Below, in pieces: positions 1 to 64,000 of a stretch of 64,000 bases of DNA. Within the stretch, counting starts at the first letter, position 1; the number at the start of each line of letters is the position of its first letter. The stretch lies in NCBI GenBank assembly GCA_031412095.1, contig JANOCI010000015.1, forward strand, positions 22,636 through 86,635. The letters are read 5' to 3'. The stretch is from Bosea sp. (in: a-proteobacteria) (lineage in GTDB: Bacteria > Pseudomonadota > Alphaproteobacteria > Rhizobiales > Beijerinckiaceae). The position numbers were made by a program, and so were the translations under genes. The notes beneath the pieces were generated by a model. That model was not told the origin of the DNA, did no database searches, and was given only the letters and a program-made list of their open reading frames with translations.

Positions 1-2
1 CG

Positions 3-422
3 CCGCTCGATCTGCCTGAGCTCTTCGCTGTCCTGGCCAATCCCGGCGTCGCGGTTTCGACCGCATCCGTATTCGCTGCGCTCGGGCTTCAGAAGGGCGA
101 GGCGAGGCGCCATGACCCCGGGCCGGGAACGAATGCGGGCTCGTGGAGCAAGGATGGGCTTGGCGACGCGGCCAGCCTGATCAGCGCCGACCTCGAGGAC
201 CATGGCAATGATCTCGAAGGCGCTGCCTGCCTGATGCAGCCCGTCATCGGCGTCGCGCTCGCGGCATTGGGCCGCGCGAAGGGATGCCGCCTTGCGCGCA
301 TGTCCGGATCGGGCGCGACCTGCTTCGGCTTGTTCGGCGGAAGGGCGGAAAGCCTGGCGGCTGCGAAGGCTCTTCAGACTTCCAATCCCGAATGGTGGGT
401 CCGGGCGACGATCCTGCGCTGA
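3..422 (+). CDS. ispE: 4-diphosphocytidyl-2-C-methyl-D-erythritol kinase (IspE), 3' part; 5' end outside window
   Basis: Frame 3 is open from the window edge to TGA 420-422. My translation gives ...NDLEGAACLMQPVIGVAL...ARMSGSGATCFGLF..., the GHMP-kinase motif-3 region typical of IspE. Confidence 0.8.
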   Translation, partial: PLDLPELFAVLANPGVAVSTASVFAALGLQKGEARRHDPGPGTNAGSWSKDGLGDAASLISADLEDHGNDLEGAACLMQPVIGVALAALGRAKGCRLARMSGSGATCFGLFGGRAESLAAAKALQTSNPEWWVRATILR

Positions 423-451
423 ACGGACCGGGCCCGATCAACAGGCGAGCG

Positions 452-937
452 TCAGTTCAGCTTCGACTTCACGTCGCCAAGGCTTCTCGCCAGCATGTCA
501 GCCCCGCCCGCGCCGCTCATCTGGCCGCGAAGCAGGTGCTCTGCGGCCCTCGCGGCGGCGTCGGCCGCTGCGGCGCGCACGTCGGCGGAGGCCTGCGCTT
601 CGGCCTGGGCGATCTTGATCTCGGCCGTCTTCGTCCGGCGGGCGATGAAGTCCGCCATCTTGGCCTCGGCGTCCCTCGCGAGGCGTTCAGCCTCATCCTT
701 GGCGGACGCGATGATGGCGTCGGCCTCCGCCTCGGCGGATTTGCGCTTCGCCTCATACTCGGCGAGCAGCTTCATCGCATCCTCGCGGAGCTTCCGGGCC
801 TCGGCGAGCTCGGCGGCGATCTTCGCGCCGCGCGAATCAAGCGCGTCGAGGACCATCGTGTGGACCCCGAACCTGACCAGTATGGCGAAGAAGATCAGGA
901 GGCCGACTGTGCTCCACAGATAGGTGTTTGCCAGCAT
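452..937 (-). CDS. atpF: F0F1 ATP synthase subunit b
   Basis: 161 aa with one N-terminal TM (YLWSTVGLLIFFAILV) followed by a long Ala/Glu/Lys-rich helix. Last gene of the a-c-b'-b order typical of alphaproteobacterial F0 operons. Confidence 0.85.
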   Translation of the reverse strand: MLANTYLWSTVGLLIFFAILVRFGVHTMVLDALDSRGAKIAAELAEARKLREDAMKLLAEYEAKRKSAEAEADAIIASAKDEAERLARDAEAKMADFIARRTKTAEIKIAQAEAQASADVRAAAADAAARAAEHLLRGQMSGAGGADMLARSLGDVKSKLN

Positions 938-947
938 GGGAGCCTCC

Positions 948-1493
948 TCAGGCCTTCAGTGCAGCTTTGAGGGCGGCATCAAGGTCCCCCGTTGCAGGCG
1001 CGGAGCCTCCGAGGCGCTCCACGATGGCGGACGCCGACTCGGCGGCGATCGCCTGAACGTTCTCCATTGCCTTGGCCTTGGTGGCCTCGATCTGGGCTTC
1101 GGCGGCGAAAAGCTTGGCGGCCAGGTCGCTTTCAAGCGCCTTGCGGCGGACCTCGACGCCAGCGTTGACTTCGTCGCGCTTGGCCTGGGCGATGCCTTGC
1201 GCCTTGGCCTTGGCCTCGGCGAGGGCCTTTTCATATGCGGCGCCCGCATCCTCGGCCTTCGCCTTGGCTGCGGCGGCGTCGTCGAGGTCCCTGGCGATGC
1301 GGGAGGCGCGGCCCTCGATCACATCGGTGAGGCGAGGAGCGAAGATCTTCGAGACCAGCCAATACAGCAAGCCGAAGAAAATCGCGAGCCAGAGCAGCTG
1401 CGACGCGAATGTCTCGGTCTTGAAAGGCGGGAAGCCCGGCCCGGCATTGCTGCCGCCCGGAACCTCTGTGCCTGTATTTTGCGGTGACGCCAT
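948..1493 (-). CDS. atpF2: F0F1 ATP synthase subunit b' (second b-type subunit)
   Basis: 181 aa with an N-terminal TM (LLWLAIFFGLLYWLV) plus a charged coiled helix. Lies between atpE and atpF; duplicated b subunits are the alphaproteobacterial arrangement. Confidence 0.85.
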   Translation of the reverse strand: MASPQNTGTEVPGGSNAGPGFPPFKTETFASQLLWLAIFFGLLYWLVSKIFAPRLTDVIEGRASRIARDLDDAAAAKAKAEDAGAAYEKALAEAKAKAQGIAQAKRDEVNAGVEVRRKALESDLAAKLFAAEAQIEATKAKAMENVQAIAAESASAIVERLGGSAPATGDLDAALKAALKA

Positions 1494-1585
1494 ATCGGTG
1501 GACCTCGAAAACGCAGACTGCTCAGGCCCTCATGCGGGACGGCCCCTGAGGCCCGCCGCGCACATGAGGGCGCCCGTGACCGGGA

Positions 1586-1810
1586 TCAGGTGAACAGGAG
1601 GAGCAGCGCCACGACGAGCGCGAAGATGCCCAAGCCTTCGGCAAGGGCGGCGCCGACGAAGGCGCGGCCGAACTGGCTGTCTGCCGCCGACGGATTGCGC
1701 AATGCGCCCGACAGGAAGTTGCCGAAGATGTTGCCAACGCCGATGGCGGCGAGGCCCATGCCCAGACAGGCGATGCCGGCTCCGAGGAACTTGGCGGCTT
1801 GGGCGTCCAT
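1586..1810 (-). CDS. atpE: F0F1 ATP synthase subunit c
   Basis: 74-aa hairpin proteolipid, [17 protein letters not shown]...RNP...[17 protein letters not shown], with the conserved carboxylate (E) in helix 2. Confidence 0.95.
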
Positions 1811-1867
1811 GATACTACTCCTTGAGATGTCTAGCAGGTTCGTGAGGTGGTTTGATCCGGCACCAGA

Positions 1868-2620
1868 TCAGTGGCCGGGGTGGAGAGCATCGTTGAGATA
1901 CACGCAGGTCAGGATCGTGAATACGTAAGCCTGCAGGAAAGCAACGAGAAATTCGAGGGCGGTGAGCGCCACGATCATGCCGAGCGGCAGCGTCGCGCCT
2001 AGGATGCCGCCGATGCCGAGCGCGCCGAGCGAGACGACGAAGCCGGCGAAAACCTTGAGCGCGATGTGGCCGGCCAGCATGTTCGCGAACAGGCGCATGC
2101 CGAGCGATATGGGGCGGGACAGGAACGAGATCACCTCGATGACCACGAGGAACGGGACCAGGAGAGCCGGAGCGCCCTGCGGCACGAACAAGCCGAAGAA
2201 ATGGGAGCCGTGCCTGGCGATGCCGACCCCGATCACCGACAAGAACACCACCATGGCCAGGGCGAAGGTGACGATGATGTGGCTGGTGACGGTGAACGAG
2301 CCGGGGATCATGCCCATGAAGTTCGCGGTCAGCACGAAGAGGAACAACGAGAAGACAAGCGGGAAAAACTGCATGCCTTCCTTGCCTGCGGCGCTTTTCA
2401 GCGTGTTGGCGACGAACTCGTAGAGCATCTCCGCGAAAGATTGCAGCCGGCCGGGCACCAGCGAGCGCTGCGAGGTCGCCACCATGAAGAAGACGCCGAC
2501 CACGGCCACGACCAGCATCATGAACAGCGACGAATTCGTGAAGGCGATTTCAGAGTTGCCGATCCTGCCAAAGGGAATGATCGGCTTGATCACGAACTGG
2601 TCAAGCGGGCTGGTGGCCAT
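1868..2620 (-). CDS. atpB: F0F1 ATP synthase subunit a
   Basis: 250-aa polytopic membrane protein with the subunit-a signature [15 protein letters not shown]. Confidence 0.95.
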
Positions 2621-2656
2621 GGCGTTCAGAATCTCGCGTTGGTCGTAACAGTCGGA

Positions 2657-3034
2657 TCAGTCGGGGGTGGGACCTGGCGGGACGCCAGACTGGCTCTGCG
2701 TGGCGCGATACAGGTTTCTGAGGCCCGCTGCAAACCCAAACATCAAACCAATCAACAATCCAAACGGCTGGATGCCCGCATAACGGTCGACCAGCCAGCC
2801 AAGCAACCCTCCGGCCACGATTCCCGCGACGAATTCGGACACCAGTTTCATGCCGTGCGCCATCGCCGAGCCGTCGGCCGCGAGGCGGCCCTGGGACTTG
2901 GTCGAGGGCGCACGGTCCGACCGGATTTCCGACAGGCGCGCGTCGATGTGGCGGAGCTTTGCCGACAGGTCGGCTTCGGATGACGGACCTGGACCCTGTG
3001 AATCCCGGTCGCCCTGCTTGTTCTGTTCCGACAT
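2657..3034 (-). CDS. atpI: AtpI/AtpZ-like ATP synthase protein I
   Basis: 125 aa with two C-terminal TMs. Sits directly upstream of atpB in the same orientation, the usual position of atpI. Confidence 0.65.
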   Translation of the reverse strand: MSEQNKQGDRDSQGPGPSSEADLSAKLRHIDARLSEIRSDRAPSTKSQGRLAADGSAMAHGMKLVSEFVAGIVAGGLLGWLVDRYAGIQPFGLLIGLMFGFAAGLRNLYRATQSQSGVPPGPTPD

Positions 3035-3212
3035 CGGTCAGACTTTCACAACGGCGCCGCAGCGACGCCCAAGGGACCGGCAGGAAATCCCACCTGAAGC
3101 CGCGCGCACCATATTTTTGGCGCCGGACCCTGTCAAGGACAGATGCTCTGGACACAAGCTCCTGAAAAAAAACGTCAATTTTCTGGAGAGCCGCGGCGGC
3201 GCGCTCCTGGCG

Positions 3213-6200
3213 TCACACCGCCTCCCTGATCTGCTCGGCCGTCTCCAAGTCGACCGACACGAGCTGCGACACTCCGCGCTCCGCCATCGTGACGCCGAAC
3301 AGCCGGTCCATGCGCGACATCGTGATCGGGTTGTGCGTGATCACGACGAAGCGGGTCTCGGTCTGGCCGACCATGTCGCGTAGCAGATCGCAATATCGCT
3401 CGACATTGGCGTCATCCAGCGGGGCGTCGACCTCGTCCAGCACGCAGATCGGCGACGGATTCGTGAGGAAGACCGCGAAGATCAGCGCCGTCGCCGTCAG
3501 GGCCTGCTCGCCGCCGGAAAGCAATGTCATGGTCTGCGGCTTTTTGCCCGGGGGGCGCGCCAGGATCTCGAGGCCGGCCTCCAGAGGATCGTCCGAATCG
3601 ACAAGTGTCAGCTCCGCCTCGCCGCCGCCGAACAGCACGCCGAACAGCCGCTTGAAATGGCCGTTGACGATCTCGAACGCAGCCAGCAGCCGCTCGCGGC
3701 CTTCGCGGTTCAGCGAGCCGATGGCCTGCCTGAGCCTGCGGATCGCCTCGGTGAGGTCATCGCGCTCGCGGATCAGCGCATCGCGCTTGGCCTCGATGTC
3801 GACCAGCTCCTCGTCGGCGCGGAGATTGACAGCCCCCAGCCGCTCGCGGTCGCCCTTGAGCGCGCCCAGACGCCGCTCGGTCTCCGCCGCGGCAGGCAGA
3901 TCGGCACCAGCCGGGACGCCGGCGAGAGCGAGCAGACCTTCCGGCGCGACGCCCAGATTATCGGCGATGGCGCGTGTCACGTCCCCAAGCCGGGCGTGGG
4001 CGGCCTCGAGGCGCGCTTCGCTGGCGGCGCGTGCCTCGCGCGTGCCTGCGAGCGCATCGAGAGCCAGGCGCGCCGCCTTGTCCGCCTCCGAGGCCAGCGT
4101 CTCGGCGCGCGCCAGTTCGTCGGCGGCCGCCTTCCTCTTGGCGTCGGCCTCTTCGATCATCGCCGTCATCTCGCGGCGGCGGACCAGGAACGTATCGGGC
4201 GCTTCGGCGAGGACGGCCGCCTCGGCCTCCGTCGCCTGCCTGCGCTTGGCGGCTTCGTCCCGCGCCTCCTGCGAACGCGCGATGCGCTCGCGCCAACGGC
4301 CGATCTCGGCGGCGGCGACGCCAAGGCGCTCGCGGCGCAGGGCATCCTCGCGCTCGATGGTCTGCAGCGTGGCGCGCGCCTGCACCGCGGCCAGCCGGAG
4401 CTCCGCCACATGGATGCCAGCATGCGCAAGGGCCGCTTCGAGCTCCTGGGATGGCGAGAGCGAAGAAAGCCCGTCCTCCGCCTGCTGCCGCGCGAGCCCT
4501 GCCTCGACCTCCGATGCGGCCAGGCGTCCGACGCCTTCCGCGAGGCTGGCGCGGCGGGAGGCCTTGTCCGCGATCCTGCGCTCGGCCTGCGCCAGCTGCT
4601 CGCGCGCCTGGTCAAGTCCGCGGCGTAGCTCACGCGCCAGCTCGATCGCCAGCGTCTCCGCCTGCGCAGCCTGGCGCACCCTTGCCTGAACGGCGTCGAA
4701 CGCTTCGCGGGCAGTTTCCGCTTCCTCCCGCGCCGCCTGCGCGTCGCGCTCGAGGTCTCCCAGCCTGTTCTTCTCGGCCAGACGCCGCGCGGCGGGCGTC
4801 GGCGCCTCGGCGGCTGCGATGAAGCCGTCCCAGCGCCACAGGTCGCCCTCCTTCGACACGAGGCGCTGCCCAGCCTTGAGCTGCTGCATCAGCCTGAGCC
4901 CATCGGCGCGAGCGACGACGCCGATCTGCCTGAGGCGCCGCTGCATGGCGGCGGGCGCGCGGACCTTGCCAACCAGCGGCTCGGCGTCGCCCGGCAGCGT
5001 CGGATCGGACTGATCGACGCCCAGATCCCGCCAGTGGGCGGGGGCCGATGGATTGGACGACGCATCAAGGTCCTCGCCGAGCGCTGCGCCGAGCGCCATC
5101 TCATAGCCTTTCTGCACGGCCAACTGGTCAAGCACCGGCGGCCAAAGATCGCTCGACGGGCCGGAGAGCAACTTCTGCAGCGTGCGCACCTCAGTCTCGA
5201 GCCGCTGCGCCTTGCGGTCCGCCTCGGCTTGCGGAACACGGGCTTTCTGCTCCGCCTCGCGTGCGGCGGCAAGGGCCTGGCGCGCCGCCTGGGAAGCGGC
5301 CTCCGCCTGCCCCACGCCGGTCGCCGCCGCCGCCAGCCGCTCACGGAGCGCCTCGACGGCAGGGCCGGCCCCGCTATCTGCGTCCAGCTCGCTCAAGGAC
5401 CGCTCAAGCCCTTCGCGCTCACTGCGATGGCGCGCCGCGCGGCCGGCGGCGTCACGGAGTGCGCGCTCAAAGGCAGCCCGGCGCGCGGTGATGTCGGCCA
5501 GTGCGGACTGGGCCTTGGACTGAACGGCTTCCGCCGCCGCCAAGGCTACCTCCGCCGCATCCTGCCGTCCGACGGCCGCAGCCCTCAGTTCGGCGCCGCC
5601 AAGGCTTTGAGCCTTCAGCCGGGCCTCCTCGTCGGCAAGACGGGCCAGGCTCGCCTCCGCATCGACCGACACGCCCGCCTCGCGCGCCAGGTCCGCGTCG
5701 AGCTCCGCCATGCGGCGCACCAATTCCTCGGAACGCTGCCGGTTGCGCCGGTCCTCCGCCTCCAGCTCATCAAGCGCCCGGCGGACACGGACCAGCGCCG
5801 CGGCGGCGGCGGCCTCCCTGTCCCTGAGGGCGGGCATGGCGTGCGCCGCCACGGCCTGATAGCGGGCGGCCTCGGCCTGTATGCGGGTCGCATCGGCGAC
5901 GTCGCGCAGGGCCGCCTCGGCAGCGCGTTCGGCGGCGGCGGCCTGGCCCCGCGCATCACGATGGCTGATCGCAGCCAGCAGCGCCTCGGCGGCCCGGATG
6001 TCGGCGGCGAGCGCCTTGTAACGCCCTGCCTGCCGCGCCTGCCGCCGCAGAGCCTCGATCTGCGCATCGATCTCGCGCAGCACATCCTCGAGGCGCACGA
6101 GGTTGTCTTCGGCGGCCCTCAGCCGCAGTTCCGCCTCGTGCCGGCGCGCATGAAGCCCGGCGATCCCCGCCGCATCCTCCAGGATGCGCCGCCGCGACTG

Positions 6201-6671
6201 GGGCTTGGCGGCGATGATCTCGTTGATCTGGCCCTGCCGGACCAGCGCCGGCGAACGGGAGCCCGTCGCCGCATCCGCGAACAGGAGCTGGACGTCGCGG
6301 GCGCGCACCTCCTTGCCGTTCACGCGGTAGGTCGAGCCTTCCTCGCGCTCGATGCGGCGCGTGACCTCCAGCACATCGACATCGTTGAACTGGGAGGGCG
6401 CCTTGCGGTCGCTGTTGTCGAGGGTCAGGCCCACCTCGGCCACGTTACGCGCCGGGCGTCCGCCCGAGCCGGCGAAGATCACGTCATCCATGCCCGATGC
6501 GCGCATATTCTTGAAAGAATTCTCGCCCATGACCCAGCGCAGGGCCTCGACGAGGTTGGACTTGCCGCAGCCGTTCGGACCCACGATGCCGGAAAGGCCG
6601 GGCTCGATATGAAAGTCGGTGGCCTCGACGAAGGACTTGAAACCGGTCAGCTTGAGCCGCGTGAGCTTCAT
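3213..6671 (-). CDS. smc: chromosome segregation protein SMC
   Basis: 1152 aa. N-terminal Walker A (GPNGCGKSN), very long Ala/Arg/Glu coiled coils, a central hinge, and C-terminal LSGGE signature plus Walker B (ICVLDEVDAPLD). Confidence 0.95.
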   Translation of the reverse strand: MKLTRLKLTGFKSFVEATDFHIEPGLSGIVGPNGCGKSNLVEALRWVMGENSFKNMRASGMDDVIFAGSGGRPARNVAEVGLTLDNSDRKAPSQFNDVDVLEVTRRIEREEGSTYRVNGKEVRARDVQLLFADAATGSRSPALVRQGQINEIIAAKPQSRRRILEDAAGIAGLHARRHEAELRLRAAEDNLVRLEDVLREIDAQIEALRRQARQAGRYKALAADIRAAEALLAAISHRDARGQAAAAERAAEAALRDVADATRIQAEAARYQAVAAHAMPALRDREAAAAAALVRVRRALDELEAEDRRNRQRSEELVRRMAELDADLAREAGVSVDAEASLARLADEEARLKAQSLGGAELRAAAVGRQDAAEVALAAAEAVQSKAQSALADITARRAAFERALRDAAGRAARHRSEREGLERSLSELDADSGAGPAVEALRERLAAAATGVGQAEAASQAARQALAAAREAEQKARVPQAEADRKAQRLETEVRTLQKLLSGPSSDLWPPVLDQLAVQKGYEMALGAALGEDLDASSNPSAPAHWRDLGVDQSDPTLPGDAEPLVGKVRAPAAMQRRLRQIGVVARADGLRLMQQLKAGQRLVSKEGDLWRWDGFIAAAEAPTPAARRLAEKNRLGDLERDAQAAREEAETAREAFDAVQARVRQAAQAETLAIELARELRRGLDQAREQLAQAERRIADKASRRASLAEGVGRLAASEVEAGLARQQAEDGLSSLSPSQELEAALAHAGIHVAELRLAAVQARATLQTIEREDALRRERLGVAAAEIGRWRERIARSQEARDEAAKRRQATEAEAAVLAEAPDTFLVRRREMTAMIEEADAKRKAAADELARAETLASEADKAARLALDALAGTREARAASEARLEAAHARLGDVTRAIADNLGVAPEGLLALAGVPAGADLPAAAETERRLGALKGDRERLGAVNLRADEELVDIEAKRDALIRERDDLTEAIRRLRQAIGSLNREGRERLLAAFEIVNGHFKRLFGVLFGGGEAELTLVDSDDPLEAGLEILARPPGKKPQTMTLLSGGEQALTATALIFAVFLTNPSPICVLDEVDAPLDDANVERYCDLLRDMVGQTETRFVVITHNPITMSRMDRLFGVTMAERGVSQLVSVDLETAEQIREAV

Positions 6672-6719
6672 CGCTTGAGCCCGGCGCGGGACGGCGCCAT
6701 CGCGCGGGGACGTGCGGGA

Positions 6720-7361
6720 TCAGGCCCCGACGAGGGGCTGCAGGATCTTGTCAAGCTCCGCCATTGTGAGCGCACCGCGATGAACCTGCCCGTTGATGAT
6801 CAGGGTTGGCGTGGAATTGACCTTGAAGCCGTCAGCCGCCTTGTCCTTGGTCGCGTTCAACGCTCCATACAAATCCTGCCGTTGCAAGCAGGCGTTGAAA
6901 CTTTCCTGTGTGAAACCGGCCTGCCGGGCCGCCTGGAGCAGCGCGTCCCGCGGCGTGTTGGTGAAGGCCCATTTCTCCTGCTGCTTGAACAGGAAATCGA
7001 GGAAAGCACCGCGCCGCTCGGCCGGTCCGCAATACGACAGCATCGATGCAGCCATGTCGAGCGGGTTCAGCACGAAGTTGCGGAAGACGAACCTGACCTT
7101 GCCGGTGTCGATGTACTTCGCCTTGAGCTCGGGCAGGATGTCGTTGTGGAAGCGGGCGCAATGCGAGCACGTGGTCGAAGCATACTCGATGATCGTCACT
7201 TTGGCGTCGGCGGAGCCATAGACCAGATCGGGCAGGGCCGGATTCGCGGCGGCAAGCACCTCGGCCATGTTGAGGCTGGCCTGCGCATGCGCGGACGTTG
7301 CGGCGGCCAGAACGGCGCCTAGCGCGGCCGAGCCCAGCATCACATCACGGCGTGTCGTCAT
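6720..7361 (-). CDS. DsbA-family thiol:disulfide oxidoreductase (periplasmic)
   Basis: CSHC active site (STTCSHCARF) and the thioredoxin-fold context. ATG 7361 (MTTRRDVMLGSAALGAVLAAATSAHA) gives a Tat/Sec-like signal and has AGAGGA upstream. The track start 7427 is probably an overextension. Confidence 0.8.
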   Translation of the reverse strand: MTTRRDVMLGSAALGAVLAAATSAHAQASLNMAEVLAAANPALPDLVYGSADAKVTIIEYASTTCSHCARFHNDILPELKAKYIDTGKVRFVFRNFVLNPLDMAASMLSYCGPAERRGAFLDFLFKQQEKWAFTNTPRDALLQAARQAGFTQESFNACLQRQDLYGALNATKDKAADGFKVNSTPTLIINGQVHRGALTMAELDKILQPLVGA

Positions 7362-7472
7362 CGCGGCATCCTCTTGAATTGCATTCAGGCGGCATTGCTG
7401 CACGCAGCGCGCCATCGGCGGCAACATACCTTGCCGATCATTGATGACAAGGGATTGCGGCCAAACTCGGCA

Positions 7473-8141
7473 CTACACGTTTTCGCCAGCCTTGCCCGCG
7501 CGGCGGCTGACAGCCAGCCCCAGCCGAGTCACGGCGTCCCTCAGCCCGGGTTCGGCGATGCGCCCGGCCGACGTGGCGACCTGCTCGACGACGGCCGCCT
7601 GCAGCGGTCCTTGCGGCCTTGCCTTCGGCGGGCCCTCGACATGCGCCGGGCCCTGCTTCAGCACCACCTTGCCCACGGCAGGCCAGCCCAGATGCGCGTT
7701 GATCCGCGCCATCACCACGGGCGCGGCATGCTGGAGCTCGGGCGCGAAGGCGCTCTCGACCAGCACCACCAGCGTGGCCGGCTCGCTTCTCTCGCCGGCC
7801 TGCGCCGGCCGCCTGGGCCAATCGATCTTCAGGGGACGCGAACGCTGCGCCAGCCGCTCACCGACGATCTCCGGCCAGTTGCCGATCACCTCGCGCCCGG
7901 CGAAGCCCTTGGCGGCCAGCGCCGGCGCCATCGCAGCGCCGATCATGTCGGCGAGTGGCCTGGCGGCGCGGCGGCGTTTTGCGTTCTGCGGATCCATGCC
8001 GGAGCGTGGCACGAAGGGGAGCGCTCCTTCAACGGCGATCTTTCCTGCGGCGCCCATCTTTTCCGCGCCGCCCTTTCTGCACTCGAGAGGACTTTGCGCG
8101 CGGTTGGCCAGGTTGTCACTTGCCGAAGGACGCCAGGGCAT
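7473..8141 (-). CDS. DUF721-like (DciA-type) protein; start uncertain
   Basis: The region ...WPEIVGERLAQRSRPLKI...TLVVLVESAFAPELQHAAPVVMARINAHLG... resembles the DUF721 family as I recall it. Divergent from mutY. Internal Mets at residues 29 and 49 are alternative starts. Confidence 0.55.
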   Translation of the reverse strand: MPWRPSASDNLANRAQSPLECRKGGAEKMGAAGKIAVEGALPFVPRSGMDPQNAKRRRAARPLADMIGAAMAPALAAKGFAGREVIGNWPEIVGERLAQRSRPLKIDWPRRPAQAGERSEPATLVVLVESAFAPELQHAAPVVMARINAHLGWPAVGKVVLKQGPAHVEGPPKARPQGPLQAAVVEQVATSAGRIAEPGLRDAVTRLGLAVSRRAGKAGENV

Positions 8142-8155
8142 GACACGGATCAGCG

Positions 8156-9253
8156 ATGCCTGAAGCGACCGCGCACGGACTCCTGACCTGGTATGACCGC
8201 CACCGCCGCGCCTTGCCCTGGCGCGCCCTGCCGGGCGAACGCGCCGATCCCTATCGGGTCTGGCTGTCGGAGATCATGCTGCAGCAGACCACCGTGCAGG
8301 CGGTCAAACCGTATTTCGAGGCGTTCCTCGCCCGGTTCCCGACGGTCGCAGACCTCGCCGCGGCCCCGACTGAAAGCGTGATGAGCGCCTGGGCCGGGCT
8401 TGGCTACTACAGCCGGGCGCGAAACCTGCACGCCTGCGCAAAGGCCGTGGCGGAGGCGCATGGCGGCCGCTTTCCCTCGACCGAAGCTGAGCTGCGCACG
8501 TTGCCGGGAGTTGGGCCCTACACGTCGGCGGCCATCGCAGCCATCGCCTTCAACCGGAAGGCGGCGGCCGTTGACGGCAATGTCGAGCGGGTGATGTCAA
8601 GGCTGTTCATGCTTGAAGCCCCGATGCCGGCGGGCAGGCCCGCTGTCGCGGCGCGGACCCTCGCGCTGGCGCCGGATCATCGCCCGGGAGATTTCGCACA
8701 GGCGCTGATGGACCTGGGCGCCACCATCTGCACGCCGCGCAAGCCCGCATGCGCCCTATGTCCCTGGATGTCGGCGTGCGGCGCGCGTCAGGCTGGAACG
8801 CAGGAGAGCTTTCCCCGCAAGCTGGCCAAGAAGGAGGGCGTGCTGCGGCGCGGCGTCGCGTTCGTTGCGCTCAGGGCGGACGATGCGGTGCTCCTCCGCA
8901 CCCGCCCGCCCAAGGGCCTCCTTGGCGGCATGGCCGAAACGCCCACCAGCGCGTGGAGCGCCTCGCTCGATCTGGCCTCAGCGCTGGACGAGCAGCCTTT
9001 GCCCGCCGACTGGTTGACGGCGAATGCGGCGGTGCGTCATGTCTTCACGCATTTTCCGCTGGAGCTGACCATCCTGGCCGCGCATTTGCCGCTTTCAGCC
9101 ACTGCCCCCGTGGGCGCGCGGTTCACGCCGCTGGCGGCGTTCGCGGAGGAGCCGCTGCCTACGCTGATGCTGAAAGTGATCGACGCCGGTCTGGCCGCGC
9201 TGGGCCGGACGAGGCCAGCTCAGGCCATGCCGCCGTCACGGGTCTTGAGGTAG
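8156..9253 (+). CDS. mutY: A/G-specific adenine DNA glycosylase MutY
   Basis: 365 aa with the HhH-GPD core ([27 protein letters not shown]), a 4-Cys Fe-S cluster loop ([17 protein letters not shown]) and a C-terminal NUDIX-like domain. Confidence 0.9.
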
Positions 9254-10152
9254 GCCGCGCCGCAGGCCTTGGCGAGTTCGCGCACGCGCAGGATGTATCC
9301 CTGCCGCTCGGTCACTGAAATCACCCCGCGCGCATCCAGCAGGTTGAACACATGGCTCGCCTTGATGCACTGGTCATAGGCCGGCAGGGCCAGCTTGTGA
9401 TGGTTGTCGTTGGAGCCCGGCGAAGGTTCGCCTGCCGCCAGGTATTTCTGGCAGGCGGCCTCGGCATCCTTGAACTGCCGGAACAGCATCTCGGTGTCGG
9501 CATGCTCGAAATTATGCCGGGAATGTTCCTGTTCCGCCTGCAGGAAGACATCGCCGTAGGTGACCTTCTCGGCGCCCTCGAGCCCGTTGAAGTTCAGGTC
9601 ATAAACGTTGTCGACGCCCTGCACATACATGGCGAGGCGCTCCAGCCCATAGGTCAGTTCGCCGGCCACGGGCGCGCATTCGACGCCGGCGACCTGCTGG
9701 AAATAGGTGAACTGGCTGACCTCCATGCCGTCGCACCAGCATTCCCAGCCCAGGCCCCAGGCTCCCAGCGTCGGGCTTTCCCAATCATCCTCGACGAAGC
9801 GCACGTCATGCAGCGCAAGATCGACGCCGATGGCCGCGAGGCTGTCCAGGTAAAGCTGCTGCAGGTCGGGCGGGCTGGGCTTCAGGATGACCTGAAATTG
9901 ATAGTAATGCTGGAGCCGGTTGGGATTCTCGCCATAGCGGCCATCCTTGGGCCTGCGTGAGGGCTGCACGTAGGCCGCCTTCCAGGGCCGCGGCCCGAGC
10001 GCCCGCAGCGTTGTCGCCGGATGGAACGTGCCGGCGCCGACCTCCATGTCATAGGGCTGCAGGATGACGCAGCCATGGCTTGCCCAGAACTGCTGCAGGT
10101 TCAGCAGCAGGCCCTGAAAGGAGCGGGTCGGGTCGAGGGCGGGGCTGCTCAT
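9220..10152 (-). CDS. glyQ: glycine--tRNA ligase alpha subunit
   Basis: 310 aa with the near-invariant GlyQ N-terminus [43 protein letters not shown]...[23 protein letters not shown]. Confidence 0.95.
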
Positions 10153-10214
10153 GGCGGTGTCCTGATTGACGGCCTTCTATTGGCGGCGTGCACACATCTG
10201 GTCAAGCACCGGTG

Positions 10215-11081
10215 TCACATCCCGCCTGTCACGCCCTTGGGCGGCGGCATGTCGTCGGGCACGAAGAAGTCCGGCGCGAGCGGCTTGGCGGGGTCCACGC
10301 GGTATTGCAGGAAGTCGGTGACGCCTTCGGAGGCGAGGAACGTATCGTCGATCAGGAAATTGCCGCTGAATTCGCGCGAGTCCTTAACGAAGATGGCGTG
10401 CGCCGCGTCCGCCATGATCTCCGGCGTGCGGCTCATCTGCATGAGTTCGTCGCCGACCACATACTTGATCGCGCTGGTGGCGATGGTCGTGCGCGGCCAG
10501 AGCGCGTTGACCGCGATGCCATGGCGGCGAAACTCGCCTGCGAAGCCCAGCACGCACATGCTCATGCCATACTTTGCCATCGTGTAGGCGACGTGCGGCG
10601 AGAACCACTTCTCCTTCATGTCGAGCGGCGGCGAGAGCATCAGCACATGCGGGTTGGCGGCCTTCGCCAGATGCGGCATGGCGTGCTTCGTCGTCATGAA
10701 CGTGCCGCGCGTGTTGACCCCGTGCATCAGGTCGTAGCGCTTCATGTCGGTGGCGGCGGTCGGCGTCAGCTGGATGGCGGATGCGTTGTTGACCAGGATG
10801 TCGATGCCGCCGAACGTCTCGACCGTGCGCGCGATGGCCGATGCGACCTGGTCCTCCTCGCGCACGTCCATCTGGATCGCAAGCGCCCGCCCGCCGGCGG
10901 CCTCGATCTCGCGGGCCGATTCATGGATCGTGCCGGGCAGCTTGGCGTGCGGGTCGGAAGTTTTCGCGGCGATCGCCACGTTCGCCCCGTCCCGGGCGCA
11001 GCGCAGGGCGATGGCGAGGCCGATCCCGCGCGAGCCGCCGGTGACAAAGACGGTTTTTCCAGCCAGCGGACTGCTGCTCAT
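10215..11081 (-). CDS. SDR-family NAD(P)-dependent oxidoreductase
   Basis: TGGSRGIG cofactor motif, NNAS, and a YxxxK-type active-site region (YTMAKYGM). 288 aa. Confidence 0.85.
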   Translation of the reverse strand: MSSSPLAGKTVFVTGGSRGIGLAIALRCARDGANVAIAAKTSDPHAKLPGTIHESAREIEAAGGRALAIQMDVREEDQVASAIARTVETFGGIDILVNNASAIQLTPTAATDMKRYDLMHGVNTRGTFMTTKHAMPHLAKAANPHVLMLSPPLDMKEKWFSPHVAYTMAKYGMSMCVLGFAGEFRRHGIAVNALWPRTTIATSAIKYVVGDELMQMSRTPEIMADAAHAIFVKDSREFSGNFLIDDTFLASEGVTDFLQYRVDPAKPLAPDFFVPDDMPPPKGVTGGM

Positions 11082-11935
11082 GGCGTGATCTCCTCGTAGG
11101 CTTGCGTGAAACGCGCCGGCTGGCTGCCGTCATCGTCGGTGAAATGATACGCCTTCGCCAGATCGGCGACGTGCAGGATCTGGCCGGAATGGCGCATGAC
11201 TTCGGCGTCCGCAGCAAGCGAAGCCACCGCCCGCCCGGCATAGCGCGGCGTCTCGGTGGCCTCCTGCCCCTGGCCGGCTTCGATCACGCGCTCGGTGCGC
11301 ACGAAGCCGGGCGACAGCGCAAGCGCGGTGACGCCATAAGGCCTGAGCTCTGCGGCCATCGCCAGCGACAGCCGGTTCATCGATGCCTTCGCGACATCGT
11401 ATACGACGTCGCCGAGGTAGCCCGGCGCGGTGTCGAAACTGATGGTGACGATCAGGCCCCGCTTCGCCGCGACCATCGCGGGGGCCACGGCGCGCGAGGT
11501 CAGAAACTGCGCGTAAAGGCCCGTCTCCAGCGCCTTGCCGAGCATCTGCGGCCCTCGGCGCCAGAATGGCGTGCCGAACTGCGACCCGTCCGCGTGCCGG
11601 ACTCCGTCGAAGCCTTCGTTGCCGCCCCAGACCGCGTTGACGAGCAGGTCGATGCGGCCGAAGCGCCGCAAGGCCCATGACACAAGCGTGTCGACCTCGC
11701 GCTCCCTGGTGTGGTCGCAGACATAGTGATGGCCATGGCCGCCGGCGGCGTCGACCTCGCGGGCCGCATCCTCGATCACCTCGCTGCGCTGATCCGTGCG
11801 CGGCCCGGCTTCCGTCGAGCGTCCGGTCACGATCACCGTGGCTCCGGCTTCGCCAAGCGCCCGCGCCACGCCGCGCCCGACGCCGCGCGAGGCTCCGGCG
11901 ACCAGACAGACATATTTATCAACTAGAGCTATCAT
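11078..11935 (-). CDS. SDR-family oxidoreductase (atypical GASRGVG motif)
   Basis: VAGASRGVGRGVA Rossmann motif and YDVAKASM active-site region. Its stop overlaps the next SDR start (ATGA). I prefer ATG 11935 (MIALVDKY...); the alternative is 11971. Confidence 0.8.
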   Translation of the reverse strand: MIALVDKYVCLVAGASRGVGRGVARALGEAGATVIVTGRSTEAGPRTDQRSEVIEDAAREVDAAGGHGHHYVCDHTREREVDTLVSWALRRFGRIDLLVNAVWGGNEGFDGVRHADGSQFGTPFWRRGPQMLGKALETGLYAQFLTSRAVAPAMVAAKRGLIVTISFDTAPGYLGDVVYDVAKASMNRLSLAMAAELRPYGVTALALSPGFVRTERVIEAGQGQEATETPRYAGRAVASLAADAEVMRHSGQILHVADLAKAYHFTDDDGSQPARFTQAYEEITP

Positions 11936-11937
11936 CA

Positions 11938-12381
11938 CTAATTGTTTAGCGGCGGCAGCTCGTGCTGCCATGCAAGCAAAACAAACGAACCAATTGCGTG
12001 AATCATATATGATCCCGCAGTTACAAATGAAATTATCCTCCAGTCAGTATCGCTTTCTTTTGAAATATAACCAATCATTATTATAACGATAAAAGATAAA
12101 GCAATCGTATTAATGAAATTTGCATGAAGTTTAATCTGTTCGTTTGTTATTTGTGATGTGTTTTTATCAATATATTTTTTATGTTTAAACCTAGATACAA
12201 GAAAAAATGCAACAACTAAAGTGATAATCCAAAATATAAAAAATAGTATAACACTTTCTATCAATTCTCTCTCGCTGAATTTATGCGTTGACACAGAAAT
12301 CAACGGATAAACTGTGATAAATAGAAATACATTTAATATAATTGAACTAAATGTCCAGCTTCGAAATATTGTCTGTTGCAT
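11938..12381 (-). CDS. hypothetical 4-TM membrane protein encoded by an AT-rich island (orphan)
   Basis: 147-aa ORF with ATG 12381. It starts 20 nt after the acyl-CoA dehydrogenase stop and its TAA ends 2 nt before the SDR ATG. Four hydrophobic segments. I counted 96 G+C in 12001-12360 (27%) versus 46/60 in the 12421-12480 flank. Confidence 0.6.
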   Translation of the reverse strand: MQQTIFRSWTFSSIILNVFLFITVYPLISVSTHKFSERELIESVILFFIFWIITLVVAFFLVSRFKHKKYIDKNTSQITNEQIKLHANFINTIALSFIVIIMIGYISKESDTDWRIISFVTAGSYMIHAIGSFVLLAWQHELPPLNN

Positions 12382-12401
12382 TTGAAAATCTCTCTGTTTT
12401 A

Positions 12402-14198
12402 TCAGCTCGCCAGCGCAAGCGGCGCGTCATGCACTGAGGCGGCCCCGCCCGTGACCGTGACCTCAAGCCCCTGCGCCGCCGTGAGCAGGTTCTCCGCGAA
12501 GAACCGCGCCAGCGCGATGCGCCCGGCATGGGCAGGGTTGGCGTCGCCGCCGGTCATCGCGTTGTCCGCCGCCAACGCGATGACCGCGAGGCCGGCCGCT
12601 CCCTGCGCCAGGCCGAACAGGCGCAGATAGGGCGTGGCCCCGGCCAGCGCATCGTCCGGACGGTTGCCCGCGACGGCGCCCGACATCCAGCTCGTGGCCC
12701 TGTCGAGGCACTCGTTGGCGTCGCGCATCCGGGCCGCCATCTGGCCGAAGGCCGGGTTGCGGCAGGCGGACACGGCACCTTGGGTCTTCCGCAGGCGCGC
12801 GATGGCCGCGCGCACGGTGGCGCCGCCGGCCAACGGAAGCTTGCGCTGCACAAGGTCGATGGCCTGGATGCCGTTGGTGCCCTCGTAGATCGTCAGGATC
12901 CGGGCATCGCGCATGTGCTGGGCCGCGCCGGTCTCCTCGACGAAGCCCATGCCTCCATGCACCTGGATCCCGATCGAAGCGACCTCGACGCCGATGTCGG
13001 TCGAGAAGGCCTTCGCCACCGGGGTGAGCAGCGCGCCCATCTCGGCGGCGGCTTTCCTGGCCACGGGATCGGCGACGTGATGCGCCTTGTCGAGCTCCGC
13101 CGCGGTCAGATAGCAGATGGCGCGAGACGCGTTTGTCAGCGCGAGCATCGTCATCAGGTTCCGGCGCACGTCGGCATGCTCGATGATCGGGCTCATGCCA
13201 TCTCCGGCGAAGCCCTGGCTGCGGCCCTGCCTGCGCTCGTTGGCATGCCAGAGCGCCTGCTGGTAGGCGCGGTCGGCGATCGCCACGCCTTGGATGCCGA
13301 CGCCGAGGCGCGCGTTGTTCATCATCGTGAACATGCAGGCGAGGCCGCGGTTCTCCTCGCCGATCAGGTGGCCCACCGCGCCGCCCGCATCGCCGAAGAC
13401 CATCGTGCAGGTCGGCGAGCCATGGATGCCCAGCTTGTGCTCGATGCCGGAGCAGCGCACGTCGTTGCGGGCGCCGAGCGATCCGTCCGCGTTCACCAGG
13501 AATTTAGGCACGAGGAAGAGCGAGATGCCGCGCGTGCCGGCGGGCGCGTCGGGCAGGCGCGCCAGCACCAGATGGATGATGTTGTCGGTCAGGTCATGCT
13601 CGCCATAGGTGATGTAGATCTTCTGGCCGGTGATGCGGTAGCTGCCGTCGGGCGCGCGCTCGGCCCTGGTGCGCAGGGCGCTCAGGTCCGAGCCCGCCTG
13701 CGGTTCGGTCAGGTTCATGGTGCCCATCCATGCGCCCGAGACCAGCTTTTCGAGATAGGCGTCCTTGAGAGGCTGCGCGCCATGCACGGTCAGCGCCTCG
13801 ATCGCGCCGCAGGTGAGCAGCGGGCCAAGCGCAAAGGCCAGCGACGCGGCATTCCACATTTCAAGGCACGGCGCGTTGATGAGCGCCGGCAGCCCCTGGC
13901 CGCCATATTCCTCCTTGGCGGGGAGAGCATTCCAGCCTCCTTCAGCCCAGGCGGTGTAAACCTCCTTCCAACCGGCGGGCATCGTCACCGCGCCGTCCTT
14001 GAGAGGCGTGCCCGCCTTGTCGCCAACCCGGTTGAGAGGCGCGATCCGGTCCGCGGCGAACTTGCCGGCCTCCTCCAGGATCGTCGCCACAAGGTCGCTG
14101 GAAAGCTCGGGATAGACGCCATCCCTAATGGAACGGCCAAGGCCTGCCACCGCATCGAGCGTGAACAGCATTTCCTCGACGGGTGGGCGATAGGTCAT
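12402..14198 (-). CDS. large (about 600 aa) acyl-CoA dehydrogenase
   Basis: 598 aa. ACAD N/M/C domains (LTEPQAGSDL, ...IYEGTNGIQAIDLV...) plus the extra C-terminal helical domain seen in long-type ACADs. Confidence 0.9.
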   Translation of the reverse strand: MTYRPPVEEMLFTLDAVAGLGRSIRDGVYPELSSDLVATILEEAGKFAADRIAPLNRVGDKAGTPLKDGAVTMPAGWKEVYTAWAEGGWNALPAKEEYGGQGLPALINAPCLEMWNAASLAFALGPLLTCGAIEALTVHGAQPLKDAYLEKLVSGAWMGTMNLTEPQAGSDLSALRTRAERAPDGSYRITGQKIYITYGEHDLTDNIIHLVLARLPDAPAGTRGISLFLVPKFLVNADGSLGARNDVRCSGIEHKLGIHGSPTCTMVFGDAGGAVGHLIGEENRGLACMFTMMNNARLGVGIQGVAIADRAYQQALWHANERRQGRSQGFAGDGMSPIIEHADVRRNLMTMLALTNASRAICYLTAAELDKAHHVADPVARKAAAEMGALLTPVAKAFSTDIGVEVASIGIQVHGGMGFVEETGAAQHMRDARILTIYEGTNGIQAIDLVQRKLPLAGGATVRAAIARLRKTQGAVSACRNPAFGQMAARMRDANECLDRATSWMSGAVAGNRPDDALAGATPYLRLFGLAQGAAGLAVIALAADNAMTGGDANPAHAGRIALARFFAENLLTAAQGLEVTVTGGAASVHDAPLALAS

Positions 14199-14372
14199 GA
14201 CGGTTCCTCCGGGCGCTTTTATGTTGCATCATGTGCGGAACGTCTGTCGTCCGCCTGTCAACGATTGACGCCATCATGGGCCAAAGCCTACCGAGGCGTC
14301 CAGATCATCTTGGTCCGGAGCCTCGCCGGCGCATGGCCCGGCCTGCGCTGCAGCAGGCCAAGCCCGGTCGGT

Positions 14373-14404
14373 CCACGCGAGATAGCTGCGTCCATGCGAG
14401 ATAG
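14373..14404. repeat. 12/13 direct repeat CCA(C/T)GCGAGATAG x2, 19-bp period, at the tsaC 5' end
   Basis: ccacgcgagatag at 14373-14385 and ccatgcgagatag at 14392-14404, read directly from the sequence. Confidence 0.5.
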
Positions 14405-14411
14405 TTCACAT

Positions 14412-15422
14412 ATGAACGACATGCCGTCAACCGGCGTTGGCGTCGCCGCCGCGGATAAGGCCGCCGCGACGCTCGACACCGACGTCGCGGGCATCGCCGA
14501 GGCGGCGCGCCTGCTGCGGGAGGGCAAGCTCGTGGCTCTGCCGACAGAGACCGTCTATGGGCTGGCGGCCGATGGCTCCAATGCGTTGGCCGTCGCCTCC
14601 ATCTACGCCGCCAAGGGCAGGCCGTCGTTCAATCCGCTGATATCCCATCTGCCCGACATCGCGGCGGCGCGGCGGCAGGGCATGTTCAGCGCCCAGGCGC
14701 TGGCGTTGGCGAAGGCCTTCTGGCCCGGGCCGTTGACGCTCGTCGTGCCGATTTCGCCGGACTGCACGGTGTGCGAACTGGCGCGCGCCGGCTTGGCCAC
14801 CGTCGGCCTTCGCGTGCCCGCCCACGCGGCGACGCTGGCGGTGCTCGAACAGGTGGCGAGACCGGTCGCGGCGCCATCGGCGAATCGGTCCGGCCACATC
14901 AGCCCCACCAGCGCCGAACATGTTCTCGCTGATCTGGGCGGGCTGATCGAGGCCGTGCTTGACGCGGGGCCATGCCCGGTCGGCGTCGAGTCGACCATCA
15001 TCGCCTGCCTCGGCGGAGCGCCAAGGCTGCTGAGGCCGGGCGGCGTCACGCGGGCAGAGGCCGAAGCGGCGATCGGCCAGCGCCTGTCGGAAGGGCTTAC
15101 GGGAGGGATTGCGCCGCTTTCGCCGGGGCAGCTGGATTCCCATTACGCGCCGCAAGCCAGGCTGCGGCTCGACGCCGATGGTCCCCGGCCCGGCGAGGCA
15201 TGGCTCGGCTTCGGGCCAGACCCCGACCTGTCGGCGGCGCAGGCCAGCGCGAACCTCAGCGCCGGCGGCGATCTGACCGAGGCGGCCGCACGGCTCTTCG
15301 CATGCCTGCGCGAACTGGACAGGAGCGGCGCTCAGCGCATCGCGGTCGCGCATGTGCCGCGCCAGGGGCTGGGTGAGGCGATCCATGACCGGCTCAGCCG
15401 CGCGGCTGCGCCAAGGCCCTGA
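14412..15422 (+). CDS. tsaC: L-threonylcarbamoyladenylate synthase, Sua5/YwlC long type
   Basis: LALPTETVYGLAADG, KGRPSFNPLI, WPGPLT..., SANRSGHISPT motifs plus a C-terminal Sua5 domain. In-frame ATGs lie at 14394, 14412 and 14421. The remainder of track ORF 12528..15422 is an antisense overextension. Confidence 0.85.
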   Translation: MNDMPSTGVGVAAADKAAATLDTDVAGIAEAARLLREGKLVALPTETVYGLAADGSNALAVASIYAAKGRPSFNPLISHLPDIAAARRQGMFSAQALALAKAFWPGPLTLVVPISPDCTVCELARAGLATVGLRVPAHAATLAVLEQVARPVAAPSANRSGHISPTSAEHVLADLGGLIEAVLDAGPCPVGVESTIIACLGGAPRLLRPGGVTRAEAEAAIGQRLSEGLTGGIAPLSPGQLDSHYAPQARLRLDADGPRPGEAWLGFGPDPDLSAAQASANLSAGGDLTEAAARLFACLRELDRSGAQRIAVAHVPRQGLGEAIHDRLSRAAAPRP

Positions 15423-15473
15423 GCCGCGCGGCGAAGGCAGCAGGCAGGAGACACGGGCTCAAGCTTGGCAAGC

Positions 15474-15511
15474 GCCTGCCCGGCGCGGGCGTCACGGCGC
15501 GCCGGGCAGGC
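15474..15511. terminator. perfect 14-bp GC-rich inverted repeat between convergent tsaC and doxX (possible bidirectional terminator, no U-tract)
   Basis: GCCTGCCCGGCGCG (15474-15487), 10-nt loop, CGCGCCGGGCAGGC (15498-15511). Confidence 0.4.
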
Positions 15512-15536
15512 ATCGCAGAGGTGGGCGCGGACAGGC

Positions 15537-15977
15537 TCAGTCGGCGGCGGCGATGCGATGCGCCTGAACGGACGCGCCAGGCAAGGGCGACGCCTTCAGC
15601 GCGAACGCGCCATCGCCGCCAAGGATGTGCGCGACGGAGGCCGCGACAAGGAACGCGGGGTATTCCCATCCGCCGTTGGCCGCCGTGAAGAGCCAGCCGT
15701 TCGGCGCGTGGATGAAGAACGCGCCGAGCAGCACAGGCAACAGCGCCACGGACACCCAGCGAGCTTGGAAGCCGACGACGAGGGCGATGCCGCCGATGAG
15801 CTCGGCGAGGAAGATCGGCCAGGCCAACGCCGCAGGCAGCCCGATCTTGCCGAGGAACCCGGCGAAGCCCGGCATCGTGAACACGGCGTACTTCAGCAGC
15901 GCATGGGCGATGAACATCAGGCCGAGGGAAACGCGGATCAGCGCGAGAGCGTAAGGTGCGGTGCGATGGTCGATCAT
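15537..15977 (-). CDS. DoxX-family membrane protein
   Basis: 146 aa with 4 TMs. LIRVSLGLMFIAHALLK... and ...LAELIGGIALVVG... are typical of DoxX. Confidence 0.85.
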   Translation of the reverse strand: MIDHRTAPYALALIRVSLGLMFIAHALLKYAVFTMPGFAGFLGKIGLPAALAWPIFLAELIGGIALVVGFQARWVSVALLPVLLGAFFIHAPNGWLFTAANGGWEYPAFLVAASVAHILGGDGAFALKASPLPGASVQAHRIAAAD

Positions 15978-16033
15978 GATGGATTCCTCGTGGATTTCGG
16001 GTGATTTCGATGCGCTGTTGTCTCACTTTCCAT

Positions 16034-16085
16034 CTTGCAAGGAAATGTTTTATGTTGCAGATATAATTCTGCTTTTTTGCAAGGA
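16034..16085. promoter_or_regulatory. AT-rich divergent promoter region with repeated TTGCAAGGA / CTTGCAAG palindrome (candidate LysR operator)
   Basis: TTGCAAGGA at 16035-16043 and 16077-16085 (42 bp apart). The first is embedded in the perfect palindrome CTTGCAAG (16034-16041). Lies between doxX and the LysR gene. Confidence 0.4.
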
Positions 16086-16090
16086 CCTAA

Positions 16091-16999
16091 ATGGGAAACC
16101 TGTCTTGGGACGATTTCCGGCTGATCAAGGCCATCGCCGACTCCAGCGGGCTGACGGGCGCCGCCAACATCCTGTCGGTCAACCATTCGACCGTGTTCCG
16201 CAGGCTGGGCCAGATCGAGGAGGCGGTGGGCCTGCCCTTGTTCGAGCGGCGCAAGACGGGATATGTCGCGACGCCTGCGGGCGAGGAGATGGCCGGCCTG
16301 GCAGGGCGCATGGACGACGACGTCAGCGCCTTCGCGCGCAGGATCGCGGGGCGCGAGATCGCGCCTTCAGGCGAGGTACGCATCACCACCACCGACACAT
16401 TGTTCCTGCATCTACTGATCCCGATCTTCCACTCCTTCCGCAAGGCGCATCCCAGCATCAGGCTCGACATCGTCATCGCCAATCAGGCGCTCAACCTGTC
16501 CAAGCGCGATGCCGACATCGCCATCCGCGCCAGCGACTCGCCGCCGGATACGCTCGTGGGCCGCAGGCTGGCGACGCTGGCCTGGGCCGTGTACGGGCGA
16601 AAGGACGACGCGCTGACCCAGCCCGAAGCGTATGATTCGGCCTCGCTGTTCGACCGCGACTGGGTCTGCCTGGGCGACCAGCTCGGCCATGTGAAGGCGG
16701 CGCGCTATGTCAGGGACCGCGTCTCCCCGGAGCGCATCGTGCTGAAGACATCGGCCGTGCTCGGCATCGCCGAGGCGATCGAAGGCGGCCTCGGCATCGG
16801 CCCCTTGCCGTGCTTCATCGGCGACCAGAAGCCAGGCCTGAAGCGCTTGATGGCCCCGAACCCGGATTTCGGCACGGCATTATGGCTGCTGACTCATCCC
16901 GACATCCGCCAGAGCCCCCGCATCCGCACCACCCTCGACATGCTGGCCGCCGAGATCAGCCGGCACCGCAAGCTGATCGAGGGCGAAGTGCCGCAGTGA
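16091..16999 (+). CDS. LysR-family transcriptional regulator
   Basis: N-terminal wHTH (DDFRLIKAIADSSGLTGAANILSVNHSTVFRRLGQIEEAVGLPLFER) plus a LysR substrate-binding domain. Divergent from doxX. Confidence 0.9.
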   Translation: MGNLSWDDFRLIKAIADSSGLTGAANILSVNHSTVFRRLGQIEEAVGLPLFERRKTGYVATPAGEEMAGLAGRMDDDVSAFARRIAGREIAPSGEVRITTTDTLFLHLLIPIFHSFRKAHPSIRLDIVIANQALNLSKRDADIAIRASDSPPDTLVGRRLATLAWAVYGRKDDALTQPEAYDSASLFDRDWVCLGDQLGHVKAARYVRDRVSPERIVLKTSAVLGIAEAIEGGLGIGPLPCFIGDQKPGLKRLMAPNPDFGTALWLLTHPDIRQSPRIRTTLDMLAAEISRHRKLIEGEVPQ

Positions 17000-17005
17000 C
17001 CGGGA

Positions 17006-17027
17006 CGGGCGCGCGGCCCAGCGCCCG
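17006..17027. terminator. 7-bp stem inverted repeat between convergent LysR gene and acuI
   Basis: CGGGCGC (17006-17012), 8-nt loop, GCGCCCG (17021-17027). Confidence 0.3.
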
Positions 17028-17032
17028 CAAGA

Positions 17033-18019
17033 TCACCCGATTTCGACCACCACGCGTCCCCGCACCTGTCCGGCCATGATGGCGTGGGCCGTCGCCTCGA
17101 GCTGATCGAAGCCGATCGTGGTCGTCAGGGAGGCCAGCTTGTCCTGGTCGAGATCACGCGCCAGCCGCGCCCATGCCTCGAGGCGGCGCGGCATAGGGCA
17201 CATGACCGAATCGATTCCCAGGAGCGAAACGCCCCGCAGGATGAACGGCGCGACGGACGCTGGCAGGTCCATGCCCTGCGCAAGCCCGCACGCTGCGACC
17301 GCGCCGCCATATTTCGTCATGGCGAGGACATTGGCGAGCGTGTGCGAGCCGACCGAATCAATCCCCGCAATCCAGCGCTCGCGCGCCAGCGGCTTGGCCG
17401 GCGAGGAGAGTTCGGCCCGGTCGATGACCTCCGACGCGCCGAGAGCCTTGAGGTATCCTGCCTCGGCAGGCCGCCCGGTGGATGCGAAGACATGCCAGCC
17501 GGACGCGGCCAACAGCGCAATGGCCACGGAGCCGACGCCTCCCGCAGCCCCCGTGACGGCGACGGCCCCGTCCTTGGGCTCAAGGCCCTGCCGTTCGAGC
17601 GCCAGAACAGCCAGCATCGCGGTGTATCCCGCCGTTCCGACGGCCATGGCCTGTGCGGCCGTCAGCCCCGGCGGCAGCGGCACCAGCCAGTCTCCCTTGA
17701 CGCGCGTCTTCTGCGCATAGGCGCCGAGATGCGTCTCGCCCGTGCCCCATCCATTGAGGATGACCGCATCGCCCGGCTTGAAGCCGGCATGGCTCGACGC
17801 CTCGACCACGCCGGCCGCATCGATGCCGGGCACCATGGGCCAGCGCCGGATGACAGGCGCCTTGCCGGTGATGGCGAGCCCGTCCTTGTAGTTCACGGTC
17901 GAATGCGTGACGCGGACGGTGACGTCGCCCTCCATGAGGTCCGCATCCGTCCACTGCTCGACCGCCAGGCTTTGGCCGGCATCGCCCTTGCGCACGACGA
18001 GCGCCTTGAAACTGTCCAT
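17033..18019 (-). CDS. acuI: YhdH/AcuI-type NADPH-dependent acrylyl-CoA/quinone reductase (MDR family)
   Basis: Collinear over its whole length with E. coli YhdH as I recall it ([12 protein letters not shown]..., [40 protein letters not shown]). Confidence 0.8.
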
Positions 18020-18032
18020 CCGCTTGCATCCT

Positions 18033-18064
18033 CACAAAATTGCCGGGCGGAATGTGGACCGCCC
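18033..18064 (-). terminator. possible rho-independent terminator after the MFS gene
   Basis: On the minus strand: GGGCGG-tccacatt-CCGCCC followed by GGCAATTTTGTG. Stem arms at 18045-18050 and 18059-18064. Confidence 0.35.
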
Positions 18065-18110
18065 AGCCGCCGCCAGCAAGCCGTGACGCATGCGCCCTTT
18101 GGACGAGGGC

Positions 18111-19382
18111 CTATGCCGGCTGCGGCAGCGCCGGCCTCACCACAGGCTTCTCCACGATCGGCAGGTTGATGACCGCGGAAGCGACGCCCAAAGCCACGGA
18201 CAGCCACCAGACCACGAGATAGCTGCCGGTCTGCTCGTAAAGGATGCCGCCCAGAAGCACGCCGAGGAAGCCGCCGACCTGATGCGAGAAAAAGGCGAAG
18301 CCATAGAGCATCGCCATGTACTTCGTGCCGAACATCAGCATGACCAGCGAGGAGGTCGGCGGCACGGTCGAAAGCCAGAGCAGGCCGATGGCCATGCCGA
18401 ACGCCAGCGCTGTGGCCGGCGACGGCGGAAGCAGGATGAACGCCGCAATGGCCACCGCGCGGCCAAGATAGATCCATGCCAGCAGATGCCGCTTTGGCAT
18501 GCGCTGCATCAGCCAGCCCGCGCCGAGGCACCCGAAAGCATTGGCGAGGCCGATCGTGGCGAGCGTCCACGCGCCGACCCAGGCGGGCATCTGGATGTCC
18601 TTCAGGTAGGCCGGCATGTGCACTGTCATGAAGGCGAGCTGAAAGCCGCAGGTGAAGAAGCCGAGCACCAGAAGCACGTATGAGCGATGCCGGAAAGCCT
18701 CGGCCAGCGCCTGCGCGATGCTCTGGTTCGGCATGTCGGCCGCCTTGACGACCGCAGCTTTCCCGGCTCCTGCCTTGCCGATGCCGCGCGTGGCGAGGGC
18801 CAGCGTCAGCGGCAAGGCCGCCAGCACCGTGAAGGCGAAGACCACGAGGGCCTGCTGCCAGCCGATGCTGTCGATCAGGATGTTGCCGATGGGCGGATAG
18901 AAGAACTGGCCGAACGAGCCCGCGGCCGTGCCGGCCCCCAGCGCGATCGGCTTCCACTCATCGGGAAGCAGCTTGGCGAACGCGGCCAGCACCAGGTTGA
19001 ACGAACAGGCAGACAGGCCGAAGCCGATGAGGACCCCGCCGCCAAGATGCAGCAGGCCCGGCGTCGACGCGTAGGCCATGACGACGAGGCCGAGCGCGTA
19101 CATCACCAGCCCGACGACGAAGACCCTCACGGTGCCGTACCGGTCCGCGATCGCGCCGGAGAATGGCTGGCCCACGCCCCAAAGCAGGTTCTGGATGGCG
19201 AGCGACAGCGAGAACACCTCGCGCGTCCAGCCGTATTCGGTCGTCATCGGGATCTGGAACAGGCCCGCGGAGGCGCGGGGGCCGAACGTGATCAGCGCGA
19301 CAAGGCAGCCGCAAGTGATGATGGCTTCCGGCGTGCGCCAGAACGGCGTATCGGCGCGGGCGGCTGGGCCTGATGATGACAT
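18111..19382 (-). CDS. MFS transporter
   Basis: About 12 TM segments with an MFS loop motif (GAIADRYGTVRV). ATG 19382 (MSSSGPAARAD...) preferred over track start 19484. Confidence 0.85.
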   Translation of the reverse strand: MSSSGPAARADTPFWRTPEAIITCGCLVALITFGPRASAGLFQIPMTTEYGWTREVFSLSLAIQNLLWGVGQPFSGAIADRYGTVRVFVVGLVMYALGLVVMAYASTPGLLHLGGGVLIGFGLSACSFNLVLAAFAKLLPDEWKPIALGAGTAAGSFGQFFYPPIGNILIDSIGWQQALVVFAFTVLAALPLTLALATRGIGKAGAGKAAVVKAADMPNQSIAQALAEAFRHRSYVLLVLGFFTCGFQLAFMTVHMPAYLKDIQMPAWVGAWTLATIGLANAFGCLGAGWLMQRMPKRHLLAWIYLGRAVAIAAFILLPPSPATALAFGMAIGLLWLSTVPPTSSLVMLMFGTKYMAMLYGFAFFSHQVGGFLGVLLGGILYEQTGSYLVVWWLSVALGVASAVINLPIVEKPVVRPALPQPA

Positions 19383-19632
19383 GCTGCGATTTCCGGCGGC
19401 GAAGGCGCTGCGCTGTCTTATTCTAGCATCGCAGGGCGACCCGCCAAGCCGCGTTTGGCGATCGCTCCCATTCATGCAGCACATGGGGAGGTGGCCTGGA
19501 CGCCAGCGGACGGACGAGCCGGAATTAACCGGGCATCAACCCTACCGGGCCGATAACCATGCTGCGTGATTTTTTTGGCGCGTGACCTGCCTGCGCGCCG
19601 TGTCGTGGCCCTGTTGCGTTGAGTGTGTGTCG

Positions 19633-20745
19633 ATGCGTTCCAAACAGCGTTTGCCTGATGACCCTTTCCTGCGCAGATCCGTGGCGGCCAGGACCCGGCG
19701 CAGACGGGCCGCCGGCGCATTGACCGCCTGCGCATTGATCGCCTGCCTGGCGGCCCCGTTCGCGGCGTTGGCCGAGCAGCGGACGGGCTCCGCGGGCTTC
19801 CAGCTGGCGGGGCTGACCCTGTTCCTGCCGGCCGCGTATTCGCCGGACGAACCATCCGTGGCGGTGCAGAAGCCCCTGGCGAGCGGGCCGCGCGCCGACC
19901 TCAAGAGCGCCGCGCTCACGGCCGCGCCGGTTTTTCCCGACATCGACCGCAGCAGGAAGGCGGATCAGCTCGCGCCCTTGCGGCCGACGCTCTCCATGGC
20001 GCTCGACGAGCCCGCGCGCTTCAGCAAGGACGACCTCGACCGCCTGATCTTCGGCGTGGAGGGCGACGGCGTGGTGTCGGCCGGGTTCAACCTGTCGCTG
20101 AGCCGGCTGGCGCTGCTGGGGCCGGGCCAGTTCGAGCCCTTGCCGTCCGGCGCGCTGGCGCAGGAACTGGCCGCTCCGGAGCCGGCCCCGCCCGAGCTCG
20201 CCGTCGATGAAGGCGTCCTGGACGCGCCGGCCAGCCGGCTGCACCTGGCTGCGCTCCCGCCCGCGCAGACGAGCCTCACGCCGAAATCGCCAGCGCGCGC
20301 GCAGTCGCACTACGCTGACCTCATCCCGGAAGCCAACCAGTACCGCGAGATGCGCTGCCTGGCGGAGGCGATCTATTTCGAAGCGCGCAGCGAGCCCGAG
20401 GAAGGCCAGGCCGCGGTGGCGCAGGTCGTGCTGAACCGTGTGCGCCACGAAAACTATCCCGATAGCGTCTGCGGCGTCGTCTACCAGAACAGCCGCAGGT
20501 TCCTGGCCTGCCAGTTCACCTTCGCCTGCGAAGGGCGGTCTTTGCGCATCACCGAAGCCGAGCCGTGGCGCGTCGCGGTGCAGATCGCCACCGATGTCGT
20601 CGCCGGCAAGATCTACCTCAGCGACGTAGGCGCATCGACGCATTATCACGCGGATTACGTACGCCCGCATTGGGCCAGGCGCCTCAAGCGCATGGAGACG
20701 ATCGGGCGTCACACATTCTACAAGCTCAAGCCCGGCCAGGCCTGA
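19633..20745 (+). CDS. SleB-like cell-wall hydrolase with long N-terminal low-complexity region
   Basis: C-terminal hydrolase_2 domain: CLAEAIYFEARSEPEEGQAAVAQVVLNRV...YPDSVCGVVYQ...THYHADYVRPHWA. ATG 19633 gives a signal-like N-terminus (AGALTACALIACLAAPFAALA). Confidence 0.8.
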   Translation: MRSKQRLPDDPFLRRSVAARTRRRRAAGALTACALIACLAAPFAALAEQRTGSAGFQLAGLTLFLPAAYSPDEPSVAVQKPLASGPRADLKSAALTAAPVFPDIDRSRKADQLAPLRPTLSMALDEPARFSKDDLDRLIFGVEGDGVVSAGFNLSLSRLALLGPGQFEPLPSGALAQELAAPEPAPPELAVDEGVLDAPASRLHLAALPPAQTSLTPKSPARAQSHYADLIPEANQYREMRCLAEAIYFEARSEPEEGQAAVAQVVLNRVRHENYPDSVCGVVYQNSRRFLACQFTFACEGRSLRITEAEPWRVAVQIATDVVAGKIYLSDVGASTHYHADYVRPHWARRLKRMETIGRHTFYKLKPGQA

Positions 20746-20751
20746 CGCATT

Positions 20752-20774
20752 GCGGGCTGCGCGGCGCAGCCCGC
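20752..20774 (+). terminator. 23-nt perfect GC palindrome directly after the SleB-like gene stop (possible terminator, no U-tract)
   Basis: GCGGGCTGCGC-g-GCGCAGCCCGC at 20752-20774, 7 nt after TGA 20743-20745. Confidence 0.4.
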
Positions 20775-20913
20775 GGCACGGCTTCGCGCCCGCACGATAG
20801 ATGTGGCGCGCGGCAACGGCCTGTGGCAGTCATTGTCCGATGATCGCCGGGCCGGAATCCGGCGGCGTGCATCGGGCATCCTCCCTTCCTGCTCCATCTT
20901 TTTGGCCCTTTCG

Positions 20914-21126
20914 ATGAGCATTGAATCACCCTGCATCAAGATCTGCGTGATCGATCCGGGCACCGGCTTCTGCACCGGTTGCGGGCGCACGGGAGCGGAG
21001 ATCGGCGCCTGGCTTGGCATGCAGCCCTGCCAACGCCGCGACATCATGGCCCATCTGCCCGATCGGATGGCCAGGATCGTCTCCCGCGACGGCCGATGCG
21101 TCGTCCGCCGGCAGGCGCGATCCTGA
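20914..21126 (+). CDS. DUF1289-family small Cys-rich protein
   Basis: [33 protein letters not shown]... is the characteristic SPCxxxC...CxGC DUF1289 pattern. ATG 20914. Confidence 0.75.
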
Positions 21127-21146
21127 GCCGGATGCGAAGCGCGGGC

Positions 21147-21611
21147 ATGAGCGAGCCGTTCTGGAGATCGCTGACGCTGGAGGAGATGTCGGCCGAGCAA
21201 TGGGAAAGCCTTTGCGACGGCTGCGGCCGATGCTGCCTGGTCAAGCTGGAGGAGGAGGACACCGGAGCGATCCATGCCACCGACGTGGCCTGCACATTGT
21301 TCGACGCCGGGACCTGCCGCTGCAAGGATTACGGGCAGCGCTCCGCCAAGGTGCCGGACTGCGTGACGCTCACGCCCCATGAAGTGCGCACCCTGCCCTG
21401 GCTGCCGCCGACCTGCGGCTACCGGCTGGTGGCCGAGGGCAAGGACCTGAAATGGTGGCACCCGCTGGTTTCCGGAACGCCGGAGACCGTCATCGAGGCC
21501 GGAGTTTCGGTCAAAGGCCGCGTGTTCGCCAGCGAAGACGACGTGCCGCCCGAACGGCTCGTCGACCGCGTCACGAAGTGGCCGCTGCGGTTTCCTCCCC
21601 GCGCCAGATGA
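21147..21611 (+). CDS. ycgN: YcgN-family (UPF0260) cysteine-cluster protein
   Basis: [36 protein letters not shown]...[14 protein letters not shown] is the YcgN signature. ATG at 21147. Confidence 0.85.
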
Positions 21612-21800
21612 GCCCGGGCTGAACAAATTCGCGAGCCGGGCGTTCAGGCGCTGTTCAGTGCCCATCCAGCACACGGCGCAATTGATCTGTCGCTATGTTT
21701 TTGACACAAGGACCGCGGCCTTCCGCATCTGCGACATGGTTGCGAGCAGGACTTTCACGCACCGGTCCCACCGGCGCGAAGACTTCATGAGGAATTCTCC

Positions 21801-24485
21801 ATGAGCGGCAAGAAGTGGGTCTACACTTTCGGCGATGGCAAGGCCGAAGGCCAGTCGAGCATGAAGAATCTGCTGGGCGGCAAGGGCGCGAACCTCGCCG
21901 AGATGTGCAATCTGGGACTGCCCGTGCCGCCGGGCTTCACCGTGCCGACCGACGTCTGCGTCCACTATTACGACAATGGGCAGAGCTATCCGGCCGAGCT
22001 GAAGGAGCAGGTCGAGGCCGCGCTGGCCGAGATCGGCCGCATCGCCGGCAGGACATTCGGGGATCCGGCCAACCCGCTGCTCGTTTCGGTCCGCTCGGGC
22101 GCGCGCGCATCGATGCCCGGCATGATGGACACGGTGCTGAACCTTGGCCTGAACGACCTGACGGTGGCCGCCGTGGCGCGGGCCGCCGGCGACGAGCGCT
22201 TCGCCTATGACAGCTACCGCCGTTTCATCACCATGTATTCGGATGTCGTGCTGGGCTGCGACCACCATCATTTCGAGGAGACGCTCGACGCCTACAAGGA
22301 GCGCAAGGGCGTCCAGCTCGACACCGACCTTTCGGCCGACGACTGGAAGACCCTGGTCGGCCGCTACAAGGAGATCGTGAAGAAGCAGCTCGGCCGCGAG
22401 TTTCCCCAGGACCCTCACGAGCAGCTCTGGGGCGCGATCGGCGCCGTCTTCGGCTCATGGATGAACGCCCGCGCCATCAAGTATCGCGAACTGAACAGCA
22501 TTCCGGCAGCCTGGGGCACAGCGGTCAACGTCCAGTCGATGGTGTTCGGCAACATGGGCGACACGTCGGCCACCGGCGTCGCCTTCACGCGCAATCCCTC
22601 GACCGGCGAAAAGGAGCTTTACGGCGAGTTCCTGGTCAACGCCCAGGGCGAGGACGTCGTGGCCGGCATCCGGACTCCGCAGGACATCACCGAGACCGCC
22701 CGCAAGGCTGCCGGCTCCGACAAGCCTTCGATGGAGGTCGCGATGCCCGAGGCCTACGCCGAGCTTGTCCGCATCTACGGCATCCTCGAGAAGCATTACC
22801 GCGACATGCAGGACATGGAGTTCACGGTCGAGGCCGGCAAACTCTGGATGCTGCAGACGCGCAGCGGCAAACGCACGGCGAAGGCTGCGCTGCGCATCGC
22901 CGTCGAGCTCGCCAACGAGGGGTTGATCACGCAGGACGAGGCGATCATGCGCGTCGAGCCGGGCTCGCTCGACCAGCTGCTGCACCCGACGATCGATCCG
23001 AAGGCGGAGCGCCGCGTCATCGCGACAGGGTTGCCCGCCTCGCCCGGAGCCGCCACCGGCGAAGTCGTGTTCACCTCGAATGAAGCCGAGACGCTTAAGA
23101 AGGCCGGCAAGAAGGTGATCCTCGTTCGCGTCGAGACGTCGCCCGAGGACATCCACGGAATGCACGCCGCCGAAGGCATCCTCACCACCCGCGGCGGCAT
23201 GACCAGCCACGCGGCCGTCGTGGCGCGCGGCATGGGCAAGCCCTGCGTCTCCGGGGCTGGCCAGATCCGCGTCGACTATGCCAAAAAGAACTTCACCGTC
23301 GGCGGCCAGACCCTGAAAGCCGGCGACTTCATCACGATCGACGGCGGCACCGGGCAGGTGATGCTCGGCGAGATCCGAATGCAGCAGCCCGAGCTTGCGG
23401 GCGAGTTCGCCACGTTGATGGTCTGGGCGGACAAGGTGCGCCGCATGAAGGTCAGGGCCAACGCGGAGACGCCGCTCGATGCGCGCACGGCCCGCGAGTT
23501 CGGCGCGGAAGGCATCGGCCTTTGCCGCACCGAGCATATGTTCTTCGAGGGCGACCGCATCATCGCGGTGCGCGAGATGATCCTGGCCGATGACGAGGCC
23601 GGCAGGCGCAAGGCGCTGGCCAAGCTGCTGCCGATGCAGCGCAACGATTTCGTCGAGCTGTTCAAGATCATGCAGGGCCTGCCCGTCACGATCAGGCTGC
23701 TGGATCCGCCGCTGCACGAGTTCCTGCCGCACACCGAGGCGGAGATGGGCGAAGTCGCGACGTCGCTGGGCGTGCCCGTGGAGAAGTTGAAGCGCCGCGC
23801 CGCGGACCTGCATGAGTTCAACCCGATGCTCGGCTTCAGGGGCGTGCGCCTCGCGATCGCCTATCCCGAGATCGCGGAGATGCAGGCCCGCGCCATCTTC
23901 GAGGCCGCCGTGATCGCGGCGCGGGAGACAGGCCACCCGGTCGTGCCCGAAGTGATGGTGCCGCTGGTGATGACCAGACCTGAGCTCGACCTCGTGCGCG
24001 GGCGCATCGACGCGATGGAGAAGGCCGTGGAGACCGAGACAGGGGCCAAGCTGACATACCAGGTCGGCACGATGATCGAACTGCCTCGCGCGGCCCTCCG
24101 CGCCCGCGAGATCGCCGGAGCGGCCGAGTTCTTCTCGTTCGGCACCAACGACCTGACCCAGACCACGCTCGGCATCAGCCGCGACGATGCGGCCTCCTTC
24201 CTCGGGCCCTACACCCAGAAGGGCATCCTGCCCGCCGACCCGTTCGTGACCATCGACCGGGACGGCGTCGGCGAACTCGTGAAGCTCGCGGTCGAACGCG
24301 GACGCGAGACGAGGCCCGACATCAAGCTCGGCATCTGCGGCGAGCATGGCGGCGATCCTGCCTCGATCATGTTCTGCGAAGAGGCTGGCCTCGACTACGT
24401 GTCCTGCTCGCCCTACCGCGTACCGATCGCGCGCCTTGCTGCAGCGCAGGCCGCGCTCGGCAATGTGACGGCGAAGGAAGGCTGA
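21801..24485 (+). CDS. ppdK: pyruvate, phosphate dikinase
   Basis: 894 aa. N-terminal ATP-grasp (GGKGANLAEM), phospho-His domain (TTRGGMTSHAAVVARGMG) and PEP-utilising TIM barrel (CGEHGGDP). GAGGA RBS before the ATG. Confidence 0.97.
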   Translation: MSGKKWVYTFGDGKAEGQSSMKNLLGGKGANLAEMCNLGLPVPPGFTVPTDVCVHYYDNGQSYPAELKEQVEAALAEIGRIAGRTFGDPANPLLVSVRSGARASMPGMMDTVLNLGLNDLTVAAVARAAGDERFAYDSYRRFITMYSDVVLGCDHHHFEETLDAYKERKGVQLDTDLSADDWKTLVGRYKEIVKKQLGREFPQDPHEQLWGAIGAVFGSWMNARAIKYRELNSIPAAWGTAVNVQSMVFGNMGDTSATGVAFTRNPSTGEKELYGEFLVNAQGEDVVAGIRTPQDITETARKAAGSDKPSMEVAMPEAYAELVRIYGILEKHYRDMQDMEFTVEAGKLWMLQTRSGKRTAKAALRIAVELANEGLITQDEAIMRVEPGSLDQLLHPTIDPKAERRVIATGLPASPGAATGEVVFTSNEAETLKKAGKKVILVRVETSPEDIHGMHAAEGILTTRGGMTSHAAVVARGMGKPCVSGAGQIRVDYAKKNFTVGGQTLKAGDFITIDGGTGQVMLGEIRMQQPELAGEFATLMVWADKVRRMKVRANAETPLDARTAREFGAEGIGLCRTEHMFFEGDRIIAVREMILADDEAGRRKALAKLLPMQRNDFVELFKIMQGLPVTIRLLDPPLHEFLPHTEAEMGEVATSLGVPVEKLKRRAADLHEFNPMLGFRGVRLAIAYPEIAEMQARAIFEAAVIAARETGHPVVPEVMVPLVMTRPELDLVRGRIDAMEKAVETETGAKLTYQVGTMIELPRAALRAREIAGAAEFFSFGTNDLTQTTLGISRDDAASFLGPYTQKGILPADPFVTIDRDGVGELVKLAVERGRETRPDIKLGICGEHGGDPASIMFCEEAGLDYVSCSPYRVPIARLAAAQAALGNVTAKEG

Positions 24486-24490
24486 GGCGG

Positions 24491-24760
24491 ATGCCGGTCC
24501 GCCTGCAGCGCCTCGATTACCTGTTCTTCGCCCTGATGCTCGTGACTGGCGTTGGCATCGCTGCCTACGTCACGCGCAACCCCGCGATGAACGATGCCGG
24601 AATACCGCCGATCGTCTGGCCGATCGCGGTGTCGTTCGCTTTCGATCTGGCGACGGTGGCGATGAAGGGCGGCGGCATGCCGCCCCTCGCGATGCCGATC
24701 CGCGCGGCCGGCGTCATCGGCGCGATGGTGCTGGTGGCGCTGCTGCAGGGGCGGATGTGA
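24491..24760 (+). CDS. hypothetical small membrane protein (about 3 TM)
   Basis: 89-aa ORF starting 6 nt after the ppdK stop with AGGAAGG/GAGG upstream. Three hydrophobic segments; no recognisable family. Confidence 0.5.
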   Translation: MPVRLQRLDYLFFALMLVTGVGIAAYVTRNPAMNDAGIPPIVWPIAVSFAFDLATVAMKGGGMPPLAMPIRAAGVIGAMVLVALLQGRM

Positions 24761-24850
24761 TCCATCGCGCAAGGTTTTGCGCAACGACTTTCCTTCTCCC
24801 GCAAACGGAAACGGGTCAGGCCGCTCTGAGCTCAAGCCCTATGTTCATCC

Positions 24851-26530
24851 CTATCGCCTGGCCAGCGCCTCCGCCCTGATGCCCGACAGGGTCTTCGCCG
24901 GCGTGATGACCTCGGGATCGATCAGGCAGTGCAGGATCGACGGCTTGCCGGACGCCAGCGCACGCTCGAAGGCAGGCGCGAACTCCTCTGTCGTTTCGAC
25001 CCTCTCCCCATGGCCGCCGAAGGCCCGCGCATAGGCAGCGAAATCGGGATTTTTCAGTTCCGTCGCCGAGATGCGGCCCGGATAGTGCATCTCCTGGTGC
25101 ATGCGGATGGTGCCGTACATGCGGTTGTCGATCACCACCACGATGATCGGCAGATCGTACTGCACGGCTGTGGCGAACTCCTGCCCGTTCATCAGGAAGC
25201 AGCCGTCGCCGGCGAACGCCACCACCGTCCGGTCCGGGAACATGCGCTTTAGGCCGACCGCGGCGGGCACGCCATAGCCCATGGAGCCGGAGGTCGGTGC
25301 GGCCTGGGTGCCGAACTGGCGGAAACGGTGGAAGCGGTGCACCCATGTGGCGTAGTTGCCGGCGCCGTTGCACAGGATGGCGTCGGAGGGAAGCCTATCG
25401 CGTAGCCAGACGACGGCCTCGCCGGGGTGAAACGCCCCCTGCACTGGCGCTGGAGCGTTCGACCAGCCATGGAAAGCGGCGTGCGCCTCATCCGCTGCGC
25501 CCTGCCATGCGATCGTCTGGGATGGATGGACCGTCTGCAGCGCGGCGCAGAACGCCGTCGGCGAAGCGTTGATGGCGAGCGCGGGATGATAGACCCGGCC
25601 AAGCTCGCCAGCATCGGGATGGACATGCACAAGGTTGCGTCCCGGCTCGGGAATGCCGAACAACGTGTAGCTCTGGCTCGGCATCTCCGACAGCCGCCCG
25701 CCAACGAGCAGGACAAGGTCAGCCTCCTTGATGCGCGACAGCAGCTTGGGATTAGGGCCGATGCCGAGATCGCCGGCGAAGCAGGGATGATCGCTGGAGA
25801 ACAGCATCTGGCGCCGGAACGTGACCGCGACCGGCAGTTCGAACTGCTCGGCAAAGCGGGCGAAACGGTCGACCGCCTGCTGGTCCCAGCGCGAGCCGCC
25901 CAGAAGCGCGATGGGCGCCTTGGCCGCCCACAGCATCTTCTGCAGCTCGATCATCTGGGTGAGCGAGGGGTGGGTCTCGATCGGGGAATGAGCCCTTGCG
26001 TCCATGACGCTTGCGGCTTCAGTCAGCACATCCTCGGGCAAGGCGATCACTACAGGTCCGGGGCGGCCCGACGTCGCCACGTGGAATGCGCGGCTGATGA
26101 TCTCCGGAATCCTCGCCGGGTCGTCGATCTCCGTCGCCCATTTGGCCATGGGCCCGAACACGGCGCGGTAGTCGAGCTCCTGGAAGGCCTCGCGCTCGCG
26201 CATGCCGCGTTCGATCTGCCCGACGAACAGGATCATCGGGGTCGAGTCCTGCTTTGCGATGTGGATGCCGGGGGATGCGTTGGTCGCACCCGGCCCGCGC
26301 GTCACCATGCAGATGCCGGGCCTGCCCGTGATCTTGCCGGCGGCCTCGGCCATCATCGCAGCTCCGCCCTCCTGACGGCAGACCGTGACGCGGATCGAGG
26401 CGTCATGCAGCGCATCGAGCACGGCAAGGTAGCTTTCACCCGGAACGCAGAACACGTCGGACACGCCCTGCAGCACCAGTTGGTCGACAAGGATCCGCCC
26501 GCCCGTGCGCGCTTCCACAGTCCGGTTCAT
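24851..26530 (-). CDS. thiamine-diphosphate-dependent enzyme (acetolactate-synthase-like family)
   Basis: 559 aa from ATG 26530 (MNRTVEARTGG...). N-terminal PYR domain (FCVPGESYLAVLDAL, TRGPGATN) and C-terminal ThDP motif (GDGCFLMNGQEFATA...NN). ATGA overlap with the upstream CoA-transferase stop. Confidence 0.85.
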   Translation of the reverse strand: MNRTVEARTGGRILVDQLVLQGVSDVFCVPGESYLAVLDALHDASIRVTVCRQEGGAAMMAEAAGKITGRPGICMVTRGPGATNASPGIHIAKQDSTPMILFVGQIERGMREREAFQELDYRAVFGPMAKWATEIDDPARIPEIISRAFHVATSGRPGPVVIALPEDVLTEAASVMDARAHSPIETHPSLTQMIELQKMLWAAKAPIALLGGSRWDQQAVDRFARFAEQFELPVAVTFRRQMLFSSDHPCFAGDLGIGPNPKLLSRIKEADLVLLVGGRLSEMPSQSYTLFGIPEPGRNLVHVHPDAGELGRVYHPALAINASPTAFCAALQTVHPSQTIAWQGAADEAHAAFHGWSNAPAPVQGAFHPGEAVVWLRDRLPSDAILCNGAGNYATWVHRFHRFRQFGTQAAPTSGSMGYGVPAAVGLKRMFPDRTVVAFAGDGCFLMNGQEFATAVQYDLPIIVVVIDNRMYGTIRMHQEMHYPGRISATELKNPDFAAYARAFGGHGERVETTEEFAPAFERALASGKPSILHCLIDPEVITPAKTLSGIRAEALARR

Positions 26531-27714
26531 GGACGGCCTCCCCAGTTCGGGTCCTGCAGGATGTCTGCGCCGTGCTCGTTCAGGGCCGGGCTCGGACGGG
26601 CCGACACCATGCGCACGCCGTCCATCACGATGGGCGACGCCACCGTCGGGACCGTCCCGGCGCGCGACGTCGTCGACGCCAGATCGCGCAGGACGCCGCG
26701 GGCCTTCACCTGCGGGTCGGCGAAGACCTCGTCCATGGCGTTGATCGGGCCTGCAGGCACCCCTGCCCGCTCCAGCTTCGCCAGCAGGTCCGCTTTCGCG
26801 AACCGTGCCGTGAGCCCGCAAAGGCGGGGCACAAGCAGGGCCCGGTTCCGGATGCGGTCCTGGTTCGCTGCATAGTCGGCGTGCACGCCAAGCCCGGGCT
26901 CCCCAAGCGCGTCGCACAGCTTGCGGTATTGCCCGTCATTGCCGCTGGCGATGATGATGTGGCCGTCGCTGACGGGGAACACCTCATAGGGCACGATGTT
27001 GGGATGCGCGTTGCCGAGACGACCGGGCGGCTTGCCCGAGACGAGGTAGTTCATGGCCTGGTTGCCCATCACCGCGACCTGGGAATCCATCAGCGCCAGA
27101 TCGATCGCAGCGCCGATCCCGGTCTGGTCGCGCCTGCGCAGCGCCGCCAGGATGCCGACCGTGGCGTACATGCCGGTGAAGATGTCGGCGGTGGCGTAGC
27201 CGGCCTTCGTGGGCTGGCCTCCGGCGTCGCCGGTCACAGACATCGCGCCCGCCATGCCCTGGATGAGGAAGTCATACCCGGCACGGTCGGCGTACGGCCC
27301 GTCCTGACCGAACCCGGTGATCGAGCAGCAGACCAGCCTGGGAAACGCCTTTCTCAACGTCGCGGCGTCAAGCCCGTATTTGACCAGCGCTCCGACCTTG
27401 AAGTTCTCGACGACGACGTCGGCGTGCCCGGCCAGCCTCATGACCAGAGCGCGACCCTCCGCCGTGCGGAAATCGGCCATGACCGACCGCTTGCCGCGGT
27501 TGCAGGAGTGAAAATAGGCGGCCGAGAGATGCTGCCCGTCCAGTCCTTCCACGAAAGGCGGGCCCCAGGCGCGCGTGTCGTCGCCTTCAGGCGCCTCGAC
27601 CTTGACGACGTCCGCGCCGAGGTCGGCCAGCAGCTGTCCGATCCAAGGCCCGGCGAGGATGCGGGCAAGCTCTAGAACGCGGATGCCGGCGAGAGGGGCG
27701 TCTGCAGTCGTCAT
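26527..27714 (-). CDS. family III (CaiB/BaiF) CoA-transferase
   Basis: 395 aa from ATG 27714. GIRVLELARILAGPWIGQLLADLGADVVKVE...GDDTR...NRGKRS... is the class III CoA-transferase N-terminus. Confidence 0.9.
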   Translation of the reverse strand: MTTADAPLAGIRVLELARILAGPWIGQLLADLGADVVKVEAPEGDDTRAWGPPFVEGLDGQHLSAAYFHSCNRGKRSVMADFRTAEGRALVMRLAGHADVVVENFKVGALVKYGLDAATLRKAFPRLVCCSITGFGQDGPYADRAGYDFLIQGMAGAMSVTGDAGGQPTKAGYATADIFTGMYATVGILAALRRRDQTGIGAAIDLALMDSQVAVMGNQAMNYLVSGKPPGRLGNAHPNIVPYEVFPVSDGHIIIASGNDGQYRKLCDALGEPGLGVHADYAANQDRIRNRALLVPRLCGLTARFAKADLLAKLERAGVPAGPINAMDEVFADPQVKARGVLRDLASTTSRAGTVPTVASPIVMDGVRMVSARPSPALNEHGADILQDPNWGGRP

Positions 27715-28529
27715 CGTTCGTCTCCGTCTTCGTCGGCGGCATCGACGCCGAGCGCCAGGCCGATGCCCATCAAGACGACAATCTGCCCGATGTAAATCTC
27801 CAGCGAGCGCCGGCCGCACAGGCGAAGCAGCACAGCCGGCGTGGCCGGAAGAGGGCGGGCGACGTCGCGGCGATCGAACCTCAGCAGGAGGCCGCTGACG
27901 AGGATGACCCCGCCCGCCATGATCCAGGTGTCTGCGACCTCGAATTCGTAGTCGTAGAGCTCCATCCCGATATAGGCCAGCGTGGCGAAAGCCCCGAGCG
28001 CCCGGCGGACGAGCCAGGCCGGATCGCGCTGGCGGTCGCCGCCCGCATCGAGCGCGCGGCGGTGGGCGAGGCCAACCAGCGCCAGCAGCCAGCCCTCGGA
28101 GCCATATTCGACGACCTGTCCCGCCAGGGGCATCAACGCCGCCAGCGCCGCGGCGAACAGAGCGATGCGCCACCATGCCCGCATGACGTTCGCCTCGATG
28201 AATGACAGCGACAGGCGGATGACGGCGAAATTGAACATGACGTTGAGGGAGATTTCGTCGAACCCGCCATGCCGCCAGACATCCAACGCGGTCAGCCCGG
28301 CGCCGGCCGCCCACCAGAACCATGGCACATGCCGGGTGCGGGCGAAGCCGATGAGGAAAAAGAAGATCGGCAAGGCGGCACGCCCGAGCGCGGTCATCCA
28401 GAGCTGGTCCGGCCAGATGTAGAACCACAGGTGATCCAGCAGGATCAGCAGGAGCGCCGCGCTCTTCCACAGATCGACGGTGGTCACTGCCAGGGCCGAC
28501 GAGGAACGGGGCAGGTCGGCGGCGCTCAC
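27711..28529 (-). CDS. TraX-like polytopic membrane protein (putative membrane acyltransferase family)
   Basis: 272 aa, about 8 TM, GTG start 28529 (GTGA overlap). N-terminal pattern WKSAALLLILLDH...LGRAALPIFFFLIGF resembles the TraX family (LK..A...M..DH...GR.AFPIF) as I recall it. Confidence 0.55.
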   Translation of the reverse strand: MSAADLPRSSSALAVTTVDLWKSAALLLILLDHLWFYIWPDQLWMTALGRAALPIFFFLIGFARTRHVPWFWWAAGAGLTALDVWRHGGFDEISLNVMFNFAVIRLSLSFIEANVMRAWWRIALFAAALAALMPLAGQVVEYGSEGWLLALVGLAHRRALDAGGDRQRDPAWLVRRALGAFATLAYIGMELYDYEFEVADTWIMAGGVILVSGLLLRFDRRDVARPLPATPAVLLRLCGRRSLEIYIGQIVVLMGIGLALGVDAADEDGDER

Positions 28530-29338
28530 GTCAGGACATGATCCAGGCCGCGCTTGACGCCGATGAAGCCGGACACCTTGCGCGCGGCGAGCAGCGTGCC
28601 GGCGACATAGGGCGCGGCGGACGATCCTGCATCGTGGCGGATGAGCAGGCGCTCGTCAGCCGCGCCGAAGATCGCCTCGCATGACAGCACGATGGATGGC
28701 ATCCTGACGGAATGCACCTGAACAGGATTGGGCTCGCCGAGCGCCGCGCCGCGCGTCTCGCGCGCGCCGCCAAGCTCGGCGACGGGTTTGGACGTCCCGG
28801 CCATGCGCACCTTGGCCAGCATCTCTCCCAATTCGCGGGCCGTGCCGGAGGGCGTGTCGGGCTTGGCGGCGGAGGCATAGTCGATGATCTCGACATCGGG
28901 CACATACCGGGCCGCCTCAAGGGCGAAGCGGCGCAGCAATGTCGCCGTGATCGAGAAGTTGCCTGCCGCCAGGACGCCCTTGCCGGCGCTCATCGCGGCG
29001 ATGTCGATCTTGTCGTAGTCAGCGGCGGTCAGGCCCGACGTGCCGATCACGACATGCCTGCCGCGGGCGAGCGCCGTCAGCGCGTGGTGCTTGACCGCAT
29101 TAGGCTTGGTGTAGTCGATGAGCACGTCCGAGGGCGCAGCCAGCGCCTCGGCGACCGTGGCGTGGACGATGACGCCCAGCGCACCGATGCCGGCCACGTC
29201 GCCTGCATCCTTGCCGGCCGCCTTTCGGGAGATCGCGGCGGCCAGCGTGAGGTCAGGAGCGGCATGGATGGCTGCGACAAGGGCCTTGCCGACCCAGCCC
29301 GAGACGCCTGCGAGAACGATGCGGATGGGAGCGGTCAT
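28526..29338 (-). CDS. DapB-family (dihydrodipicolinate-reductase-like) oxidoreductase, divergent paralog
   Basis: N-terminal Rossmann motif (IRIVLAGVSGWVGKAL), VIGTSG, and C-terminal DVEIIDYASAAKPDTPSGTA aligning without gaps to E. coli [20 protein letters not shown], with the His residues replaced. Confidence 0.75.
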   Translation of the reverse strand: MTAPIRIVLAGVSGWVGKALVAAIHAAPDLTLAAAISRKAAGKDAGDVAGIGALGVIVHATVAEALAAPSDVLIDYTKPNAVKHHALTALARGRHVVIGTSGLTAADYDKIDIAAMSAGKGVLAAGNFSITATLLRRFALEAARYVPDVEIIDYASAAKPDTPSGTARELGEMLAKVRMAGTSKPVAELGGARETRGAALGEPNPVQVHSVRMPSIVLSCEAIFGAADERLLIRHDAGSSAAPYVAGTLLAARKVSGFIGVKRGLDHVLT

Positions 29339-29742
29339 GGATCGGGCCTCTCGCGGATCATGAGCAGCAGCGGAAAAAGGGCAAAGGCGATCTGCGGCGT
29401 CAATTCAAGCATGCCCCGAGCCGTTACGTAAGCGCCAAGATGCATGGCGAGCGTGCGGCCGAAGCCGAACACGGCGACGGCGGCCTCGCCCGCCAGCAGC
29501 AGCGCGAAGGCCGCGGCGCCCATGGCCAGCCTGCGCGTTGCGCGCGCGGCGACCGCATGCCGCCGGATCAGCCGCTGCGCCAGCAGCCATGCGGCGAGCA
29601 GGATCAGCGGGCCCTCGACCAGAACGACCGCATCGCGCCCGAAGAGCGGGGCCAGAACGAGCTCCCGCAGCGTGCCGAGCGCGAAGCCGAGCGCGAAGAT
29701 GACGGCGCCATAGGCCAGGCCGGCGCCGAGCGCAGCGCTCAA
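29335..29742 (-). CDS. hypothetical 4-TM membrane protein
   Basis: 135 aa. The only plausible start is TTG 29742 (TTGA overlap with the GNAT stop). ATGA overlap with the DapB-like start. No family recognised. Confidence 0.5.
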   Translation of the reverse strand: MSAALGAGLAYGAVIFALGFALGTLRELVLAPLFGRDAVVLVEGPLILLAAWLLAQRLIRRHAVAARATRRLAMGAAAFALLLAGEAAVAVFGFGRTLAMHLGAYVTARGMLELTPQIAFALFPLLLMIRERPDP

Positions 29743-30254
29743 GGCAGATCCAGCCTCATGTAGCGGATCGCCTTGCCGCCCGGCAGATGGCGAAGCGCGA
29801 TCTCCGAGAAACCGAGGGCGGAGTGCAGCGCGTCCGATGCGGGATTGGCCGGGATGACATTGATCTCGCAGCCGATCACGGGACGGTCCTCAGCGCGGGC
29901 GCGGGCGAACAGTTCGCCATAAAGCGCCCGCGCAAGGCCCTGCCCACGGGCCTGATGCGCGACGACGACGCGGTCGACATAGTAGAAGCGGTCATGACGC
30001 TCCCGGAACCACGCAAGGTTGGCGTTGCGGTGGTCGGATGCGTCGTTGAAGGCGATCATGAATGCCTGCGGTTCGCCTCCAAACGCCATGGCGAACCCCG
30101 ATGCCTTCAGAAGTTCGCCATAGCTCACGGCGTCGAGAACCGAGGTCTCGACACTATTAACCGAATTCAGGGTCAGCACCGCCTCGACCTTGCACGCGGC
30201 GAGGCCGACGAGCGGCGGGCGCGCCTGATCCATGGCCACAGAGGCCTCAGGCAT
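29739..30254 (-). CDS. GNAT-family N-acetyltransferase
   Basis: 171 aa with an acetyl-CoA-binding motif-A-like segment VVVAHQARGQGLARALYGELF. TGATG 1-nt overlap with the gcdH stop. Confidence 0.7.
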   Translation of the reverse strand: MPEASVAMDQARPPLVGLAACKVEAVLTLNSVNSVETSVLDAVSYGELLKASGFAMAFGGEPQAFMIAFNDASDHRNANLAWFRERHDRFYYVDRVVVAHQARGQGLARALYGELFARARAEDRPVIGCEINVIPANPASDALHSALGFSEIALRHLPGGKAIRYMRLDLP

Positions 30255-31471
30255 CAGAAGAAAGCCTGAAGCCCCGTGATGGCGCGGCCAAGGATCAACG
30301 CGTGCACGTCATGGGTTCCCTCGTAGGTATTCACCGTCTCGAGGTTCGCGGCGTGGCGCATCACGTGATATTCGATCTGGATGCCGTTGCCGCCGTGCAT
30401 GTCGCGGGCCATGCGCGCGATGTCGAGCGCCTTTCCGCAATTGTTGCGCTTGACGATGGAGATCACTTCGGGGGCCAGCTTGCCCTCGTCGAACATGCGG
30501 CCGACGCGCAAGGACCCCTGCAGGCCCAGCGCGATCTCGGTCGCCATGTCCGCCAGCTTCTTCTGGAAGAGCTGCGTCTGGGCCAGCGGCTTGCCGAACT
30601 GGTGACGGTCCAGGCCATATTGCCGCGCCTGCGTCATGCAGGCTTCGGCTGCGCCCATCACGCCCCATGAAATGCCGTAGCGCGCGCGGTTGAGGCAGCC
30701 GAACGGCCCCTTCAGTCCCGAGACGTTCGGCAGGAGCTGGCTTTCCGCCACGAAGACGTCGTCCATGACGATCTCGCCGGTCGTCGAGGCGCGCAGCGAG
30801 AGCTTTCCGCCGATCTTGGGCGCGGACAGGCCCTTCATGCCCTTATCGAGGATGAAGCCCCTGATCTCGTCGCCATGCGCGGCGGACTTCGCCCAGACCA
30901 CGAAGACGTCCGCGAACGGCGAATTCGAGATCCACATCTTCGAGCCGTTGAGGACGTAGCCGCCATCGGCCTTGACGGCGCGCGTCTTCATGCCGCCCGG
31001 ATCGGACCCTGCGTCGGGCTCGGTCAGGCCGAAGCAGCCGATGAATTCGCCGCTGGCCAGCTTCGGCAGATACTTCTTGCGCTGCAGTTCGTCGCCGTAG
31101 GCGTAGATCGGGTACATCACGAGCGAGGACTGCACGCTCATCATCGAGCGATAGCCGGAATCGATCCGCTCGACCTCGCGCGCGACAAGGCCGTAGGCGA
31201 CATAGGACGCGCCGGAACCGCCATATTCCTCGGGAAAGGTCACGCCAAGCAGGCCCTGCTCGCCCATCAGGCGGAACAGTTCGGGCGCCGCGGTCTCGTT
31301 CATGTAGGCTTCGGCCACCCGCGGCATCAGCACGTCGGCGGAGAACGCGCGGGCAGCGTCGCGGATCATCCGCTCCTCTTCCGACAGCTGGTCCTCCAGC
31401 AGGAACGGGTCTTCCCAGTTGTAGATCGCCTTCGGGGCCTTGGCGGCCTTGGCTTGTGGCACGGCGCTCAT
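30254..31471 (-). CDS. gcdH: glutaryl-CoA dehydrogenase
   Basis: N-terminus [21 protein letters not shown], then [10 protein letters not shown], ...[14 protein letters not shown]..., typical of the GCDH subfamily. ATG 31471 preferred; the track start 31489 is TTG. Confidence 0.88.
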
Positions 31472-31507
31472 GATGATGGCCTTTCGCAATTCGTTTCGAA
31501 TGTATCT

Positions 31508-32485
31508 TTAGCGCTGCTTGCGCAGCGTTCCTAGCCGGGAGATGACGTCTTCAGCCTCCTGCACGGTGCGTTCGATGATCGCAGCCGCAGGCATCACCTC
31601 ATGGATCAACCCCGTGGCTTCGCCGACCCAGACGCCCACATCATCGGGATCGCCGGCGGCCACCTTTGCGGAATAGTCGGCGCGGTTCGCTTCCGCCACC
31701 GCGCGATGCGCGTCGGGGCGATGATCCCAGTCCCGCACGAAACGGTTCTCGAGCACGCGGGCCGTGAACTCCGCCGGCCAGTCATACCCACGCGCGATGT
31801 CGGTCGCGGTCTGCCTGACCGTCGCGTCGCCCGTGGCTCCCACCGCTGCTGCCTGATGGCGCGGATGGGTCAGGGCTTCCGCAGCGGCCCAGAACCGCGA
31901 CCCCATCAGCACGCCGTCTGCGCCGAGCGCCAGGGATGCCGCCAGCCCCCTGCCATCCGCGATGCCGCCTGCCGCCACTAGCAAGGTGTCCGGCGATCTG
32001 AGGCGCAGCAGGTCGCCGATTTCCGGCACCAGCGTCATCGTGGCGCGCCTGGCGCCATGCCCGCCCGCCTCCGCGCCCTGGGCCACGATGATGTCGGCGC
32101 CAGCCTCGATCGCATCGGCGGCATGCGCCAATGTCTGCACCTGGCAGACAAGAAGCGTGCCGGCGGCCTTGATTTCACCCGCGTGCGGGCGGGGGTCGCC
32201 GAAGGAGAGCATCAACGCTGCCGGCGCATGGGCCAACGCCTGGGTCAGCAAAGCCGGGTCCTGCGCCATCGACCAGGTGATGAAGCCGCAGCCGACGCGG
32301 GCATTGCCGGCAGCCGCGAATTCGCGCTTCAACCAGTCAGCATCGCCATAGCCGCCGCCGATCAACCCAAGGCCGCCGGCATGGGTGACCGCAGCCGCCA
32401 ACGCGCCGCCCCCCGCGAACGCCATCGGCGCGGACATGATCGGGTGGCGGATGCCCAGGCGGGCGGTCAGGCGGGTCGTCAGCAT
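31508..32485 (-). CDS. nitronate monooxygenase / NMO-family FMN oxidoreductase
   Basis: 325 aa. LGIRHPIMSAPMAFAGGGALAAAVTHAGGLGLIG and ...VAAGGIADGRG... are the NMO/2-nitropropane-dioxygenase TIM-barrel motifs. Confidence 0.85.
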   Translation of the reverse strand: MLTTRLTARLGIRHPIMSAPMAFAGGGALAAAVTHAGGLGLIGGGYGDADWLKREFAAAGNARVGCGFITWSMAQDPALLTQALAHAPAALMLSFGDPRPHAGEIKAAGTLLVCQVQTLAHAADAIEAGADIIVAQGAEAGGHGARRATMTLVPEIGDLLRLRSPDTLLVAAGGIADGRGLAASLALGADGVLMGSRFWAAAEALTHPRHQAAAVGATGDATVRQTATDIARGYDWPAEFTARVLENRFVRDWDHRPDAHRAVAEANRADYSAKVAAGDPDDVGVWVGEATGLIHEVMPAAAIIERTVQEAEDVISRLGTLRKQR

Positions 32486-32491
32486 GACGCC

Positions 32492-34018
32492 TCACCCCTC
32501 CACATCGAACACCACGCCCTGCGCCAGAGGTAATGCCGTGCCGTAGTTCACCGTGTTGGTGGCGCGCCGCATGTAGGCCTTCCAGGCGTCCGAGCCTGCC
32601 TCACGTCCGCCTCCGGTCTCCTTCTCGCCGCCGAACGCCCCGCCGATCTCCGCCCCTGACGGTCCGATGTTGACGTTCGCGATGCCGCAATCGGAGCCTG
32701 CGGACGACATGAACGTTTCGGCCTCGCGGATGTCGAGCGTGAAGATCGAGGAGGAAAGACCCGCGCCGACCGCATTCTGCATGGCTATGGCTTCGGCCAG
32801 CGTGCGGAAGCGCGTCACATAGAGAATGGGCGCGAATGTCTCGTGCAGCATCGGGCCGTTCTGCTGCGGCAGCTCCACCAGTGCGGGAGCGGCATAATAG
32901 GCGTCGTCGCCTGCGATCCCGGAGACGCGCTGGCCGCCATGTATGATTCCGGCGTTCGCGCGGGCGTCGCCGAGCGCACGCTCCATCGCGCCGAAGGCCT
33001 GCCTGTCGATGAGCGGTCCCACCAGCGTGCCAGCGTGCCGCGGGTCGCCGATCCTCACCGAGCCGTAGACCTTGGCGAGCCGCGGGACCAGCGTGCAGTA
33101 GATGCTATCGTGGACGAACAGCCGCCGAAGCGTGGTGCAGCGCTGCCCGGCGGTGCCCATCGCGGCGAAGGCAATGCCGCGCAGGGCCAGATCGAGATCG
33201 GCGGAAGGGGCGACGATGGCCGCGTTGTTGCCGCCCAGCTCGAGGATGGCGCGGGCGAACCGCTTTGCAAGGCGCGGAGCCACCTCGCGGCCCATGCGCG
33301 TCGAGCCCGTGGCCGAGACGACCGCCACGCGCGCATCGTCGACCATGACCTCGCCGATGCTGCGGTCTCCGATCAGCAAGGCGCACAGGCCGGGCGGCGC
33401 ATCCGGGCCGAACCGGGCGATCGCCCGCTCGACGATGGCTTGCGTCGCCAGCGCGGTGAGGGGCGTCTTCTCGGACGGCTTCCAGACCACCGAATCGCCG
33501 CAGACAAGAGCGAGCGCCGCATTCCACGACCAGACGGCCACCGGGAAGTTGAACGCCGAGATCACGCCGCAGACGCCGAGAGGATGCCATGTCTCCATCA
33601 TCCGGTGGGAAGGCCGTTCGGTCGCTATGGCGAGGCCATAGAGCTGCCGCGACAGGCCGACCGCGAAATCGCAGATGTCGATCATCTCCTGAACCTCGCC
33701 GAGGCCTTCCGAGACGATCTTGCCGGCCTCCAGCGTGACCAGAAGGCCAAGGTCCTCCTTGGCGGCGCGCAGCTCCTCACCGAGCAGGCGCACAAGCTCG
33801 CCCCGTCGCGGCGCGGGAACCAGCCGCCACGCGCTGAAAGCCGCGTGGGCATTGGCAATGGCCTCTCCGGCCTGCCCGGCCGACATCGCCCTGACCGTCG
33901 CGATCTCTTCGCCGGTGATGGGCGAGCGTGCAGCGAGCCCGGTGGCGGCAAAAGCGCCGTCAGGCACGCCAAGCCGCTTCAGGATGGCCATGGCCTCTTC
34001 ACGCACGTTCATGGCCAT
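32492..34018 (-). CDS. amaB: ALDH7-type aldehyde dehydrogenase (piperideine-6-carboxylate / alpha-aminoadipic semialdehyde dehydrogenase-like)
   Basis: EAGKIVSEGLGEVQEMIDICDFAVGLSRQLYG closely matches the antiquitin/ALDH7 block. Catalytic ELGGNNA and GTAGQRCT present. Starts possible at 34018, 34012 or 34033. Confidence 0.82.
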   Translation of the reverse strand: MAMNVREEAMAILKRLGVPDGAFAATGLAARSPITGEEIATVRAMSAGQAGEAIANAHAAFSAWRLVPAPRRGELVRLLGEELRAAKEDLGLLVTLEAGKIVSEGLGEVQEMIDICDFAVGLSRQLYGLAIATERPSHRMMETWHPLGVCGVISAFNFPVAVWSWNAALALVCGDSVVWKPSEKTPLTALATQAIVERAIARFGPDAPPGLCALLIGDRSIGEVMVDDARVAVVSATGSTRMGREVAPRLAKRFARAILELGGNNAAIVAPSADLDLALRGIAFAAMGTAGQRCTTLRRLFVHDSIYCTLVPRLAKVYGSVRIGDPRHAGTLVGPLIDRQAFGAMERALGDARANAGIIHGGQRVSGIAGDDAYYAAPALVELPQQNGPMLHETFAPILYVTRFRTLAEAIAMQNAVGAGLSSSIFTLDIREAETFMSSAGSDCGIANVNIGPSGAEIGGAFGGEKETGGGREAGSDAWKAYMRRATNTVNYGTALPLAQGVVFDVEG

Positions 34019-34176
34019 CGCCGCATTCCCCATCAGATCGGCTGCAAAATGCGCTGACCGGCCCGTTGTTGCAACTGCGAAGTTCAGGCGGGACAGCACC
34101 GGAAAGCCGGCGTCGCGGCACGTTGAAGCGGGCTATGCGCTTGCCAAAGCGCAGGCGGAGTGGCCATGTTCGCAGC

Positions 34177-35415
34177 ATGGACGATATCTCCCCATCGGCT
34201 GGCTTGCCCGCATCGGCTGACATCGTGATCGCGGGAGGCGCCGCCATCGGCTCGTCGATCGCCTACCACCTCATGGCCGACCCCGCCTTCAAGGGCCGGG
34301 TCGTCGTCGTCGAAAAGGATCCGACCTACAGGCTGTCCGCCTCGGCCCTGTCGGCGGCATCGATCCGCCAACAATTCTCGAGCGCGGTCAACATCCGCAT
34401 CTCGCTGCACGGCATCAGGTTCCTGCGTGAGATCGGCGAGCGGCTCGGCGTCGACGGCGAGCAGCCGGAGATCGGCCTCAAGGAAGGCGGCTATCTGTAT
34501 CTCGCGACCGAGGCCGGCGCCGGCACCCTGCGCGCGATGCAGGAAGCACAAAGGCTGGAAGGCGCCGATATCGGGCATCTCGGCAAGCCCGCGCTCGCGC
34601 AGCGCTTTCCGTGGCTGAACGTCGATGACGTCGCGTGCGGCAACCTGGGGCTGTCGGGAGAAGGCTGGTTCGACGGATGGAGCCTGCTCCAGGCCTTCCG
34701 GAAGAAGGCGCGGGCGCTCGGCGCTGCCTATGTCACCGGAGAAGTGGCGCATTACGAATTGGACGGCGCGCGCGTCGCGGCCGTGATACTTAAGGACGGA
34801 TCGCGCGTCGCGTGCGGCGCGGCGGTCAACGCATCGGGCTCGCAAGGCGCCGGACTCGCGGCGACGGCCGGCGTGATCCTTCCCGTCATGCCCAAGAAGC
34901 GCTTCGTGTTCACCTTCATGTGCAAGGGCGACGTGACGGACTGCCCGCTGCTGATCGACACGTCCGGCGTCTATTGCCGGCCGGAAGGGCGCCGGACGGC
35001 CGAGGGGCAGATGTTCATCTGCGGAGCGTCCCCTCCTTCCGGCGAAGATCCCGATTGGGACGAGGCGGATCCCCGCGTCGCGGACGTCGACTGGCCGTTC
35101 TTCGAGGAGCGCGTCTGGCCAGCCCTCGCCGCGCGCGTGCCGGCCTTCGAGGCCATCCGGCCGATGCAGGCTTGGGCCGGGCCCTATGACATGAACATGC
35201 TGGATGCCAACGCCATCGTCGGACCGTCCTTCGGCCTGCCGAACCTTTACCTCGCCAACGGCTTCTCCGGCCACGGGCTGCAGCAATCGCCTGCCGTGGG
35301 ACGCGGAATCGCGGAATTGATCGCGCACGGGCGCTACGTCACGCTCGATCTGTCCGATCTCGGCCATGAGCGCATCGTGAGGAACCGCCCCCTCGTCGAA
35401 GCCAACGTCATATGA
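34177..35415 (+). CDS. FAD-dependent oxidoreductase (DAO family; sarcosine/pipecolate-oxidase-like)
   Basis: 412 aa from ATG 34177. N-terminal dinucleotide fold DIVIAGGAAIGSSIAYHL...VVVEK and C-terminal ...ANGFSGHGLQQSPAVG... Divergent from the amaB-like operon. Confidence 0.8.
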   Translation: MDDISPSAGLPASADIVIAGGAAIGSSIAYHLMADPAFKGRVVVVEKDPTYRLSASALSAASIRQQFSSAVNIRISLHGIRFLREIGERLGVDGEQPEIGLKEGGYLYLATEAGAGTLRAMQEAQRLEGADIGHLGKPALAQRFPWLNVDDVACGNLGLSGEGWFDGWSLLQAFRKKARALGAAYVTGEVAHYELDGARVAAVILKDGSRVACGAAVNASGSQGAGLAATAGVILPVMPKKRFVFTFMCKGDVTDCPLLIDTSGVYCRPEGRRTAEGQMFICGASPPSGEDPDWDEADPRVADVDWPFFEERVWPALAARVPAFEAIRPMQAWAGPYDMNMLDANAIVGPSFGLPNLYLANGFSGHGLQQSPAVGRGIAELIAHGRYVTLDLSDLGHERIVRNRPLVEANVI

Positions 35416-35987
35416 AAGCCTGCCTGATGATCAGCTCCCATCACATCCAGACCATGGCGCGCTACAACCAGTGGCAGAACCGCAGCCTGTTGAGGCAGGC
35501 TGACGCCCTCGGCGACGTCGAGCGCCGGAAAGCGCGCGGAGCGTTCTTTTCGTCGATCCACGGCACGCTGAGCCACCTGCTCTGGGGCGACAAGATCTGG
35601 ATGCACCGCTTCGCCCAGAGCCCGAAGCCTGAGGGCGGGATCAAGGACTCGCCGCATCTCTTTCCGGACTGGGATGCGCTGGCGGCGGAGCGCGAGGCGT
35701 TCGACGCCGTCATCGCCGACTGGAGCGCGCATGTCAGCCCAGGCTGGCTGTCCGGTGACATGAGCTGGCATTCGGGCGCCCTCGGCCGGCAGGTCAGCAA
35801 GCCGATCTGGTTCCTCGTCACGCACATGTTCAACCACCAGACCCACCATCGCGGCCAGGTGCATTGCATGCTGACTGCGGCAGGCGCGAAGCCCGAGGAC
35901 ACCGACATGATCTTCATGGACCTGCACACCGACTTGGACCTGCACGCCGACGTGCGCGCGCAGGCTGACTTGGGCCGACCGGGCTAG
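35412..35987 (+). CDS. DinB-family protein
   Basis: MARYNQWQN...HGTLSHLLWGDKIW...HMFNHQTHHRGQV is the DinB four-helix His-triad pattern. ATGA overlap with the upstream stop; alternative ATG 35427. Confidence 0.8.
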   Translation: MKACLMISSHHIQTMARYNQWQNRSLLRQADALGDVERRKARGAFFSSIHGTLSHLLWGDKIWMHRFAQSPKPEGGIKDSPHLFPDWDALAAEREAFDAVIADWSAHVSPGWLSGDMSWHSGALGRQVSKPIWFLVTHMFNHQTHHRGQVHCMLTAAGAKPEDTDMIFMDLHTDLDLHADVRAQADLGRPG

Positions 35988-35988
35988 G

Positions 35989-36912
35989 CTAAGCCAGTTC
36001 GGACGCGCGCGGCGGATCGCATCCGGGGCGCGAACACGTCAACGACGCCGCGCGTGCAGCATAGGCGAGCCAGCGAGTCAGTTCATCGACGGACGGCAGG
36101 TGGTCAGGCACGCCAAGGCGGCCGTCATGCGCCATGGCCGCCAAAAGGCCCGCCGTGAACGCGTCGCCCGCTCCGACCGTGTCGGCGATCCTGACCGGAG
36201 GCGCAACGGCTTCAGCGACGCCCGACGCCGTCATCGCCACCGCTCCCTCCGGCCCCCGCGTCATGATCGCGACGCCGCATCCCAGCGCGAGCCAGCGCTG
36301 CATCGCTTCATGGGGAGCAAGGCGCGGATACATCCACCCGATGTCCTCGACGCTGGCTTTCGCGATCGTCGCGGCGGCGACACGCTCCTCGATCAGCGCC
36401 ATGGCCTGGGCGTGCGGCGGCAGGCACGACGCGCGGACGTTCGGATCGTAGCTTGAGGTGGCCCCGGTCCGGGCGCTCCGCAGCAGGGCCAGCGAACGCC
36501 CCGCAGCCGCGCCAGCCGTGGCCGCGAACGAGGCGGCATGGACATGCCGGATGCCGGCGGGCGCGACGGCAGGCAGGAGAGGCGCATCTTCGTGCGCAGT
36601 GCCCGCCAGATGCAGTGCGAACATCGCGCCATGGCTGGCGGCGGACGGGCTGACGATGGCGACGGCGGATGGCCGCCCGCTGATGCGCGCATGCGCCATG
36701 TCGATCCCCTCCTCCGCCATCGCCCGGCTGAAACGGCGGCCAAGCGCGTCGTCCGACAGGCTCCAGGCGAAGCTCGGCCGAAGGCCCAGCCGGGCAAGGG
36801 CAAGCGAGGTGTTGTAGCCCGAGCCGCCAAGCACGCAGCGGAAGGTTTCGGACTCTCCGTCGACCGGCAGGAAGTCGGCTATGGCCTCCCCGATGACGAG
36901 GATTGCGCTCAC
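35989..36912 (-). CDS. PfkB-family carbohydrate kinase (fructokinase-like)
   Basis: 307 aa from GTG 36912 (GTGA overlap with the FAH stop). ILVIGEAIADF..., GGSGYNTS, and C-terminal DTVGAGDAFTAG kinase motif. The rest of track ORF 35989..37467 is an overextension. Confidence 0.8.
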   Translation of the reverse strand: MSAILVIGEAIADFLPVDGESETFRCVLGGSGYNTSLALARLGLRPSFAWSLSDDALGRRFSRAMAEEGIDMAHARISGRPSAVAIVSPSAASHGAMFALHLAGTAHEDAPLLPAVAPAGIRHVHAASFAATAGAAAGRSLALLRSARTGATSSYDPNVRASCLPPHAQAMALIEERVAAATIAKASVEDIGWMYPRLAPHEAMQRWLALGCGVAIMTRGPEGAVAMTASGVAEAVAPPVRIADTVGAGDAFTAGLLAAMAHDGRLGVPDHLPSVDELTRWLAYAARAASLTCSRPGCDPPRASELA

Positions 36913-38081
36913 AGCAATCCGCGTCGGGCGAGATTGCGCATCAGGTGGCTGACGCCGTAGGTCCATGGCTCGCAGACGGTGGAGAACTGCATCCGGTTGA
37001 CGAGGCTGCCGAGCTTCGGGGCCTGGACCGTGACGATGTCGCCGATCTTGTGCGTGAAGCCGCCGCCGGCCGCATCGCGGTCCTTCACGGGTGCGAACAT
37101 GGTTCCGAGGTAGAGCACCGCTCCGTCCGGATATTGATGATGGCTCCCGATCATCTGGGCGACCAGATCGGCCGGATCGCGGCTGATCTTCGCCAGTGAT
37201 GACGATCCCTCGAGCGCGAAGCCGTCCTCGCCCTGCACCGTGAGGGACACCACGGTGCTCCTGACGTCGTCGAGAGAGAACGTCGCGTCGAACAGGCGCA
37301 CGAACGGGCCGATCGCGGCGCTCGCGTTGTTGTCCTTGGCCTTGCCGAGCAGGAGCGCGGAGCGGCCTTCGACGTCGCGCAGGTTCACGTCGTTGCCGAG
37401 GGTCGCGCCGACGATCCGGCCGTCCGAGGCCACCACCAGCACGACCTCGGGCTCGGGATTGTTCCACGTCGAGACAGGATGCAGGCCTGCGTCCGCCCCG
37501 GTGCCGACCGACGCCATCACCGGAGCCTTGGTGAAGATCTCAGCGTCCGGGCCGATGCCGACCTCCAGATACTGGCTCCAGGCTCCCTGGGCGACCAGCA
37601 CGTCCTTCAGGCGCATGGCCTCGGGCGAACCGGGCTTGAGCTTTGACAGGTCGTCGCCGATGAGCTTGCCGATCTCGCCCCGGATGGCGGCGGCGGCGGC
37701 GGGATTTCCCCTCACCTTCTCCTCGATCACGCGCTCCAGCATCGACACGGCGAATGTGACGCCAGCGGCCTTCACCGCCTGCAGGTCGATCGGCGCGAGG
37801 AACCAGGGCTTGGCAAGGTTGCGGCCGTCAGGCGGGGTGTTGGCCAGGATGTCGGCAAGCTGCCCGATCACAGGGCCCTTCGCCGCGCGCAGCGCCGCCG
37901 CGGGGTCGGGCATCTCGGCGAGATCGCGGACGGTGGCGAAGCTGGCGGTGACGTCCACCACGCCCTCTTCGCGCAAGGCCGCCACGCATGGCCCATCCAC
38001 GGCCGGAAGCCATGCACGGGCGACGAGCGCGCCGACGAGGCCATCGGCAGGCAAGGTGAGGACGGGATCGAGCACTGGCAT
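36909..38081 (-). CDS. fumarylacetoacetate hydrolase (FAH) family protein, long form
   Basis: 390 aa. The C-terminal half (PEPEVVLVV..., GATLGNDVNLRD..., KAKDNNASAAIGP..., GTMFAP...) fits the FAH fold. Confidence 0.75.
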   Translation of the reverse strand: MPVLDPVLTLPADGLVGALVARAWLPAVDGPCVAALREEGVVDVTASFATVRDLAEMPDPAAALRAAKGPVIGQLADILANTPPDGRNLAKPWFLAPIDLQAVKAAGVTFAVSMLERVIEEKVRGNPAAAAAIRGEIGKLIGDDLSKLKPGSPEAMRLKDVLVAQGAWSQYLEVGIGPDAEIFTKAPVMASVGTGADAGLHPVSTWNNPEPEVVLVVASDGRIVGATLGNDVNLRDVEGRSALLLGKAKDNNASAAIGPFVRLFDATFSLDDVRSTVVSLTVQGEDGFALEGSSSLAKISRDPADLVAQMIGSHHQYPDGAVLYLGTMFAPVKDRDAAGGGFTHKIGDIVTVQAPKLGSLVNRMQFSTVCEPWTYGVSHLMRNLARRGLL

Positions 38082-38180
38082 GTCGCGGGCATCCTGGCGG
38101 AACGGGTCTGGCGCCGGGCATCAGTCACGGTTCCGGCGCCAAGATCAAGCGGGTCAGCATTTTCGACACAAGAATGCGGC

Positions 38181-38209
38181 CCGTCATCGATCTGTCATTG
38201 AAATGTCAC
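38181..38209 (+). promoter_or_regulatory. Pho box: three tandem 7-bp half-sites with 11-bp periodicity upstream of ugpB
   Basis: CCGTCAT-cgat-CTGTCAT-tgaa-ATGTCAC (38181-38209), about 70 bp before the ugpB ATG. Matches the E. coli PhoB consensus CTGTCAT-N4-CTGTCAT. Confidence 0.65.
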
Positions 38210-38278
38210 CCCGCTTTCGTGCTAACCTTCCAGCAAGCAACAAGAAGCGCCCGCCGGGGCGTGCCTATCGGAGGTTAC

Positions 38279-39595
38279 ATGAGCAATTTTCGCAATCTGG
38301 CGGCAGTGTCCGCCTTCGTCATGTCGGCTGCCGCAGCGCAGGCGCAGACAGAGATACAGTGGTGGCACGCGATGACGGGCGCCAACAACGACGTCATCGT
38401 CAAGCTTGCCGAGGACTTCAACGCCACGCAGAAGGACTACAAGATCGTTCCGGCTTACAAGGGCTCGTATGCGGACACGCTGAACGCCGGCATCGCGGCC
38501 TTCCGCGCAGGCCAGGCCCCGCACATCATGCAGGTCTTCGAAGTCGGGACCGCGACCATGATGGGCGCCAAGGGCGCCGTGAAGCCCGTGCAGGACATGA
38601 TGAAGGAAGCCGGCGAAACATTCGATCCGAAGTCCTACCTGCCCGCCATCACCGGCTATTACTCGACCGTGAAGGGCGACATGCTGTCTTTCCCGTTCAA
38701 TTCATCGTCGGCCGTGATGTGGTACAACAAAGACGCCTTCAAGAAGGCGGGCCTCAACCCTGACGCGCCGCCGAAGACCTGGCCGGAAGTGTTCGACGCC
38801 GCGCGGAAGCTCAAGACGGCCGGCTGGGACAAGTGCGGCTTCTCGACCGCCTGGATCACCTGGCTGAACGTCGAGCAGCTCGGCGCATGGCACAACACGC
38901 CGATCGGCACGAAGGCCAACGGCATGGAGGGCTTCGACACCACGCTGCAGATCAACGCGCCGCTCTATGTCAATCACCTGACGAACCTGGCCAATCTGCA
39001 GAAGGAGGGCGTGTTCTCCTATTCAGGACGCACGAACACCGGCGAAGGCCGCTTCACCTCGGGCGAATGCCCGATCTTCATGACCTCGTCGGCATTCTTC
39101 GGCAACGTGCGGGCCAACGCGAAGTTCGAGTGGGCCAACGCGCCTATGCCGTATTATCCCGAGGTCGCGGGCGCACCGCAGAACTCGATCATCGGCGGCG
39201 CTTCGCTCTGGGTCATGGGCGGAAAGTCAGCGGCCGAGTACACGGGCGTCGCGAAGTTCTTCACCTTCCTGTCGGACGTCGACCGGCAGGTGAAGCTGCA
39301 CACCGAGAGCGGCTACCTGCCGATCACCAGGGCCGCCTACGCGAAGGTGAAGGATTCAGGGTTCTACAAGGACAAGCCCTTCCTCGAGACGCCGCTGCTG
39401 CAGCTCAACAACAAGGAGCCAACGGACAACTCGCGCGGCCTGCGCTTCGGCAACCTGGTCCAGATCCGCGACATCTGGTCCGAGGAGATCGAGGCCGCCC
39501 TCAACGGCCAGAAGGCACCGAAAGCGGCGCTCGATGCAGCCGTCGAACGCGGCAACGCCGTTCTGCGCCAGTTCGAGCGGACGGTGACGCGCTGA
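38279..39595 (+). CDS. ugpB: sn-glycerol-3-phosphate ABC transporter substrate-binding protein
   Basis: ATG 38279 preceded by GGAGG. Signal peptide (AAVSAFVMSAAAAQAQ). TEIQWWHAMTGANN...APHIMQVFEVGTATMM... is typical UgpB. Confidence 0.9.
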   Translation: MSNFRNLAAVSAFVMSAAAAQAQTEIQWWHAMTGANNDVIVKLAEDFNATQKDYKIVPAYKGSYADTLNAGIAAFRAGQAPHIMQVFEVGTATMMGAKGAVKPVQDMMKEAGETFDPKSYLPAITGYYSTVKGDMLSFPFNSSSAVMWYNKDAFKKAGLNPDAPPKTWPEVFDAARKLKTAGWDKCGFSTAWITWLNVEQLGAWHNTPIGTKANGMEGFDTTLQINAPLYVNHLTNLANLQKEGVFSYSGRTNTGEGRFTSGECPIFMTSSAFFGNVRANAKFEWANAPMPYYPEVAGAPQNSIIGGASLWVMGGKSAAEYTGVAKFFTFLSDVDRQVKLHTESGYLPITRAAYAKVKDSGFYKDKPFLETPLLQLNNKEPTDNSRGLRFGNLVQIRDIWSEEIEAALNGQKAPKAALDAAVERGNAVLRQFERTVTR

Positions 39596-39623
39596 GAGCG
39601 CGGCGACCGGGGGATCGGCAGTT

Positions 39624-39641
39624 GGCGATGTGGGCATCGCC
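39624..39641 (+). repeat. intercistronic hairpin after ugpB (7-bp stem, 4-nt loop)
   Basis: GGCGATG-tggg-CATCGCC at 39624-39641 in the 136-nt ugpB-ugpA spacer. Confidence 0.35.
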
Positions 39642-39731
39642 CTCCAGCCTTGCCGGAGCCTGCACGTGCATCCCGCAATGGATGCGCCTGCCAGGCCCCG
39701 GCTGCCGGCCTCCCGCCGCTGAACGAGCGTC

Positions 39732-40613
39732 ATGAACAAGACCGCCACCTTCAAGGGCTACCTGATCCCGGCCATGCTGCTGCTGCCGCAGCTCGCCATC
39801 ACGGTGGTGTTCTTCTACTGGCCGGCGAGCCAGGCGGTCTGGCAGTCTTTCCTCGTGCAGGACGCCTTCGGGACCTCGACCGAATTCGTCTGGTTCGAGA
39901 ACTACAAGGAGCTGTTCAGCAAGCCGGATTACTACAAGGCTCTGTGGAACACGCTGGTGTTCTCGACCCTCGTGACCAGCCTGTCGCTGTCGATCGCGCT
40001 GCTGCTCGCCGTGATGGCCGACCGGCACATCAGAGGCCACCAGATCTTCACGACGCTGCTGATCTGGCCTTATGCCGTCGCGCCGGCCATCGCGGGCGTC
40101 CTCTGGATGTTCATGTTCAACCCCTCGCTCGGCATCATGGCCAAGGGCCTGCGCAACATGGGGTATGACTGGAATCCGCTGCTCAACGGCAACCAGGCCA
40201 TGAGCCTCGTGGTCATGGCCGCCGTCTGGAAGCAGATCAGCTACAACTTCCTGTTCTTCCTCGCCGGGCTGCAGGCGATCCCCAAAAGCGTGATCGAAGC
40301 GGCCACGATCGACGGCGCGAAGGCCATGCGGCGCTTCTGGACGATCATCTTCCCGCTCCTGTCGCCCACCACGTTCTTCCTGCTGGTCGTCAACATCGTC
40401 TACGTGTTCTTCGACACGTTCGGCATCATCGACACGATCACCGGCGGCGGGCCGTCAAAGGCGACGGAGACGCTGGTCTACAAGGTCTATTCGGACGGCA
40501 AGGGAGGGGCGGATCTCGGCGGCTCGGCGGCGCAGTCGGTGGTGCTGCTCGGCATCGTGGTGTGCCTGACGGCGATCCAGTTCCGCTACATCGAACGGAA
40601 GGTCACCTATTGA
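39732..40613 (+). CDS. ugpA: sn-glycerol-3-phosphate ABC transporter permease
   Basis: 293 aa, 6 TM, with the EAA-loop region ([26 protein letters not shown]). Confidence 0.9.
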
Positions 40614-41176
40614 TGGATCTTCCCCGATTGCTCCGCACCTTAGCCTTCAGTGCCTGCCTCATGGCTCCGCTCGTCCTGCCTTCGGCTGCATCGGCGCAGA
40701 CGCCCGCGCCTCCTGCCGCGCTGCCGAAGGCCACGATCGAAAACTTCACCGGCTTCCTGTTCTTCTGCAGCTCGGTGGCGAGCCTGGGCTGGACGCAGGC
40801 CTGGTGCGAGGCCATGAAGACGGAGATGGCGGCCCAGGCGGCAGGCGCCGGCCGGGCCGTCGTGCTGCTGAATACGGGCGACGTACGCGCCAGGCATGAC
40901 GAACTGGCCAGGGCGGCGGGGTTTGATCCAAAGCATGCGCTCTGGGTCTTGCTGACGCTCAAGCCTCGCACCACGGCCCCGGCGGGCTTCGATCTCGACA
41001 TAAGGGCCGACGGCATCGCCGCAGGGCAGCCTCCGGCGGCTCCCTCGCAGACGACGACCTTCAGCAAATCGGAAATCCTCGGCGCCGGCATCGCGCCGGA
41101 CGAGGCGGCGGCCAGGGGCAAGCGCATCATGGGCACGATCATGAGCGCGCTGACGACGCCGATGAGGCCGCTGTGA
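40613..41176 (+). CDS. hypothetical secreted protein inserted between ugpA and ugpE
   Basis: 187 aa. The ATG overlaps the ugpA TGA (TGATG). Sec signal [28 protein letters not shown]|Q. Exactly fills the 585-nt gap before ugpE. No family recognised. Confidence 0.6.
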   Translation: MDLPRLLRTLAFSACLMAPLVLPSAASAQTPAPPAALPKATIENFTGFLFFCSSVASLGWTQAWCEAMKTEMAAQAAGAGRAVVLLNTGDVRARHDELARAAGFDPKHALWVLLTLKPRTTAPAGFDLDIRADGIAAGQPPAAPSQTTTFSKSEILGAGIAPDEAAARGKRIMGTIMSALTTPMRPL

Positions 41177-41197
41177 TGGCCAAGAAGCAGACAGCGC

Positions 41198-42046
41198 ATG
41201 GTTGAGAACCGCACGTTCGGCGACAGGATCGCCTATGTCATCCTCAGCATCGGCGTTCTGATCGTGGCGTTTCCGGTTTACCTGACCTTCGTCGCCTCGA
41301 CATGGGACGCTTCGACGATCATAAACGGCCAGATGCCGCTTTATCCCGGCCCGTTCTTCGCCGAGAACTACTACCGGACGCTGTTCATCGGCACGTCGGG
41401 CACGACGCGCGAGCCGGTGATCAACATGATGATCAACTCCTTCATCATGGCGATGGCCATCGCGCTGGGGAAGATCTTCATCTCGGTGCTCTCGGCCTAT
41501 GCCGTCGTGTATTTCCGCTTTCCGTTCCGGATGACGGCCTTCTGGCTGATCTTCATCACGCTGATGCTGCCGGTCGAGGTGCGCATCTTCCCGACCTTCA
41601 AGGTCGTGGCCGACATCGGCTTCCTTGACACCTACCAGGGCCTCGCCGTGCCGCTGATCGCCTCGGCGACGGGCACGCTGCTGTTCCGCCAGTTCTTCAT
41701 GACCATCCCCGACGAGTTGCTCGAAGCCTCGAAGATCGACGGGGCAGGCCCGTTCCGCTTCTTCAAGGACACCGTGCTGCCGCTCTCGATGACGACGGTG
41801 GCGGCTCTGTTCGTGATCCAGTTCATCTACGGCTGGAACCAGTATCTCTGGCCGCTGCTCATCACCACGAAGGACTCGATGCAGACCATCGTGATCGGCA
41901 TCAAGAAGATGATCGTGACGGCGGACGCGCTTACCGAATGGCAGCTGGCGATGACCACCGCCGTGCTGGCCATGCTGCCGCCGGTCGCCGTGGTGATCCT
42001 GATGCAGCGCCTGTTCGTCAAGGGTCTGGTGGATCAGGAAAAGTGA
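41198..42046 (+). CDS. ugpE: sn-glycerol-3-phosphate ABC transporter permease
   Basis: 282 aa. N-terminus MVENRTFGDRIAYVILSIGVLIVAFPVY parallels E. coli UgpE. EAA loop (ELLEASKIDGAGPFRFFKDTVLPLS). Confidence 0.9.
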   Translation: MVENRTFGDRIAYVILSIGVLIVAFPVYLTFVASTWDASTIINGQMPLYPGPFFAENYYRTLFIGTSGTTREPVINMMINSFIMAMAIALGKIFISVLSAYAVVYFRFPFRMTAFWLIFITLMLPVEVRIFPTFKVVADIGFLDTYQGLAVPLIASATGTLLFRQFFMTIPDELLEASKIDGAGPFRFFKDTVLPLSMTTVAALFVIQFIYGWNQYLWPLLITTKDSMQTIVIGIKKMIVTADALTEWQLAMTTAVLAMLPPVAVVILMQRLFVKGLVDQEK

Positions 42047-42076
42047 TGCCGCCTGCCTCTCATCCGGATTGCCCCC

Positions 42077-43144
<1,068 letters not shown>

Positions 43145-43186
43145 GGCGGCTCCTGCCACATCAACGGCGACATGATCTGGACGTGC

Positions 43187-43232
43187 GCGCCCTGACGACC
43201 TAGTCATGCCGTAAGGCTTCAGTTCAGGGCGC
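43187..43232. repeat. 9-bp perfect inverted repeat flanking 28 nt immediately upstream of the lyase ATG
   Basis: GCGCCCTGA (43187-43195) and TCAGGGCGC (43224-43232). The right arm ends 6 nt before ATG 43239. Confidence 0.35.
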
Positions 43233-43238
43233 ACTTCC

Positions 43239-44867
43239 ATGACCATCACGATCGACGGCATCAAGCTCACCGCGGACAAGGTCTTGCGGGTGGCGAGGCC
43301 GAATGCCGCCGGCCGCTTCGAGAAGGCACGGCTCGACCCAAAGGCCCGCGCCGGCATCGTCGCCGCGCGCGCCTACATCGACGCCAACTTCATGCGCGAC
43401 GATGCGCCGTTCATGTATTCGTTCAACACCGGCGTCGGCCTTTTCAAGGACCAGCGCGTGATGATGAGCGAAATGGCCGATTACCAGCGCCGCACGGTCT
43501 ATGCCCATGCCACCGGCATCGGCGAGCCGCTGCCCGAAGACGCCGTGCGCGCCACGATGCTGCTGCGCGCCAACGCCTTCGCCTCGAATTATTCGGGTCC
43601 GCGCATCGAGGTCGTCGACCGGCTGCTGGATTGCCTGAACGCCGGGCTGCACCCCGTCATCCCCGCGAAGGGCTCGGTCGGCGCTTCCGGCGACCTCGCG
43701 CCGCTGGCCCACATGTCGGGCGCCATCTGCGGCTTCGAGGAGGCCGAGATGTTCTACAGGGGCAAACGCATGCCGGCGCAAGCGGCCTTGAGGAAGGCGG
43801 GGCTGAGCGAGACGTTCGAACTCTCGGCCAAGGATGCGTCGGCGCTGATCAACGGTTCGACGGTTTCGCTGGCGCTGGCCGTGCTGGCGATGGAGGACGC
43901 GAGGCGCGTGCTCAAGACCGCCGACATCGCGCTCGCCATGTCGCTGGAATGCCTGAGGGGCGAGCTCGCCGCCTTCGATCCGCGCGTGCACAAGGCGCGG
44001 CCCCATCCCGGCCAGGCCGCAACAGCACGCAACCTCATCAAGATCGCGGGCGATTCCGAAAGATGCTCGGAAGCCGCGCGCCTCACGGTCTTTCCCGAGG
44101 AGAGCCGCGCGCCCGGCGTGACGCCGCCGCCCAGGGTGCAGGACGTCTATTCGCTGCGCTGCGCGCCGCAGGTCCATGGTCCCGTGCGCGACGCGTTGGC
44201 CTATATCGGGGACGTGATCGGCCGGGAGATCAACTCCGCGACCGACAATCCGCTGATCTTCGACACAGGCGATGGCTATGCCTGCATCTCGGCCGGGCAC
44301 TTCCATGGACAGTATGTGGCGCAGGCGATGGACCTGCTGTCCATCGCGATGGCGGATCTAGGCTCGATCTCGGAACGCAGGCTGGCGCGCCTCGTCGATC
44401 CCACCATGTCGTACGGGCTGCCCCGCAACCTTCTGGCCGGCAAGAAGGGCCTCAACACCGGATATGCGACGGTGCAATGCTCGATGTCGGCGCTGGTCAT
44501 GGAGAACCGCACGCTTTCGATGCCCGGATCGGTGGATTCGATCCCCGGCAAGTCGAATGCGGAGGATCATGTCTCCAACTCCACGTGGTGCGCGCGGAAG
44601 GCCCGGACCATCGTCGAGAACGTCGAGCAGATCGTGGCGGGCGAACTTTTGATGTCTGCCCAGGCTCTGTCGCTCGTCGCCGATGTCGCCAAGGACCACC
44701 CCATCGGCAGCGGCACACAGGCGGCTCTCTCCGCGATCCGGAGCGTCATCGCGCCGTCCCTGTCCGGCGACCGCTGGTACCAGACCGAGATGCTGGCGGC
44801 GCTGGACCTCGTGAAGGCTGGCGCGGTGATCAGCGCCGTGGAGGCTGTGACGGGCCGCCTTGAATGA
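43239..44867 (+). CDS. aromatic amino acid / histidine ammonia-lyase family enzyme (MIO-dependent)
   Basis: 542 aa. GSVGASGDLAPLAH contains the Ala-Ser-Gly triad that forms MIO. FNTGVG and the downstream HAL/PAL core are collinear. Confidence 0.85.
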   Translation: MTITIDGIKLTADKVLRVARPNAAGRFEKARLDPKARAGIVAARAYIDANFMRDDAPFMYSFNTGVGLFKDQRVMMSEMADYQRRTVYAHATGIGEPLPEDAVRATMLLRANAFASNYSGPRIEVVDRLLDCLNAGLHPVIPAKGSVGASGDLAPLAHMSGAICGFEEAEMFYRGKRMPAQAALRKAGLSETFELSAKDASALINGSTVSLALAVLAMEDARRVLKTADIALAMSLECLRGELAAFDPRVHKARPHPGQAATARNLIKIAGDSERCSEAARLTVFPEESRAPGVTPPPRVQDVYSLRCAPQVHGPVRDALAYIGDVIGREINSATDNPLIFDTGDGYACISAGHFHGQYVAQAMDLLSIAMADLGSISERRLARLVDPTMSYGLPRNLLAGKKGLNTGYATVQCSMSALVMENRTLSMPGSVDSIPGKSNAEDHVSNSTWCARKARTIVENVEQIVAGELLMSAQALSLVADVAKDHPIGSGTQAALSAIRSVIAPSLSGDRWYQTEMLAALDLVKAGAVISAVEAVTGRLE

Positions 44868-44895
44868 GGCGTTCGCGGATGCCCCCGCGCCAGCT

Positions 44896-46146
44896 TCATC
44901 CAAGGTCGCCATAGGAGATGAACGGCACGGCGTCCCCCGGCTTGATGCCGGGCGAGTCGTCGGCCAGTTCGATCAGGCCATCGGTTTCCGTGAGCGAGGT
45001 GAGCACCCCTGCGCCGTCGCGCGGATGCTTGGCCGCGTCGAAGCCGCCGTCGTCCCGCTGGCTGAGGCTGACGCGAACGAACTCACGGCGGCCAGCCTTC
45101 TTCTTGTAGGCGAAGGAGGACGTGACGCGGAAGCGCCGCGGCTCCTGCCATGAGCCGCCGCCAAGCCGCGCCAGCAATGGGCGGACCACGAAGGCGAAGG
45201 TGACATAGACCGCGACGGGATTGCCAGGCAGGCCGACGAAGGGCGTGCCATCGATCACGCCCATCGCCACGGGGCGGCCGGGCTTGATCGCGATGCGCCA
45301 GAACACCAGCGAGCCGATGCTCTCGACGGCCGGCTTGACGTGATCCTCCTCGCCAGTGGACACCCCTCCCGAAGTCACGATCAGGTCGCATTCCCGGGCC
45401 GCGGCTTTCAGCCGGCGCGCAAGATCATCGCGGGCATCGCGGATGATGCCGAGGTCGATGGCGTCGGCGCCCGCGCGCGCCACCAGCGCCATCAGCATGG
45501 CCCGGTTGGAATCGTAGATCGCGGCGTCGCCGAGCATGGAGCCGGGCTCCGTCAGCTCGTCGCCGGTGGAGAACACGCCGACCTTGAGGCGTGGCTTGAC
45601 GGGCAATTCCGGCAGCCCGAATGCCGCGGCCAGCGCAAGATCCTGCGGTCGCAGGCGCTGCCCGCCCCTCAGCGCAATGACGCCTGCCGCGATGTCCTCG
45701 CCGGCCGGGCGCATGTTGGCACCGGGGCCAAGGCCGGCCGGCAGCGTGACGAAATCGCCATCGACGTCGACATCCTCCTGCATGAACACCATGTCGGCAT
45801 CCTTCGGCATGGCGGCGCCGGTGAAGATGCGGACGGCTGTGCCCACCGCCAGGTCGCCGCTCGATGAGCCTGCCGCCACGCGGCCGCGCACCGGCAGCTT
45901 CGTCGCCTCCCCAGCGTCGAGATCGGCATGGCGGACGGCATATCCGTCCACCGCAGAGTTCGCGAAGGGCGGCAAGGCCACGGGAGCGATCAGGTCCGCG
46001 GCGAGGAAGCGGCCCTCGCAGGCGAGCAGCGGCAGGATTTCGCCGCCCTCCAGGGGCGCAATCCGCTCCGACATCAGCCGGGCGGCATCCTCGATGGTCA
46101 TCAACGGACCGCCGAAGGCAAAGCAGTCATCGGTGAGCTGTGCCAT
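44896..46146 (-). CDS. moeA: molybdopterin molybdotransferase
   Basis: 416 aa from ATG 46146. PPFANSAVDGYAV, IFTGAAMP, VFSTGDEL, TSGGVSTGEEDH, GLPGNPVA are MoeA motifs. Confidence 0.9.
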   Translation of the reverse strand: MAQLTDDCFAFGGPLMTIEDAARLMSERIAPLEGGEILPLLACEGRFLAADLIAPVALPPFANSAVDGYAVRHADLDAGEATKLPVRGRVAAGSSSGDLAVGTAVRIFTGAAMPKDADMVFMQEDVDVDGDFVTLPAGLGPGANMRPAGEDIAAGVIALRGGQRLRPQDLALAAAFGLPELPVKPRLKVGVFSTGDELTEPGSMLGDAAIYDSNRAMLMALVARAGADAIDLGIIRDARDDLARRLKAAARECDLIVTSGGVSTGEEDHVKPAVESIGSLVFWRIAIKPGRPVAMGVIDGTPFVGLPGNPVAVYVTFAFVVRPLLARLGGGSWQEPRRFRVTSSFAYKKKAGRREFVRVSLSQRDDGGFDAAKHPRDGAGVLTSLTETDGLIELADDSPGIKPGDAVPFISYGDLG

Positions 46147-46690
46147 CTGCGTCCTTCCGCGCGAGCTTCGCCAGAACCTGCGCAAGGGGCTCGGCAAAGG
46201 CAAGCGCCAGCCCGGCGACGGCCTCGACGTCATCAAGATCGACGACGGGTCGGCCGGCTGCCGGAAACGGCGTGTCCGACGCGACCGCGACGATGCTTGG
46301 GTCGCCGGCATGCAGAGGCGGCTTGCCATTGGCGGCACGGTGCACCTCGAACTTGAGATGCGCCTCGCTCTTGAAGCCTTCCACGATGATGAGATCGATT
46401 GGCGAGAGCCTGGGCAGCAGATCGGCGAGGCGCGGTTCGGGCTCGCTGCGCAGTTCGTGCATCAGCGCCCAGCGCCGGCCAGACGACACGAGGACTTCGG
46501 ACGCGCCGGCCAGGCGGTGATTGTGCGAATCCTTGCCTGGCGCATCGACGTCGAAGGCATGATGCGCGTGCTTCAGCGTGGAGACACCGACGCCGCGGCT
46601 GACCAGAAGCGGGATGAGCCTGCCGAGGAGGGTCGTCTTGCCCGCTCCGCTCCAGCCTGCGAGGCCTATCACACGTGTCATAGAGACCAT
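46127..46690 (-). CDS. mobB: molybdopterin-guanine dinucleotide biosynthesis adaptor MobB
   Basis: P-loop VIGLAGWSGAGKTTLL, then ...STLKHAHH.FDVD.PGKDS... Start ATG 46690 or 46681. 20-nt overlap with moeA. Confidence 0.85.
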   Translation of the reverse strand: MVSMTRVIGLAGWSGAGKTTLLGRLIPLLVSRGVGVSTLKHAHHAFDVDAPGKDSHNHRLAGASEVLVSSGRRWALMHELRSEPEPRLADLLPRLSPIDLIIVEGFKSEAHLKFEVHRAANGKPPLHAGDPSIVAVASDTPFPAAGRPVVDLDDVEAVAGLALAFAEPLAQVLAKLARKDADGTAHR

Positions 46691-46760
46691 CCGTTCACGC
46701 ATGAAGCCGGGCGCTTCCGCGCCCGGCAACCGTGCCTTCCAACCGGCGTTGAAGTGGAGG

Positions 46761-47771
46761 CTATTCGGCGGCCTGAAGGGTGCCAGGCATGACGCCCTTC
46801 TTCATTTCGTCGGACACCCAGAGCCCATGATGCTCGCGCGCCCAGTTGAGGTCGACCTCTCCCGATCCCATCGCATCGAAAGCGCCTTCCATGCCGATCG
46901 ATCCGATATAGGCATGGGCCAGCATCGCGCCGATCAGAACCATGCTGACCACCCCATGGACGACGTTCCAGAACTGAAGGTTGATGACCCCGCCTGCGGT
47001 GTAGGGAAACAGGAGATACCAGCCCGACACGGACAAGGCCGCGCCGCCGAGGATGACCGACCAGAACACCAGCTTCTGGCCTCCGTTGAAGCGCTTCGAC
47101 TCAGGATGGCCCTTGCCGATGAGGCCGCCGCCCTGCACGAACCAGCGCACGTCGATCATGCCGGGAATGTTGTCCCGGACCCAGACCAGGAACATCAGGG
47201 CCAGGCCGATCATGAAGGGAAACGCGAGGTAGTTGTGCGCGTATTTGCCGACCTGGGCGAAATTGGAGAAGGCCACCTCGCCGACGAGCGGGATGAGCAG
47301 CGTCTTGCCGAACGTGACGTTCAGGCCGCTGACCGCCAGGATGATGAAGCAGGTCGCCGTCGTCCAGTGAATGAAGCGCTCGATGGCCCCGAAGCGCGTG
47401 ATCGTCTGGTTCGAGCGCCCGGATTCGATCTTGATCGGGCCACGGGTGAAGAAGAAGACGGCCAGCAATCCGAGCATGCCCAGGATCGCGACGGCGCCGA
47501 TGAGATGCATCGTTCCCTGGTGGAACTCGCGCCATTCGCGTCCGGCTGGCCGGATGAGCGTCGAGGCCTTGGCGTCCGGGATGGTGATGCGTCCGCTGAC
47601 CTCCTGCCCCGCGCCGGGCCTCAGCGCATTGAGCAATTGCTCCTCGCTGACGGCGCTGGCCGTGGGATTGATCGGCGCGCCTTGCTGCGCGACGGACGGC
47701 TGCGCAAGGCCAAGCGCGAAAACCAGGGCGACGAGGCCCATGACCGAACGAATGGAACTGATGAGACTCAT
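46761..47771 (-). CDS. fdoI: formate dehydrogenase gamma (cytochrome b) subunit, long form with N-terminal periplasmic extension
   Basis: ATG 47771 preceded by GGAGGG. Signal-like N-terminus, then 4 TM with heme-ligand His residues (RFIHWTTA..., AHNYLAFP..., NVVHGV..., HAYIG). The track start 47987 overlaps fdoH. Confidence 0.82.
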   Translation of the reverse strand: MSLISSIRSVMGLVALVFALGLAQPSVAQQGAPINPTASAVSEEQLLNALRPGAGQEVSGRITIPDAKASTLIRPAGREWREFHQGTMHLIGAVAILGMLGLLAVFFFTRGPIKIESGRSNQTITRFGAIERFIHWTTATCFIILAVSGLNVTFGKTLLIPLVGEVAFSNFAQVGKYAHNYLAFPFMIGLALMFLVWVRDNIPGMIDVRWFVQGGGLIGKGHPESKRFNGGQKLVFWSVILGGAALSVSGWYLLFPYTAGGVINLQFWNVVHGVVSMVLIGAMLAHAYIGSIGMEGAFDAMGSGEVDLNWAREHHGLWVSDEMKKGVMPGTLQAAE

Positions 47772-47812
47772 GGTCCCTCCGGAAAATGTTGTTTCTTGGA
47801 GCCAGACGGGCC

Positions 47813-47829
47813 GCCGCCAGGCTGGCGGC
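47813..47829. repeat. intercistronic palindrome between FDH beta and gamma genes
   Basis: GCCGCCAG-g-CTGGCGGC at 47813-47829. Confidence 0.3.
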
Positions 47830-47839
47830 TCCATCAGGC

Positions 47840-48436
47840 TCAGATCGCGACGGTTTCCTTGTAGGCCGTCTTCCAGCCCCAGGCGCCCGAGCCATAGCCA
47901 CGCTTGACCACGCGCTCCTTGTAGATCTTGGCGATGATGTCGCCATCGCCGGCCAGAAGCGACTTCGTGGAGCACATCTCGGCGCAAAGCGGCAGCTTGC
48001 CTTCCGCGAGACGGTTGGAGCCATACTTCTGGAATTCGGCCGGCGACAGGTCAGCCTCGGGGCCGCCCGCGCAGAACGTGCACTTGTCCATCTTGCCGCG
48101 CGAGCCGAAGTTTCCGACCTTCGGATATTGCGGCGCGCCGAACGGGCAGGCGTAGAAGCAGTAGCCGCAGCCGATGCATAGATCCTTGGAGTGCAGCACC
48201 ACCTTGTCGACCGTCACGTAGAAGCAATCCACAGGACACACAGCGGCGCAAGGCGCGTCGGTGCAGTGCATGCAGGCCATCGAGATCGAGCGCTCGCCGG
48301 GCTTGCCGTCGTTGATGGTGACGACGCGGCGGCGATTGATGCCCCAAGGGACGTCGTTCTCGTTCTTGCAGGCTGTGACGCAGGCGTTGCATTCGATGCA
48401 GCGGTCAGCGTCACAAAGGAATTTCATGCGAGCCAT
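47840..48436 (-). CDS. fdoH: formate dehydrogenase beta (4x[4Fe-4S]) subunit
   Basis: MARMKFLCDADRCIECNACVTAC..., CMHCTDAPCAAVCP, CIGCGYCFYACPFGAP. ATG 48436 has GAGGAG upstream; the track start 48457 is a TTG. Confidence 0.88.
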   Translation of the reverse strand: MARMKFLCDADRCIECNACVTACKNENDVPWGINRRRVVTINDGKPGERSISMACMHCTDAPCAAVCPVDCFYVTVDKVVLHSKDLCIGCGYCFYACPFGAPQYPKVGNFGSRGKMDKCTFCAGGPEADLSPAEFQKYGSNRLAEGKLPLCAEMCSTKSLLAGDGDIIAKIYKERVVKRGYGSGAWGWKTAYKETVAI

Positions 48437-48453
48437 TGTTCTGTTCTCCTCGC

Positions 48454-51429
48454 TCAAGCCGCTGCAATCTGGACAAGGGTGACCTTGCCTTCATGCATGC
48501 CCGTCACCGGGTCATAACCATAGGTGGTGACCGTGTTGACGCTTTCGCCCAGCACGATCGGATCTGTTCCCTTGGGATAGTTGCCGCGCTGGTCGACGCC
48601 CTGATAGAAGCCGCCGAAATGGAACGGCATCCAGGCCACGCCCTTGCCGACCCGCTCCGTGACGAGCGCCTTGACGCGGGCTTTGGAATTGCCCTCGGGG
48701 CCGGACACCCAGACGAACTGGCCATCCTTGATGCCGCGCGCACCGGCGTCGGCGGGGCTGATCTCGACGAACATGTCCTGCTGGAGCTCCGCCAGCCACT
48801 TGTTGGAGCGGGTCTCCTCGCCGCCGCCCTCGTACTCGACCAGCCGGCCCGAGGTGAGGATGATCGGGAAGTTGCGGGCGACGCCCTTGTCCACGGCGGC
48901 TTTCTGGATCGATCCGCCCAGGTTCGGCATGCGCAGGTTCCGCTCGTCGGGACGCGCCGGCCACTTGGCGACAAGATCGGCCCGAGGCGAGTAGATCGGC
49001 TCGCGATGGACCGGGATCGGATCGGGCAGGTTCCACGCATCGGCGCGGGCCTTGCCGTTGCCGAACGGCACGCAGCCATGGGCCAGGGCGACGCGCTGGA
49101 TGCCGCCTGAAAGGTCGGTCGCCCAGCTCACCCCGTCGATGGCGTTGCCGCCGATCCAGTTGATGGTCGCCGCCTCGGCCGGGGTCAGGTCCTTGTCCCA
49201 GCCCAGGCGCTTCAGCATGCCCATCGTGAACTCAGGGTAGCCGTCCCGGATCTCGGAGCCCTTGGGGAACGAGCCCTCGGCCAGCAGCGTGACCTTGCGC
49301 TTGCTGCCGTCGGCCAGCGTCTCCTCGCGCTCGAGGCCGAAACGCGGCCGGAACGCCCCCCCGCCATTGGCTGGCTCGAGGCTGGTGTTGTAGAGCACAT
49401 GCGTGCCGGGATGCTTCAGCTCCGGCGTGCCCCAGCACGGCCAGGGCAGGCCGTAAAAGTCGTTCTCGACCGCGGAGCCCTTTTCGCCGCGCAAGGTGAC
49501 GAGGTCGAACTTGTCCTGGTTGGCCATGTGCAGCTTGAGGCGCTCCGGAGACTGTCCGGTGTAGCCGGTCGACCAGCCGCCACGGTTGATTTCGCGCAAT
49601 ACCGATTCGGCCTGGGGCTCGTCTCCGAACTTGCCTTTGATCATCGCAATGCTCTTGAACATCTCGTTCGCGAAGCCGAGCTTCTGCGCGAGCTTGTAGA
49701 TCACCCAGTAATCATTGGCCGATTCGAAGATCGGCTCCACGATCTTCTCGCCCCACTGGATCGAGCGGTTGGAGCAGGTGCGCGAACCGTCGCATTCAAA
49801 CTGCGTGCAGATCGGCAGGAGATACGTGCCGTTCTTGCGCTTGGCGAGCGAGACGAAGTTCGTCGGGTGCGGATCGGCCACGACCAGCAGGTCGAGGTTC
49901 TCCAGGCCCTTCACGGCGTCCGGAATGCGCGGGATGGTGTTTCCGCCGTGGCCGAACACGATCATCGCCTTGAGGTTGTCCTTCTGGTCGACCTGTTCGG
50001 ACGGCAGCATGGCCGCGTCGAACCAACGGGTCGACGTGTGGCCGGACAGCTCCATGTTTGCCTTGCGGCCGCGGGCGGCGCGCCCGCCCTTTGCGGGCAC
50101 CTCGTCGAAGCGGCTCTGCAGGTACTCGTAAGGCACGTCCCAGACGCGCGCCCAGTGACGCCAGGCGCCTTCGACTAGGCCGTAGTAGAGCGGCAGGTTG
50201 CCGACGTCGAGGCCCATGTCCGTCGCGCCCTGCACGTTGCAGTGCCCGCGGAAGATGTTGGCGCCCGTGCCGTCGGAGCCGACATTGCCGGTGGCGAGCA
50301 GCAGCGTGCAGATGGCGCGCACGTTCGCGGTGCCGACCGAGTGCTGCGTCACGCCCATGCACCAGATGAAGGTGGCGGGCTTGACCGTGGCGAATGTCTG
50401 CGCGGCGCGCTTGAGCTGCGCTTCAGGAACGCCGGTGATGTCCTCGACGGTCTTGGGGTCGTATTTCTCGACCTCCTTCAGCACCGCCTCCATGCCGTAG
50501 ACGCGCGACTTGATGAAGTCCTTGTCCTCCCAGCCGTTCTTGAAGATGTGCCACATCATGCCCCAGATCACGGCGATGTCGGTGCCGGAGCGGATGCGGA
50601 CATACTCGGTCGCGTGGGCGGCCGTGCGGGTCATGCGCGGATCGAACACGATGACGTTGGCGCGGTTGGTCTCCTTACCGACCAGGATGTGCTGCATCGA
50701 GACCGGGTGCGCCTCGGCCGCGTTCGAGCCCATGAAGATCACGGTCTTCGAATTGCGGATGTCGTTGTACGAATTGGTCATGGCGCCGTAGCCCCATGTG
50801 TTGGCGACGCCCGCAACCGTCGTCGAGTGGCAGATGCGCGCCTGGTGGTCGACGTTGTTCGTGCCCCAGAACGCCGCGAACTTGCGCAGCAGATAGGCGC
50901 CCTCGTTCGAGAACTTGGCCGAGCCCAGGATGTAGGCGGAATCGGCGCCGGACTTGGCGCGGATCTCCAGCATCTTGTCGCCGATCTCGCCGATCGCCTG
51001 CTCCCAGGAGATCCGGGTCCACTGCCCGTCGACAAGCTTCATCGGGTACTTGATGCGGCGGTCGCCGTGCACCAGCTCACGCACCGAAGCGCCCTTGGCG
51101 CAATGGGTCCCGCGGTTGATCGGGCTTTCCCAGGCAGGCTCCTGCCCGACCCAGACCCCGTTCGCCACTTCGGCCTTGACCGTGCAGCCGACCGAGCAAT
51201 GGGTGCAGATGTTCTTGACGACCTTCGTGCCGGTGGCGGGGCCGAAGCCAGCCGCCTCCGCCTTCCGGACCGCGCCGATCTGGATTCCGCCAGCCAGCGC
51301 CACGCCGCCGGCGACAAGGCCCGAGCGCCGCAGGAACGAGCGGCGGTCCATCACGCCGGACGACAGGCCGCCCAGGGCTGCTGCGAGTTTGCCGCGCGAC
51401 GCGTCGGCGTTCTTGCGTTTGATCAACAT
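48454..51429 (-). CDS. fdoG: formate dehydrogenase alpha subunit (Mo/W-bisPGD), Tat-exported, cysteine-type
   Basis: Twin-arginine signal (MDRRSFLRRSG), Fe-S motif CTHCSVGC, and HQARICHSTTVAGVANTWGYGAMTN aligning to E. coli HQARV-U-HGPTVA... with Cys (codon 50830-50832) in place of Sec. ORF uninterrupted. Confidence 0.93.
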   Translation of the reverse strand: MLIKRKNADASRGKLAAALGGLSSGVMDRRSFLRRSGLVAGGVALAGGIQIGAVRKAEAAGFGPATGTKVVKNICTHCSVGCTVKAEVANGVWVGQEPAWESPINRGTHCAKGASVRELVHGDRRIKYPMKLVDGQWTRISWEQAIGEIGDKMLEIRAKSGADSAYILGSAKFSNEGAYLLRKFAAFWGTNNVDHQARICHSTTVAGVANTWGYGAMTNSYNDIRNSKTVIFMGSNAAEAHPVSMQHILVGKETNRANVIVFDPRMTRTAAHATEYVRIRSGTDIAVIWGMMWHIFKNGWEDKDFIKSRVYGMEAVLKEVEKYDPKTVEDITGVPEAQLKRAAQTFATVKPATFIWCMGVTQHSVGTANVRAICTLLLATGNVGSDGTGANIFRGHCNVQGATDMGLDVGNLPLYYGLVEGAWRHWARVWDVPYEYLQSRFDEVPAKGGRAARGRKANMELSGHTSTRWFDAAMLPSEQVDQKDNLKAMIVFGHGGNTIPRIPDAVKGLENLDLLVVADPHPTNFVSLAKRKNGTYLLPICTQFECDGSRTCSNRSIQWGEKIVEPIFESANDYWVIYKLAQKLGFANEMFKSIAMIKGKFGDEPQAESVLREINRGGWSTGYTGQSPERLKLHMANQDKFDLVTLRGEKGSAVENDFYGLPWPCWGTPELKHPGTHVLYNTSLEPANGGGAFRPRFGLEREETLADGSKRKVTLLAEGSFPKGSEIRDGYPEFTMGMLKRLGWDKDLTPAEAATINWIGGNAIDGVSWATDLSGGIQRVALAHGCVPFGNGKARADAWNLPDPIPVHREPIYSPRADLVAKWPARPDERNLRMPNLGGSIQKAAVDKGVARNFPIILTSGRLVEYEGGGEETRSNKWLAELQQDMFVEISPADAGARGIKDGQFVWVSGPEGNSKARVKALVTERVGKGVAWMPFHFGGFYQGVDQRGNYPKGTDPIVLGESVNTVTTYGYDPVTGMHEGKVTLVQIAAA

Positions 51430-51440
51430 CGGCGGCGCCC

Positions 51441-51644
51441 TCAGTAGCTGTTTGTGCGGTAAAAGGCTTTGACGTGGTCCGTCTCGCGATAACGGCCCTT
51501 CGTCTCTTCCTTGCCGGGATCGTAGGCCTCGGCAGGCGTGACCATGCCAGGCGCGACGGAGGCGGCTGCGGCGACGCTGCCGAGGCTCGCGACCTTCAGG
51601 AATCCTCGGCGGTCGAGCGCCTCTCCGGCTTTCTTTTCAGACAT
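51441..51644 (-). CDS. small twin-arginine-signal protein of FDH regions (formate dehydrogenase region TAT target)
   Basis: 67 aa from ATG 51644 with strong AAGGAGA RBS. MSEKKAGEALDRRGFLKVASLGSVAAAA... Stop lies 11 nt before the alpha subunit ATG. Confidence 0.75.
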   Translation of the reverse strand: MSEKKAGEALDRRGFLKVASLGSVAAAASVAPGMVTPAEAYDPGKEETKGRYRETDHVKAFYRTNSY

Positions 51645-51672
51645 CAGACGGTCTCCTTGCAAAATTTCGGCA

Positions 51673-52461
51673 TCAGGCCGCGAGCGCCATTGCGCTGGCC
51701 TCGACATCCATGAACACACGGCCGACGGCCCCGACGGCCCGGTAGAACTCGGACGTGCGCGACATTTCGAGATCGACGAAAAGGCGCGACGCCCAAGGCT
51801 TCAGGTGCCGGTCGAAGAACACACGGTCATCGATCCCATCGGCCTCGAATTCGCCCAGGATCAGGCCGCGCATCACGTCGAACAGAATCGCTGCGTGATC
51901 CTCGGGCTCGCCGACACGGATCTCACGGGCAAGGCCCAGCTTCTCCATGTCGCGGCGGACGTCGGCCAGCGGACGCTCGTTCAGGAAGCCGGTGCGGTAA
52001 TATGAGCCGTAAGGCAGGATCTCGCCGCGGCCGACGCCGATGAACATGTCGAAATATTCGCGCTGGAGAGCGTCGGCGGCGACCGTCCGGGCAACGTCCG
52101 CAAGCGTCAGATGCGCGGCTCCAAGCTCGGAGGGATCGCCCTTGAGCGCGGCAAGCTGCGTCAGGACATCCAACGTCGGCGCACGCCAGAGCAGGGCGCC
52201 CAGCAAGGAATATTCGTCAGCCCGCGCCGCATCCTCGGGCTCGACATGCGGCTTCGCCGCCGCAGCGTCCACGCTCACGTCATAAAGATCGGGGCGGAGC
52301 TCCACGCGCGGGATCGACGTCGCCTGCTCCACCGCGACCACGCGGTCGGCGGGAATGCGCCGCCAGGAGGAGATGGCAGGCTGGGAAATGCCGAGCACGC
52401 GGGCAAGCGCACGCACGCCCCCGGCAGCTTCAATGGCCTTTTCCAGTCCTTGGTCCCTCAT
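51673..52461 (-). CDS. fusion protein: Cro/YdaS-like HTH domain + TorD/DmsD-family redox-enzyme maturation chaperone
   Basis: N-terminus LEKAIEAAGGVRALARVLGISQPAISSWRRIPADRVVAVEQATS (YdaS/Cro-type HTH). C-terminus QREYFDMFIGVGRGEILPYGSYY...HAAILFDVM (TorD-family). Possible starts: ATG 52461, ATG 52473, GTG 52485. Confidence 0.7.
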   Translation of the reverse strand: MRDQGLEKAIEAAGGVRALARVLGISQPAISSWRRIPADRVVAVEQATSIPRVELRPDLYDVSVDAAAAKPHVEPEDAARADEYSLLGALLWRAPTLDVLTQLAALKGDPSELGAAHLTLADVARTVAADALQREYFDMFIGVGRGEILPYGSYYRTGFLNERPLADVRRDMEKLGLAREIRVGEPEDHAAILFDVMRGLILGEFEADGIDDRVFFDRHLKPWASRLFVDLEMSRTSEFYRAVGAVGRVFMDVEASAMALAA

Positions 52462-52581
52462 GGGGAAAACCATCCTCGGAGTCACATTTTGTGCAGGCGC
52501 TTCGTCAGCGTCACCCTTGGGGCTGATAATGATAGGTTATCGCCGCAGTTTGCAACTGTTCAAAAGTTGTATCCCAAGGGC
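52462..52581 (-). promoter_or_regulatory. palindrome-dense, relatively AT-rich 120-bp spacer upstream of the HTH-TorD/FDH genes (candidate internal promoter/operator)
   Basis: CCCTTGGG (52514-52521) / CCCAAGGG (52573-52580); GATAA-N7-TTATC (52525-52541); CAGTTtgcAACTG (52546-52558); CAACT-N7-AGTTG (52553-52569). Confidence 0.35.
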
Positions 52582-53400
52582 TCAGGCGGGGCTGGCGCCG
52601 CCTCCGCGCCGGCGCACGGCGGGTTTCGAGCCCTTCTGGCCCAAATTTTCCGGATCAGACGGGATCATGCCTGTGCTGCGCTGCACAATCGGAGGCGCCG
52701 CATTTTGAGGCTTTTCTGTGTCGGAAACCATCTCGCCATCATCGGCCGCCACGTTCGAGGCCGACGCTGCCGCTGGGTCAATTTCAGTGATATGCGGCGC
52801 TGCAACATCGCTTCGGCGCACAGGGTGCGGGCCCACCGGCAGCCCGCGCTCAAGGGCCTGCGGCGGAACGTCGCAATCGACAGCGACCGCATCTGCGACG
52901 GCGGCAGGCGCGTCGGCATCGCGGCGCGCATCGCTGAACATCGTCTTGAGATATTCCCTAGCCTGCGCCATGTCGGACAGCGACAAGGGGCCATGCCCCG
53001 GCGCGCCGCCCGGCGCATTGTAGTCATGGGCGTAGTCGAGCGCGGGGCTGACAAAGTCGCGGATCGCCGGATCGACGGACCACATGGCGCGCAGCGCCTC
53101 GCGCCGCGTCTCCTCCGGCACGCCCTTGCGCATGAAGGCGGACAGATCGCCGCCGGGCTGCAGGTCGGCGACATCGGGCAGGCTGCGGACCAATTCCTCG
53201 TCGATCAACTCGCCGGTCTCGGGGTCGCGCGGCCGCTCGTCGGGTTCAGCGGCGGCCGGCATGCCTTCGGGCAGCGCGGGAGGGGGCGGAGCGGGGTGGC
53301 CGACGGCCTGCAAGTCCTCGCGCGGCTCGCCCGCCTGCCGCTTGCGTCGCGACCATCTGGTCAGGAACCCCCGATCGTCATCGCCCGCGTCGCCGGTCAT
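52582..53400 (-). CDS. DUF3306-like protein
   Basis: 272 aa from ATG 53400 (ATGA overlap with the upstream stop). The N-terminal GFLTRWSRRKRQ motif is what I recall as the DUF3306 hallmark; the rest is acidic and Pro-rich. Confidence 0.65.
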   Translation of the reverse strand: MTGDAGDDDRGFLTRWSRRKRQAGEPREDLQAVGHPAPPPPALPEGMPAAAEPDERPRDPETGELIDEELVRSLPDVADLQPGGDLSAFMRKGVPEETRREALRAMWSVDPAIRDFVSPALDYAHDYNAPGGAPGHGPLSLSDMAQAREYLKTMFSDARRDADAPAAVADAVAVDCDVPPQALERGLPVGPHPVRRSDVAAPHITEIDPAAASASNVAADDGEMVSDTEKPQNAAPPIVQRSTGMIPSDPENLGQKGSKPAVRRRGGGASPA

Positions 53401-53915
53401 GACGGCCCATCCTTGCCAGTGACAGTCTTGCCGCCCGGCTTGATGCCGAAGGCATCCTTGTTGGCCTGGTCGCGTTGGCGCTTCACGAAAGGGCGCTCGA
53501 CATGGTGCTCGCGATAGAAGGCGAGTACATGGTCGGTGACAGCCTCGGGCATGGCCACCGCTTCGACGATGTCGCCCATGCCTTCGAGATAGCCTTCGCC
53601 CTCGCTCGGATCCGCCGTGACGCCCACGACCTCGATCGGCGGCTCGATGCCTGTCGGGCGGATGCAGACCCAGAGCTTGCCATGCCCGGAGACGAAATTC
53701 TCGATCAACTGCCCGGTGTCGGACGAATACAGGCTGAGGGTGGCCGGGCCGGCATAGAACAGCTCGGAACCCGCCTGCCTGCCCAGCGACGTCCACGGAG
53801 CGACGGCAGGCGCGTCGGGAAGGACTGCGACGGGAGCCCATGCATGGTCGGCCCAGACGCTGCCGGATTCGCGCCACTCCACCACCACGCCGACCGTCAT
53901 GTACGAAACCGCCAT
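53397..53915 (-). CDS. DUF3305-like protein
   Basis: 172 aa. ATG 53915 with GAAGGA RBS, 10 nt after the upstream stop. Resembles DUF3305 proteins found beside molybdoenzyme/FDH genes (family label recalled, not verified). Confidence 0.6.
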   Translation of the reverse strand: MAVSYMTVGVVVEWRESGSVWADHAWAPVAVLPDAPAVAPWTSLGRQAGSELFYAGPATLSLYSSDTGQLIENFVSGHGKLWVCIRPTGIEPPIEVVGVTADPSEGEGYLEGMGDIVEAVAMPEAVTDHVLAFYREHHVERPFVKRQRDQANKDAFGIKPGGKTVTGKDGPS

Positions 53916-53925
53916 GCCCGTTCCT

Positions 53926-54930
53926 TCAGTTGGACGCCAGGAGCGGCAAGCCCGTGACCAGATTGTGGGGCTTGAGGCGCAGATGCCGATCCTCCGTCAT
54001 CGCCATCAGCAGATAGACCGGCTTGCCCCGCGCAGCCGCTGCAAGCCGCCCCTCGTCCTTGAACGTGAGGCTGAAAAGGCCGGCCACGCGCGCCATCAGC
54101 TCCGGAGGCACGGATTTGCCTGCCCAGAGCGCATTGCCGATCCTCGTCGCATCGGCATCCAGCCCGACGAACCAGCGCCAGTCGCCATCCTCGATGCGCT
54201 CCAGAGGCGTGATCGACACATCCGCCCCGTGCAGATGCGCGATCCAGATCTCCAGCGCCCGCGCCAACGCAGCCCGGCCTGACGGCTCGCCGCCAAGGTC
54301 CAGCACCATGTCGAACGCATCGGAGCGCTGCCAGTAGCCATCAGCGTTGCCGCGCTTCAGCACATCGAGCTTTTTCGATGCGGCCTCGCCCATCATCGAC
54401 AGCAGCGGGGAGGCATGGCGTTCCTCCTCGTGCAGTTCGACGATGTCCGAATCAGCCAGCAGCATCGTGCCGTCCTGGACGGTGACGCGCTGGGACCTGA
54501 AAAAACATTCCGCGGCCCGCACGACGAACGGATCGTCGCATCCATCGAGCGCATTGCGCAGGATCACGTGGGCCATCTGCAGCATGAACAGCGGCGGCAC
54601 GCCCTTCCAGCCATCCCGTGTCAGCGCCATGTAGGCGGCCTCCAGCGTCGGCGCCCTCACCAGCGCATCGCGGAAGGCCAGGACGAAGCGCCAGTTCTCG
54701 CGCGCGTCCTCATCGACAAGCGCGGCGATCCCGGCGGGCGAGACCTGAGAGTGAGGGTCGTCGAGGAGCCGGGCATGCAGCGCGCGCTCGGCGGCGCAGG
54801 CGTCGTCGGGCGGCACCAGCTCCTTGCGGGCGAGGTACGCCTTCAGATATTCGTCCGTCAGCACAAGGCCTCCCGCGTGATCGTGCTCCAGCAGGACATG
54901 GCCGGACGAGGCCCAGAAGTGCCTGCTCAT
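53926..54930 (-). CDS. conserved hypothetical protein (334 aa, no recognisable catalytic motif; possibly the family labelled DUF6352)
   Basis: Uninterrupted ORF in the operon frame with ATGA overlap to the upstream gene. Soluble, no Cys cluster. Family label is from memory only. Confidence 0.6.
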   Translation of the reverse strand: MSRHFWASSGHVLLEHDHAGGLVLTDEYLKAYLARKELVPPDDACAAERALHARLLDDPHSQVSPAGIAALVDEDARENWRFVLAFRDALVRAPTLEAAYMALTRDGWKGVPPLFMLQMAHVILRNALDGCDDPFVVRAAECFFRSQRVTVQDGTMLLADSDIVELHEEERHASPLLSMMGEAASKKLDVLKRGNADGYWQRSDAFDMVLDLGGEPSGRAALARALEIWIAHLHGADVSITPLERIEDGDWRWFVGLDADATRIGNALWAGKSVPPELMARVAGLFSLTFKDEGRLAAAARGKPVYLLMAMTEDRHLRLKPHNLVTGLPLLASN

Positions 54931-55505
54931 CGCTTCGCTCCCGTGCCCGCATCAGCCAGCGACGCAAGGTCGACGCGCTCCAGCGGCGCATCCTCATCGC
55001 CATCGGCCTCGAAGAAGTCGAAGGCCCGGAACCCGCTCCGCGGCGCGTCCGGGCCAAGCGCCTCCGCCCGTGGGACCAGCGTGCGGAAGCGCTCGCTCAT
55101 CTGGCCATCCTCCAGCCCGCGATGGACGGCGACCAGCGTCTGGGCCGGATGGTCGCAGAGCGATGCCGCAAAGGCGATCTCCTCGGACGCAGCCGCATGG
55201 GCGGCCGCCATGTCCGGCGCGCCAAGCCGGAGCATCAGGGCCTCCGCGAACATCTCGACGGCGCGGTCACGCTCCGCCTCCGTCACCGGCGTCACGATGG
55301 CCAGCGTGGACCAGCCGAACGAGGCGGCGCCCAGAAAGCCGGAGCGGAAGGCCGCTCGGTCCTTCGGGCCCATCGCGTCGACATCGGCGTCCATGAACAT
55401 GAAGGAGCCCGGCACTGCCCACTCGCCGGGTTCCGCCGCCTGCGCAAAGACGAACGTATCGGACGGATCGAGCCGGATGGTCCTGAGGAGCTTGAGGCCG
55501 CTCAC
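54927..55505 (-). CDS. conserved hypothetical protein (192 aa; possibly the family labelled DUF6505)
   Basis: GTG 55505 overlaps the upstream TGA (GTGA). N-terminus MSGLKLLRTIRLDPSDTFVF... The longer track ORF (to 55700) overlaps the upstream gene. Confidence 0.55.
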   Translation of the reverse strand: MSGLKLLRTIRLDPSDTFVFAQAAEPGEWAVPGSFMFMDADVDAMGPKDRAAFRSGFLGAASFGWSTLAIVTPVTEAERDRAVEMFAEALMLRLGAPDMAAAHAAASEEIAFAASLCDHPAQTLVAVHRGLEDGQMSERFRTLVPRAEALGPDAPRSGFRAFDFFEADGDEDAPLERVDLASLADAGTGAKR

Positions 55506-56266
55506 AGCTTGGGCGCCCCGTTGGCGGCGTCGAACCAGTCGCTCCGGGAGAGCGCCTCGATCAGGCTGGTGCGTATCTCGCCGCCTTGCGTCCTGATCAG
55601 GAGGTCGCCATTCGGCTCGACCCCATGGCGCACGCCGGTCTCGGGGGCGATCCGGTCCAGCCAGCGCTTGACCACGGCCTTCGGGCCGCGCGAGGTCCAT
55701 TCGTCGGCGCCGTGCATGAGGTGGCGGCAGAAACTTTCGACCATGTCGACGGCGGTGACGTCGCCAAAGCCCAGCTCGTCCATGCCCACGCCGGCGCCGA
55801 CCGCAAAGGAGCGCGGCTCGCCGTCTGGCCCAGGCATCGCGACCGACCTCAGCATCGCGCCGAACACCAGCCAGTCCGGCGTCTCGTCGTCTGCGCAGGC
55901 CTCAGGCCAGGCCGTGCGTCCGCCCCCGATCAATCCGTGATCCATGATGAGCGCGTCGGGCCAGCCGAAGTTCAGGGGCCGCTCGGGCGGGCAGTGGACG
56001 GCCATCATGTCGGCCAGCGCGTTCATGCCGAGATAGTGGCCTAGCCTCGCCGTCATCAGCGGCTCCTCCGGCTCCAGCACCACCGCGAACTCGACCAGAT
56101 CATAGCGGCGGACCCACACGAGCGAAGACGCGCCCAGTTCGCCCGCGTGCCTGACGGCATGGGCAAAGGCGTCGCCGCCCTCGCGCAGGGCCGTCGCGGC
56201 GAAACCTGGCGGAAGCACCGGATCGCGGCGCATCGAGGCCAGGCGTGATGACGAGCTTGCAGACAT
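55502..56266 (-). CDS. BPL/LplA/LipB-fold ligase-like protein, degenerate (no glycine-rich GRGRxGR loop)
   Basis: LVEFAVVLEPEEPL...LGMNALADMMAV...PLNFGWPDALIMDHGLIGGG parallels the BirA core (LYLS...L..G.A.A..L...KWPNDL....K.GGIL). Possible starts: ATG 56266, ATG 56233, GTG 56281. Confidence 0.5.
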   Translation of the reverse strand: MSASSSSRLASMRRDPVLPPGFAATALREGGDAFAHAVRHAGELGASSLVWVRRYDLVEFAVVLEPEEPLMTARLGHYLGMNALADMMAVHCPPERPLNFGWPDALIMDHGLIGGGRTAWPEACADDETPDWLVFGAMLRSVAMPGPDGEPRSFAVGAGVGMDELGFGDVTAVDMVESFCRHLMHGADEWTSRGPKAVVKRWLDRIAPETGVRHGVEPNGDLLIRTQGGEIRTSLIEALSRSDWFDAANGAPKL

Positions 56267-56316
56267 ATGAGGCACGCGCACCGGAAGCTGTTTGGAATTG
56301 GTTCAGTTCCATATAA

Positions 56317-56345
56317 GGGGCAATGAAAGCAAGTGCGGGGCAATG
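56317..56345. promoter_or_regulatory. 9-bp direct repeat GGGGCAATG x2 (20-bp period) in the divergent promoter region
   Basis: 56317-56325 and 56337-56345. Also the imperfect inverted repeat GGAATTG-gtt-CAGTTCC (56294-56310) and the GGAATTCC palindrome (56356-56363). Confidence 0.35.
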
Positions 56346-56373
56346 GTCCGGTGCAGGAATTCCGGAGGCGGAC

Positions 56374-58431
56374 ATGATCAGGACGAAGCGGATTGTCGCG
56401 GTGTGTTCCTGCGAGGACACGATGCCGCTCGATCTTGTCGCCATCGGCAAGGGCTCTGGCGGGGCCGAGGTCAGGACGGCGCGTCATCTCTGCCGCAGCC
56501 AGATCGAGACCTTCAAGGCGATGCTGGGGCCGGAGACCCTGGACTTGACGGTCGCCTGCACGCAGGAGGCGCCGTTGTTCGCCGAAGTGGCGGAAGAGGC
56601 CGGCTTCGGGCGCGAGATCGCCTTCACCAACATCCGCGAGGCCGCTGGATGGTCGGACCAGGCCCGGGCGGCCGGCCCGAAGATGGCGGCGCTGCTGGCG
56701 GCCGGCGGCGAACCCATGGCGCCGACCAGGTTCACCACCCTGACGAGCGCGGGCGTGGCTCTGGTCTATGGCCGCGACGAGACCGCCATCGACATCGCGC
56801 GGCAACTGTCGGGCGGGCTCGACGTCACGGTCGTCCTCACCAGGCCAAGCGGCACGGCCCCGATCGACGTGGCTCCGATGCGGACGGCCGATTTCCCGAT
56901 CTTCAAAGGCACTGTCACGGCGGCGGCAGGCTGGCTCGGGGCGTTCGAGCTGACGGTCGACGACTTCGCCGCCGCGCTCGTGTCTTCGCGCGCCAGGCTC
57001 ATGTTCGGCGAGGCCCGCAACGGCGCGCGCTCGAACTGCGACATCGTCATCGACGTGACAGGCGCAGCGCCGCTCTTCGCGGGCGGGGACCTGCGCGCGG
57101 GCTACCTTCGGGCCGATCCGGCCAGCCCGGCCGCGGTCGCCGAACTGATCGCCAAGGCGTCAGGCCTCGTCGGCGAGTTCGACAAGCCGCAATATGTGAC
57201 GCTGACCGAGGGCCTGTGCGCCCATTCGCGCTCCAAGAAGATCGGCTGCACCCGCTGCCTGGAGCTGTGCCCTGCCGGGGCCATCACCCCGAACGGCGAT
57301 CATGTCGCCGTGTCCGCGGAGATCTGCGCGGGGTGCGGGGCCTGCGCCTCAGTCTGCCCGACGGGAGCGATCACGTACCAGCTGCCGCCGCAGGACGTGG
57401 TGATGCGTAAGCTCAGGACGCTGCTGCTGACCTACGCCGAGGCAGGCGGCCGGAACGCGGTCGTGCTGGTGCATGACGGCGACCATGGCGAGCCCCTGAT
57501 CGACGCGCTGGCGCGCTTCGGGCGCGGCCTTCCGGCGCATGTGCTGCCGCTGCGCGTCAACGAGATCACGCAGGCCGGGCTGGAGCTCAACGCCGCCGCG
57601 CTGGCCTACGGCGCTTCCGCCATCCGCTTCCTGGCCAAATCCAGGCCGAAGCACGACTTGTCGGGCCTTCAGCGCAACATCGACTACGCCAACAGGCTTG
57701 GCGCCGCGCTCGGCTTCGGCGAAGGCCGCGCCGGACTGGTCGAGACCGACGATCCTGACGCGCTGCGCACGGCCCTCGATGCGGTGCAGCCGGCGCATGC
57801 CGCGGCGTCGCCAGCGAAATTCAGGCCCATGGGCGAAGGACGGCCGCTCCTGAAGGCCACGATCGACGAACTCCGCCGCGCTGCGCCCTCGCCCGTCGCC
57901 AAGGTCGCGATGCCGGAGCGCGCGCCCTTCGGCGGGCTCGAGATCGACGCCCAGGGCTGCACGCTCTGCCTCGCCTGCGTGTCGGCCTGCCCAGTGCACG
58001 CGCTGCAGGACGACAAGGACGCGCCGAGGCTGAGCTTCCAGGAAGACCTCTGCGTCCAATGCGGGCTATGCGCGGCCATCTGCCCCGAAAAGGTCATCAG
58101 CCTCGTCCCGCAGATCGACTTCGAGGCCTGGAGCCAGCCGCCGCGCCTCATCAAGGAGGAGGAGCCGGCCGCCTGCATCGGCTGCGGCAAGGCCTTCGGC
58201 GTCAAATCCACCATCGAGCGGATCGTCGCCAAGCTCGAGAACAAGCACTGGATGTTCGCAGGCGACATGGCCAAGCGCACGTCGCTGATCCGGATGTGCG
58301 AGGATTGCCGGGTCGAGGTCGTCGTCAACGAAAGCTTCGACCCGCACGAGAACCGCCCGCGCCCTGCGCCGAGGACGACGGAGGATTATCTCAGGGAGCG
58401 GCGCGAGAGGGGCGAGGACCCGTTGGGGTGA
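56374..58431 (+). CDS. large (685 aa) multi-[4Fe-4S] ferredoxin-domain protein with unknown N-terminal domain
   Basis: ATG 56374 with GGAGG 6 nt upstream. CTRCLELCP, CAGCGACASVCP, CTLCLACVSACP, CVQCGLCAAICP motifs, a C-terminal CIGCG...CEDCR pair, and a Cys-containing N-terminal about 300 aa (VAVCSCEDT, HLCRSQ, VACTQEAPLF). Confidence 0.8.
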   Translation: MIRTKRIVAVCSCEDTMPLDLVAIGKGSGGAEVRTARHLCRSQIETFKAMLGPETLDLTVACTQEAPLFAEVAEEAGFGREIAFTNIREAAGWSDQARAAGPKMAALLAAGGEPMAPTRFTTLTSAGVALVYGRDETAIDIARQLSGGLDVTVVLTRPSGTAPIDVAPMRTADFPIFKGTVTAAAGWLGAFELTVDDFAAALVSSRARLMFGEARNGARSNCDIVIDVTGAAPLFAGGDLRAGYLRADPASPAAVAELIAKASGLVGEFDKPQYVTLTEGLCAHSRSKKIGCTRCLELCPAGAITPNGDHVAVSAEICAGCGACASVCPTGAITYQLPPQDVVMRKLRTLLLTYAEAGGRNAVVLVHDGDHGEPLIDALARFGRGLPAHVLPLRVNEITQAGLELNAAALAYGASAIRFLAKSRPKHDLSGLQRNIDYANRLGAALGFGEGRAGLVETDDPDALRTALDAVQPAHAAASPAKFRPMGEGRPLLKATIDELRRAAPSPVAKVAMPERAPFGGLEIDAQGCTLCLACVSACPVHALQDDKDAPRLSFQEDLCVQCGLCAAICPEKVISLVPQIDFEAWSQPPRLIKEEEPAACIGCGKAFGVKSTIERIVAKLENKHWMFAGDMAKRTSLIRMCEDCRVEVVVNESFDPHENRPRPAPRTTEDYLRERRERGEDPLG

Positions 58432-58451
58432 GAATTCATTTGTTTATGCAG

Positions 58452-59888
58452 CTACCGCGTCACCTTCTCCAGCCACTCCACCAGCGCCTTGCGGTCTTCC
58501 GCGCTCGTGATCGTCTGCTCGGGCATCTTGGTGCCGGGCGTCATGGCGTTGGGGCCGATCTCGAACAGGCGGGCGATGGTGTCCGGGGTCCAGACGATGT
58601 CCATGTCCTTCAGCGCCGGCGAGAAGTTATAGCCCGGCAGCGCGGCGATGCGGCGGCCCATGACGCCGTGCAGCGTCGGCCCGGCGCGGTTGCCGCCATC
58701 GTGTGTCAGCGTGTGGCAGGCTGCGCAGGCGCGGAACACCGCTGCGCCCCGCTCTCCGGCAAGGGGCAGGCCGGCGAGCGGATCGGCGGCCGCGCGCGTC
58801 ACGACAGGGCCGATATGCTCGCCGGTGAGGGCGTTCCAGCGCCTGACCAGCCGGTCCATGCCTCCTGAGAGCAGTTCGCGCCCATCGGCCGAGAACGCCA
58901 GCGACCAGACCGGCAGGCCGGGGCCGGCCAGCGCGGCGCGGACCTGCCGCGTCGCCCGGTCGATGACCGCCACCTGCCCGCGGATGCCGCCTGCCGCCAG
59001 CGCCGAGCCGTCGCGGCTGATGGCGAGCGCGATGAGCGGCGTCTCCGCGATGGCGATTTCGCTGATCTGTCCGCCGGCGCCGACCAGGCGGAGGACGCCG
59101 TCCGCTCCCGCCACGGCGACCTCGCCGTCAGGCGCGGCGACGACGGCGTTCAGCACGGCGGGCAGCGTGACGATGCGCGGGACGCCGCCGTTTGCGGGCC
59201 AGAACCTGAGCGTCGCGTCATAGCCGGAGGTGACGGCCATGCCGCCCGGCAGGAACGTCACGCCGTTGACCTGCCCCTGATGGCCGGCCAGCACCCTCGC
59301 CTCTCCGCCGCCCAGCGGCGTGACGCGCGCCGTGCCGTCCCACGAGGCCGAGGCGAGCAGCGCTCCATCCGCCGAGACGGACAGTCCCGAGATCGGGCCT
59401 GAGTGCCCGGCGATGACCTGATCCGGCTCGGCCTTGCCGGCCCGCCACAGCGCGATGCGTCCATCCTCGCCGCCGCTGGCGAAGCGCCCGTCCGGCAGGC
59501 TTGCCGCAGCGTTGACCGAGCCTTCATGGAAGCGCAGCACGGCGTCGGCTGCGCCGGCCTCCAGCCGCCACAGGATCACGGATTGGTCGAATGAGCCGGT
59601 GATGGCCATCCGTCCGTCCGCCGAGACCGCGACCGCGCGCACCGGCCCGCCATGGCCGCGAAGCTCCTGGGCGTGAGCTGCCGTGATGCTTGCGGTCACC
59701 ATCAGGGCGAGCGCAGCCAGACTTTCCAGAAACCTTGAGCCTCTCGAAGGTGTCGTCCCCGGCGGCCTGCAGGGTCGGGAAGGGTATCCGCTCTTGGCTG
59801 ATTGGCTCGGTGGAACCCCTTCCCTCGCTGTTGGCTCGCCGGGGATGACACCGATTGACGATCCGGAATTACGTTGCGGAGCCTTCAT
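58452..59888 (-). CDS. WD40 beta-propeller (7 blades) fused to a C-terminal mono-heme cytochrome c domain; N-terminus uncertain
   Basis: Seven GH..(P)V...SADG...G..D..(V/I).W-type repeats, then a CAACH heme-binding site with downstream ...GTKMPEQ... (Met ligand). Signal-like ALALMVTASITAAHAQ. ATG 59888 lies 1 nt after the argE-like stop. Confidence 0.8.
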   Translation of the reverse strand: MKAPQRNSGSSIGVIPGEPTAREGVPPSQSAKSGYPSRPCRPPGTTPSRGSRFLESLAALALMVTASITAAHAQELRGHGGPVRAVAVSADGRMAITGSFDQSVILWRLEAGAADAVLRFHEGSVNAAASLPDGRFASGGEDGRIALWRAGKAEPDQVIAGHSGPISGLSVSADGALLASASWDGTARVTPLGGGEARVLAGHQGQVNGVTFLPGGMAVTSGYDATLRFWPANGGVPRIVTLPAVLNAVVAAPDGEVAVAGADGVLRLVGAGGQISEIAIAETPLIALAISRDGSALAAGGIRGQVAVIDRATRQVRAALAGPGLPVWSLAFSADGRELLSGGMDRLVRRWNALTGEHIGPVVTRAAADPLAGLPLAGERGAAVFRACAACHTLTHDGGNRAGPTLHGVMGRRIAALPGYNFSPALKDMDIVWTPDTIARLFEIGPNAMTPGTKMPEQTITSAEDRKALVEWLEKVTR

Positions 59889-59889
59889 C

Positions 59890-61062
59890 TCAGTTCGCCA
59901 CGCACCAGTCGCCCAGCCGCCGCATGAAGGCCTCGCCATCGGCAAGGGCCTGCAAGGAGATGTGCTCATCTGGCTGATGGGCCTGGTTGATCGAGCCGGG
60001 CCCGCAGACCACGGTGGCCGCGCCGCCCTGCTGGAAATAGCCGGCTTCCGTGCCGTAGGGCACGGTGATGGTGCGGTTCCGGGATGAAAGCCGCATGGCG
60101 AGAACCTCCGCGGGCGAGCCGGGCATCGGCTTCAGGCCGGGCACCGACACGTTGTTGACGGTCTCGATCCCGACGCAGGGAAACCCGTTCGCGAATCGCG
60201 GCAGCACGACGGACTCGCCGAACTGCCTGAACCGTTCCGGAATCTCCGCGGGATCAAGATCCGGGAGCCCGCGGAACTCCCACTCGAACGTGCATGTCCG
60301 CGCCAGGATGTTGCGGGCGTTGCCGCCGTTCAGCCTGCCGACATGCACTGTGGTGCAGGCGGGATCGAAGCGGCCGGAGGCGTCGCCGCGCGCCGTCATC
60401 TCCTGGTCGATCCGGTCAAGCTCGGCGATCAGCAGCGCAGCCATCGTGATGGCGTTGGCCCCGAGGAACGGCTTCGAGGAATGTGCCTCGAAGCCGGTGA
60501 CGGCCGTGTTGAAGGTGACGACGCTCTTGTGCGCGTCGGCGATCTCGAGATCGGTCGGCTCCCCGACGATGACGGCAAGCGGCATCGGCATGTCCCTGCC
60601 GAAGCGCGCGATGCCGTCCGCCACCCCGAGGCAGGTCGTCTCCTCGTCATAGGACAGGAAGAGGTGGATCGGCGTCCTGAGGCCAAGGCCGAGGAAATGC
60701 GGGACGAGGCTCAGCGCCAGCGCCAGAAAGCCCTTCATGTCGACCGCGCCGCGCCCATAGGCCTTGCCGTCGGCGACGCGGAGCGTCCACGGGTCGGAGG
60801 TCCAGCTCTGGCCGGCGACGGGCACGACGTCGGTGTGGCCCGACAGGACGACGCCCGGCCTGTCGGCAGGGCCGATCGTGGCGAGGATGGCCGCCTTGTC
60901 GCCCTGGGCGTTGGGCAGGCGCACGAACGGCACGCCCCAGGCGGCCAGGTAAGCCTCGACGAAGGCGACGAGGGCCAGGTTCGAACGGTCGCTTTCGGTG
61001 TTGAAGGACACGAGACGCGCAAGCAGCTCAAGCGCGGAATGACGGGGGGCGGCGCTTGTCAT
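59890..61062 (-). CDS. argE: M20-family metallopeptidase, acetylornithine deacetylase (ArgE)-like
   Basis: 390 aa. LLARLVSFNTESD, LSGHTDVVP, GRGAVDMKG, ...DEE... metal-ligand pattern of ArgE/DapE/CPG2. Confidence 0.75.
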   Translation of the reverse strand: MTSAAPRHSALELLARLVSFNTESDRSNLALVAFVEAYLAAWGVPFVRLPNAQGDKAAILATIGPADRPGVVLSGHTDVVPVAGQSWTSDPWTLRVADGKAYGRGAVDMKGFLALALSLVPHFLGLGLRTPIHLFLSYDEETTCLGVADGIARFGRDMPMPLAVIVGEPTDLEIADAHKSVVTFNTAVTGFEAHSSKPFLGANAITMAALLIAELDRIDQEMTARGDASGRFDPACTTVHVGRLNGGNARNILARTCTFEWEFRGLPDLDPAEIPERFRQFGESVVLPRFANGFPCVGIETVNNVSVPGLKPMPGSPAEVLAMRLSSRNRTITVPYGTEAGYFQQGGAATVVCGPGSINQAHQPDEHISLQALADGEAFMRRLGDWCVAN

Positions 61063-61064
61063 GT

Positions 61065-61457
61065 TCAGTGCAGCACGATCTTGGCATACGGGCTCTGGAG
61101 CGGGAAGGCCGGGATCGCGGCCTCGAACGCATCGCCGTTTTCGGCGACCATCTGATAGGCGCCGACCATGCTGCCATGGGGCGTGTCAAGCGGGCAGCCG
61201 GAGGTGTACTTGAAACTTTCGCCCGAGCGCAGGACCGGCTGCTCGCCGACGACGCCAGGGCCCTTGACCTCATGGAGCTGGCCATGGGCGTCGGTGATGC
61301 GCCAGTAGCGCGAGATCAACTGCACGGTCACGTCCGCGCCGTTGACGATCTCGACCGTGTAAGCCCAGAAGAACCGGCTCTCGCGGGGCGAGGATTCGCT
61401 CTCCATGAAATGCGGCGTCACCGATACGTGAACGCCGCGCGTGTTGGCCTCATACAT
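61065..61457 (-). CDS. apaG: ApaG protein
   Basis: 130 aa. FFWAYTVEIVN...LISRYWRITDAHG...V.G.GVVGEQP.L..GESF.YTSG is the ApaG/DUF525 signature. Confidence 0.9.
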   Translation of the reverse strand: MYEANTRGVHVSVTPHFMESESSPRESRFFWAYTVEIVNGADVTVQLISRYWRITDAHGQLHEVKGPGVVGEQPVLRSGESFKYTSGCPLDTPHGSMVGAYQMVAENGDAFEAAIPAFPLQSPYAKIVLH

Positions 61458-61550
61458 GGCGTGCTGTCTCCTTGGCGCCGACTATGCCACAGCTCTCGCC
61501 GGCGCAACAGTTTGCGCGACGCGCCGGCGCCACAGGAATGACGACACGCC

Positions 61551-62159
61551 ATGTTCGACGGAATGCTGCGCCAGATCATCGACCCGCCTCTGCTGGCGGC
61601 AGGCCGTCAGCTGGCCGCGCGCGGGATAAGCGCAGACGCGGTGACGTTGATCGGGCTCGCGAGCGGCCTCGGCTGCGCCCTCGCCATCTGGCTGCGGCTG
61701 GACGCGCTCGCTCTTCTGCTGCTCGCGGGCGGGCGGATCTGCGACGGGCTGGACGGCGCGGTCGCCGCGGCGAACCGGCGCACGGATCGGGGCGGCTTCC
61801 TCGACATCGTCTGCGACTTCGCGTTCTACGGCGCCGTGCCGCTCGCCTTCGCCCTGCGCGATCCCGCGCTGAACGCCCTGCCGGCTTCGGTTCTGCTGTT
61901 CAGTTTCTATGTCAACGGCGCCACGTTCCTCGCCTATGCCGCCATCGCGGCCAGACGCGGGCTGGAAACCAGCACGCGGGGACACAAGACGATCTACTTC
62001 AGCGCCGGGCTGGCGGAAGGCTCGGAGACGATCGCAGCGTTCGTGCTGATGCTGCTCTGGCCGCAATGGTTCGCCGTGCTGGCTTATGGCTTCGCGATCC
62101 TCGTGGGGGTCACGGCGCTGAGCAGAGCGATAATCGCGTGGACAACCTTCAGGGATTGA
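61551..62159 (+). CDS. CDP-alcohol phosphatidyltransferase family protein
   Basis: 202 aa membrane protein with the DG(x)2AR...G(x)3D(x)3D-like motif (CDGLDGAVAAANRRTDRGGFLDIVCD). Confidence 0.8.
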   Translation: MFDGMLRQIIDPPLLAAGRQLAARGISADAVTLIGLASGLGCALAIWLRLDALALLLLAGGRICDGLDGAVAAANRRTDRGGFLDIVCDFAFYGAVPLAFALRDPALNALPASVLLFSFYVNGATFLAYAAIAARRGLETSTRGHKTIYFSAGLAEGSETIAAFVLMLLWPQWFAVLAYGFAILVGVTALSRAIIAWTTFRD

Positions 62160-62196
62160 CGTCGCGGACGGCCCTGCCCAGTTGCGTTCGAGCCTG

Positions 62197-63357
62197 ATGG
62201 CGGATCAAAGCAATCACATGTCCGACACGAGCAACCCCGACGCCAGCATCTTCGACGCCCGCGCGCCGTCGCCGCCGATCCTGCCCGGCATCCAATCGGA
62301 CGAGACCATCGCCGCGATGGTCGAGGCCGGGATGATCGCGATCGGCCAGCCGCTTGCGCCGGGGCAGGTCCAGCCCTCGAGCCTCGATCTCAGGCTGGGC
62401 AGGCGTGCATGGCGCGTCAGGGCGAGCTTCCTGCCGGGACGCGAACGCCTCCTGATGCAGCGTCTCGACCAGGTCGCGCTGCATGAGATCGACCTCACGG
62501 CGGGCGCGGTGCTGGAGACAGGCTGCGTCTACATCGCCGAACTGCTCGAGGGGCTGGCGCTGCCGAAAGGCCTGGCCGCGGCCGCCAACCCGAAAAGCTC
62601 GACCGGCCGGCTCGATGTCTTCACGCGCGTCATCACCGACCGGTCGCGCGAATTCGATCTGGTCGAGGATGGCTACCACGGGCCGCTCTACATCGAGATC
62701 AGCCCGCGCACCTTCCCCGTGCTGGCGCGCACAGGCTCCCGGCTGTCGCAGATCCGGTTCCGCTGCGGCGGCGCCCGGCTGAGCGACGCCGAATTGCTCG
62801 AGCTTCACCAGCGCGAGGTGCTGGTGGCGTCGCGCCAGCCGAACATCCAGGGCGGCGTCGCGGTCAGCGTCGACCTGTCGGGCTTCGACGGCATCATCGG
62901 CTACAGGGCCAAGCGCTTCACGGGGCTGATCGACGTGGACCGGGTCGGCGCGTTCAAGGTCGGCGATTTCTGGGAGCGGCTCGATTCCGACGGCACCGGC
63001 TCGCTGATCCTCGATCCGGGCCAGTTCTACATCCTCGCCTCGAAGGAGGCCGTGCATGTGCCCCCGGACTATGCCTGCGAGATGATGCCGTTCGACGCGC
63101 TCGTGGGCGAGTTTCGCGTGCATTATGCCGGCTTCTTCGATCCGGGCTTCGGCCATGCGGGCGCCGGCGGGTCAGGCGCGCGGGCCGTGCTCGAGGTGCG
63201 CTCGCGCGACGTGCCGTTCATCCTCGAAGACGGGCAGGTGGTGGGCCGGCTGGTCTATGAGCGCATGGCGAAGCGGCCGAAGGCGCTCTACGGCGCGGAC
63301 CTCAAGTCGAACTACCAGGGCCAGTCCCTGAAGCTCTCCAAGCATTTCAAGGCTTAA
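62197..63357 (+). CDS. dcd: 2'-deoxycytidine 5'-triphosphate deaminase, long alphaproteobacterial form
   Basis: QPSSLDLRLG, ANPKSSTGRLDVFTR, duplicated dUTPase-like fold of about 380 aa. In-frame starts at 62182, 62197 and 62218. Confidence 0.8.
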   Translation: MADQSNHMSDTSNPDASIFDARAPSPPILPGIQSDETIAAMVEAGMIAIGQPLAPGQVQPSSLDLRLGRRAWRVRASFLPGRERLLMQRLDQVALHEIDLTAGAVLETGCVYIAELLEGLALPKGLAAAANPKSSTGRLDVFTRVITDRSREFDLVEDGYHGPLYIEISPRTFPVLARTGSRLSQIRFRCGGARLSDAELLELHQREVLVASRQPNIQGGVAVSVDLSGFDGIIGYRAKRFTGLIDVDRVGAFKVGDFWERLDSDGTGSLILDPGQFYILASKEAVHVPPDYACEMMPFDALVGEFRVHYAGFFDPGFGHAGAGGSGARAVLEVRSRDVPFILEDGQVVGRLVYERMAKRPKALYGADLKSNYQGQSLKLSKHFKA

Positions 63358-63370
63358 GCCGACGCCCGCC

Positions 63371-64000
63371 TCAGAGCTCGCGCGGCGTCAGCGTCATCCA
63401 GCCTGACAGCGTCTGCCCCGGGGCCAGACGGGCCAACGGCGTGATGGCGCGTGCGACCGCATCGCCCGGCGCGCCGATGCCATGGCTTTGCGGCTCGAAG
63501 CAGACGAAGTCGGCATCAGGCGGCGACCACAGGACCGGGTGGCGGAACGTCCCGCTGGCCCCGACGCTGATGGCAAGGCCGCGCGACGGCGTGTCGAACA
63601 CCGCATCCCCGACCCAGTCGACATAGCTCAAGGCAAGTTCGCCGGCGAGGCCTCGCACCTTGCGGCCCATGCTGAACGGCCCGCCATCCGCGAACTCCGA
63701 CTTGCCCCTGGCGCGATAGCCCGGGCCGAGGTCGAGCGCGCCGAGGCTGGCCATCGTGAGGCAGGTGTCGGAAGTGCAATGCAGCCAGGGGTGAAAGCCA
63801 AGGCCGAACGGCAGGATGGCGGCGGCCCGGTTCGTGACGCTGAGGTCGAGGCGCACATGCCCGTCCAGCAGGGTGACGGCCTGCGCAGCGTCATAAGAGT
63901 AGGGATCGCCCGCGCCTGTGCGGCGATGCTCCATCACGAGATGGCCCGCTTCCTGCCCGGTGACGGTCCACGCCGAATGCCAGCCGAAGCCGTGGATGTT
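63371..64000 (-). CDS. aldose 1-epimerase family protein, 3' part (5' end outside window)
   Basis: Frame is open to the window edge. My translation of the edge gives NIHGFGWHSAWTV... followed by FGLGFHPW and CFEPQ, typical of galactose-mutarotase-like proteins. Confidence 0.75.
   Translation of the reverse strand, partial: NIHGFGWHSAWTVTGQEAGHLVMEHRRTGAGDPYSYDAAQAVTLLDGHVRLDLSVTNRAAAILPFGLGFHPWLHCTSDTCLTMASLGALDLGPGYRARGKSEFADGGPFSMGRKVRGLAGELALSYVDWVGDAVFDTPSRGLAISVGASGTFRHPVLWSPPDADFVCFEPQSHGIGAPGDAVARAITPLARLAPGQTLSGWMTLTPREL

Follow-up and report, generated by a model that had tools for sequence, protein, structure and literature searches.

Phage morons, reportedly described by Juhala and colleagues in 2000 and by Hendrix and colleagues, are said to be single extra genes that lie between genes adjacent in related genomes, often with a deviant composition. 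Integron gene cassettes, including those found at secondary insertion sites (the subject of work by Recchia, Hall and others), are promoterless units of about 0.5 kb that rely on an external promoter. ORFans are typically short and AT-rich (PMC12315717; PMC3514957), and three origins are recognised and debated for them, namely de novo birth, extreme divergence and horizontal acquisition from an unsampled donor (PMC12315717). Horizontally acquired AT-rich ORFans have been described by Yu and Stoltzfus (2012; PMC3514957), by Cortez et al. (2009; PMC2718499) and, as reviewed later (PMC12315717), by Daubin and Ochman (2004). In T4-type phages, mobile regulatory cassettes (PeSL) flank ORFan insertions and replacements (PMC2839356), and in alphaproteobacteria AT-rich foreign genes are silenced by MucR (PMC9410896, PMC8857273).

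Here we describe a locus of a GC-rich Bosea-like bacterium in which a foreign AT-rich piece has been swapped for a joint of about 40 bases between two enzyme genes, encoding an acyl-CoA dehydrogenase (ACAD) and a short-chain dehydrogenase (SDR). The locus reveals no new kind of system and represents a known kind of event. Like the AT-rich ORFans, the gene carried by this islet (ORF147) is short, far more AT-rich than its host, confined to one lineage, devoid of homologues and presumed to come from an unsampled donor, and it combines the deviant composition, absence from the orthologous site, lack of a homologue and non-chance open frame of horizontally acquired ORFans. Most known ORFans, however, are grouped with other atypical genes or belong to integrative elements, whereas the islet is a lone 490-nt block in a conserved operon, with boundaries resolved to the base by 14 empty sites and an extreme contrast to its host of about 40 GC points.

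With phage morons, the islet shares the placement of a single additional gene between two genes that relatives have side by side, a deviant composition and the lack of a mobility function of its own. Morons nevertheless reside in prophages and typically carry their own promoter and terminator, whereas the islet lies in a housekeeping chromosomal operon with no phage genes nearby, lacks a terminator-like site and, unlike morons, overwrites the start of the next gene. Like MucR-silenced accessory genes, it is foreign AT-rich DNA in a GC-rich alphaproteobacterial chromosome, but MucR is known to act on larger islands or on symbiosis genes that have promoters of their own (PMC9410896, PMC8857273), not on a gene embedded in an operon. 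The islet also resembles integron cassettes in being about 0.5 kb long and promoterless, with a short leader and a single orphan ORF, but it has no attC and no integron integrase nearby and is not a member of that class. Finally, in the PeSL cases of T4-type phages, orphan genes likewise replace one another between conserved genes, and short motifs recur at the junctions. PeSL, however, is a phage-genome phenomenon involving promoter and stem-loop repeats, whereas the islet has only a single pair of imperfect 10-nt repeats and its regulatory motifs are not repeated.

An AT-rich block in the ACAD-SDR joint

All genes discussed here lie on the minus strand of the window, that is, the whole 64-kb stretch of DNA that was analysed. 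Read on that strand, the ACAD gene (12402..14198; 598 aa; Pfam Acyl-CoA_dh_N/M/1/C) ends with a TGA stop codon at 12404-12402 and is followed, after 20 nt, by the ATG of ORF147 at 12381; the TAG stop codon of ORF147 (11940-11938) lies 2 nt upstream of the SDR ATG at 11935 (TAGTGATG). These coordinates reproduce the same-strand layout proposed by the initial annotation, with a start 20 nt past the ACAD stop and an end 2 nt before the SDR ATG. Both flanking genes are intact. The native ACAD C-terminus (...APLALAS*) is conserved in relatives, and the native part of the SDR gene (SDR1; 11078..11911, minus strand; Pfam adh_short, 1e-27) aligns with Bosea-clade homologues at 77-86% identity, SDR1 being full length with all conserved motifs present in the alignment and yielding a structural model with a pLDDT of 81 and a pTM of 0.84. 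The second SDR gene of the operon (10215..11081, minus strand), overlapping the stop codon of SDR1, lies downstream of the insert too. The neighbouring genes (SMC, DsbA-like, DciA, MutY, GlyQ, SDRs, ACAD, Sua5, DoxX and LysR) define a housekeeping and metabolic neighbourhood, not a defence island.

The islet spans positions 11912-12401 on the minus strand (490 nt) and has a GC content of 30% including an internal GC-rich patch, or about 27% outside it. All other 490-nt windows average 67.4% GC (sd 3.2%, minimum 58.6%; z = -11.6 for the islet), its 500-nt flanks have 72% and 73% GC, and the islet alone falls below 51% GC in the 64-kb window. The claim of an AT-rich islet in a GC-rich operon is therefore borne out by the sharp compositional break seen in sliding 490-nt windows, and a recount returned exactly the G+C figures given earlier for 12001-12360 (96/360) and 12421-12480 (46/60).

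Fourteen related Bosea-clade loci present the same ACAD-SDR synteny with a GC-rich joint, in which 36-51 nt separate the ACAD stop from a conserved SDR Cys codon, as opposed to 493 nt here, and none of them shows similarity to the insert, which was seen in one genome only, that of the source contig. This difference in length indicates a lineage-specific replacement of the spacer and of eight SDR codons. Composition and empty sites thus delimit a foreign AT-rich block (11912..12401, minus strand) that has displaced SDR codons 1-8 together with the native spacer behind the ACAD gene. The native spacers measure 12-27 nt in the relatives, which is consistent with coupled translation. The comparison of this junction among relatives, which the initial annotation had proposed, hence returned a short joint without the insert in 14 of 14 loci and, together with the foreign-coded SDR residues 1-8, supports its suggestion of a remodelled junction. 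AT-rich islets were also seen in two related loci (L006 and L035), but these are intergenic, carry no long ORFs and are unrelated in sequence to the islet described here. A more distant relative (L051) has a different insertion at its ACAD-SDR joint.

The empty sites also bear on the source of the block. Local hypermutation or de novo origin was rejected because the relatives have no sequence of such length at the site, and two of the three recognised ORFan routes, de novo birth and extreme divergence, can be excluded at this locus by inspection, given the short joint in the relatives and the compositional gap to the host. Of the recent foreign origin put forward initially, the foreign part is upheld by the 14 empty sites, but its recency is only loosely constrained, since no closer strain for dating the insertion was found than a relative whose SDR, the best homologue, shares 88% identity.

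At the downstream boundary, the new SDR start codon and seven foreign codons (MIALVDKY; 11912..11935, minus strand) are fused in frame to the native SDR. These first eight codons are AT-rich (ATG ATA GCT CTA GTT GAT AAA TAT), whereas the relatives read M(T/P)xLANRI at this N-terminus. The ninth codon, GTC, is the same in relatives and probably native, so that the AT-rich spill initially assigned to nine SDR codons holds for codons 1-8 but probably not for the ninth. Used as a search pattern, MIALVDKY had no other occurrence in genome and metagenome collections and was absent from every SDR homologue. In the structural model, residues 1-8 form a coil ahead of strand β1 (residues 9-13), and the SDR fold should survive the eight foreign residues because they precede this strand. 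No Shine-Dalgarno sequence was detected at either candidate SDR start (ATG 11935 or the in-frame upstream ATG 11971).

Such tidy junctions, directly after a stop codon, in frame and with an SDR N-terminus of native length, raise the question of an artefact or construct, be it chimeric assembly, contamination or an insertion made in the laboratory or in silico, and the insert sequence was indeed found nowhere else, while neither ORF147 nor the source ACAD has a record in the public gene index. We nonetheless regard an artefact as quite improbable. The flanks are collinear with those of relatives, where they lie about 40 nt apart, so a chimera would need two precise joins; shared k-mers of a length that could misguide an assembler are absent, boundary repeats reaching 10 nt at most; no vector, plasmid or phage similarity was found; and a designer would not alter SDR amino acids.

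The orphan frame ORF147 and its predicted product

ORF147 (11938..12381, minus strand) is an intact frame of 147 codons, from ATG to TAG, and the only open one of the six across the islet, the other five containing 5-16 stops each. A stop-free run of at least 147 codons was obtained in 0 of 20,000 shuffles of the islet (maximum 141), and the hydrophobic and polar residues of ORF147 are clustered non-randomly (P = 0.002-0.005). From its sequence, ORF147 appears to be a true coding gene and not a frame left open by chance. The 20-nt leader TAAAACAGAGAGATTTTCAA (12382..12401, minus strand) holds a purine-rich, weakly Shine-Dalgarno-like GAGAGA that ends 7 nt before the ORF147 ATG and may act as a weak ribosome-binding site. 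The islet contains zero terminator-like sites and three promoter-like sites, against 1.2 ± 1.1 in shuffles (within about 1.6 sd). The GC content of ORF147 at codon positions 1/2/3 (0.33/0.30/0.27) is nearly flat, a weaker periodicity than is usual for genes of AT-rich genomes.

The ORF147 product, which includes the peptide MIALVDKYVCLVAGASR, comprises two strongly hydrophobic segments (Kyte-Doolittle means of 1.67 and 2.80) and two weaker ones (1.20 and 1.29), and its single-sequence AlphaFold model shows four helices at low confidence (pLDDT 61). The four hydrophobic helices proposed initially are therefore roughly right, with two of the four less hydrophobic. Seven Lys and Arg residues fall in predicted cytoplasmic segments versus three in periplasmic ones, and the product is predicted to be a small inner-membrane protein with about four helices and both ends in the cytoplasm.

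Homology searches revealed no homologue of ORF147 in about 15 billion proteins, nor in plasmid, phage, viral or metagenome collections. A word-seeded search of 5.8 billion clusters gave no homologue, and a full phmmer run over 1.84 billion representatives gave no accepted homologue, its lone match (P0001) being to a 24-residue motif repeated in a soluble repeat protein, which is not a homologue. Likewise, no match at threshold was obtained when plasmids, phages and E. coli genomes were queried by tblastn and blastn, with back-translated peptide scans of metagenome and viral contigs, or against PDB sequences, and neither a donor nor a second copy of the islet was found in any collection searched. 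All Pfam and NCBIfam matches were far below cutoffs. Among them, the PmtB-type ABC-2 permease family (NF047560) scored 21.5 bits (E = 1.7e-4), well short of the 100 bits required by its curated cutoff; seven controls with reversed or shuffled sequence gave values down to E = 1.7e-3 with other membrane families, and phmmer gave no such protein, so that this match is treated as compositional. As judged by these comparisons, ORF147 belongs to no known family and is thus an ORFan.

The initial annotation had seen in this small polytopic membrane protein the profile of a toxin, an abortive-infection effector or an immunity protein, brought in as a stand-alone selfish or defensive gene. Many defence and toxin genes are accessory and AT-rich, and ORF147 does encode a small polytopic membrane protein of foreign composition, as a single orphan gene. 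The argument from this profile is weak, however, because AT-rich codons tend to encode small hydrophobic products by default, and the proposed function is unsupported. The best PADLOC match lies below threshold (E = 0.043, 11.6 bits), PHROG matches are weak, almost every one being to a family without known function, neither Pfam nor NCBIfam offers a match at threshold, and Foldseek of the ORF147 model against the PDB gave nothing better than E = 0.89. Furthermore, there is no antitoxin, partner or regulator gene, and the neighbourhood is of the housekeeping type. A toxin or immunity role consequently seems improbable. Two specific candidates are likewise not supported: an anti-phage or abortive-infection membrane effector, given the PADLOC score and the absence of a defence island, and a type I toxin-antitoxin membrane toxin (usually <60 aa, with an overlapping antisense RNA), given the 147-aa product and the absence of any Rfam family.

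Inside the islet, the initial annotation had noted a GC-rich patch of 24 nt (11951-11974), which we confirmed as 26 nt at 11948..11973 (minus strand; 73% GC). The patch encodes residues AWQHELPP of the ORF147 C-terminus, holds the in-frame upstream SDR ATG (11971) and includes GGCAGC-acga-GCTGCC, an inverted repeat (11969-11964 / 11959-11954). This hairpin was discarded as a candidate terminator or structured site, with a folding z of -0.2 versus shuffles and no T-run. No other copies of the patch were found in the window or in 68 loci, and a search for a host origin gave only chance 12-mers. Because its last 11 codons cross this patch of unexplained origin, ORF147 may be a 3'-truncated fragment with an accidental C-terminus.

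A C-terminus of different origin is among the features suggesting that the block is a dead remnant, that is, a scrap of a larger foreign gene or region in which ORF147 is unexpressed or functionless and still open because the event is very recent. The lack of a homologue anywhere searched, the nearly flat codon-position GC, the weak ribosome-binding site and the MucR silencing expected for AT-rich DNA in alphaproteobacteria (PMC9410896) point the same way. Against this, ORF147 occupies nearly the whole block and has its own start 20 nt inside the 5' boundary, a frame of its length was not obtained in shuffles, its helix and loop organisation is non-random, and the downstream SDR stays in frame and coupled in this arrangement. 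The decaying remnant envisaged initially in the event of no homologues anywhere is hence matched in that no homologue was found, but not in that the ORF is intact, and we consider a dead remnant unlikely, though a serious alternative.

Junction repeats and mobility

The two junctions carry a direct repeat (repeat family D11), with a left copy, AGCTGATAAA (12398..12407, minus strand), that includes the ACAD stop codon and a right copy, AGTTGATAAA (11915..11924, minus strand), within the new SDR N-terminal codons. The copies match at 9/10 positions, with P about 0.009 in shuffles for a repeat chosen post hoc, and this 10-nt stretch with one mismatch is the longest repeat across the junctions. 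Simple end-joining would predict a less tidy outcome than a fusion in frame and of the same length with a 9/10 direct repeat at the two junctions.

No tRNA was found in the 64 kb, no integrase or transposase among the neighbour genes scanned, and no Rfam family in the region at E <= 1; the initial statement that integrases, transposases, tRNAs and long repeats are absent was therefore correct according to the neighbour, tRNA and repeat scans. A classical genomic island or integrative element was rejected on the same grounds, there being no integrase or transposase, no tRNA and no flanking direct repeats of at least 15 nt. An integron gene cassette was rejected because the RYYYAAC / GTTRRRY core pair is absent at both boundaries on both strands and the palindrome folds like shuffled sequence. 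An IS element or MITE was rejected for lack of terminal inverted repeats and because a duplication of AGYTGATAAA is incompatible with the 14 empty sites, the sequences of which also rule out target-duplication or Campbell integration.

The repeat, located exactly at both junctions, is also what would be expected of a tiny mobile cassette without its own recombinase, mobilised in trans and targeting operon junctions through a core AGYTGATAAA. The layout of a short leader, one ORF and then the start of the next gene fits such a cassette, as does the different insertion at the ACAD-SDR joint of L051. Target duplication or single crossover would, however, predict an ancestral joint GAGCTGATAAATATGTCTGT without an SDR start, which is contradicted by 14/14 empty sites; attC-type core sites, terminal inverted repeats and a significant hairpin are all absent, as is a second copy from every collection searched. 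We therefore deem a mobile cassette very improbable. Equally improbable is the proposal that the block, instead of being a random capture, belongs to a hitherto undescribed class of minimal "operon-hitchhiker" cassettes lacking a recombinase of their own, with small membrane toxins or immunity proteins of a new family as cargo. If true, such units would each comprise a short leader carrying a ribosome-binding site, a single ORF and, for the downstream gene, a new start and N-terminus, would be bounded by AGYTGATAAA and would insert at stop-start junctions, gaining expression without disrupting the operon.

Origin and persistence of the insert

Taken together, these data make it probable that ORF147 is an ORFan acquired recently from an unsampled donor of AT-rich composition, and that it is tolerated because translation downstream is not blocked. 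A fragment of donor DNA would have entered a Bosea-clade chromosome where the ACAD-SDR joint was broken, by illegitimate recombination of the end-joining or microhomology type, with the loss of about 33-48 nt of native sequence, namely a spacer of 12-27 nt and SDR codons 1-8. Since the 20-nt gap, the GAGAGA and the 2-nt gap to an in-frame SDR ATG are favourably arranged, ribosomes could run from ACAD through ORF147 into the SDR of the operon-oriented insert, as they presumably do over the native spacer in relatives, and we infer that the insert persists because expression of the downstream genes is not blocked. The membrane protein itself would most likely be a passenger without a role in the chemistry of the operon, and an AT-rich islet in an alphaproteobacterium would be an expected target of the MucR xenogeneic silencer.

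The locus offers an intact orphan gene with base-pair boundaries and hence a clean example of a horizontally acquired orphan gene. It also constitutes a natural test bed for the integration of foreign DNA without mobile-element machinery, for the tolerance of an operon to insertion through translational coupling and N-terminal replacement, and for MucR silencing of AT-rich DNA within a transcribed operon and the rate at which such DNA drifts towards host composition.

Composition and setting of the AT-rich block

The AT-rich block at positions 11912-12401 spans 490 nt and has a GC content of 30%, or about 27% without the GC-rich patch that it contains, between flanks of 72-73% GC. Its z-score relative to the remaining windows of 490 nt (67.4 ± 3.2% GC, minimum 58.6%) is -11.6, and the block is the sole place in the 64 kb falling below 51% GC. 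A recount reproduced exactly the G+C counts of the initial annotation (96/360 inside and 46/60 outside the block), and the GC-rich patch that it described as interrupting the block (11948-11973; 26 nt, 73% GC) is real and has no second copy in the window.

The minus strand carries every gene of the region. The acyl-CoA dehydrogenase gene (ACAD, 14198-12402; Pfam Acyl-CoA_dh N/M/1/C) ends at TGA 12404-12402 and is followed by a 20-nt leader, TAAAACAGAGAGATTTTCAA, by the 147-codon ORF147 (ATG at 12381, TAG at 11940-11938) and, 2 nt past its stop, by the ATG (11935) of a short-chain dehydrogenase gene, SDR1 (to 11078; Pfam adh_short, 1e-27), confirming the spacing initially given for this ORF. 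A second SDR gene (11081-10215) lies 3' of SDR1, followed by glyQ. The surroundings are housekeeping, with genes for SMC, a DsbA-like thioredoxin, DciA, MutY, GlyQ, the two SDRs and ACAD, and further neighbours encoding Sua5/TsaC, DoxX, a LysR regulator, a Zn-dependent dehydrogenase, an MFS transporter and a cell-wall hydrolase. Neighbour-gene and tRNA scans bore out the earlier remark that no integrase, transposase or tRNA flanks the block, revealing no integrase, transposase, phage or defence gene in its neighbourhood and no tRNA genes across the 64 kb; Rfam gave no family at gathering score in the block or elsewhere in the window.

Among the related loci sampled, there is about one small AT-rich islet per 100-150 kb. 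Three such islets in related GC-rich genomes (L006 7421-7780, L008 7801-8000 and L035 7761-8140; 200-400 nt, 28-37% GC) are intergenic, contain no ORF longer than 68 aa and lack similarity to the window's block.

Empty sites in relatives and the SDR N-terminus

Searches of public genomes and metagenomes with the SDR as query yielded 68 loci, of which the nearest, 77-88% identical, come from metagenome-assembled genomes of Bosea or Hyphomicrobiales. In all 14 same-clade loci with ACAD-SDR synteny, ACAD ends in ...PLALAS* and is followed by a GC-rich spacer of 12-27 nt and by an SDR that starts with GTG or ATG and encodes M(T/P)xLANR(I/V)-C-L-V-A-G-A-S. The ACAD stop and the conserved Cys codon are 36-51 nt apart in these loci and 493 nt apart in the window. 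In this junction comparison, which had been suggested initially, the block was missing from 14/14 clade loci and showed no similarity to any of them. Native sequence picks up again in the window at GTC TGT CTG GTC, and foreign DNA has therefore taken the place of the spacer and of SDR codons 1-8, which now read ATG ATA GCT CTA GTT GAT AAA TAT; the AT-rich spill reported into nine SDR codons thus holds for eight, the ninth (GTC) matching the resumed native sequence. Composition and the 14 empty sites support the proposed foreign origin and remodelled junction, and the block is an insertion-replacement peculiar to this lineage. An artefact or construct is very improbable, as it would require two precise joins at points separated by 40 nt in native sequence, without shared k-mers.

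The SDR1 product measures 285 aa, against 284 typical of relatives, with all conserved motifs intact. Its AlphaFold model on the family alignment (pLDDT 81, pTM 0.84) has residues 1-8 in coil and β1 at residues 9-13, and the replaced residues are predicted to fall outside the Rossmann core. The pattern MIALVDKY had no occurrence beyond the window in either collection scanned (genomes and metagenomes), and the closest SDR homologue among 5.8 billion protein clusters was 88% identical.

The foreign SDR1 codons (11912-11935) are identical to the native starts of the related loci L001 and L002 at 10/24 nt, where about 5 would be expected when AT-rich and GC-rich sequences are compared, and Met1, Ala3 and the codon count are likewise retained; this likeness could reflect chance, selection or a partly native segment. 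The SDR frame remains open for 36 codons 5' of its ATG, into the block (11936-12043, minus strand). An alternative in-frame ATG at 11971, inside the GC patch (N-terminus MAARAAAAKQLVMIALVDKY...), would give an SDR of 297 aa whose gene shares 34 nt with the end of ORF147. At a more distantly related locus (L051 1284-2070, JGI24113J20146_1003032; SDR 68% identical), another insertion occupies the ACAD-SDR joint. It consists of a GC-rich gene for 209 aa, carried on the opposite strand, and then a ~120-nt spacer of ~21% GC abutting the SDR start, and the joint may be a recurrent rearrangement site. In two Salinarimonas loci (L019 ~3850-4000, L026 ~3890-4045), an AT-richer region (~49% GC) and not ACAD lies 5' of the SDR, whose N-terminus differs (MNDINASST in L019, a related variant in L026) up to a point immediately ahead of the conserved ALVAGAS strand; the N-terminus would therefore have been replaced at exactly this point more than once.

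Coding capacity and orphan status of ORF147

Several features indicate that ORF147 is coding. When the block was shuffled 20,000 times, the mean length of the longest stop-free run was 55 codons and its maximum 141, never attaining 147, and the five remaining frames contain 5-16 stops. Codon position 2 is rich in T (44%), and hydrophobic and polar residues are clustered well beyond residue shuffles (maximum 19-residue hydropathy 3.18, P = 0.0018; profile variance, P = 0.0054; minimum, P = 0.0055). The four hydrophobic helices initially described are present as segments (roughly residues 9-31, 43-63, 92-112 and 117-139), only two of them strongly and two more weakly hydrophobic; AlphaFold, run on the single sequence, models four helices with low confidence (pLDDT 61). 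A Lys/Arg-rich loop of 28 residues follows helix 2, and Lys and Arg number 7 in predicted cytoplasmic and 3 in periplasmic segments, which fits a predicted topology with both termini cytoplasmic. GC by codon position, nearly flat at 0.33/0.30/0.27, and the only moderate AT bias of synonymous codons count as caveats to coding status. Because the last 11 codons cross the GC patch, ORF147 may owe its C-terminus to accident, and the gene may originally have extended further.

On the searches performed, ORF147 appears to be an orphan. A word-seeded search of 5.8 billion protein clusters gave nothing at E <= 1, and full phmmer against 1.84 billion representatives gave a single match, to a 24-residue motif (VVGYENNGSDSDWKIISYS) that a soluble repeat protein contains in six copies; we regard this match as spurious. 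Searches with tblastn/blastn of plasmids, phages and E. coli genomes yielded only chance fragments of <50 nt, and back-translated peptide scans of metagenome and viral contigs, sensitive to identical DNA too, gave no match, nor did PDB sequence search or, under E = 0.89, Foldseek against the PDB. The top NCBIfam match, PmtB (21.5 bits, E = 1.7e-4, cutoff 100), was only about tenfold better than the best of seven reversed or segment-shuffled controls and was treated as compositional. Matches in Pfam, PADLOC and PHROG were all weak, the Pfam ones far under family cutoffs; with these and a housekeeping neighbourhood, positive evidence for the toxin, abortive-infection or immunity function first proposed is nil, and we consider that function improbable. 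Orphan status, flat codon-position GC and a patched C-terminus would be in keeping with a dead remnant, a reading made unlikely by the length of ORF147, its organisation and its fit to the block.

Known systems, and proposed capture and retention

The block has neither terminal inverted repeats nor core sites of the attC type, and none of its hairpins is significant; the GC-patch stem GGCAGC-acga-GCTGCC folds no better than shuffles (z = -0.2). Terminator-like sites are absent at the block, and promoter-like sites number 3 (1.2 ± 1.1 expected). A promoter-like site inside the block, at 12314-12342 (+ strand; GTGATA-17-TATAAT, 10/12 consensus positions), is directed towards the 3' end of ACAD in antisense orientation; AT-rich foreign DNA is expected to hold such spurious promoters. 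Exactly on both junctions (12407-12398 and 11924-11915) lies an imperfect direct repeat of 10 nt, AG(C/T)TGATAAA, and a 9/10 match at such positions arises in 0.9% of shuffles, in a test designed after the repeat was noticed. Target duplication or single crossover through this repeat was rejected, the ancestral joint GAGCTGATAAATATGTCTGT, without an SDR start, being contradicted by the 14 empty sites; the repeat is possibly microhomology or coincidence. A new class of mobile cassette, for which this repeat is the one feature in favour, is extremely improbable.

Defining tests rejected the block as an integron cassette, IS element or MITE, or genomic island, and ORF147 as a type I toxin or known defence effector. 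The ancestral site measures only about 40 nt, which excludes both de novo birth of the gene and its divergence from one already present at the locus. Phage morons are lone genes, deviant in composition, that separate two genes lying side by side in relatives. The layout of the block is alike but, unlike a moron, it lies outside a prophage, comes without a terminator and replaces the beginning of the gene that follows. The locus has the characters described for AT-rich ORFans acquired by horizontal transfer (PMC12315717, PMC3514957, PMC2718499).

The simplest account is that the ACAD-SDR joint broke and captured a foreign fragment as it was repaired, at a cost of about 33-48 nt of native sequence. 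Translational coupling of ACAD and SDR is plausible, since the SDR of relatives starts only 12-27 nt from the ACAD stop. The insertion would have been retained because it took the operon's orientation, ORF147 starts 20 nt past the ACAD stop, with a weak GAGAGA Shine-Dalgarno-like element ahead, and its stop directly adjoins a new start codon in frame with the SDR (TAGTGATG), possibly the start of the next gene in the donor operon. ORF147 would then relay ribosomes over 490 nt otherwise untranslated; insertions without such properties would silence two SDR genes and be lost. On this capture account, the precise splicing mirrors survival among insertion events and not a targeting mechanism, and the ORF147 membrane protein is most probably a passenger.

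MucR is a xenogeneic silencer of AT-rich DNA in alphaproteobacteria (PMC9410896, PMC8857273). As AT-rich DNA in an alphaproteobacterium, the block would be expected to be a putative MucR target, and such silencing could dampen the downstream SDRs. What distinguishes the locus is how far its composition jumps and that its boundaries are resolved to the base pair; rather than a new system, it represents a tidy natural case for ORFan acquisition and for the tolerance of an operon to insertion.

Follow-up and report, generated by a model that had tools for sequence, protein, structure and literature searches.

The Pseudomonas amaAB and gcdHG genes encode a pipecolate oxidase (AmaA), a piperideine-6-carboxylate (P6C) dehydrogenase (AmaB), a glutarate CoA-transferase (GcdG) and the dehydrogenase GcdH, and Pseudomonas consumes 2-oxoadipate via HglS. 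To our knowledge, 2-oxoadipate has two known consumers, HglS and the 2-oxoadipate dehydrogenase complex (DHTKD1 E1a). The DauA/AruI/KauB arginine route of P. aeruginosa comprises a DAO-family dehydrogenase that yields a 2-oxo acid, an acetolactate-synthase-like ThDP decarboxylase and an aldehyde dehydrogenase. In Agrobacterium tumefaciens, lysine, 2-oxoadipate and glutarate all reach glutaryl-CoA through the CaiB transferase (Atu2127), a route that supplies BioZ biotin synthesis, and no enzyme is named for the conversion of 2-oxoadipate to glutarate (Hu and Cronan, 2020; PMC7645780).

The window analysed here, a 64,000-nt stretch of Bosea sp. DNA (assembly GCA_031412095.1, contig JANOCI010000015.1; positions are in window numbering), carries nine open reading frames on the minus strand, from 34018 to 24851, and two divergent genes. 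The features and their predicted identities are as follows:

32492..34018, minus strand: ALDH7-type piperideine-6-carboxylate/2-aminoadipate-semialdehyde dehydrogenase (ALDH7), core gene 1 (NF050084, PDB matches)
31508..32485, minus strand: NMO/FabK-like FMN oxidoreductase (NMO), lineage-specific insertion (PF03060, 2e-37)
30254..31471, minus strand: glutaryl-CoA dehydrogenase GcdH, core gene 2 (three ACAD domains, PDB matches)
29739..30254, minus strand: GNAT acetyltransferase, lineage-specific insertion (PF00583, 1.5e-7)
29335..29742, minus strand: 135-aa four-helix membrane protein (4-TM), lineage-specific insertion (open reading frame without family match)
28526..29338, minus strand: DapB paralogue without the His-His pair, lineage-specific insertion (TIGR00036)
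27711..28529, minus strand: TraX-like polytopic membrane protein, insertion in cluster types A, B and C (PF05857, 5e-13)
26527..27714, minus strand: family III CoA-transferase (CoAT), glutarate type, core gene 3 (NF052585, PDB matches)
24851..26530, minus strand: ThDP enzyme, family PRK08199, core gene 4 (NF006052)
34019..34179, no strand: divergent intergenic region of 161 nt, the ALDH7/DAO spacer (sequence read)
34180..35415, plus strand: divergent DAO-family FAD oxidoreductase (DAO), core (PF01266, 3e-48)
35412..35987, plus strand: DinB-family protein, overlapping the DAO stop codon (PF05163, 4.5e-22)

An earlier note made from the sequence alone had described the nine minus-strand genes and their junctions, and each of its coordinates and junctions was reproduced. 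Gaps of 6 and 36 nt lie between ALDH7 and NMO and between NMO and gcdH, respectively, and the remaining junctions read TGATG (gcdH/GNAT), TTGA (GNAT/4-TM), ATGA (4-TM/DapB), GTGA (DapB/TraX), ATGA (TraX/CoAT) and ATGA (CoAT/ThDP). Its family assignments also stood, as Pfam and NCBIfam agree on Aldedh, NMO, ACAD (three domains), GNAT, DapB_N and DapB_C, TraX, CoA_transf_3 and TPP_enzyme N/M/C, and so did the divergent DAO-family oxidase at 34180-35415 (+). The coding status of the frames is supported by a third-position GC of 0.83–0.88, and no promoter-like or terminator-like sites were found within 24300-34400. The conserved synteny on which the note had staked its proposal holds: an identical gene order was found in seven independent genomes or contigs, and thus the arrangement is not a matter of chance.

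The same note had taken the nine genes for one pathway, which comparison with congeners does not support. In all six large-genome congeners sampled, the cluster consists only of lysR-DAO-dinB divergent from ALDH7-gcdH-CoAT-ThDP (type 0), and the five extra genes are absent. Intermediate clusters to which the TraX-like gene alone has been added were also seen, as were full clusters. Insertion of the TraX-like gene (seen in types A, B and C) preceded that of the remaining extras; NMO, GNAT, 4-TM and the DapB paralogue were added later, in the small-genome sublineage of the window, where lysR was also lost. Nine related loci carry lysR in the ALDH7/DAO spacer. In the window's own genome no lysR orthologue was found (best match 33% identical) and the site is the 161-nt spacer; no regulator gene lies within the cluster, as the earlier note had observed, and this absence is a secondary loss of lysR. 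These comparisons indicate that the operon is a mosaic of a conserved five-enzyme core and five inserted genes restricted to the lineage. We propose, at a little better than even confidence, that the core of this mosaic (DAO-DinB together with ALDH7, GcdH, CoAT and the ThDP enzyme) serves the lower aminoadipate branch of lysine/pipecolate catabolism.

A lysine-family route from P6C/aminoadipate to glutaryl-CoA, as suggested earlier, is supported by three solid family calls. ALDH7 is assigned to the P6C dehydrogenase family: it scores 793.4 bits with NF050084 (pip_6_carb_DH, L-piperideine-6-carboxylate dehydrogenase), above the equivalog cutoff of 730, and matches 6DBB (3e-205), Pcd 6RTR (1e-186) and human ALDH7A1 (1e-139) in the PDB. 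It keeps GQRCTT around the catalytic Cys, and its GTAGQRCTTLRRL aligns with Pcd 6RTR, with Arg just before and Thr just after that Cys; in ALDH7A1, these two residues mark the substrate carboxylate site, where the Arg binds the alpha-carboxylate of aminoadipate semialdehyde. GcdH is a predicted glutaryl-CoA dehydrogenase, matching 4W9U (4e-221), Burkholderia GCDH 3GNC (6e-181) and human GCDH 1SIQ (3e-164), with similarity to the named solved GCDH enzymes spanning residues 14-405. The CoA-transferase is predicted to be of the glutarate type; its top NCBIfam family is NF052585 (succinate-glutarate CoA-transferase; 561 bits, below the equivalog cutoff of 750, the next family scoring 294), and its PDB matches include 4ED9 (4e-134) and human SUGCT 9BR6 (4e-83). 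The genome has no second close copy of this glutarate-type enzyme (560 bits versus 265 for the next), and it encodes a GabD-type semialdehyde dehydrogenase elsewhere.

The ThDP enzyme belongs to NF006052 (PRK08199, a family without assigned function), scoring 920 bits (cutoff 539) over positions 2-558 of 559. Two other identities were rejected, acetolactate synthase large subunit (best equivalog 336 bits versus a cutoff of 509, others far below) and oxalyl-CoA decarboxylase/2-hydroxyacyl-CoA lyase (∼147 bits, compared with 248 for catabolic acetolactate synthases). The latter synthases are the closest PDB entries (1e-72, 248 bits); these solved relatives are carboligases rather than decarboxylases, which counts against a decarboxylase reading. 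The 5-guanidino-2-oxopentanoate decarboxylase (AruI) family is among the NCBIfam matches, at 242 bits.

Across five GTDB families, the ThDP gene is linked to one or more of ALDH7, a LysDH-like gene, DAO and CoAT, and in three families other than that of the window it adjoins ALDH7. In two of those, both alphaproteobacterial, a saccharopine-dehydrogenase-family (LysDH-like) gene is followed by ThDP and then ALDH7, with an acyl-CoA ligase gene next in one case; the best PDB match of the LysDH-like partner is 3ABI, Pyrococcus PH1688. ThDP-DAO adjacency was seen in a fourth family. Of the 111 genus genomes, 105 have an orthologue of the ThDP enzyme, as do ∼120 of 301 sampled Alphaproteobacteria, including 43 of the 62 that are ALDH7-positive (raw counts throughout the 301-genome sample, ignoring phylogeny and genome size). 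HglS (PF07063) had no match in the window's own assembly, which is 97% complete, and it is scarce in the class (6 of the 62 ALDH7-positive genomes). The idea that the ThDP enzyme removes 2-oxoadipate, already raised in the earlier note, thus gains comparative support from the LysDH-like-ThDP-ALDH7 operons, the co-occurrence and the failure to find HglS, and linkage and co-occurrence make the enzyme a candidate 2-oxoadipate decarboxylase. The family also occurs without ALDH7 in ∼77 genomes of the sample and its neighbours are heterogeneous outside the linked cases, suggesting that it may have another or a broader substrate.

The distribution of DAO matches that of the ThDP enzyme much better than that of ALDH7, a relationship that the first reading of the sequence had missed: among the 68 genomes of the 301 with a DAO orthologue, the ThDP enzyme is present in 61 and ALDH7 in 22. 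The DinB-family protein, likewise overlooked in that reading, is a conserved DAO partner in the genus, its gene lying beside DAO in clusters of types 0, A and B. The substrate of DAO would be either pipecolate or 2-aminoadipate, and two lines of evidence disagree. Its closest solved relatives, the L-proline dehydrogenase beta subunit 1Y56_B (6e-20) and dimethylglycine dehydrogenase, act on imino acids and fit pipecolate oxidation, whereas its distribution fits aminoadipate oxidation.

In the pathway we favour, ALDH7 would convert P6C/aminoadipate semialdehyde to 2-aminoadipate, as its family assignment predicts, and either the DAO flavoenzyme or an unlinked transaminase could then yield 2-oxoadipate. 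The ThDP enzyme would decarboxylate 2-oxoadipate to glutarate semialdehyde, as gene linkage and co-occurrence suggest, and ALDH7 itself or the GabD-type dehydrogenase might oxidize this product to glutarate. From their families, the CoA-transferase is expected to form glutaryl-CoA, with succinyl-CoA as the presumed donor, and GcdH to convert this to crotonyl-CoA and CO2. Alternatively, DAO may act at the entry step, from L-pipecolate to P6C; no LysDH-like gene was found here, hence no P6C source was identified if DAO is not one.

The five inserted genes are tightly coupled in translation across several species, which could point to participation. The closest PDB entries of NMO are FabK and nitronate monooxygenases, and clusters of types 0 and B lack the gene. 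The 4-TM protein has no Pfam or NCBIfam match; it has 95 homologue clusters, and its gene was not found in four large congeners. The DapB paralogue scores 162.7 bits with TIGR00036 (cutoff 122) and has both DapB_N and DapB_C. Its motif is DYASAAKPDTPSGTA, compared with EMHHRxKVDAPSGTA in the canonical DapB of the genus, which is also present in five of five full-cluster carriers checked. Ala-Ser takes the place of the His-His pair in this and all eight other paralogues examined, while Lys and the PSGT(A/G) motif are retained. The TraX-like protein scores 50 bits with PF05857 (gathering score 25); within the genus it occurs in 17 of 111 genomes, and within the order in 6 of 401. It was rejected as an F-type pilin acetylase (TIGR02755, 27.7 bits versus 149; NF010260, 33 versus 419), and no transfer or pilin genes were found among the flanking genes scanned (10215-47987). 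Its invariant residues include K22, D32, H33, R50, R105, R157, R175, R240 and E244. The predicted fold (pLDDT 90) may be that of the transmembrane acyl-CoA-dependent acyltransferases (HGSNAT, GWT1, AT3 clan): VIA-align gave HGSNAT (Z 10.2 over 225 aa, and 9.3) and GWT1 (Z 8.1) as the sole long alignments, although for helical bundles a Z below ∼13 does not settle the matter, and Foldseek reached only E 0.15.

Could all nine genes nevertheless form one pathway? GNAT, the TraX-like protein or both would then attach an N-acyl group to lysine or an intermediate, the DapB paralogue would reduce a piperideine carboxylate and NMO would oxidize an intermediate, feeding P6C or 2-oxoadipate to the core. 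The overlapping stop/start codons kept in several species of the sublineage speak for this, as does the adjacency of the TraX-like gene, with its predicted likeness to acyl-CoA-dependent transmembrane acyltransferases, to the CoA-transferase gene; moreover, apart from DAO the core offers no obvious source of P6C. The paralogue's pattern of a lost His pair with Lys and PSGT(A/G) retained points the same way, as the DapB His pair helps to bind the dicarboxylate substrate and its loss would suit a ring substrate with one carboxylate. However, the core stands without any of the five genes in the type 0 congeners, and some full clusters lack GNAT; in two of these, the 57-nt gap after gcdH leaves no room for it. 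Relatives of the inserted DapB, 4-TM and TraX-like genes lie elsewhere in unrelated contexts: a 70%-identical DapB paralogue stands alone in congeners, distant 4-TM homologues sit in hemH-X-Band7-NfeD arrays with ferrochelatase genes, and TraX-like homologues adjoin MEKHLA, cation-efflux and GST genes. Together with their absence from the large congeners, this leaves the N-acyl/cyclic-imine intermediates envisaged in the earlier note without comparative support. We therefore regard a single nine-gene pathway as unlikely, and the five inserted genes are best read as dispensable for the core pathway.

An Ehrlich-type lysine route modelled on DauA-AruI-KauB is a quite unlikely alternative. Here, DAO would oxidize lysine or pipecolate at C2 to 6-amino-2-oxohexanoate (piperideine-2-carboxylate), the ThDP enzyme would give 5-aminopentanal and ALDH7 5-aminovalerate, and unlinked GabT/GabD-type enzymes would provide glutarate for CoAT and GcdH. 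Such a series would account for the close co-occurrence of DAO and ThDP, their adjacency in a genome without ALDH7, the resemblance of DAO to imino-acid dehydrogenases and the AruI-family match of the ThDP enzyme, and the dehydrogenase-ThDP-ALDH order at three loci fits three consecutive steps. It sits poorly with an ALDH7 whose score lies above the equivalog cutoff for P6C dehydrogenase and in which an Arg precedes the catalytic Cys, and with a LysDH-like partner whose closest relatives all make or use aminoadipate semialdehyde. Furthermore, ThDP is coupled directly to the glutarate-type CoAT, and a 5-aminovalerate transaminase and semialdehyde dehydrogenase are missing from the cluster.

There is a slim chance that the true substrate is some other compound, such as another amino acid, an imino acid or a secondary amine of the opine kind, and that broad-specificity enzymes give the cluster its lysine-branch look. 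The ThDP enzyme and DAO have a much wider distribution than ALDH7 and usually have heterogeneous neighbours, and the role of the DinB partner is left unexplained; against this, ALDH7, GcdH and the glutarate-type transferase are specific aminoadipate/glutarate markers that occur together across the genus. Least probable by our estimate is a scheme analogous to oxalate degradation (Frc/Oxc), where a family III CoA-transferase and a ThDP enzyme are known to be paired; in it, CoAT would act first on 2-oxoadipate or a 2-hydroxy acid and the ThDP enzyme would decarboxylate or cleave the acyl-CoA to a glutaryl-CoA precursor: CoAT and ThDP do adjoin with overlapping codons throughout the genus, but the ThDP enzyme fits the acetolactate synthases better than the acyl-CoA-specific families, mostly lacks an adjoining CoA-transferase beyond this bacterial family, and the transferase is closest to glutarate-type enzymes.

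The aminoadipate reading of the core places the locus among the known systems as follows. As in Pseudomonas amaAB, a DAO-family flavoenzyme adjoins an ALDH7-type dehydrogenase and, as in gcdHG, a family III CoA-transferase is combined with glutaryl-CoA dehydrogenase and, in relatives, a LysR-type regulator. Unlike in Pseudomonas, both modules are in one cluster with a PRK08199 ThDP enzyme and DinB, HglS was not found, and in the window's version the regulator has been lost and five genes have been added. Among the latter, the TraX-like protein shares Pfam TraX membership and a conserved Asp-His in the first helix with F-plasmid TraX, a pilin N-acetylase, but its gene is chromosomal and forms part of a catabolic operon, with no pilin or transfer genes near; the DapB paralogue shares Lys and the PSGTA motif with DapB (4-hydroxy-tetrahydrodipicolinate reductase) but has Ala-Ser for His-His. 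The operon design is that of DauA/AruI/KauB with a different substrate, and the ThDP enzyme and AruI fall into separate NCBIfam families (920 bits for PRK08199 versus 242 for the AruI family). The ThDP enzyme would fill the same pathway position as the DHTKD1 E1a complex or HglS, yet it is a single-subunit, acetolactate-synthase-like protein of an architecture unrelated to E1a, and glutarate and a CoA-transferase are needed downstream, whereas E1a and HglS give glutaryl-CoA or 2-hydroxyglutarate directly. With the A. tumefaciens CaiB route, the locus shares an alphaproteobacterial succinyl-CoA:glutarate CoA-transferase and glutarate as the obligate intermediate between 2-oxoadipate and glutaryl-CoA. 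The cluster offers a candidate for the enzyme missing from that route between 2-oxoadipate and glutarate, and its core suggests that a PRK08199 ThDP enzyme and a flavoenzyme may provide the missing aminoadipate-to-glutarate steps of the Alphaproteobacteria.

Reading of the window sequence resolved nine ORFs on the minus strand, from 34018 down to 24851, and Pfam and NCBIfam profiles gave the following family calls for these ORFs (listed in the order of the array) and for two divergent genes:

ALDH7, minus strand, L-piperideine-6-carboxylate dehydrogenase equivalog (793 bits; cutoff 730)
NMO, minus strand, NMO/FabK-like FMN protein
GcdH, minus strand, acyl-CoA dehydrogenase with three domains
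GNAT, minus strand, acetyltransferase
4-TM, minus strand, 135-aa membrane protein without a family in Pfam or NCBIfam
28526-29338, minus strand, DapB paralog (162.7 bits; cutoff 122)
TraX-like, minus strand, membrane protein of the TraX family
CoAT, minus strand, family III CoA-transferase; top family succinate-glutarate CoA-transferase (561 bits, below the cutoff of 750)
ThDP enzyme, minus strand, NCBIfam PRK08199 (920 bits; cutoff 539), a family that carries no assigned function
34180-35415, divergent from the nine-gene array, DAO-family flavoprotein
35412-35987, divergent, DinB-family gene, its start overlapped by the DAO stop

Third-position GC of 0.83-0.88 in a genome of 67% GC identifies the nine frames as the coding ones. 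An earlier note, made from the sequence alone, had described these nine genes, their families, the divergent DAO gene and junctions consisting of a 6-nt gap, a 36-nt gap, TGATG, TTGA, ATGA, GTGA, ATGA and ATGA; all of this was confirmed, and the DinB-family gene was absent from its list. No promoter-like or terminator-like sites were found inside the array, and the ThDP enzyme missed all NCBIfam acetolactate synthase cutoffs by far. A pyruvate phosphate dikinase gene flanks the locus at one end; beyond the other end lie a PfkB kinase gene, an FAH-family gene and a sugar ABC transporter. Between the dikinase gene and the operon end lies an 89-aa ORF (24491-24760) with coding-like third-position GC and no Pfam match; a gene of the same size occupies the equivalent position in L001, a locus of a relative.

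By sequence comparison, the family-level identity of the core enzymes is solid. Across its full length GcdH matched glutaryl-CoA dehydrogenases of solved structure (Burkholderia 3GNC, 6e-181; human 1SIQ, 3e-164). CoAT matched 4ED9, a CaiB/BaiF protein of Brucella (4e-134), and human SUGCT (4e-83), while the matches of ALDH7 were 6RTR, a Pcd structure (1e-186), and human ALDH7A1 (1e-139). In the window's own genome, the operon CoAT was the only close match to the glutarate transferase model (560 bits; next 265). At its catalytic cysteine ALDH7 retains Arg-Cys-Thr, a stretch that according to the ALDH7A1 literature binds the substrate carboxylate. What these genes encode is consistent with lysine catabolism through its lower aminoadipate branch. 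ALDH7 would convert piperideine-6-carboxylate (P6C)/aminoadipate semialdehyde to 2-aminoadipate, which would yield 2-oxoadipate, with DAO as one candidate for this step; the PRK08199 ThDP enzyme would decarboxylate 2-oxoadipate to glutarate semialdehyde, which ALDH7 or a GabD-type dehydrogenase (704 bits, on another contig of the same genome) would oxidize to glutarate; CoAT would then form glutaryl-CoA, and GcdH would convert this to crotonyl-CoA.

Pseudomonas species solve the removal of 2-oxoadipate with HglS. We found no HglS match in the own genome, and among 301 alphaproteobacterial species genomes (all counts raw, uncorrected for relatedness and genome size) HglS occurred in nine, including only 6 of the 62 with ALDH7; something else must therefore consume 2-oxoadipate. 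The PRK08199 family, counted above its cutoff, was present in about 120 of the 301 genomes (~40%) and in 43 of the 62 with ALDH7. DAO orthologs (E ≤ 1e-60, ≥ 39% identity) were found in 68 genomes, 61 of which carry the ThDP enzyme, again uncorrected for relatedness; of the other seven, five show matches close to the cutoff. Among the ALDH7-positive genomes, HglS was present in 4/19 without the ThDP enzyme versus 2/43 with it, a weak trend in numbers that are too small to build on. In Agrobacterium tumefaciens, Hu and Cronan described a CaiB transferase route to glutaryl-CoA that is fed by lysine, 2-oxoadipate and glutarate; free glutarate is obligatory between 2-oxoadipate and glutaryl-CoA, and the enzyme for the conversion of 2-oxoadipate to glutarate is unnamed (PMC7645780). 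Because HglS is scarce and the Agrobacterium enzyme lacks a name, we propose that the PRK08199 enzyme is a 2-oxoadipate decarboxylase, as linkage, co-occurrence and pathway logic suggest. In full-text literature searches, no paper used '2-oxoadipate decarboxylase', or a synonym of it, for a bacterial catabolic enzyme; matches to 'glutarate semialdehyde' dealt with other routes or engineering rather than the 2-oxoadipate step, and lysine dehydrogenase with thiamine, or GapMind with aminoadipate, gave nothing relevant.

Gene linkage was observed in several GTDB families. In two, a saccharopine-dehydrogenase-family gene (366-433 aa) is followed by the ThDP gene and then ALDH7, once with an acyl-CoA ligase gene after them; among solved structures this partner is nearest to Pyrococcus PH1688 (3ABI), with aminoadipate-semialdehyde synthase and saccharopine reductase next. 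A third family links lysR with ThDP-ALDH7, a fourth has ThDP-DAO-LysE in a genome without ALDH7, a fifth pairs ALDH7 with DAO, and the window's own family combines ThDP, DAO and ALDH7 linkages. Neighbours of unlinked ThDP or DAO genes were heterogeneous and showed no theme. In some genomes (L043:3226-4641 and L060:18529-19863), the PRK08199 gene is accompanied, directly or at a short distance, by another ThDP paralog that is only distantly related (27-29% identity).

For DAO, the sequence-based evidence is split between two candidate substrates. Pipecolate, which would give P6C, fits because the solved relatives of DAO act on imino acids and because no LysDH-like source of P6C was found in the own genome. 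2-Aminoadipate, which would give 2-oxoadipate, fits because the distribution of DAO tracks the ThDP enzyme rather than ALDH7, which no more than 22 of the 68 genomes with DAO contain.

The earlier note had proposed, as one reading, a pathway of all nine genes with N-acyl or cyclic-imine intermediates. Its lysine-branch enzymes do fit a glutaryl-CoA route, but a single nine-gene pathway lacks comparative support and is unlikely. Mapping of eleven proteins onto the loci of relatives distinguished four cluster forms, and by gene content the operon appears to be a mosaic. In type 0, found in all six sampled large-genome congeners (4.5-7.3 Mb), lysR-DAO-dinB is divergent from ALDH7-gcdH-CoAT-ThDP, with nothing more. 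Type B (three loci) retains lysR and adds only a TraX-like gene, between gcdH and CoAT. Two more distant loci form type C, with DAO, ALDH7, an unrelated gene and TraX-CoAT-ThDP, an arrangement that a third distant locus shares minus TraX. Type A, to which the window belongs, is found in six further genomes or contigs (3.6-3.9 Mb where genome size is known); here lysR is missing, NMO follows ALDH7, and gcdH is followed by the 4-TM gene and the DapB paralog, mostly preceded by GNAT, which two of these clusters lack. The gene order is conserved in type A; type 0 congeners possess the core only. Across the genus, 105 of 111 genomes carry a ThDP ortholog. At one relative's locus (L002:11991-12640), a PIN toxin/Phd-YefM antitoxin pair interrupts the otherwise overlapping CoAT-ThDP junction.

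That the cluster encodes no regulator, as previously noted, holds true and reflects secondary loss, since relatives carry the cluster LysR (85% identity between two of them) and the own genome has no ortholog. The best match there, on another contig, shares only 33% identity; relocation of lysR to the LysR gene at 16091-16999 of the window was therefore rejected.

Relatives of the inserted DapB, 4-TM and TraX-like genes occupy unrelated contexts elsewhere. The DapB paralog shares 70% identity with stand-alone genes of large congeners, whose neighbours are GNAT, LysE exporter, SDR, oxoprolinase and chemoreceptor genes. The His-His pair of the DapB motif is replaced by Ala-Ser in every paralog examined and retained by the canonical genes of the genus. 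No canonical dapB was found in the own assembly (97% complete), where the His-less operon paralog is the sole DapB-family match. A housekeeping role for the latter was rejected; because all five checked type A carriers additionally possess canonical DapB, the absence is most likely an assembly gap. LysE-type exporter genes adjoin both a stand-alone DapB paralog (with GNAT; L013:9502-11773, a large congener) and a ThDP-DAO pair in another family (L058:12032-12667), a hint of some connection to the handling of basic amino acids.

Distant members of the 4-TM family, which has no Pfam model and gave only unnamed clusters in a protein-atlas search, occur within hemH-X-Band7-NfeD arrays. On two Beijerinckiaceae-like contigs (L085:5880-9007, L086:5883-9008), ferrochelatase, a small 4-TM gene overlapping the hemH stop, Band7 and NfeD are conserved. 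The own hemH-Band7 locus has no 4-TM gene, Band7 directly following hemH. Acquisition is as likely as relocation from the hemH locus, because the family was not found at all in the large congeners checked. Two hemH-like matches to the same query in the own genome (C1:29-1045 and C3:2-937; 68% and 67% identity), both at contig ends, mean either that the gene is duplicated or that the assembly has broken a single copy in two.

TraX-like homologues are rare (56 clusters in a collection of 5.8 billion proteins); within the genus 17 of 111 species genomes have one, and within the order 6 of 401. At ∼41% identity they also adjoin MEKHLA, cation-efflux and GST genes, in a second conserved context (L006:8793-11536, L007, L008) with the order MEKHLA-domain, cation-efflux-like, TraX-like and GST, next to a hybrid histidine kinase. 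Several charged residues are invariant in the family, among them Asp32-His33 of the first helix. The predicted model, which is confident (pLDDT 90), gave no Foldseek match in the PDB at E ≤ 0.001; the only structures that it aligned with along most of the chain were HGSNAT (Z 10.2 and 9.3) and GWT1 (Z 8.1), which are transmembrane acyl-CoA-dependent acyltransferases. From this model, a membrane acyltransferase without a known acceptor is plausible.

Other readings of the locus fare less well than the aminoadipate branch. An Ehrlich-type route via 6-amino-2-oxohexanoate and 5-aminopentanal, patterned on DauA/AruI/KauB, is distinctly unlikely. We consider it very doubtful that the inserted genes are more than passengers, with the TraX-like protein using acyl-CoA made by the adjacent CoAT and, with GNAT, the His-less DapB and NMO, forming a previously unknown upstream route from lysine to P6C or 2-oxoadipate via N-acylated or cyclic-imine intermediates; if true, a membrane acyl-CoA-dependent acyltransferase would stand at the centre of a catabolic pathway. 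Degradation of a different substrate altogether is equally doubtful, and a transferase-first scheme with oxalate-like logic is the least probable.

With the aminoadipate branch as the preferred reading, the value of the locus lies in candidate enzymes for a step that lacks an assigned enzyme, functions beyond family membership being predictions, and in a coupling that does not define one pathway: it illustrates clearly that genes of a reduced genome can be tightly coupled in translation without all belonging to a single pathway. The step matters, as Alphaproteobacteria make pimeloyl-ACP, the biotin precursor, from glutaryl-CoA, itself derived from lysine breakdown. The cluster and its relatives offer two clonable candidates, a ThDP family of unassigned function and a co-distributed DAO-family flavoenzyme. 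If confirmed, the proposed decarboxylation would constitute a third biochemical solution for 2-oxoadipate removal, beside the dehydrogenase complex and HglS, and would put right the widespread annotation as 'acetolactate synthase' or 'thiamine pyrophosphate-binding protein'.

Follow-up and report, generated by a model that had tools for sequence, protein, structure and literature searches.

Tat-exported enzymes that carry bis-MGD and Fe-S clusters are served by cytoplasmic accessory proteins encoded beside them, as in the TorD/DmsD/NarJ plus MobA, FdhD/FdhE and NapD/NapF maturation systems. While Moco is being inserted, E. coli TorD binds both MobA and apo-TorA; the cytoplasmic NapF assists NapA maturation. 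Carrier ATPases of the Mrp/NBP35/ApbC family can be dedicated assembly factors, such as Ind1/NUBPL for complex I. Campylobacter and Wolinella possess a formate dehydrogenase (FDH) of the type considered here, FDH3, together with TorD-like and small Tat genes. For M. extorquens FDH3, no more than four genes (fdh3DABC) are named in the literature (PMC12180729). In 2015, Bay et al. (PMC4464133) found a pair of DUF3305 and DUF3306 genes upstream of 60% of DmsD-type FDH operons, where a 4Fe-4S (hybA/fer4) gene copy is also located; they called the two DUF proteins putative membrane proteins and proposed no function for them.

We analysed a 64,000-nucleotide stretch of Bosea sp. DNA (the window), in which five coupled minus-strand genes (g1–g5) had been described from the sequence. 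Their junctions were exactly as described: (i) the GTG start of g2 overlaps the stop of g1 (GTGA at 55505–55502), (ii) g2 and g3 share ATGA at 54930–54927, (iii) a 10-nt gap with GGAA lies ahead of the g4 ATG at 53915, and (iv) g4 and g5 share ATGA at 53400–53397. The 4-nt start/stop overlap was found in related loci at g1/g2 (49/70), g2/g3 (56/73), g3/g4 (32/83) and g4/g5 (61/79), and this recurrence means that the couplings exceed chance. Thus, g1–g5 form a translationally coupled operon with overlaps conserved across relatives. The labels degenerate BPL/LplA-like, DUF3305-like and DUF3306-like agreed with Pfam matches to PF16917, DUF3305 and DUF3306, and the 'two unknowns' of the original prediction were identified as DUF6505 and DUF6352. 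Matches to DUF6505, DUF6352, DUF3305 and DUF3306 covered nearly the full profiles with 182, 233, 108 and 79 bits, respectively, against Pfam gathering cut-offs of 24–25. Contrary to the original description, a spacer (median length 120 nt in 72 loci) separates the array from the HTH-TorD gene. Alignment of the spacers showed a conserved palindrome-like motif; the spacer is a candidate internal promoter or operator.

Table 1. Positions of the accessory genes, the FDH3 operon and adjoining features in the window
Feature	Position	Strand	Details
g1, BirA-like pseudo-ligase (putative)	55502–56266	minus	254 aa; PF16917 BPL_LplA_LipB_2, Pfam E 3.5e-45
g2, DUF6505 protein	54927–55505	minus	192 aa; GTG start; Pfam E 5.9e-54
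g3, DUF6352 protein	53926–54930	minus	334 aa; Pfam E 7e-69
g4, DUF3305 protein	53397–53915	minus	172 aa; Pfam E 4.6e-31
g5, DUF3306 protein	52582–53400	minus	272 aa; Pfam E 8.9e-22
g5–TorD spacer	52486–52581		96 nt; ATAG-N8-CTAT-like palindrome, in the window ATAACCTATCATTAT
TorD/NarJ-family chaperone with N-terminal YdaS/Cro-type HTH	51673–52485	minus	PF02613 E 4.7e-27; PF15943 E 3.5e-16
Small Tat-signal protein, 'formate dehydrogenase region TAT target'	51441–51650	minus	TIGR02811, 52 bits vs cut-off 48.45
FDH3 alpha	48454–51429	minus	Tat signal DRRSFLRRSG; homologues annotated FDH alpha
FDH3 beta, 4x[4Fe-4S]	47840–48457	minus	Translation; homologues annotated fdh3B
FDH3 gamma, membrane cytochrome b	46761–47771	minus	HMM and tblastn to annotated gamma subunits; maximum hydropathy 2.68
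mobB	46127–46729	minus	HMM match; homologues annotated MobB
moeA, molybdopterin molybdotransferase	44896–46140	minus	41% identity to annotated molybdopterin-binding (MoeA-like) protein, Sinorhizobium locus L001
685-aa cytoplasmic polyferredoxin (predicted)	56374–58431	plus	Pfam Fer4 families; divergent from g1–g5
WD40 beta-propeller protein with C-terminal cytochrome c (CAACH)	58452–59969	minus	Translation; hydrophobic N-terminal segment

Judging from the TIGR02811 protein, the Tat motifs and the homologues annotated as FDH3 beta and gamma subunits, the window operon encodes an FDH3-type periplasmic formate dehydrogenase. Its alpha subunit is approximately 35% identical to E. coli FdoG, and the translation shows Cys, not Sec, as the active-site residue. 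The polyferredoxin contains two 2x[4Fe-4S] ferredoxin domains, to which its similarity to PDB entries is limited, a C-terminal CxxC...CxxC motif, and an N-terminal region of approximately 280 aa that contains Cys and matches no assigned family. A hydropathy and motif check of g1–g5 and the polyferredoxin revealed neither a Tat motif nor a hydrophobic segment of transmembrane strength, indicating that all of them are soluble, cytoplasmic proteins devoid of a signal peptide. There was no profile similarity between g1–g5 and the TorD alignment (PF02613), which only the chaperone gene downstream matched.

For conservation we used 52 well-flanked, species-level Alphaproteobacteria loci, picked by the presence of DUF6352. 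The polyferredoxin, g1, g4, g5, TorD, the small Tat protein and FDH alpha-beta-gamma were present in 52/52 and g2 in 50/52; owing to the selection, these figures measure the fidelity of the partners, not that of DUF6352 itself. The gene for the WD40–cytochrome c protein, which is probably periplasmic given its cytochrome c domain and hydrophobic N-terminal segment, was near the array in 46 of the 52, and its counterpart in Roseobacteraceae, annotated 'c-type cytochrome', adjoins FDH gamma. Genes of molybdenum cofactor metabolism were found within 10 kb of the cluster in a set of 83 loci (mobA in 17, fdhD in 14, moeA in 26 and mobB in 18), and two of these, mobB and moeA, are present in the window. 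A bona fide ApbC/Mrp Fe-S carrier with deviant Walker A (GKGGVGKST) and CPxC motifs is encoded in some related loci: its gene is joined by a 4-nt coupling to the BirA-like/DUF6505 pair on three Roseobacteraceae plasmids, where DUF6352 is absent, directly follows the polyferredoxin gene in 8 Hyphomicrobiales loci, and follows FDH gamma in one Rhodobacterales locus. A tblastn search with E. coli FdhE (E<=1e-3) detected no homologue in the window or in approximately 100 fetched FDH3 loci.

Nearly all of the FDH3 loci examined also contain DUF3305 and DUF3306, in most cases together with the polyferredoxin and TorD. Their genes directly precede TorD-TatS-FDH, often overlapping, in Roseobacteraceae, Azospirillum, Variovorax and two metagenome contigs (L168 and L179), and are located a short way downstream of FDH in one contig family (L164–L167). 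The BirA-like, DUF6505, DUF6352 and polyferredoxin genes are missing from some FDH3 loci and so are not universally required in cis. The five-protein system proposed in the original prediction is therefore borne out by coupling and synteny, but not as a single indivisible system: the genes constitute a conserved but mosaic FDH3 accessory set, with DUF3305/DUF3306, usually plus the polyferredoxin, as the core and BirA-like, DUF6505 and DUF6352 as lineage-specific additions. That none of the five has an assigned function was confirmed, as Pfam lists DUF-type families and NCBIfam has no functional model for them; nor did the full-text literature, where PMC4464133 is the relevant paper, hold a published phenotype or experiment for these families.

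The first protein, g1, retains the core of the BPL catalytic domain (WPND...G) as well as an SH3-like domain at the C terminus, and it aligned with residues 149–303 of E. coli BirA (hhalign, E 4e-4) and with PDB 3bfm (E 3e-8), which was deposited under the title 'unknown function' and is 57–64% identical to Roseobacteraceae members of the g1 family within the same FDH3 neighbourhood. The earlier observation that the glycine-rich loop is lacking was reproduced by hhalign: BirA segment 110–148, with the GRGRRGR biotin/ATP-binding loop, had no aligned counterpart, and a short RRYDLVEF stretch is located at the expected site. The catalytic lysine (BirA K183, LplA K133) is lost as well, K183 being aligned with L112 of g1, a position at which the consensus of 73 sequences is hydrophobic and 3bfm likewise has a hydrophobic residue, not Lys. 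The loss of both features indicates that g1 is a pseudo-ligase, related to biotin ligase but catalytically dead. Of the two alternatives put forward originally, a pseudo-ligase is thus retained, and ligation of something other than biotin or lipoate is unlikely because both adenylation motifs are gone. An active ligase-type enzyme, joining a small molecule covalently to FDH3 or a partner protein, would fit the BPL fold and the conserved WPxD...GG core, but with these losses shared across the family, g1 missing from several complete FDH3 loci, and no biotinyl/lipoyl acceptor domain noticed among the annotated neighbours, we consider it extremely unlikely.

Descent from BirA, a bifunctional ligand-sensing repressor, raises by analogy the possibility that the module is a sensor or regulator, which would gauge either the state of apo-FDH or the supply of molybdenum, Fe-S or cofactor, and would act back on transcription via HTH-TorD. 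The Cro/YdaS-type HTH on TorD of the window's clade and the conserved palindrome in the spacer would be in line with such a role. However, g1 has no DNA-binding domain (N-terminal wHTH) and no ligand-activation motifs, the genes are retained in Roseobacteraceae, Azospirillum and Variovorax, whose TorD versions are without HTH, and five or six co-translated proteins would be unusually heavy for sensing, which makes this role very unlikely.

The AF2 model of g4 (pLDDT 88) was mostly beta-strand with three helices and gave no PDB match. In other lineages DUF3305 is fused to MobA (NCBIfam NF011058, 'MobA, DUF3305 domain-containing'), and g4 matched the C-terminal half of this model (profile positions 220–374 of 382, E 9.5e-23). 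Motif alignments of DUF3306 revealed FLxRWSRRK as an N-terminal motif, RR(H)GGA(L/S)P as the C-terminal tail, and linkers of acidic, low-complexity sequence. Given these short, conserved terminal motifs and the disordered acidic stretches that join them, the protein has the look of an adaptor.

The AF2 model of g3 was confident (pLDDT 86, pTM 0.86), and no structural relative was found by Foldseek (E<1) in PDB, nor any PDB match by sequence or profile. A distant DUF6352 clade, represented by 80 metagenome loci, stands alone among housekeeping genes (clpS/clpA, icd, rnhA and gloB), with FDH or partner families within 10 kb in 0/80. The expected co-occurrence with FDH genes, complete in the 52 well-flanked loci, therefore does not amount to exclusivity, and DUF6352 is not FDH-exclusive. 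On this basis some of the genes, chiefly DUF6352, might serve a general cellular function that has nothing to do with FDH, and merely be carried along in the Alphaproteobacteria operon. We regard this as quite unlikely, as DUF6352 of the window's clade is start/stop-coupled on both sides and occurs in every locus (the loci being selected on DUF6352, so that 52/52 measures the fidelity of its partners), and the stand-alone clade, only approximately 34% identical to it, may be a paralogue or act in trans.

On balance, g1–g5 and the polyferredoxin probably constitute a cytoplasmic cofactor-loading set for FDH3, which would ready the periplasmic, Tat-exported enzyme for export by helping to load bis-MGD and the five [4Fe-4S] clusters of its alpha and beta subunits. 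The core layer, formed by the DUF3305/DUF3306 pair and in most cases the polyferredoxin, would act with the TorD-family chaperone and connect bis-MGD synthesis by MobA with the apo-alpha subunit, thus taking the place held by FdhE-type factors in E. coli. The lineage-specific layer of the BirA-derived pseudo-ligase, DUF6505 and DUF6352, elsewhere also ApbC/Mrp and DUF6494, may aid Fe-S cluster delivery to FDH3 or the polyferredoxin, with g1 as a binding scaffold and not an adenylating enzyme. What was observed directly are the gene couplings, synteny, cytoplasmic character, ligase-motif loss, and the ApbC and MobA links; how the proteins interact physically, and all of the biochemistry, we infer. 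Synteny, the 4-nt overlaps, Tat signals on the enzyme only, the absence of FdhE and the motif loss in g1 count for cofactor loading. Points against it are that g1–g3 and the polyferredoxin are missing from some FDH3 loci, that no conserved Cys/His ligand sets were seen in the g1, g2, g4 and g5 alignments, that the g3 and g4 models resemble no known cofactor-binding or chaperone fold, that Azospirillum oryzae has DUF3305-DUF3306 with no FDH nearby, and that the stand-alone DUF6352 clade is large. Polyferredoxins are, moreover, electron wires more often than assembly factors. Gene neighbourhood cannot tell assembly from activation, protection or regulation.

Alternatively, g1–g5, in whole or in part, might combine with the polyferredoxin in a cytoplasmic redox complex, an enzyme or electron-routing module functionally tied to formate oxidation, which would, for example, activate FDH reductively, protect it, or exploit electrons from formate where the cytochrome b subunit faces the cytoplasm. 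The sole recognisable relatives of the polyferredoxin are electron-wire polyferredoxins and ferredoxin domains (such as FwdF, MvhB, HdrA and HycF), a nearby ApbC might serve just to mature the polyferredoxin, and the many invariant charged residues of DUF6352 (R138, E141, R145, Q147, D160, K320 and N323) are typical of an active site. Such a complex is nevertheless rather unlikely, given that FDH3 is periplasmic with its own quinone-reducing cytochrome b subunit, that the polyferredoxin has no membrane segment, that several otherwise complete FDH3 loci are without it and g1–g3, and that the Variovorax polyferredoxin gene lies upstream of the structural genes, between the DUF3306 and chaperone genes and overlapping both. 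Of the roles originally suggested, electron routing has no specific support since g1–g5 and the polyferredoxin are cytoplasmic and the enzyme is periplasmic, and maturation is the best supported on account of the TorD and ApbC couplings, the MobA-DUF3305 fusions and the neighbouring Moco genes.

Compared with BirA and class II BPLs, g1 thus shares the catalytic core and SH3-like domain and differs in the missing wHTH, loop, lysine and nearby acceptor domain. The set differs from the described maturation systems in that g1–g5 are not homologous to TorD, FdhD, FdhE, NapD or NapF and that g3 and g4 have no structural relative in PDB, from E. coli-type FDH maturation in having no FdhE, and from the Mrp/NBP35/ApbC systems in that the window has no ApbC of its own, although ApbC is operon-coupled in related loci. 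The DUF3305/DUF3306/fer4 association is the same as in the dmsD-fdhGHI operons, so the link of these genes to TorD-type FDH operons had already been described (PMC4464133). That paper is silent on BirA-like, DUF6505, DUF6352, ApbC and DUF6494 genes near FDH, and its putative membrane proteins contrast with the DUF3305 and DUF3306 proteins here, which show no hydrophobic segment. M. extorquens FDH3 is the same enzyme type as that of the window, with a TIGR02811 protein, a Tat-signal alpha, an fdh3B beta and a cytochrome b gamma subunit, and the upstream accessory genes are unnamed in its literature. As in the TorD, FdhD/FdhE and Nap systems, the accessories described here are cytoplasmic, the polyferredoxin sharing this with NapF, and are encoded beside a Tat-exported bis-MGD/Fe-S enzyme, with a TorD-family chaperone in the array, MobA linked by fusion, and mobB, moeA, mobA and fdhD as neighbours.

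The original prediction described five adjoining open reading frames on the minus strand of the window (g1–g5), and a reading of that strand bore out both their order and their junctions (GTGA, ATGA, a 10-nt gap, and ATGA). All five products matched Pfam families with scores well over the gathering thresholds. No functional NCBIfam model matched any of them, and the only NCBIfam match was that of g4 to the C-terminal half of NF011058 (‘MobA, DUF3305 domain-containing’). The array had also been thought to run straight into the gene of the TorD-family chaperone, but g5 and that gene are 96 nt apart. The alpha subunit of the formate dehydrogenase (FDH) contains the motif ICHSTT, with Cys where E. 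coli FdoG and FdnG have selenocysteine. No homologues of fdhE, fdhD, or mobA were present anywhere in the 64-kb window. The moeA gene is adjoined by an ABC sugar/glycerol-phosphate-type transporter operon (solute-binding protein, two permeases, and ATPase) and a gene for an ammonia-lyase-like protein of the aromatic amino acid/histidine type; as judged from the translations only, these appear unrelated to the FDH cluster.

Features of the formate dehydrogenase region and its flanks in the window
Feature	Position	Strand	Remarks
g1	55502-56266	-	PF16917 (BPL_LplA_LipB_2), Pfam
g2	54927-55505	-	DUF6505, Pfam; GTG start
g3	53926-54930	-	DUF6352, Pfam
g4	53397-53915	-	DUF3305, Pfam
g5	52582-53400	-	DUF3306, Pfam
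g5–TorD spacer	52486-52581		Palindrome
TorD-family chaperone	51673-52485	-	Downstream of g5; N-terminal Cro/YdaS-type HTH
TatS, ‘formate dehydrogenase region TAT target’ protein			Downstream; 69 aa; TIGR02811
FDH alpha subunit	48454-51429	-	Tat signal; Cys, not Sec, at active site
FDH beta subunit and cytochrome b gamma subunit			Downstream of FDH alpha
mobB and moeA			After FDH gamma subunit
Polyferredoxin	56374-58431	+	685 aa; upstream of g1, divergent
WD40-cytochrome c protein	58452-59969	-	Beyond polyferredoxin
ABC transporter operon	38174-43144	+	Near moeA
Ammonia-lyase-like gene	43239-44867	+	Near moeA

A search of species-representative genomes with the DUF6352 profile returned at least 591 loci, and the best 80 of these, mostly from named Hyphomicrobiales with a few from Rhodobacterales, were taken. 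The window proteins and family HMMs were mapped onto these best loci, of which 52 had enough flank. The expected co-occurrence of the five families with FDH genes proved very tight in the window's clade (52/52 loci): polyferredoxin, g1, g4, g5, TorD, the small Tat protein, and FDH alpha-beta-gamma were found at every well-flanked locus, and g2 at 50 of them. Start and stop codons overlapped by 4 nt between g1 and g2 in 49/70 loci, g2 and g3 in 56/73, g3 and g4 in 32/83, and g4 and g5 in 61/79. The same array is carried by annotated plasmids of Sinorhizobium, Bradyrhizobium, and Microvirga, where the beta subunit is labelled ‘FDH3’. The five genes are a genuine and conserved set of accessory genes for an enzyme of known type.

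The set is not, as had been proposed, one indivisible five-protein system, as sampling outside the window's clade split it into layers. DUF3305-DUF3306 lie directly before TorD-TatS-FDH in Roseobacteraceae plasmids, Azospirillum brasilense, Variovorax, and two metagenome contigs (L168 and L179), and just 3' of the FDH genes in another contig family (L164–L167); where the pair adjoins FDH outside the window's clade, some or all of the BirA-like gene (g1 family), DUF6505, and DUF6352 are missing. The order in Variovorax is DUF3305-DUF3306-polyferredoxin-TorD-TatS-FDH, all overlapping and in one direction, and of the three other families A. brasilense retains the BirA-like gene only. The BirA-like gene and DUF6505 move as a pair, which in Roseobacteraceae is start/stop-coupled to the gene of a genuine ApbC/Mrp Fe-S carrier and preceded by that of a small DUF6494 protein; DUF6352 is absent from these loci. 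In eight loci from Hyphomicrobiales apbC comes directly after the polyferredoxin gene, and in one from Rhodobacterales it lies somewhere after FDH gamma. DUF6505 is absent from some loci, and at one locus polyferredoxin is followed by DUF6352 with neither a BirA-like nor a DUF6505 gene. The core is DUF3305/DUF3306, usually with polyferredoxin, and pseudo-BirA, DUF6505, DUF6352, ApbC, and DUF6494 are optional.

ApbC/Mrp was located at 10673-11950 in L172, 10634-11878 in L173, and 8300-9559 in L176, and ApbC/Mrp and DUF6494 recur in the FDH neighbourhood of nine further relatives (L018, L034, L040, L049, L062, L066, L074, L075, and L079); the window itself has neither. DUF6494 consists of 65 aa, and its N-terminus (SMRKFLKQVGVTSQ) is twin-arginine-like without a hydrophobic region. 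On an Azospirillum oryzae plasmid (L174, 11821-12946), DUF3305-DUF3306 adjoin a Tn7-like transposon with TnsA/TniQ genes; neither annotation nor HMM scanning detected FDH within 12 kb, and the pair may be a copy that was relocated or orphaned. Apparent Rosetta-stone fusions of polyferredoxin with DUF6352 (P0232, P0163) and of DUF6352 with DUF3305 (P0174) were rejected as frameshift artefacts, since the linker reads as out of frame, the DUF6352 part starts again from a Met of its own, and FDH alpha of the same contig is split. One such site lies at 7154-10161 in L168, and the assemblies appear error-prone.

The only solved relative of g1 is PDB 3bfm (‘biotin protein ligase-like protein of unknown function’), which is 57–64% identical to the apbC-coupled gene product of Roseobacteraceae; this orphan structural-genomics entry gains a genomic context from the FDH locus. 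By hhalign, the g1-family profile (73 members) aligned to residues 149–303 of E. coli BirA, and to neither LplA nor LipB. The family retains the WPxD motif, one glycine, and the C-terminal SH3-like domain, but the position of BirA K183 is occupied by a hydrophobic residue and the alignment contains no counterpart of the GRGRRGR loop. The original prediction had left g1 as either a pseudo-ligase or a ligase of another substrate. The loss of the loop and K183 means that canonical adenylation chemistry is lost, and g1 is accordingly named a pseudo-ligase; that it is an active, novel ligase is hardly to be expected, even with the motifs it retains.

The predicted structures of DUF6352 (g3; pLDDT 86, pTM 0.86) and DUF3305 (g4; pLDDT 88) were confident, and Foldseek comparison of both with the PDB gave noise only (E>0.2, TM<0.26). 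Searching the PDB with g2–g5 by sequence and by profile likewise gave no credible hit. The two models are without a relative, the comparison being with the PDB only. DUF3306 (g5) has a conserved FLxRWSRRK motif at the N-terminus and an RRHGGALP tail at the C-terminus; between them lie a conserved central block and linkers of acidic, low-complexity sequence, a layout that reads as adaptor anatomy. All-against-all hhalign of the module families, TorD, ApbC, MobB, and polyferredoxin revealed no hidden homology; the sole curiosity was a weak match, 15 residues long, of the DUF6494 N-terminus to the signal of the small Tat protein. The idea that FLxRWSRRK of DUF3306 or SMRKFLK of DUF6494 mimics a Tat signal and engages TorD is speculation and was not adopted. 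DUF3305/DUF3306 were termed ‘putative membrane protein’ in a 2015 paper (PMC4464133), which is contradicted by the lack of any hydrophobic segment of transmembrane strength. Neither such a segment nor a Tat motif was found in g1–g5 or polyferredoxin, and all of these proteins are acidic.

Periplasmic formate dehydrogenases of the FDH3 type occur widely among Proteobacteria, in soil and marine species as well as plant-associated and methylotrophic ones, and these enzymes are of interest to CO2/formate biocatalysis. Since FDH3 is periplasmic and Tat-exported, bis-MGD and the five Fe-S clusters have to be inserted in the cytoplasm. Molybdenum cofactor (Moco) genes occurred as neighbours across 83 loci (mobA in 17, mobB in 18, moeA in 26, and fdhD in 14), and no FdhE homologue was found in the window or approximately 100 FDH3 loci. 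A maturation role is favoured by the cytoplasmic character of the proteins, their co-translation beside the dedicated TorD-type chaperone, the MobA fusion, the coupling to ApbC, the Moco-gene neighbours, and the lack of an FdhE homologue. Judging from sequence, there is a somewhat better than even case that the accessory set would serve cofactor loading and pre-export maturation of FDH3 in two layers. In the core layer, DUF3305/DUF3306 and polyferredoxin would act with TorD and MobA; pseudo-BirA, DUF6505, and DUF6352 would extend this core in a clade-specific way, probably in connection with Fe-S provisioning. Alternatively, polyferredoxin could be the centre of a cytoplasmic complex with a redox or activation role; we regard this as unlikely. 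A bolder reading is that pseudo-BirA, DUF6505, DUF6352, and polyferredoxin (with ApbC and DUF6494 elsewhere) are an unrecognised, dedicated metallocofactor-assembly or activation machine of new folds, with DUF3305/DUF3306 as Moco-insertion adaptors replacing FdhE in FdhE-less Tat-exported FDHs. We consider it possible though doubtful. In its stronger version, DUF6352 would be a new enzyme chemically modifying a cofactor or FDH itself.

The DUF6352 family is not exclusive to FDH, because in a distant clade (approximately 34% identical), sampled as 80 metagenome loci (L084–L163), neither FDH nor any of the partner families lay within 10 kb. DUF6352 stands alone there amid housekeeping genes that vary: in L090 (DUF6352 at 9941-11035) they are clpS-clpA and icd, and at other loci rnhA, gloB, a methyltransferase gene, and SLT. 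The clpS-clpA/icd context of L090 was rejected as general, since neighbours vary. With this clade on one side and the conserved FDH loci on the other, an unrelated general role of DUF6352 is given little weight.

The gap between g5 and TorD is steady at approximately 120 nt across loci and holds a conserved ATAG-N8-CTAT-like palindrome (ATAACCTATCATTAT in the window), which looks like a candidate internal promoter or operator. If HTH-TorD also binds DNA, it could tie expression of the FDH operon to chaperone occupancy. In an Rfam scan of 44–60.5 kb neither a Moco riboswitch nor any further RNA family was detected, and a sigma-70 promoter/terminator scan was uninformative. A sensing or regulatory module acting via HTH-TorD would suit the palindrome; it receives very little weight.

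The WD40-cytochrome c protein has a beta-propeller, a C-terminal CAACH, and a hydrophobic N-terminal segment. In 46/52 loci a homologue adjoins the polyferredoxin gene or follows FDH gamma, and homologues also occur on Roseobacteraceae plasmids. The protein is a candidate redox partner for FDH3 in the periplasm.

The locus offers a good and testable way into the question of how periplasmic formate dehydrogenases without FdhE acquire bis-MGD, the sulfido ligand, and five Fe-S clusters. It supplies a defined set of genes that is conserved and amenable to experiment, and it draws attention to two families with confident models but no PDB match. Should the maturation role be confirmed, co-expressing these genes could be what heterologous production of active FDH3-type enzymes has lacked. 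No literature relevant to FDH, ApbC/Mrp, TorD, and maturation together was found, and in that on M. extorquens fdh3DABC are the only genes named. Full-text searches for the DUF families, PF16917, and 3bfm returned only the 2015 bioinformatic survey of NarJ-family chaperones, in which FDH operons of the DmsD type have DUF3305, DUF3306, and a fer4 gene upstream of them (PMC4464133). Pfam already includes all five families, and the core association has appeared in print, whereas the lack of FdhE, the pseudo-BirA/DUF6505/DUF6352 layer, the links to ApbC and DUF6494, and the mosaic structure are partly new as a described unit.
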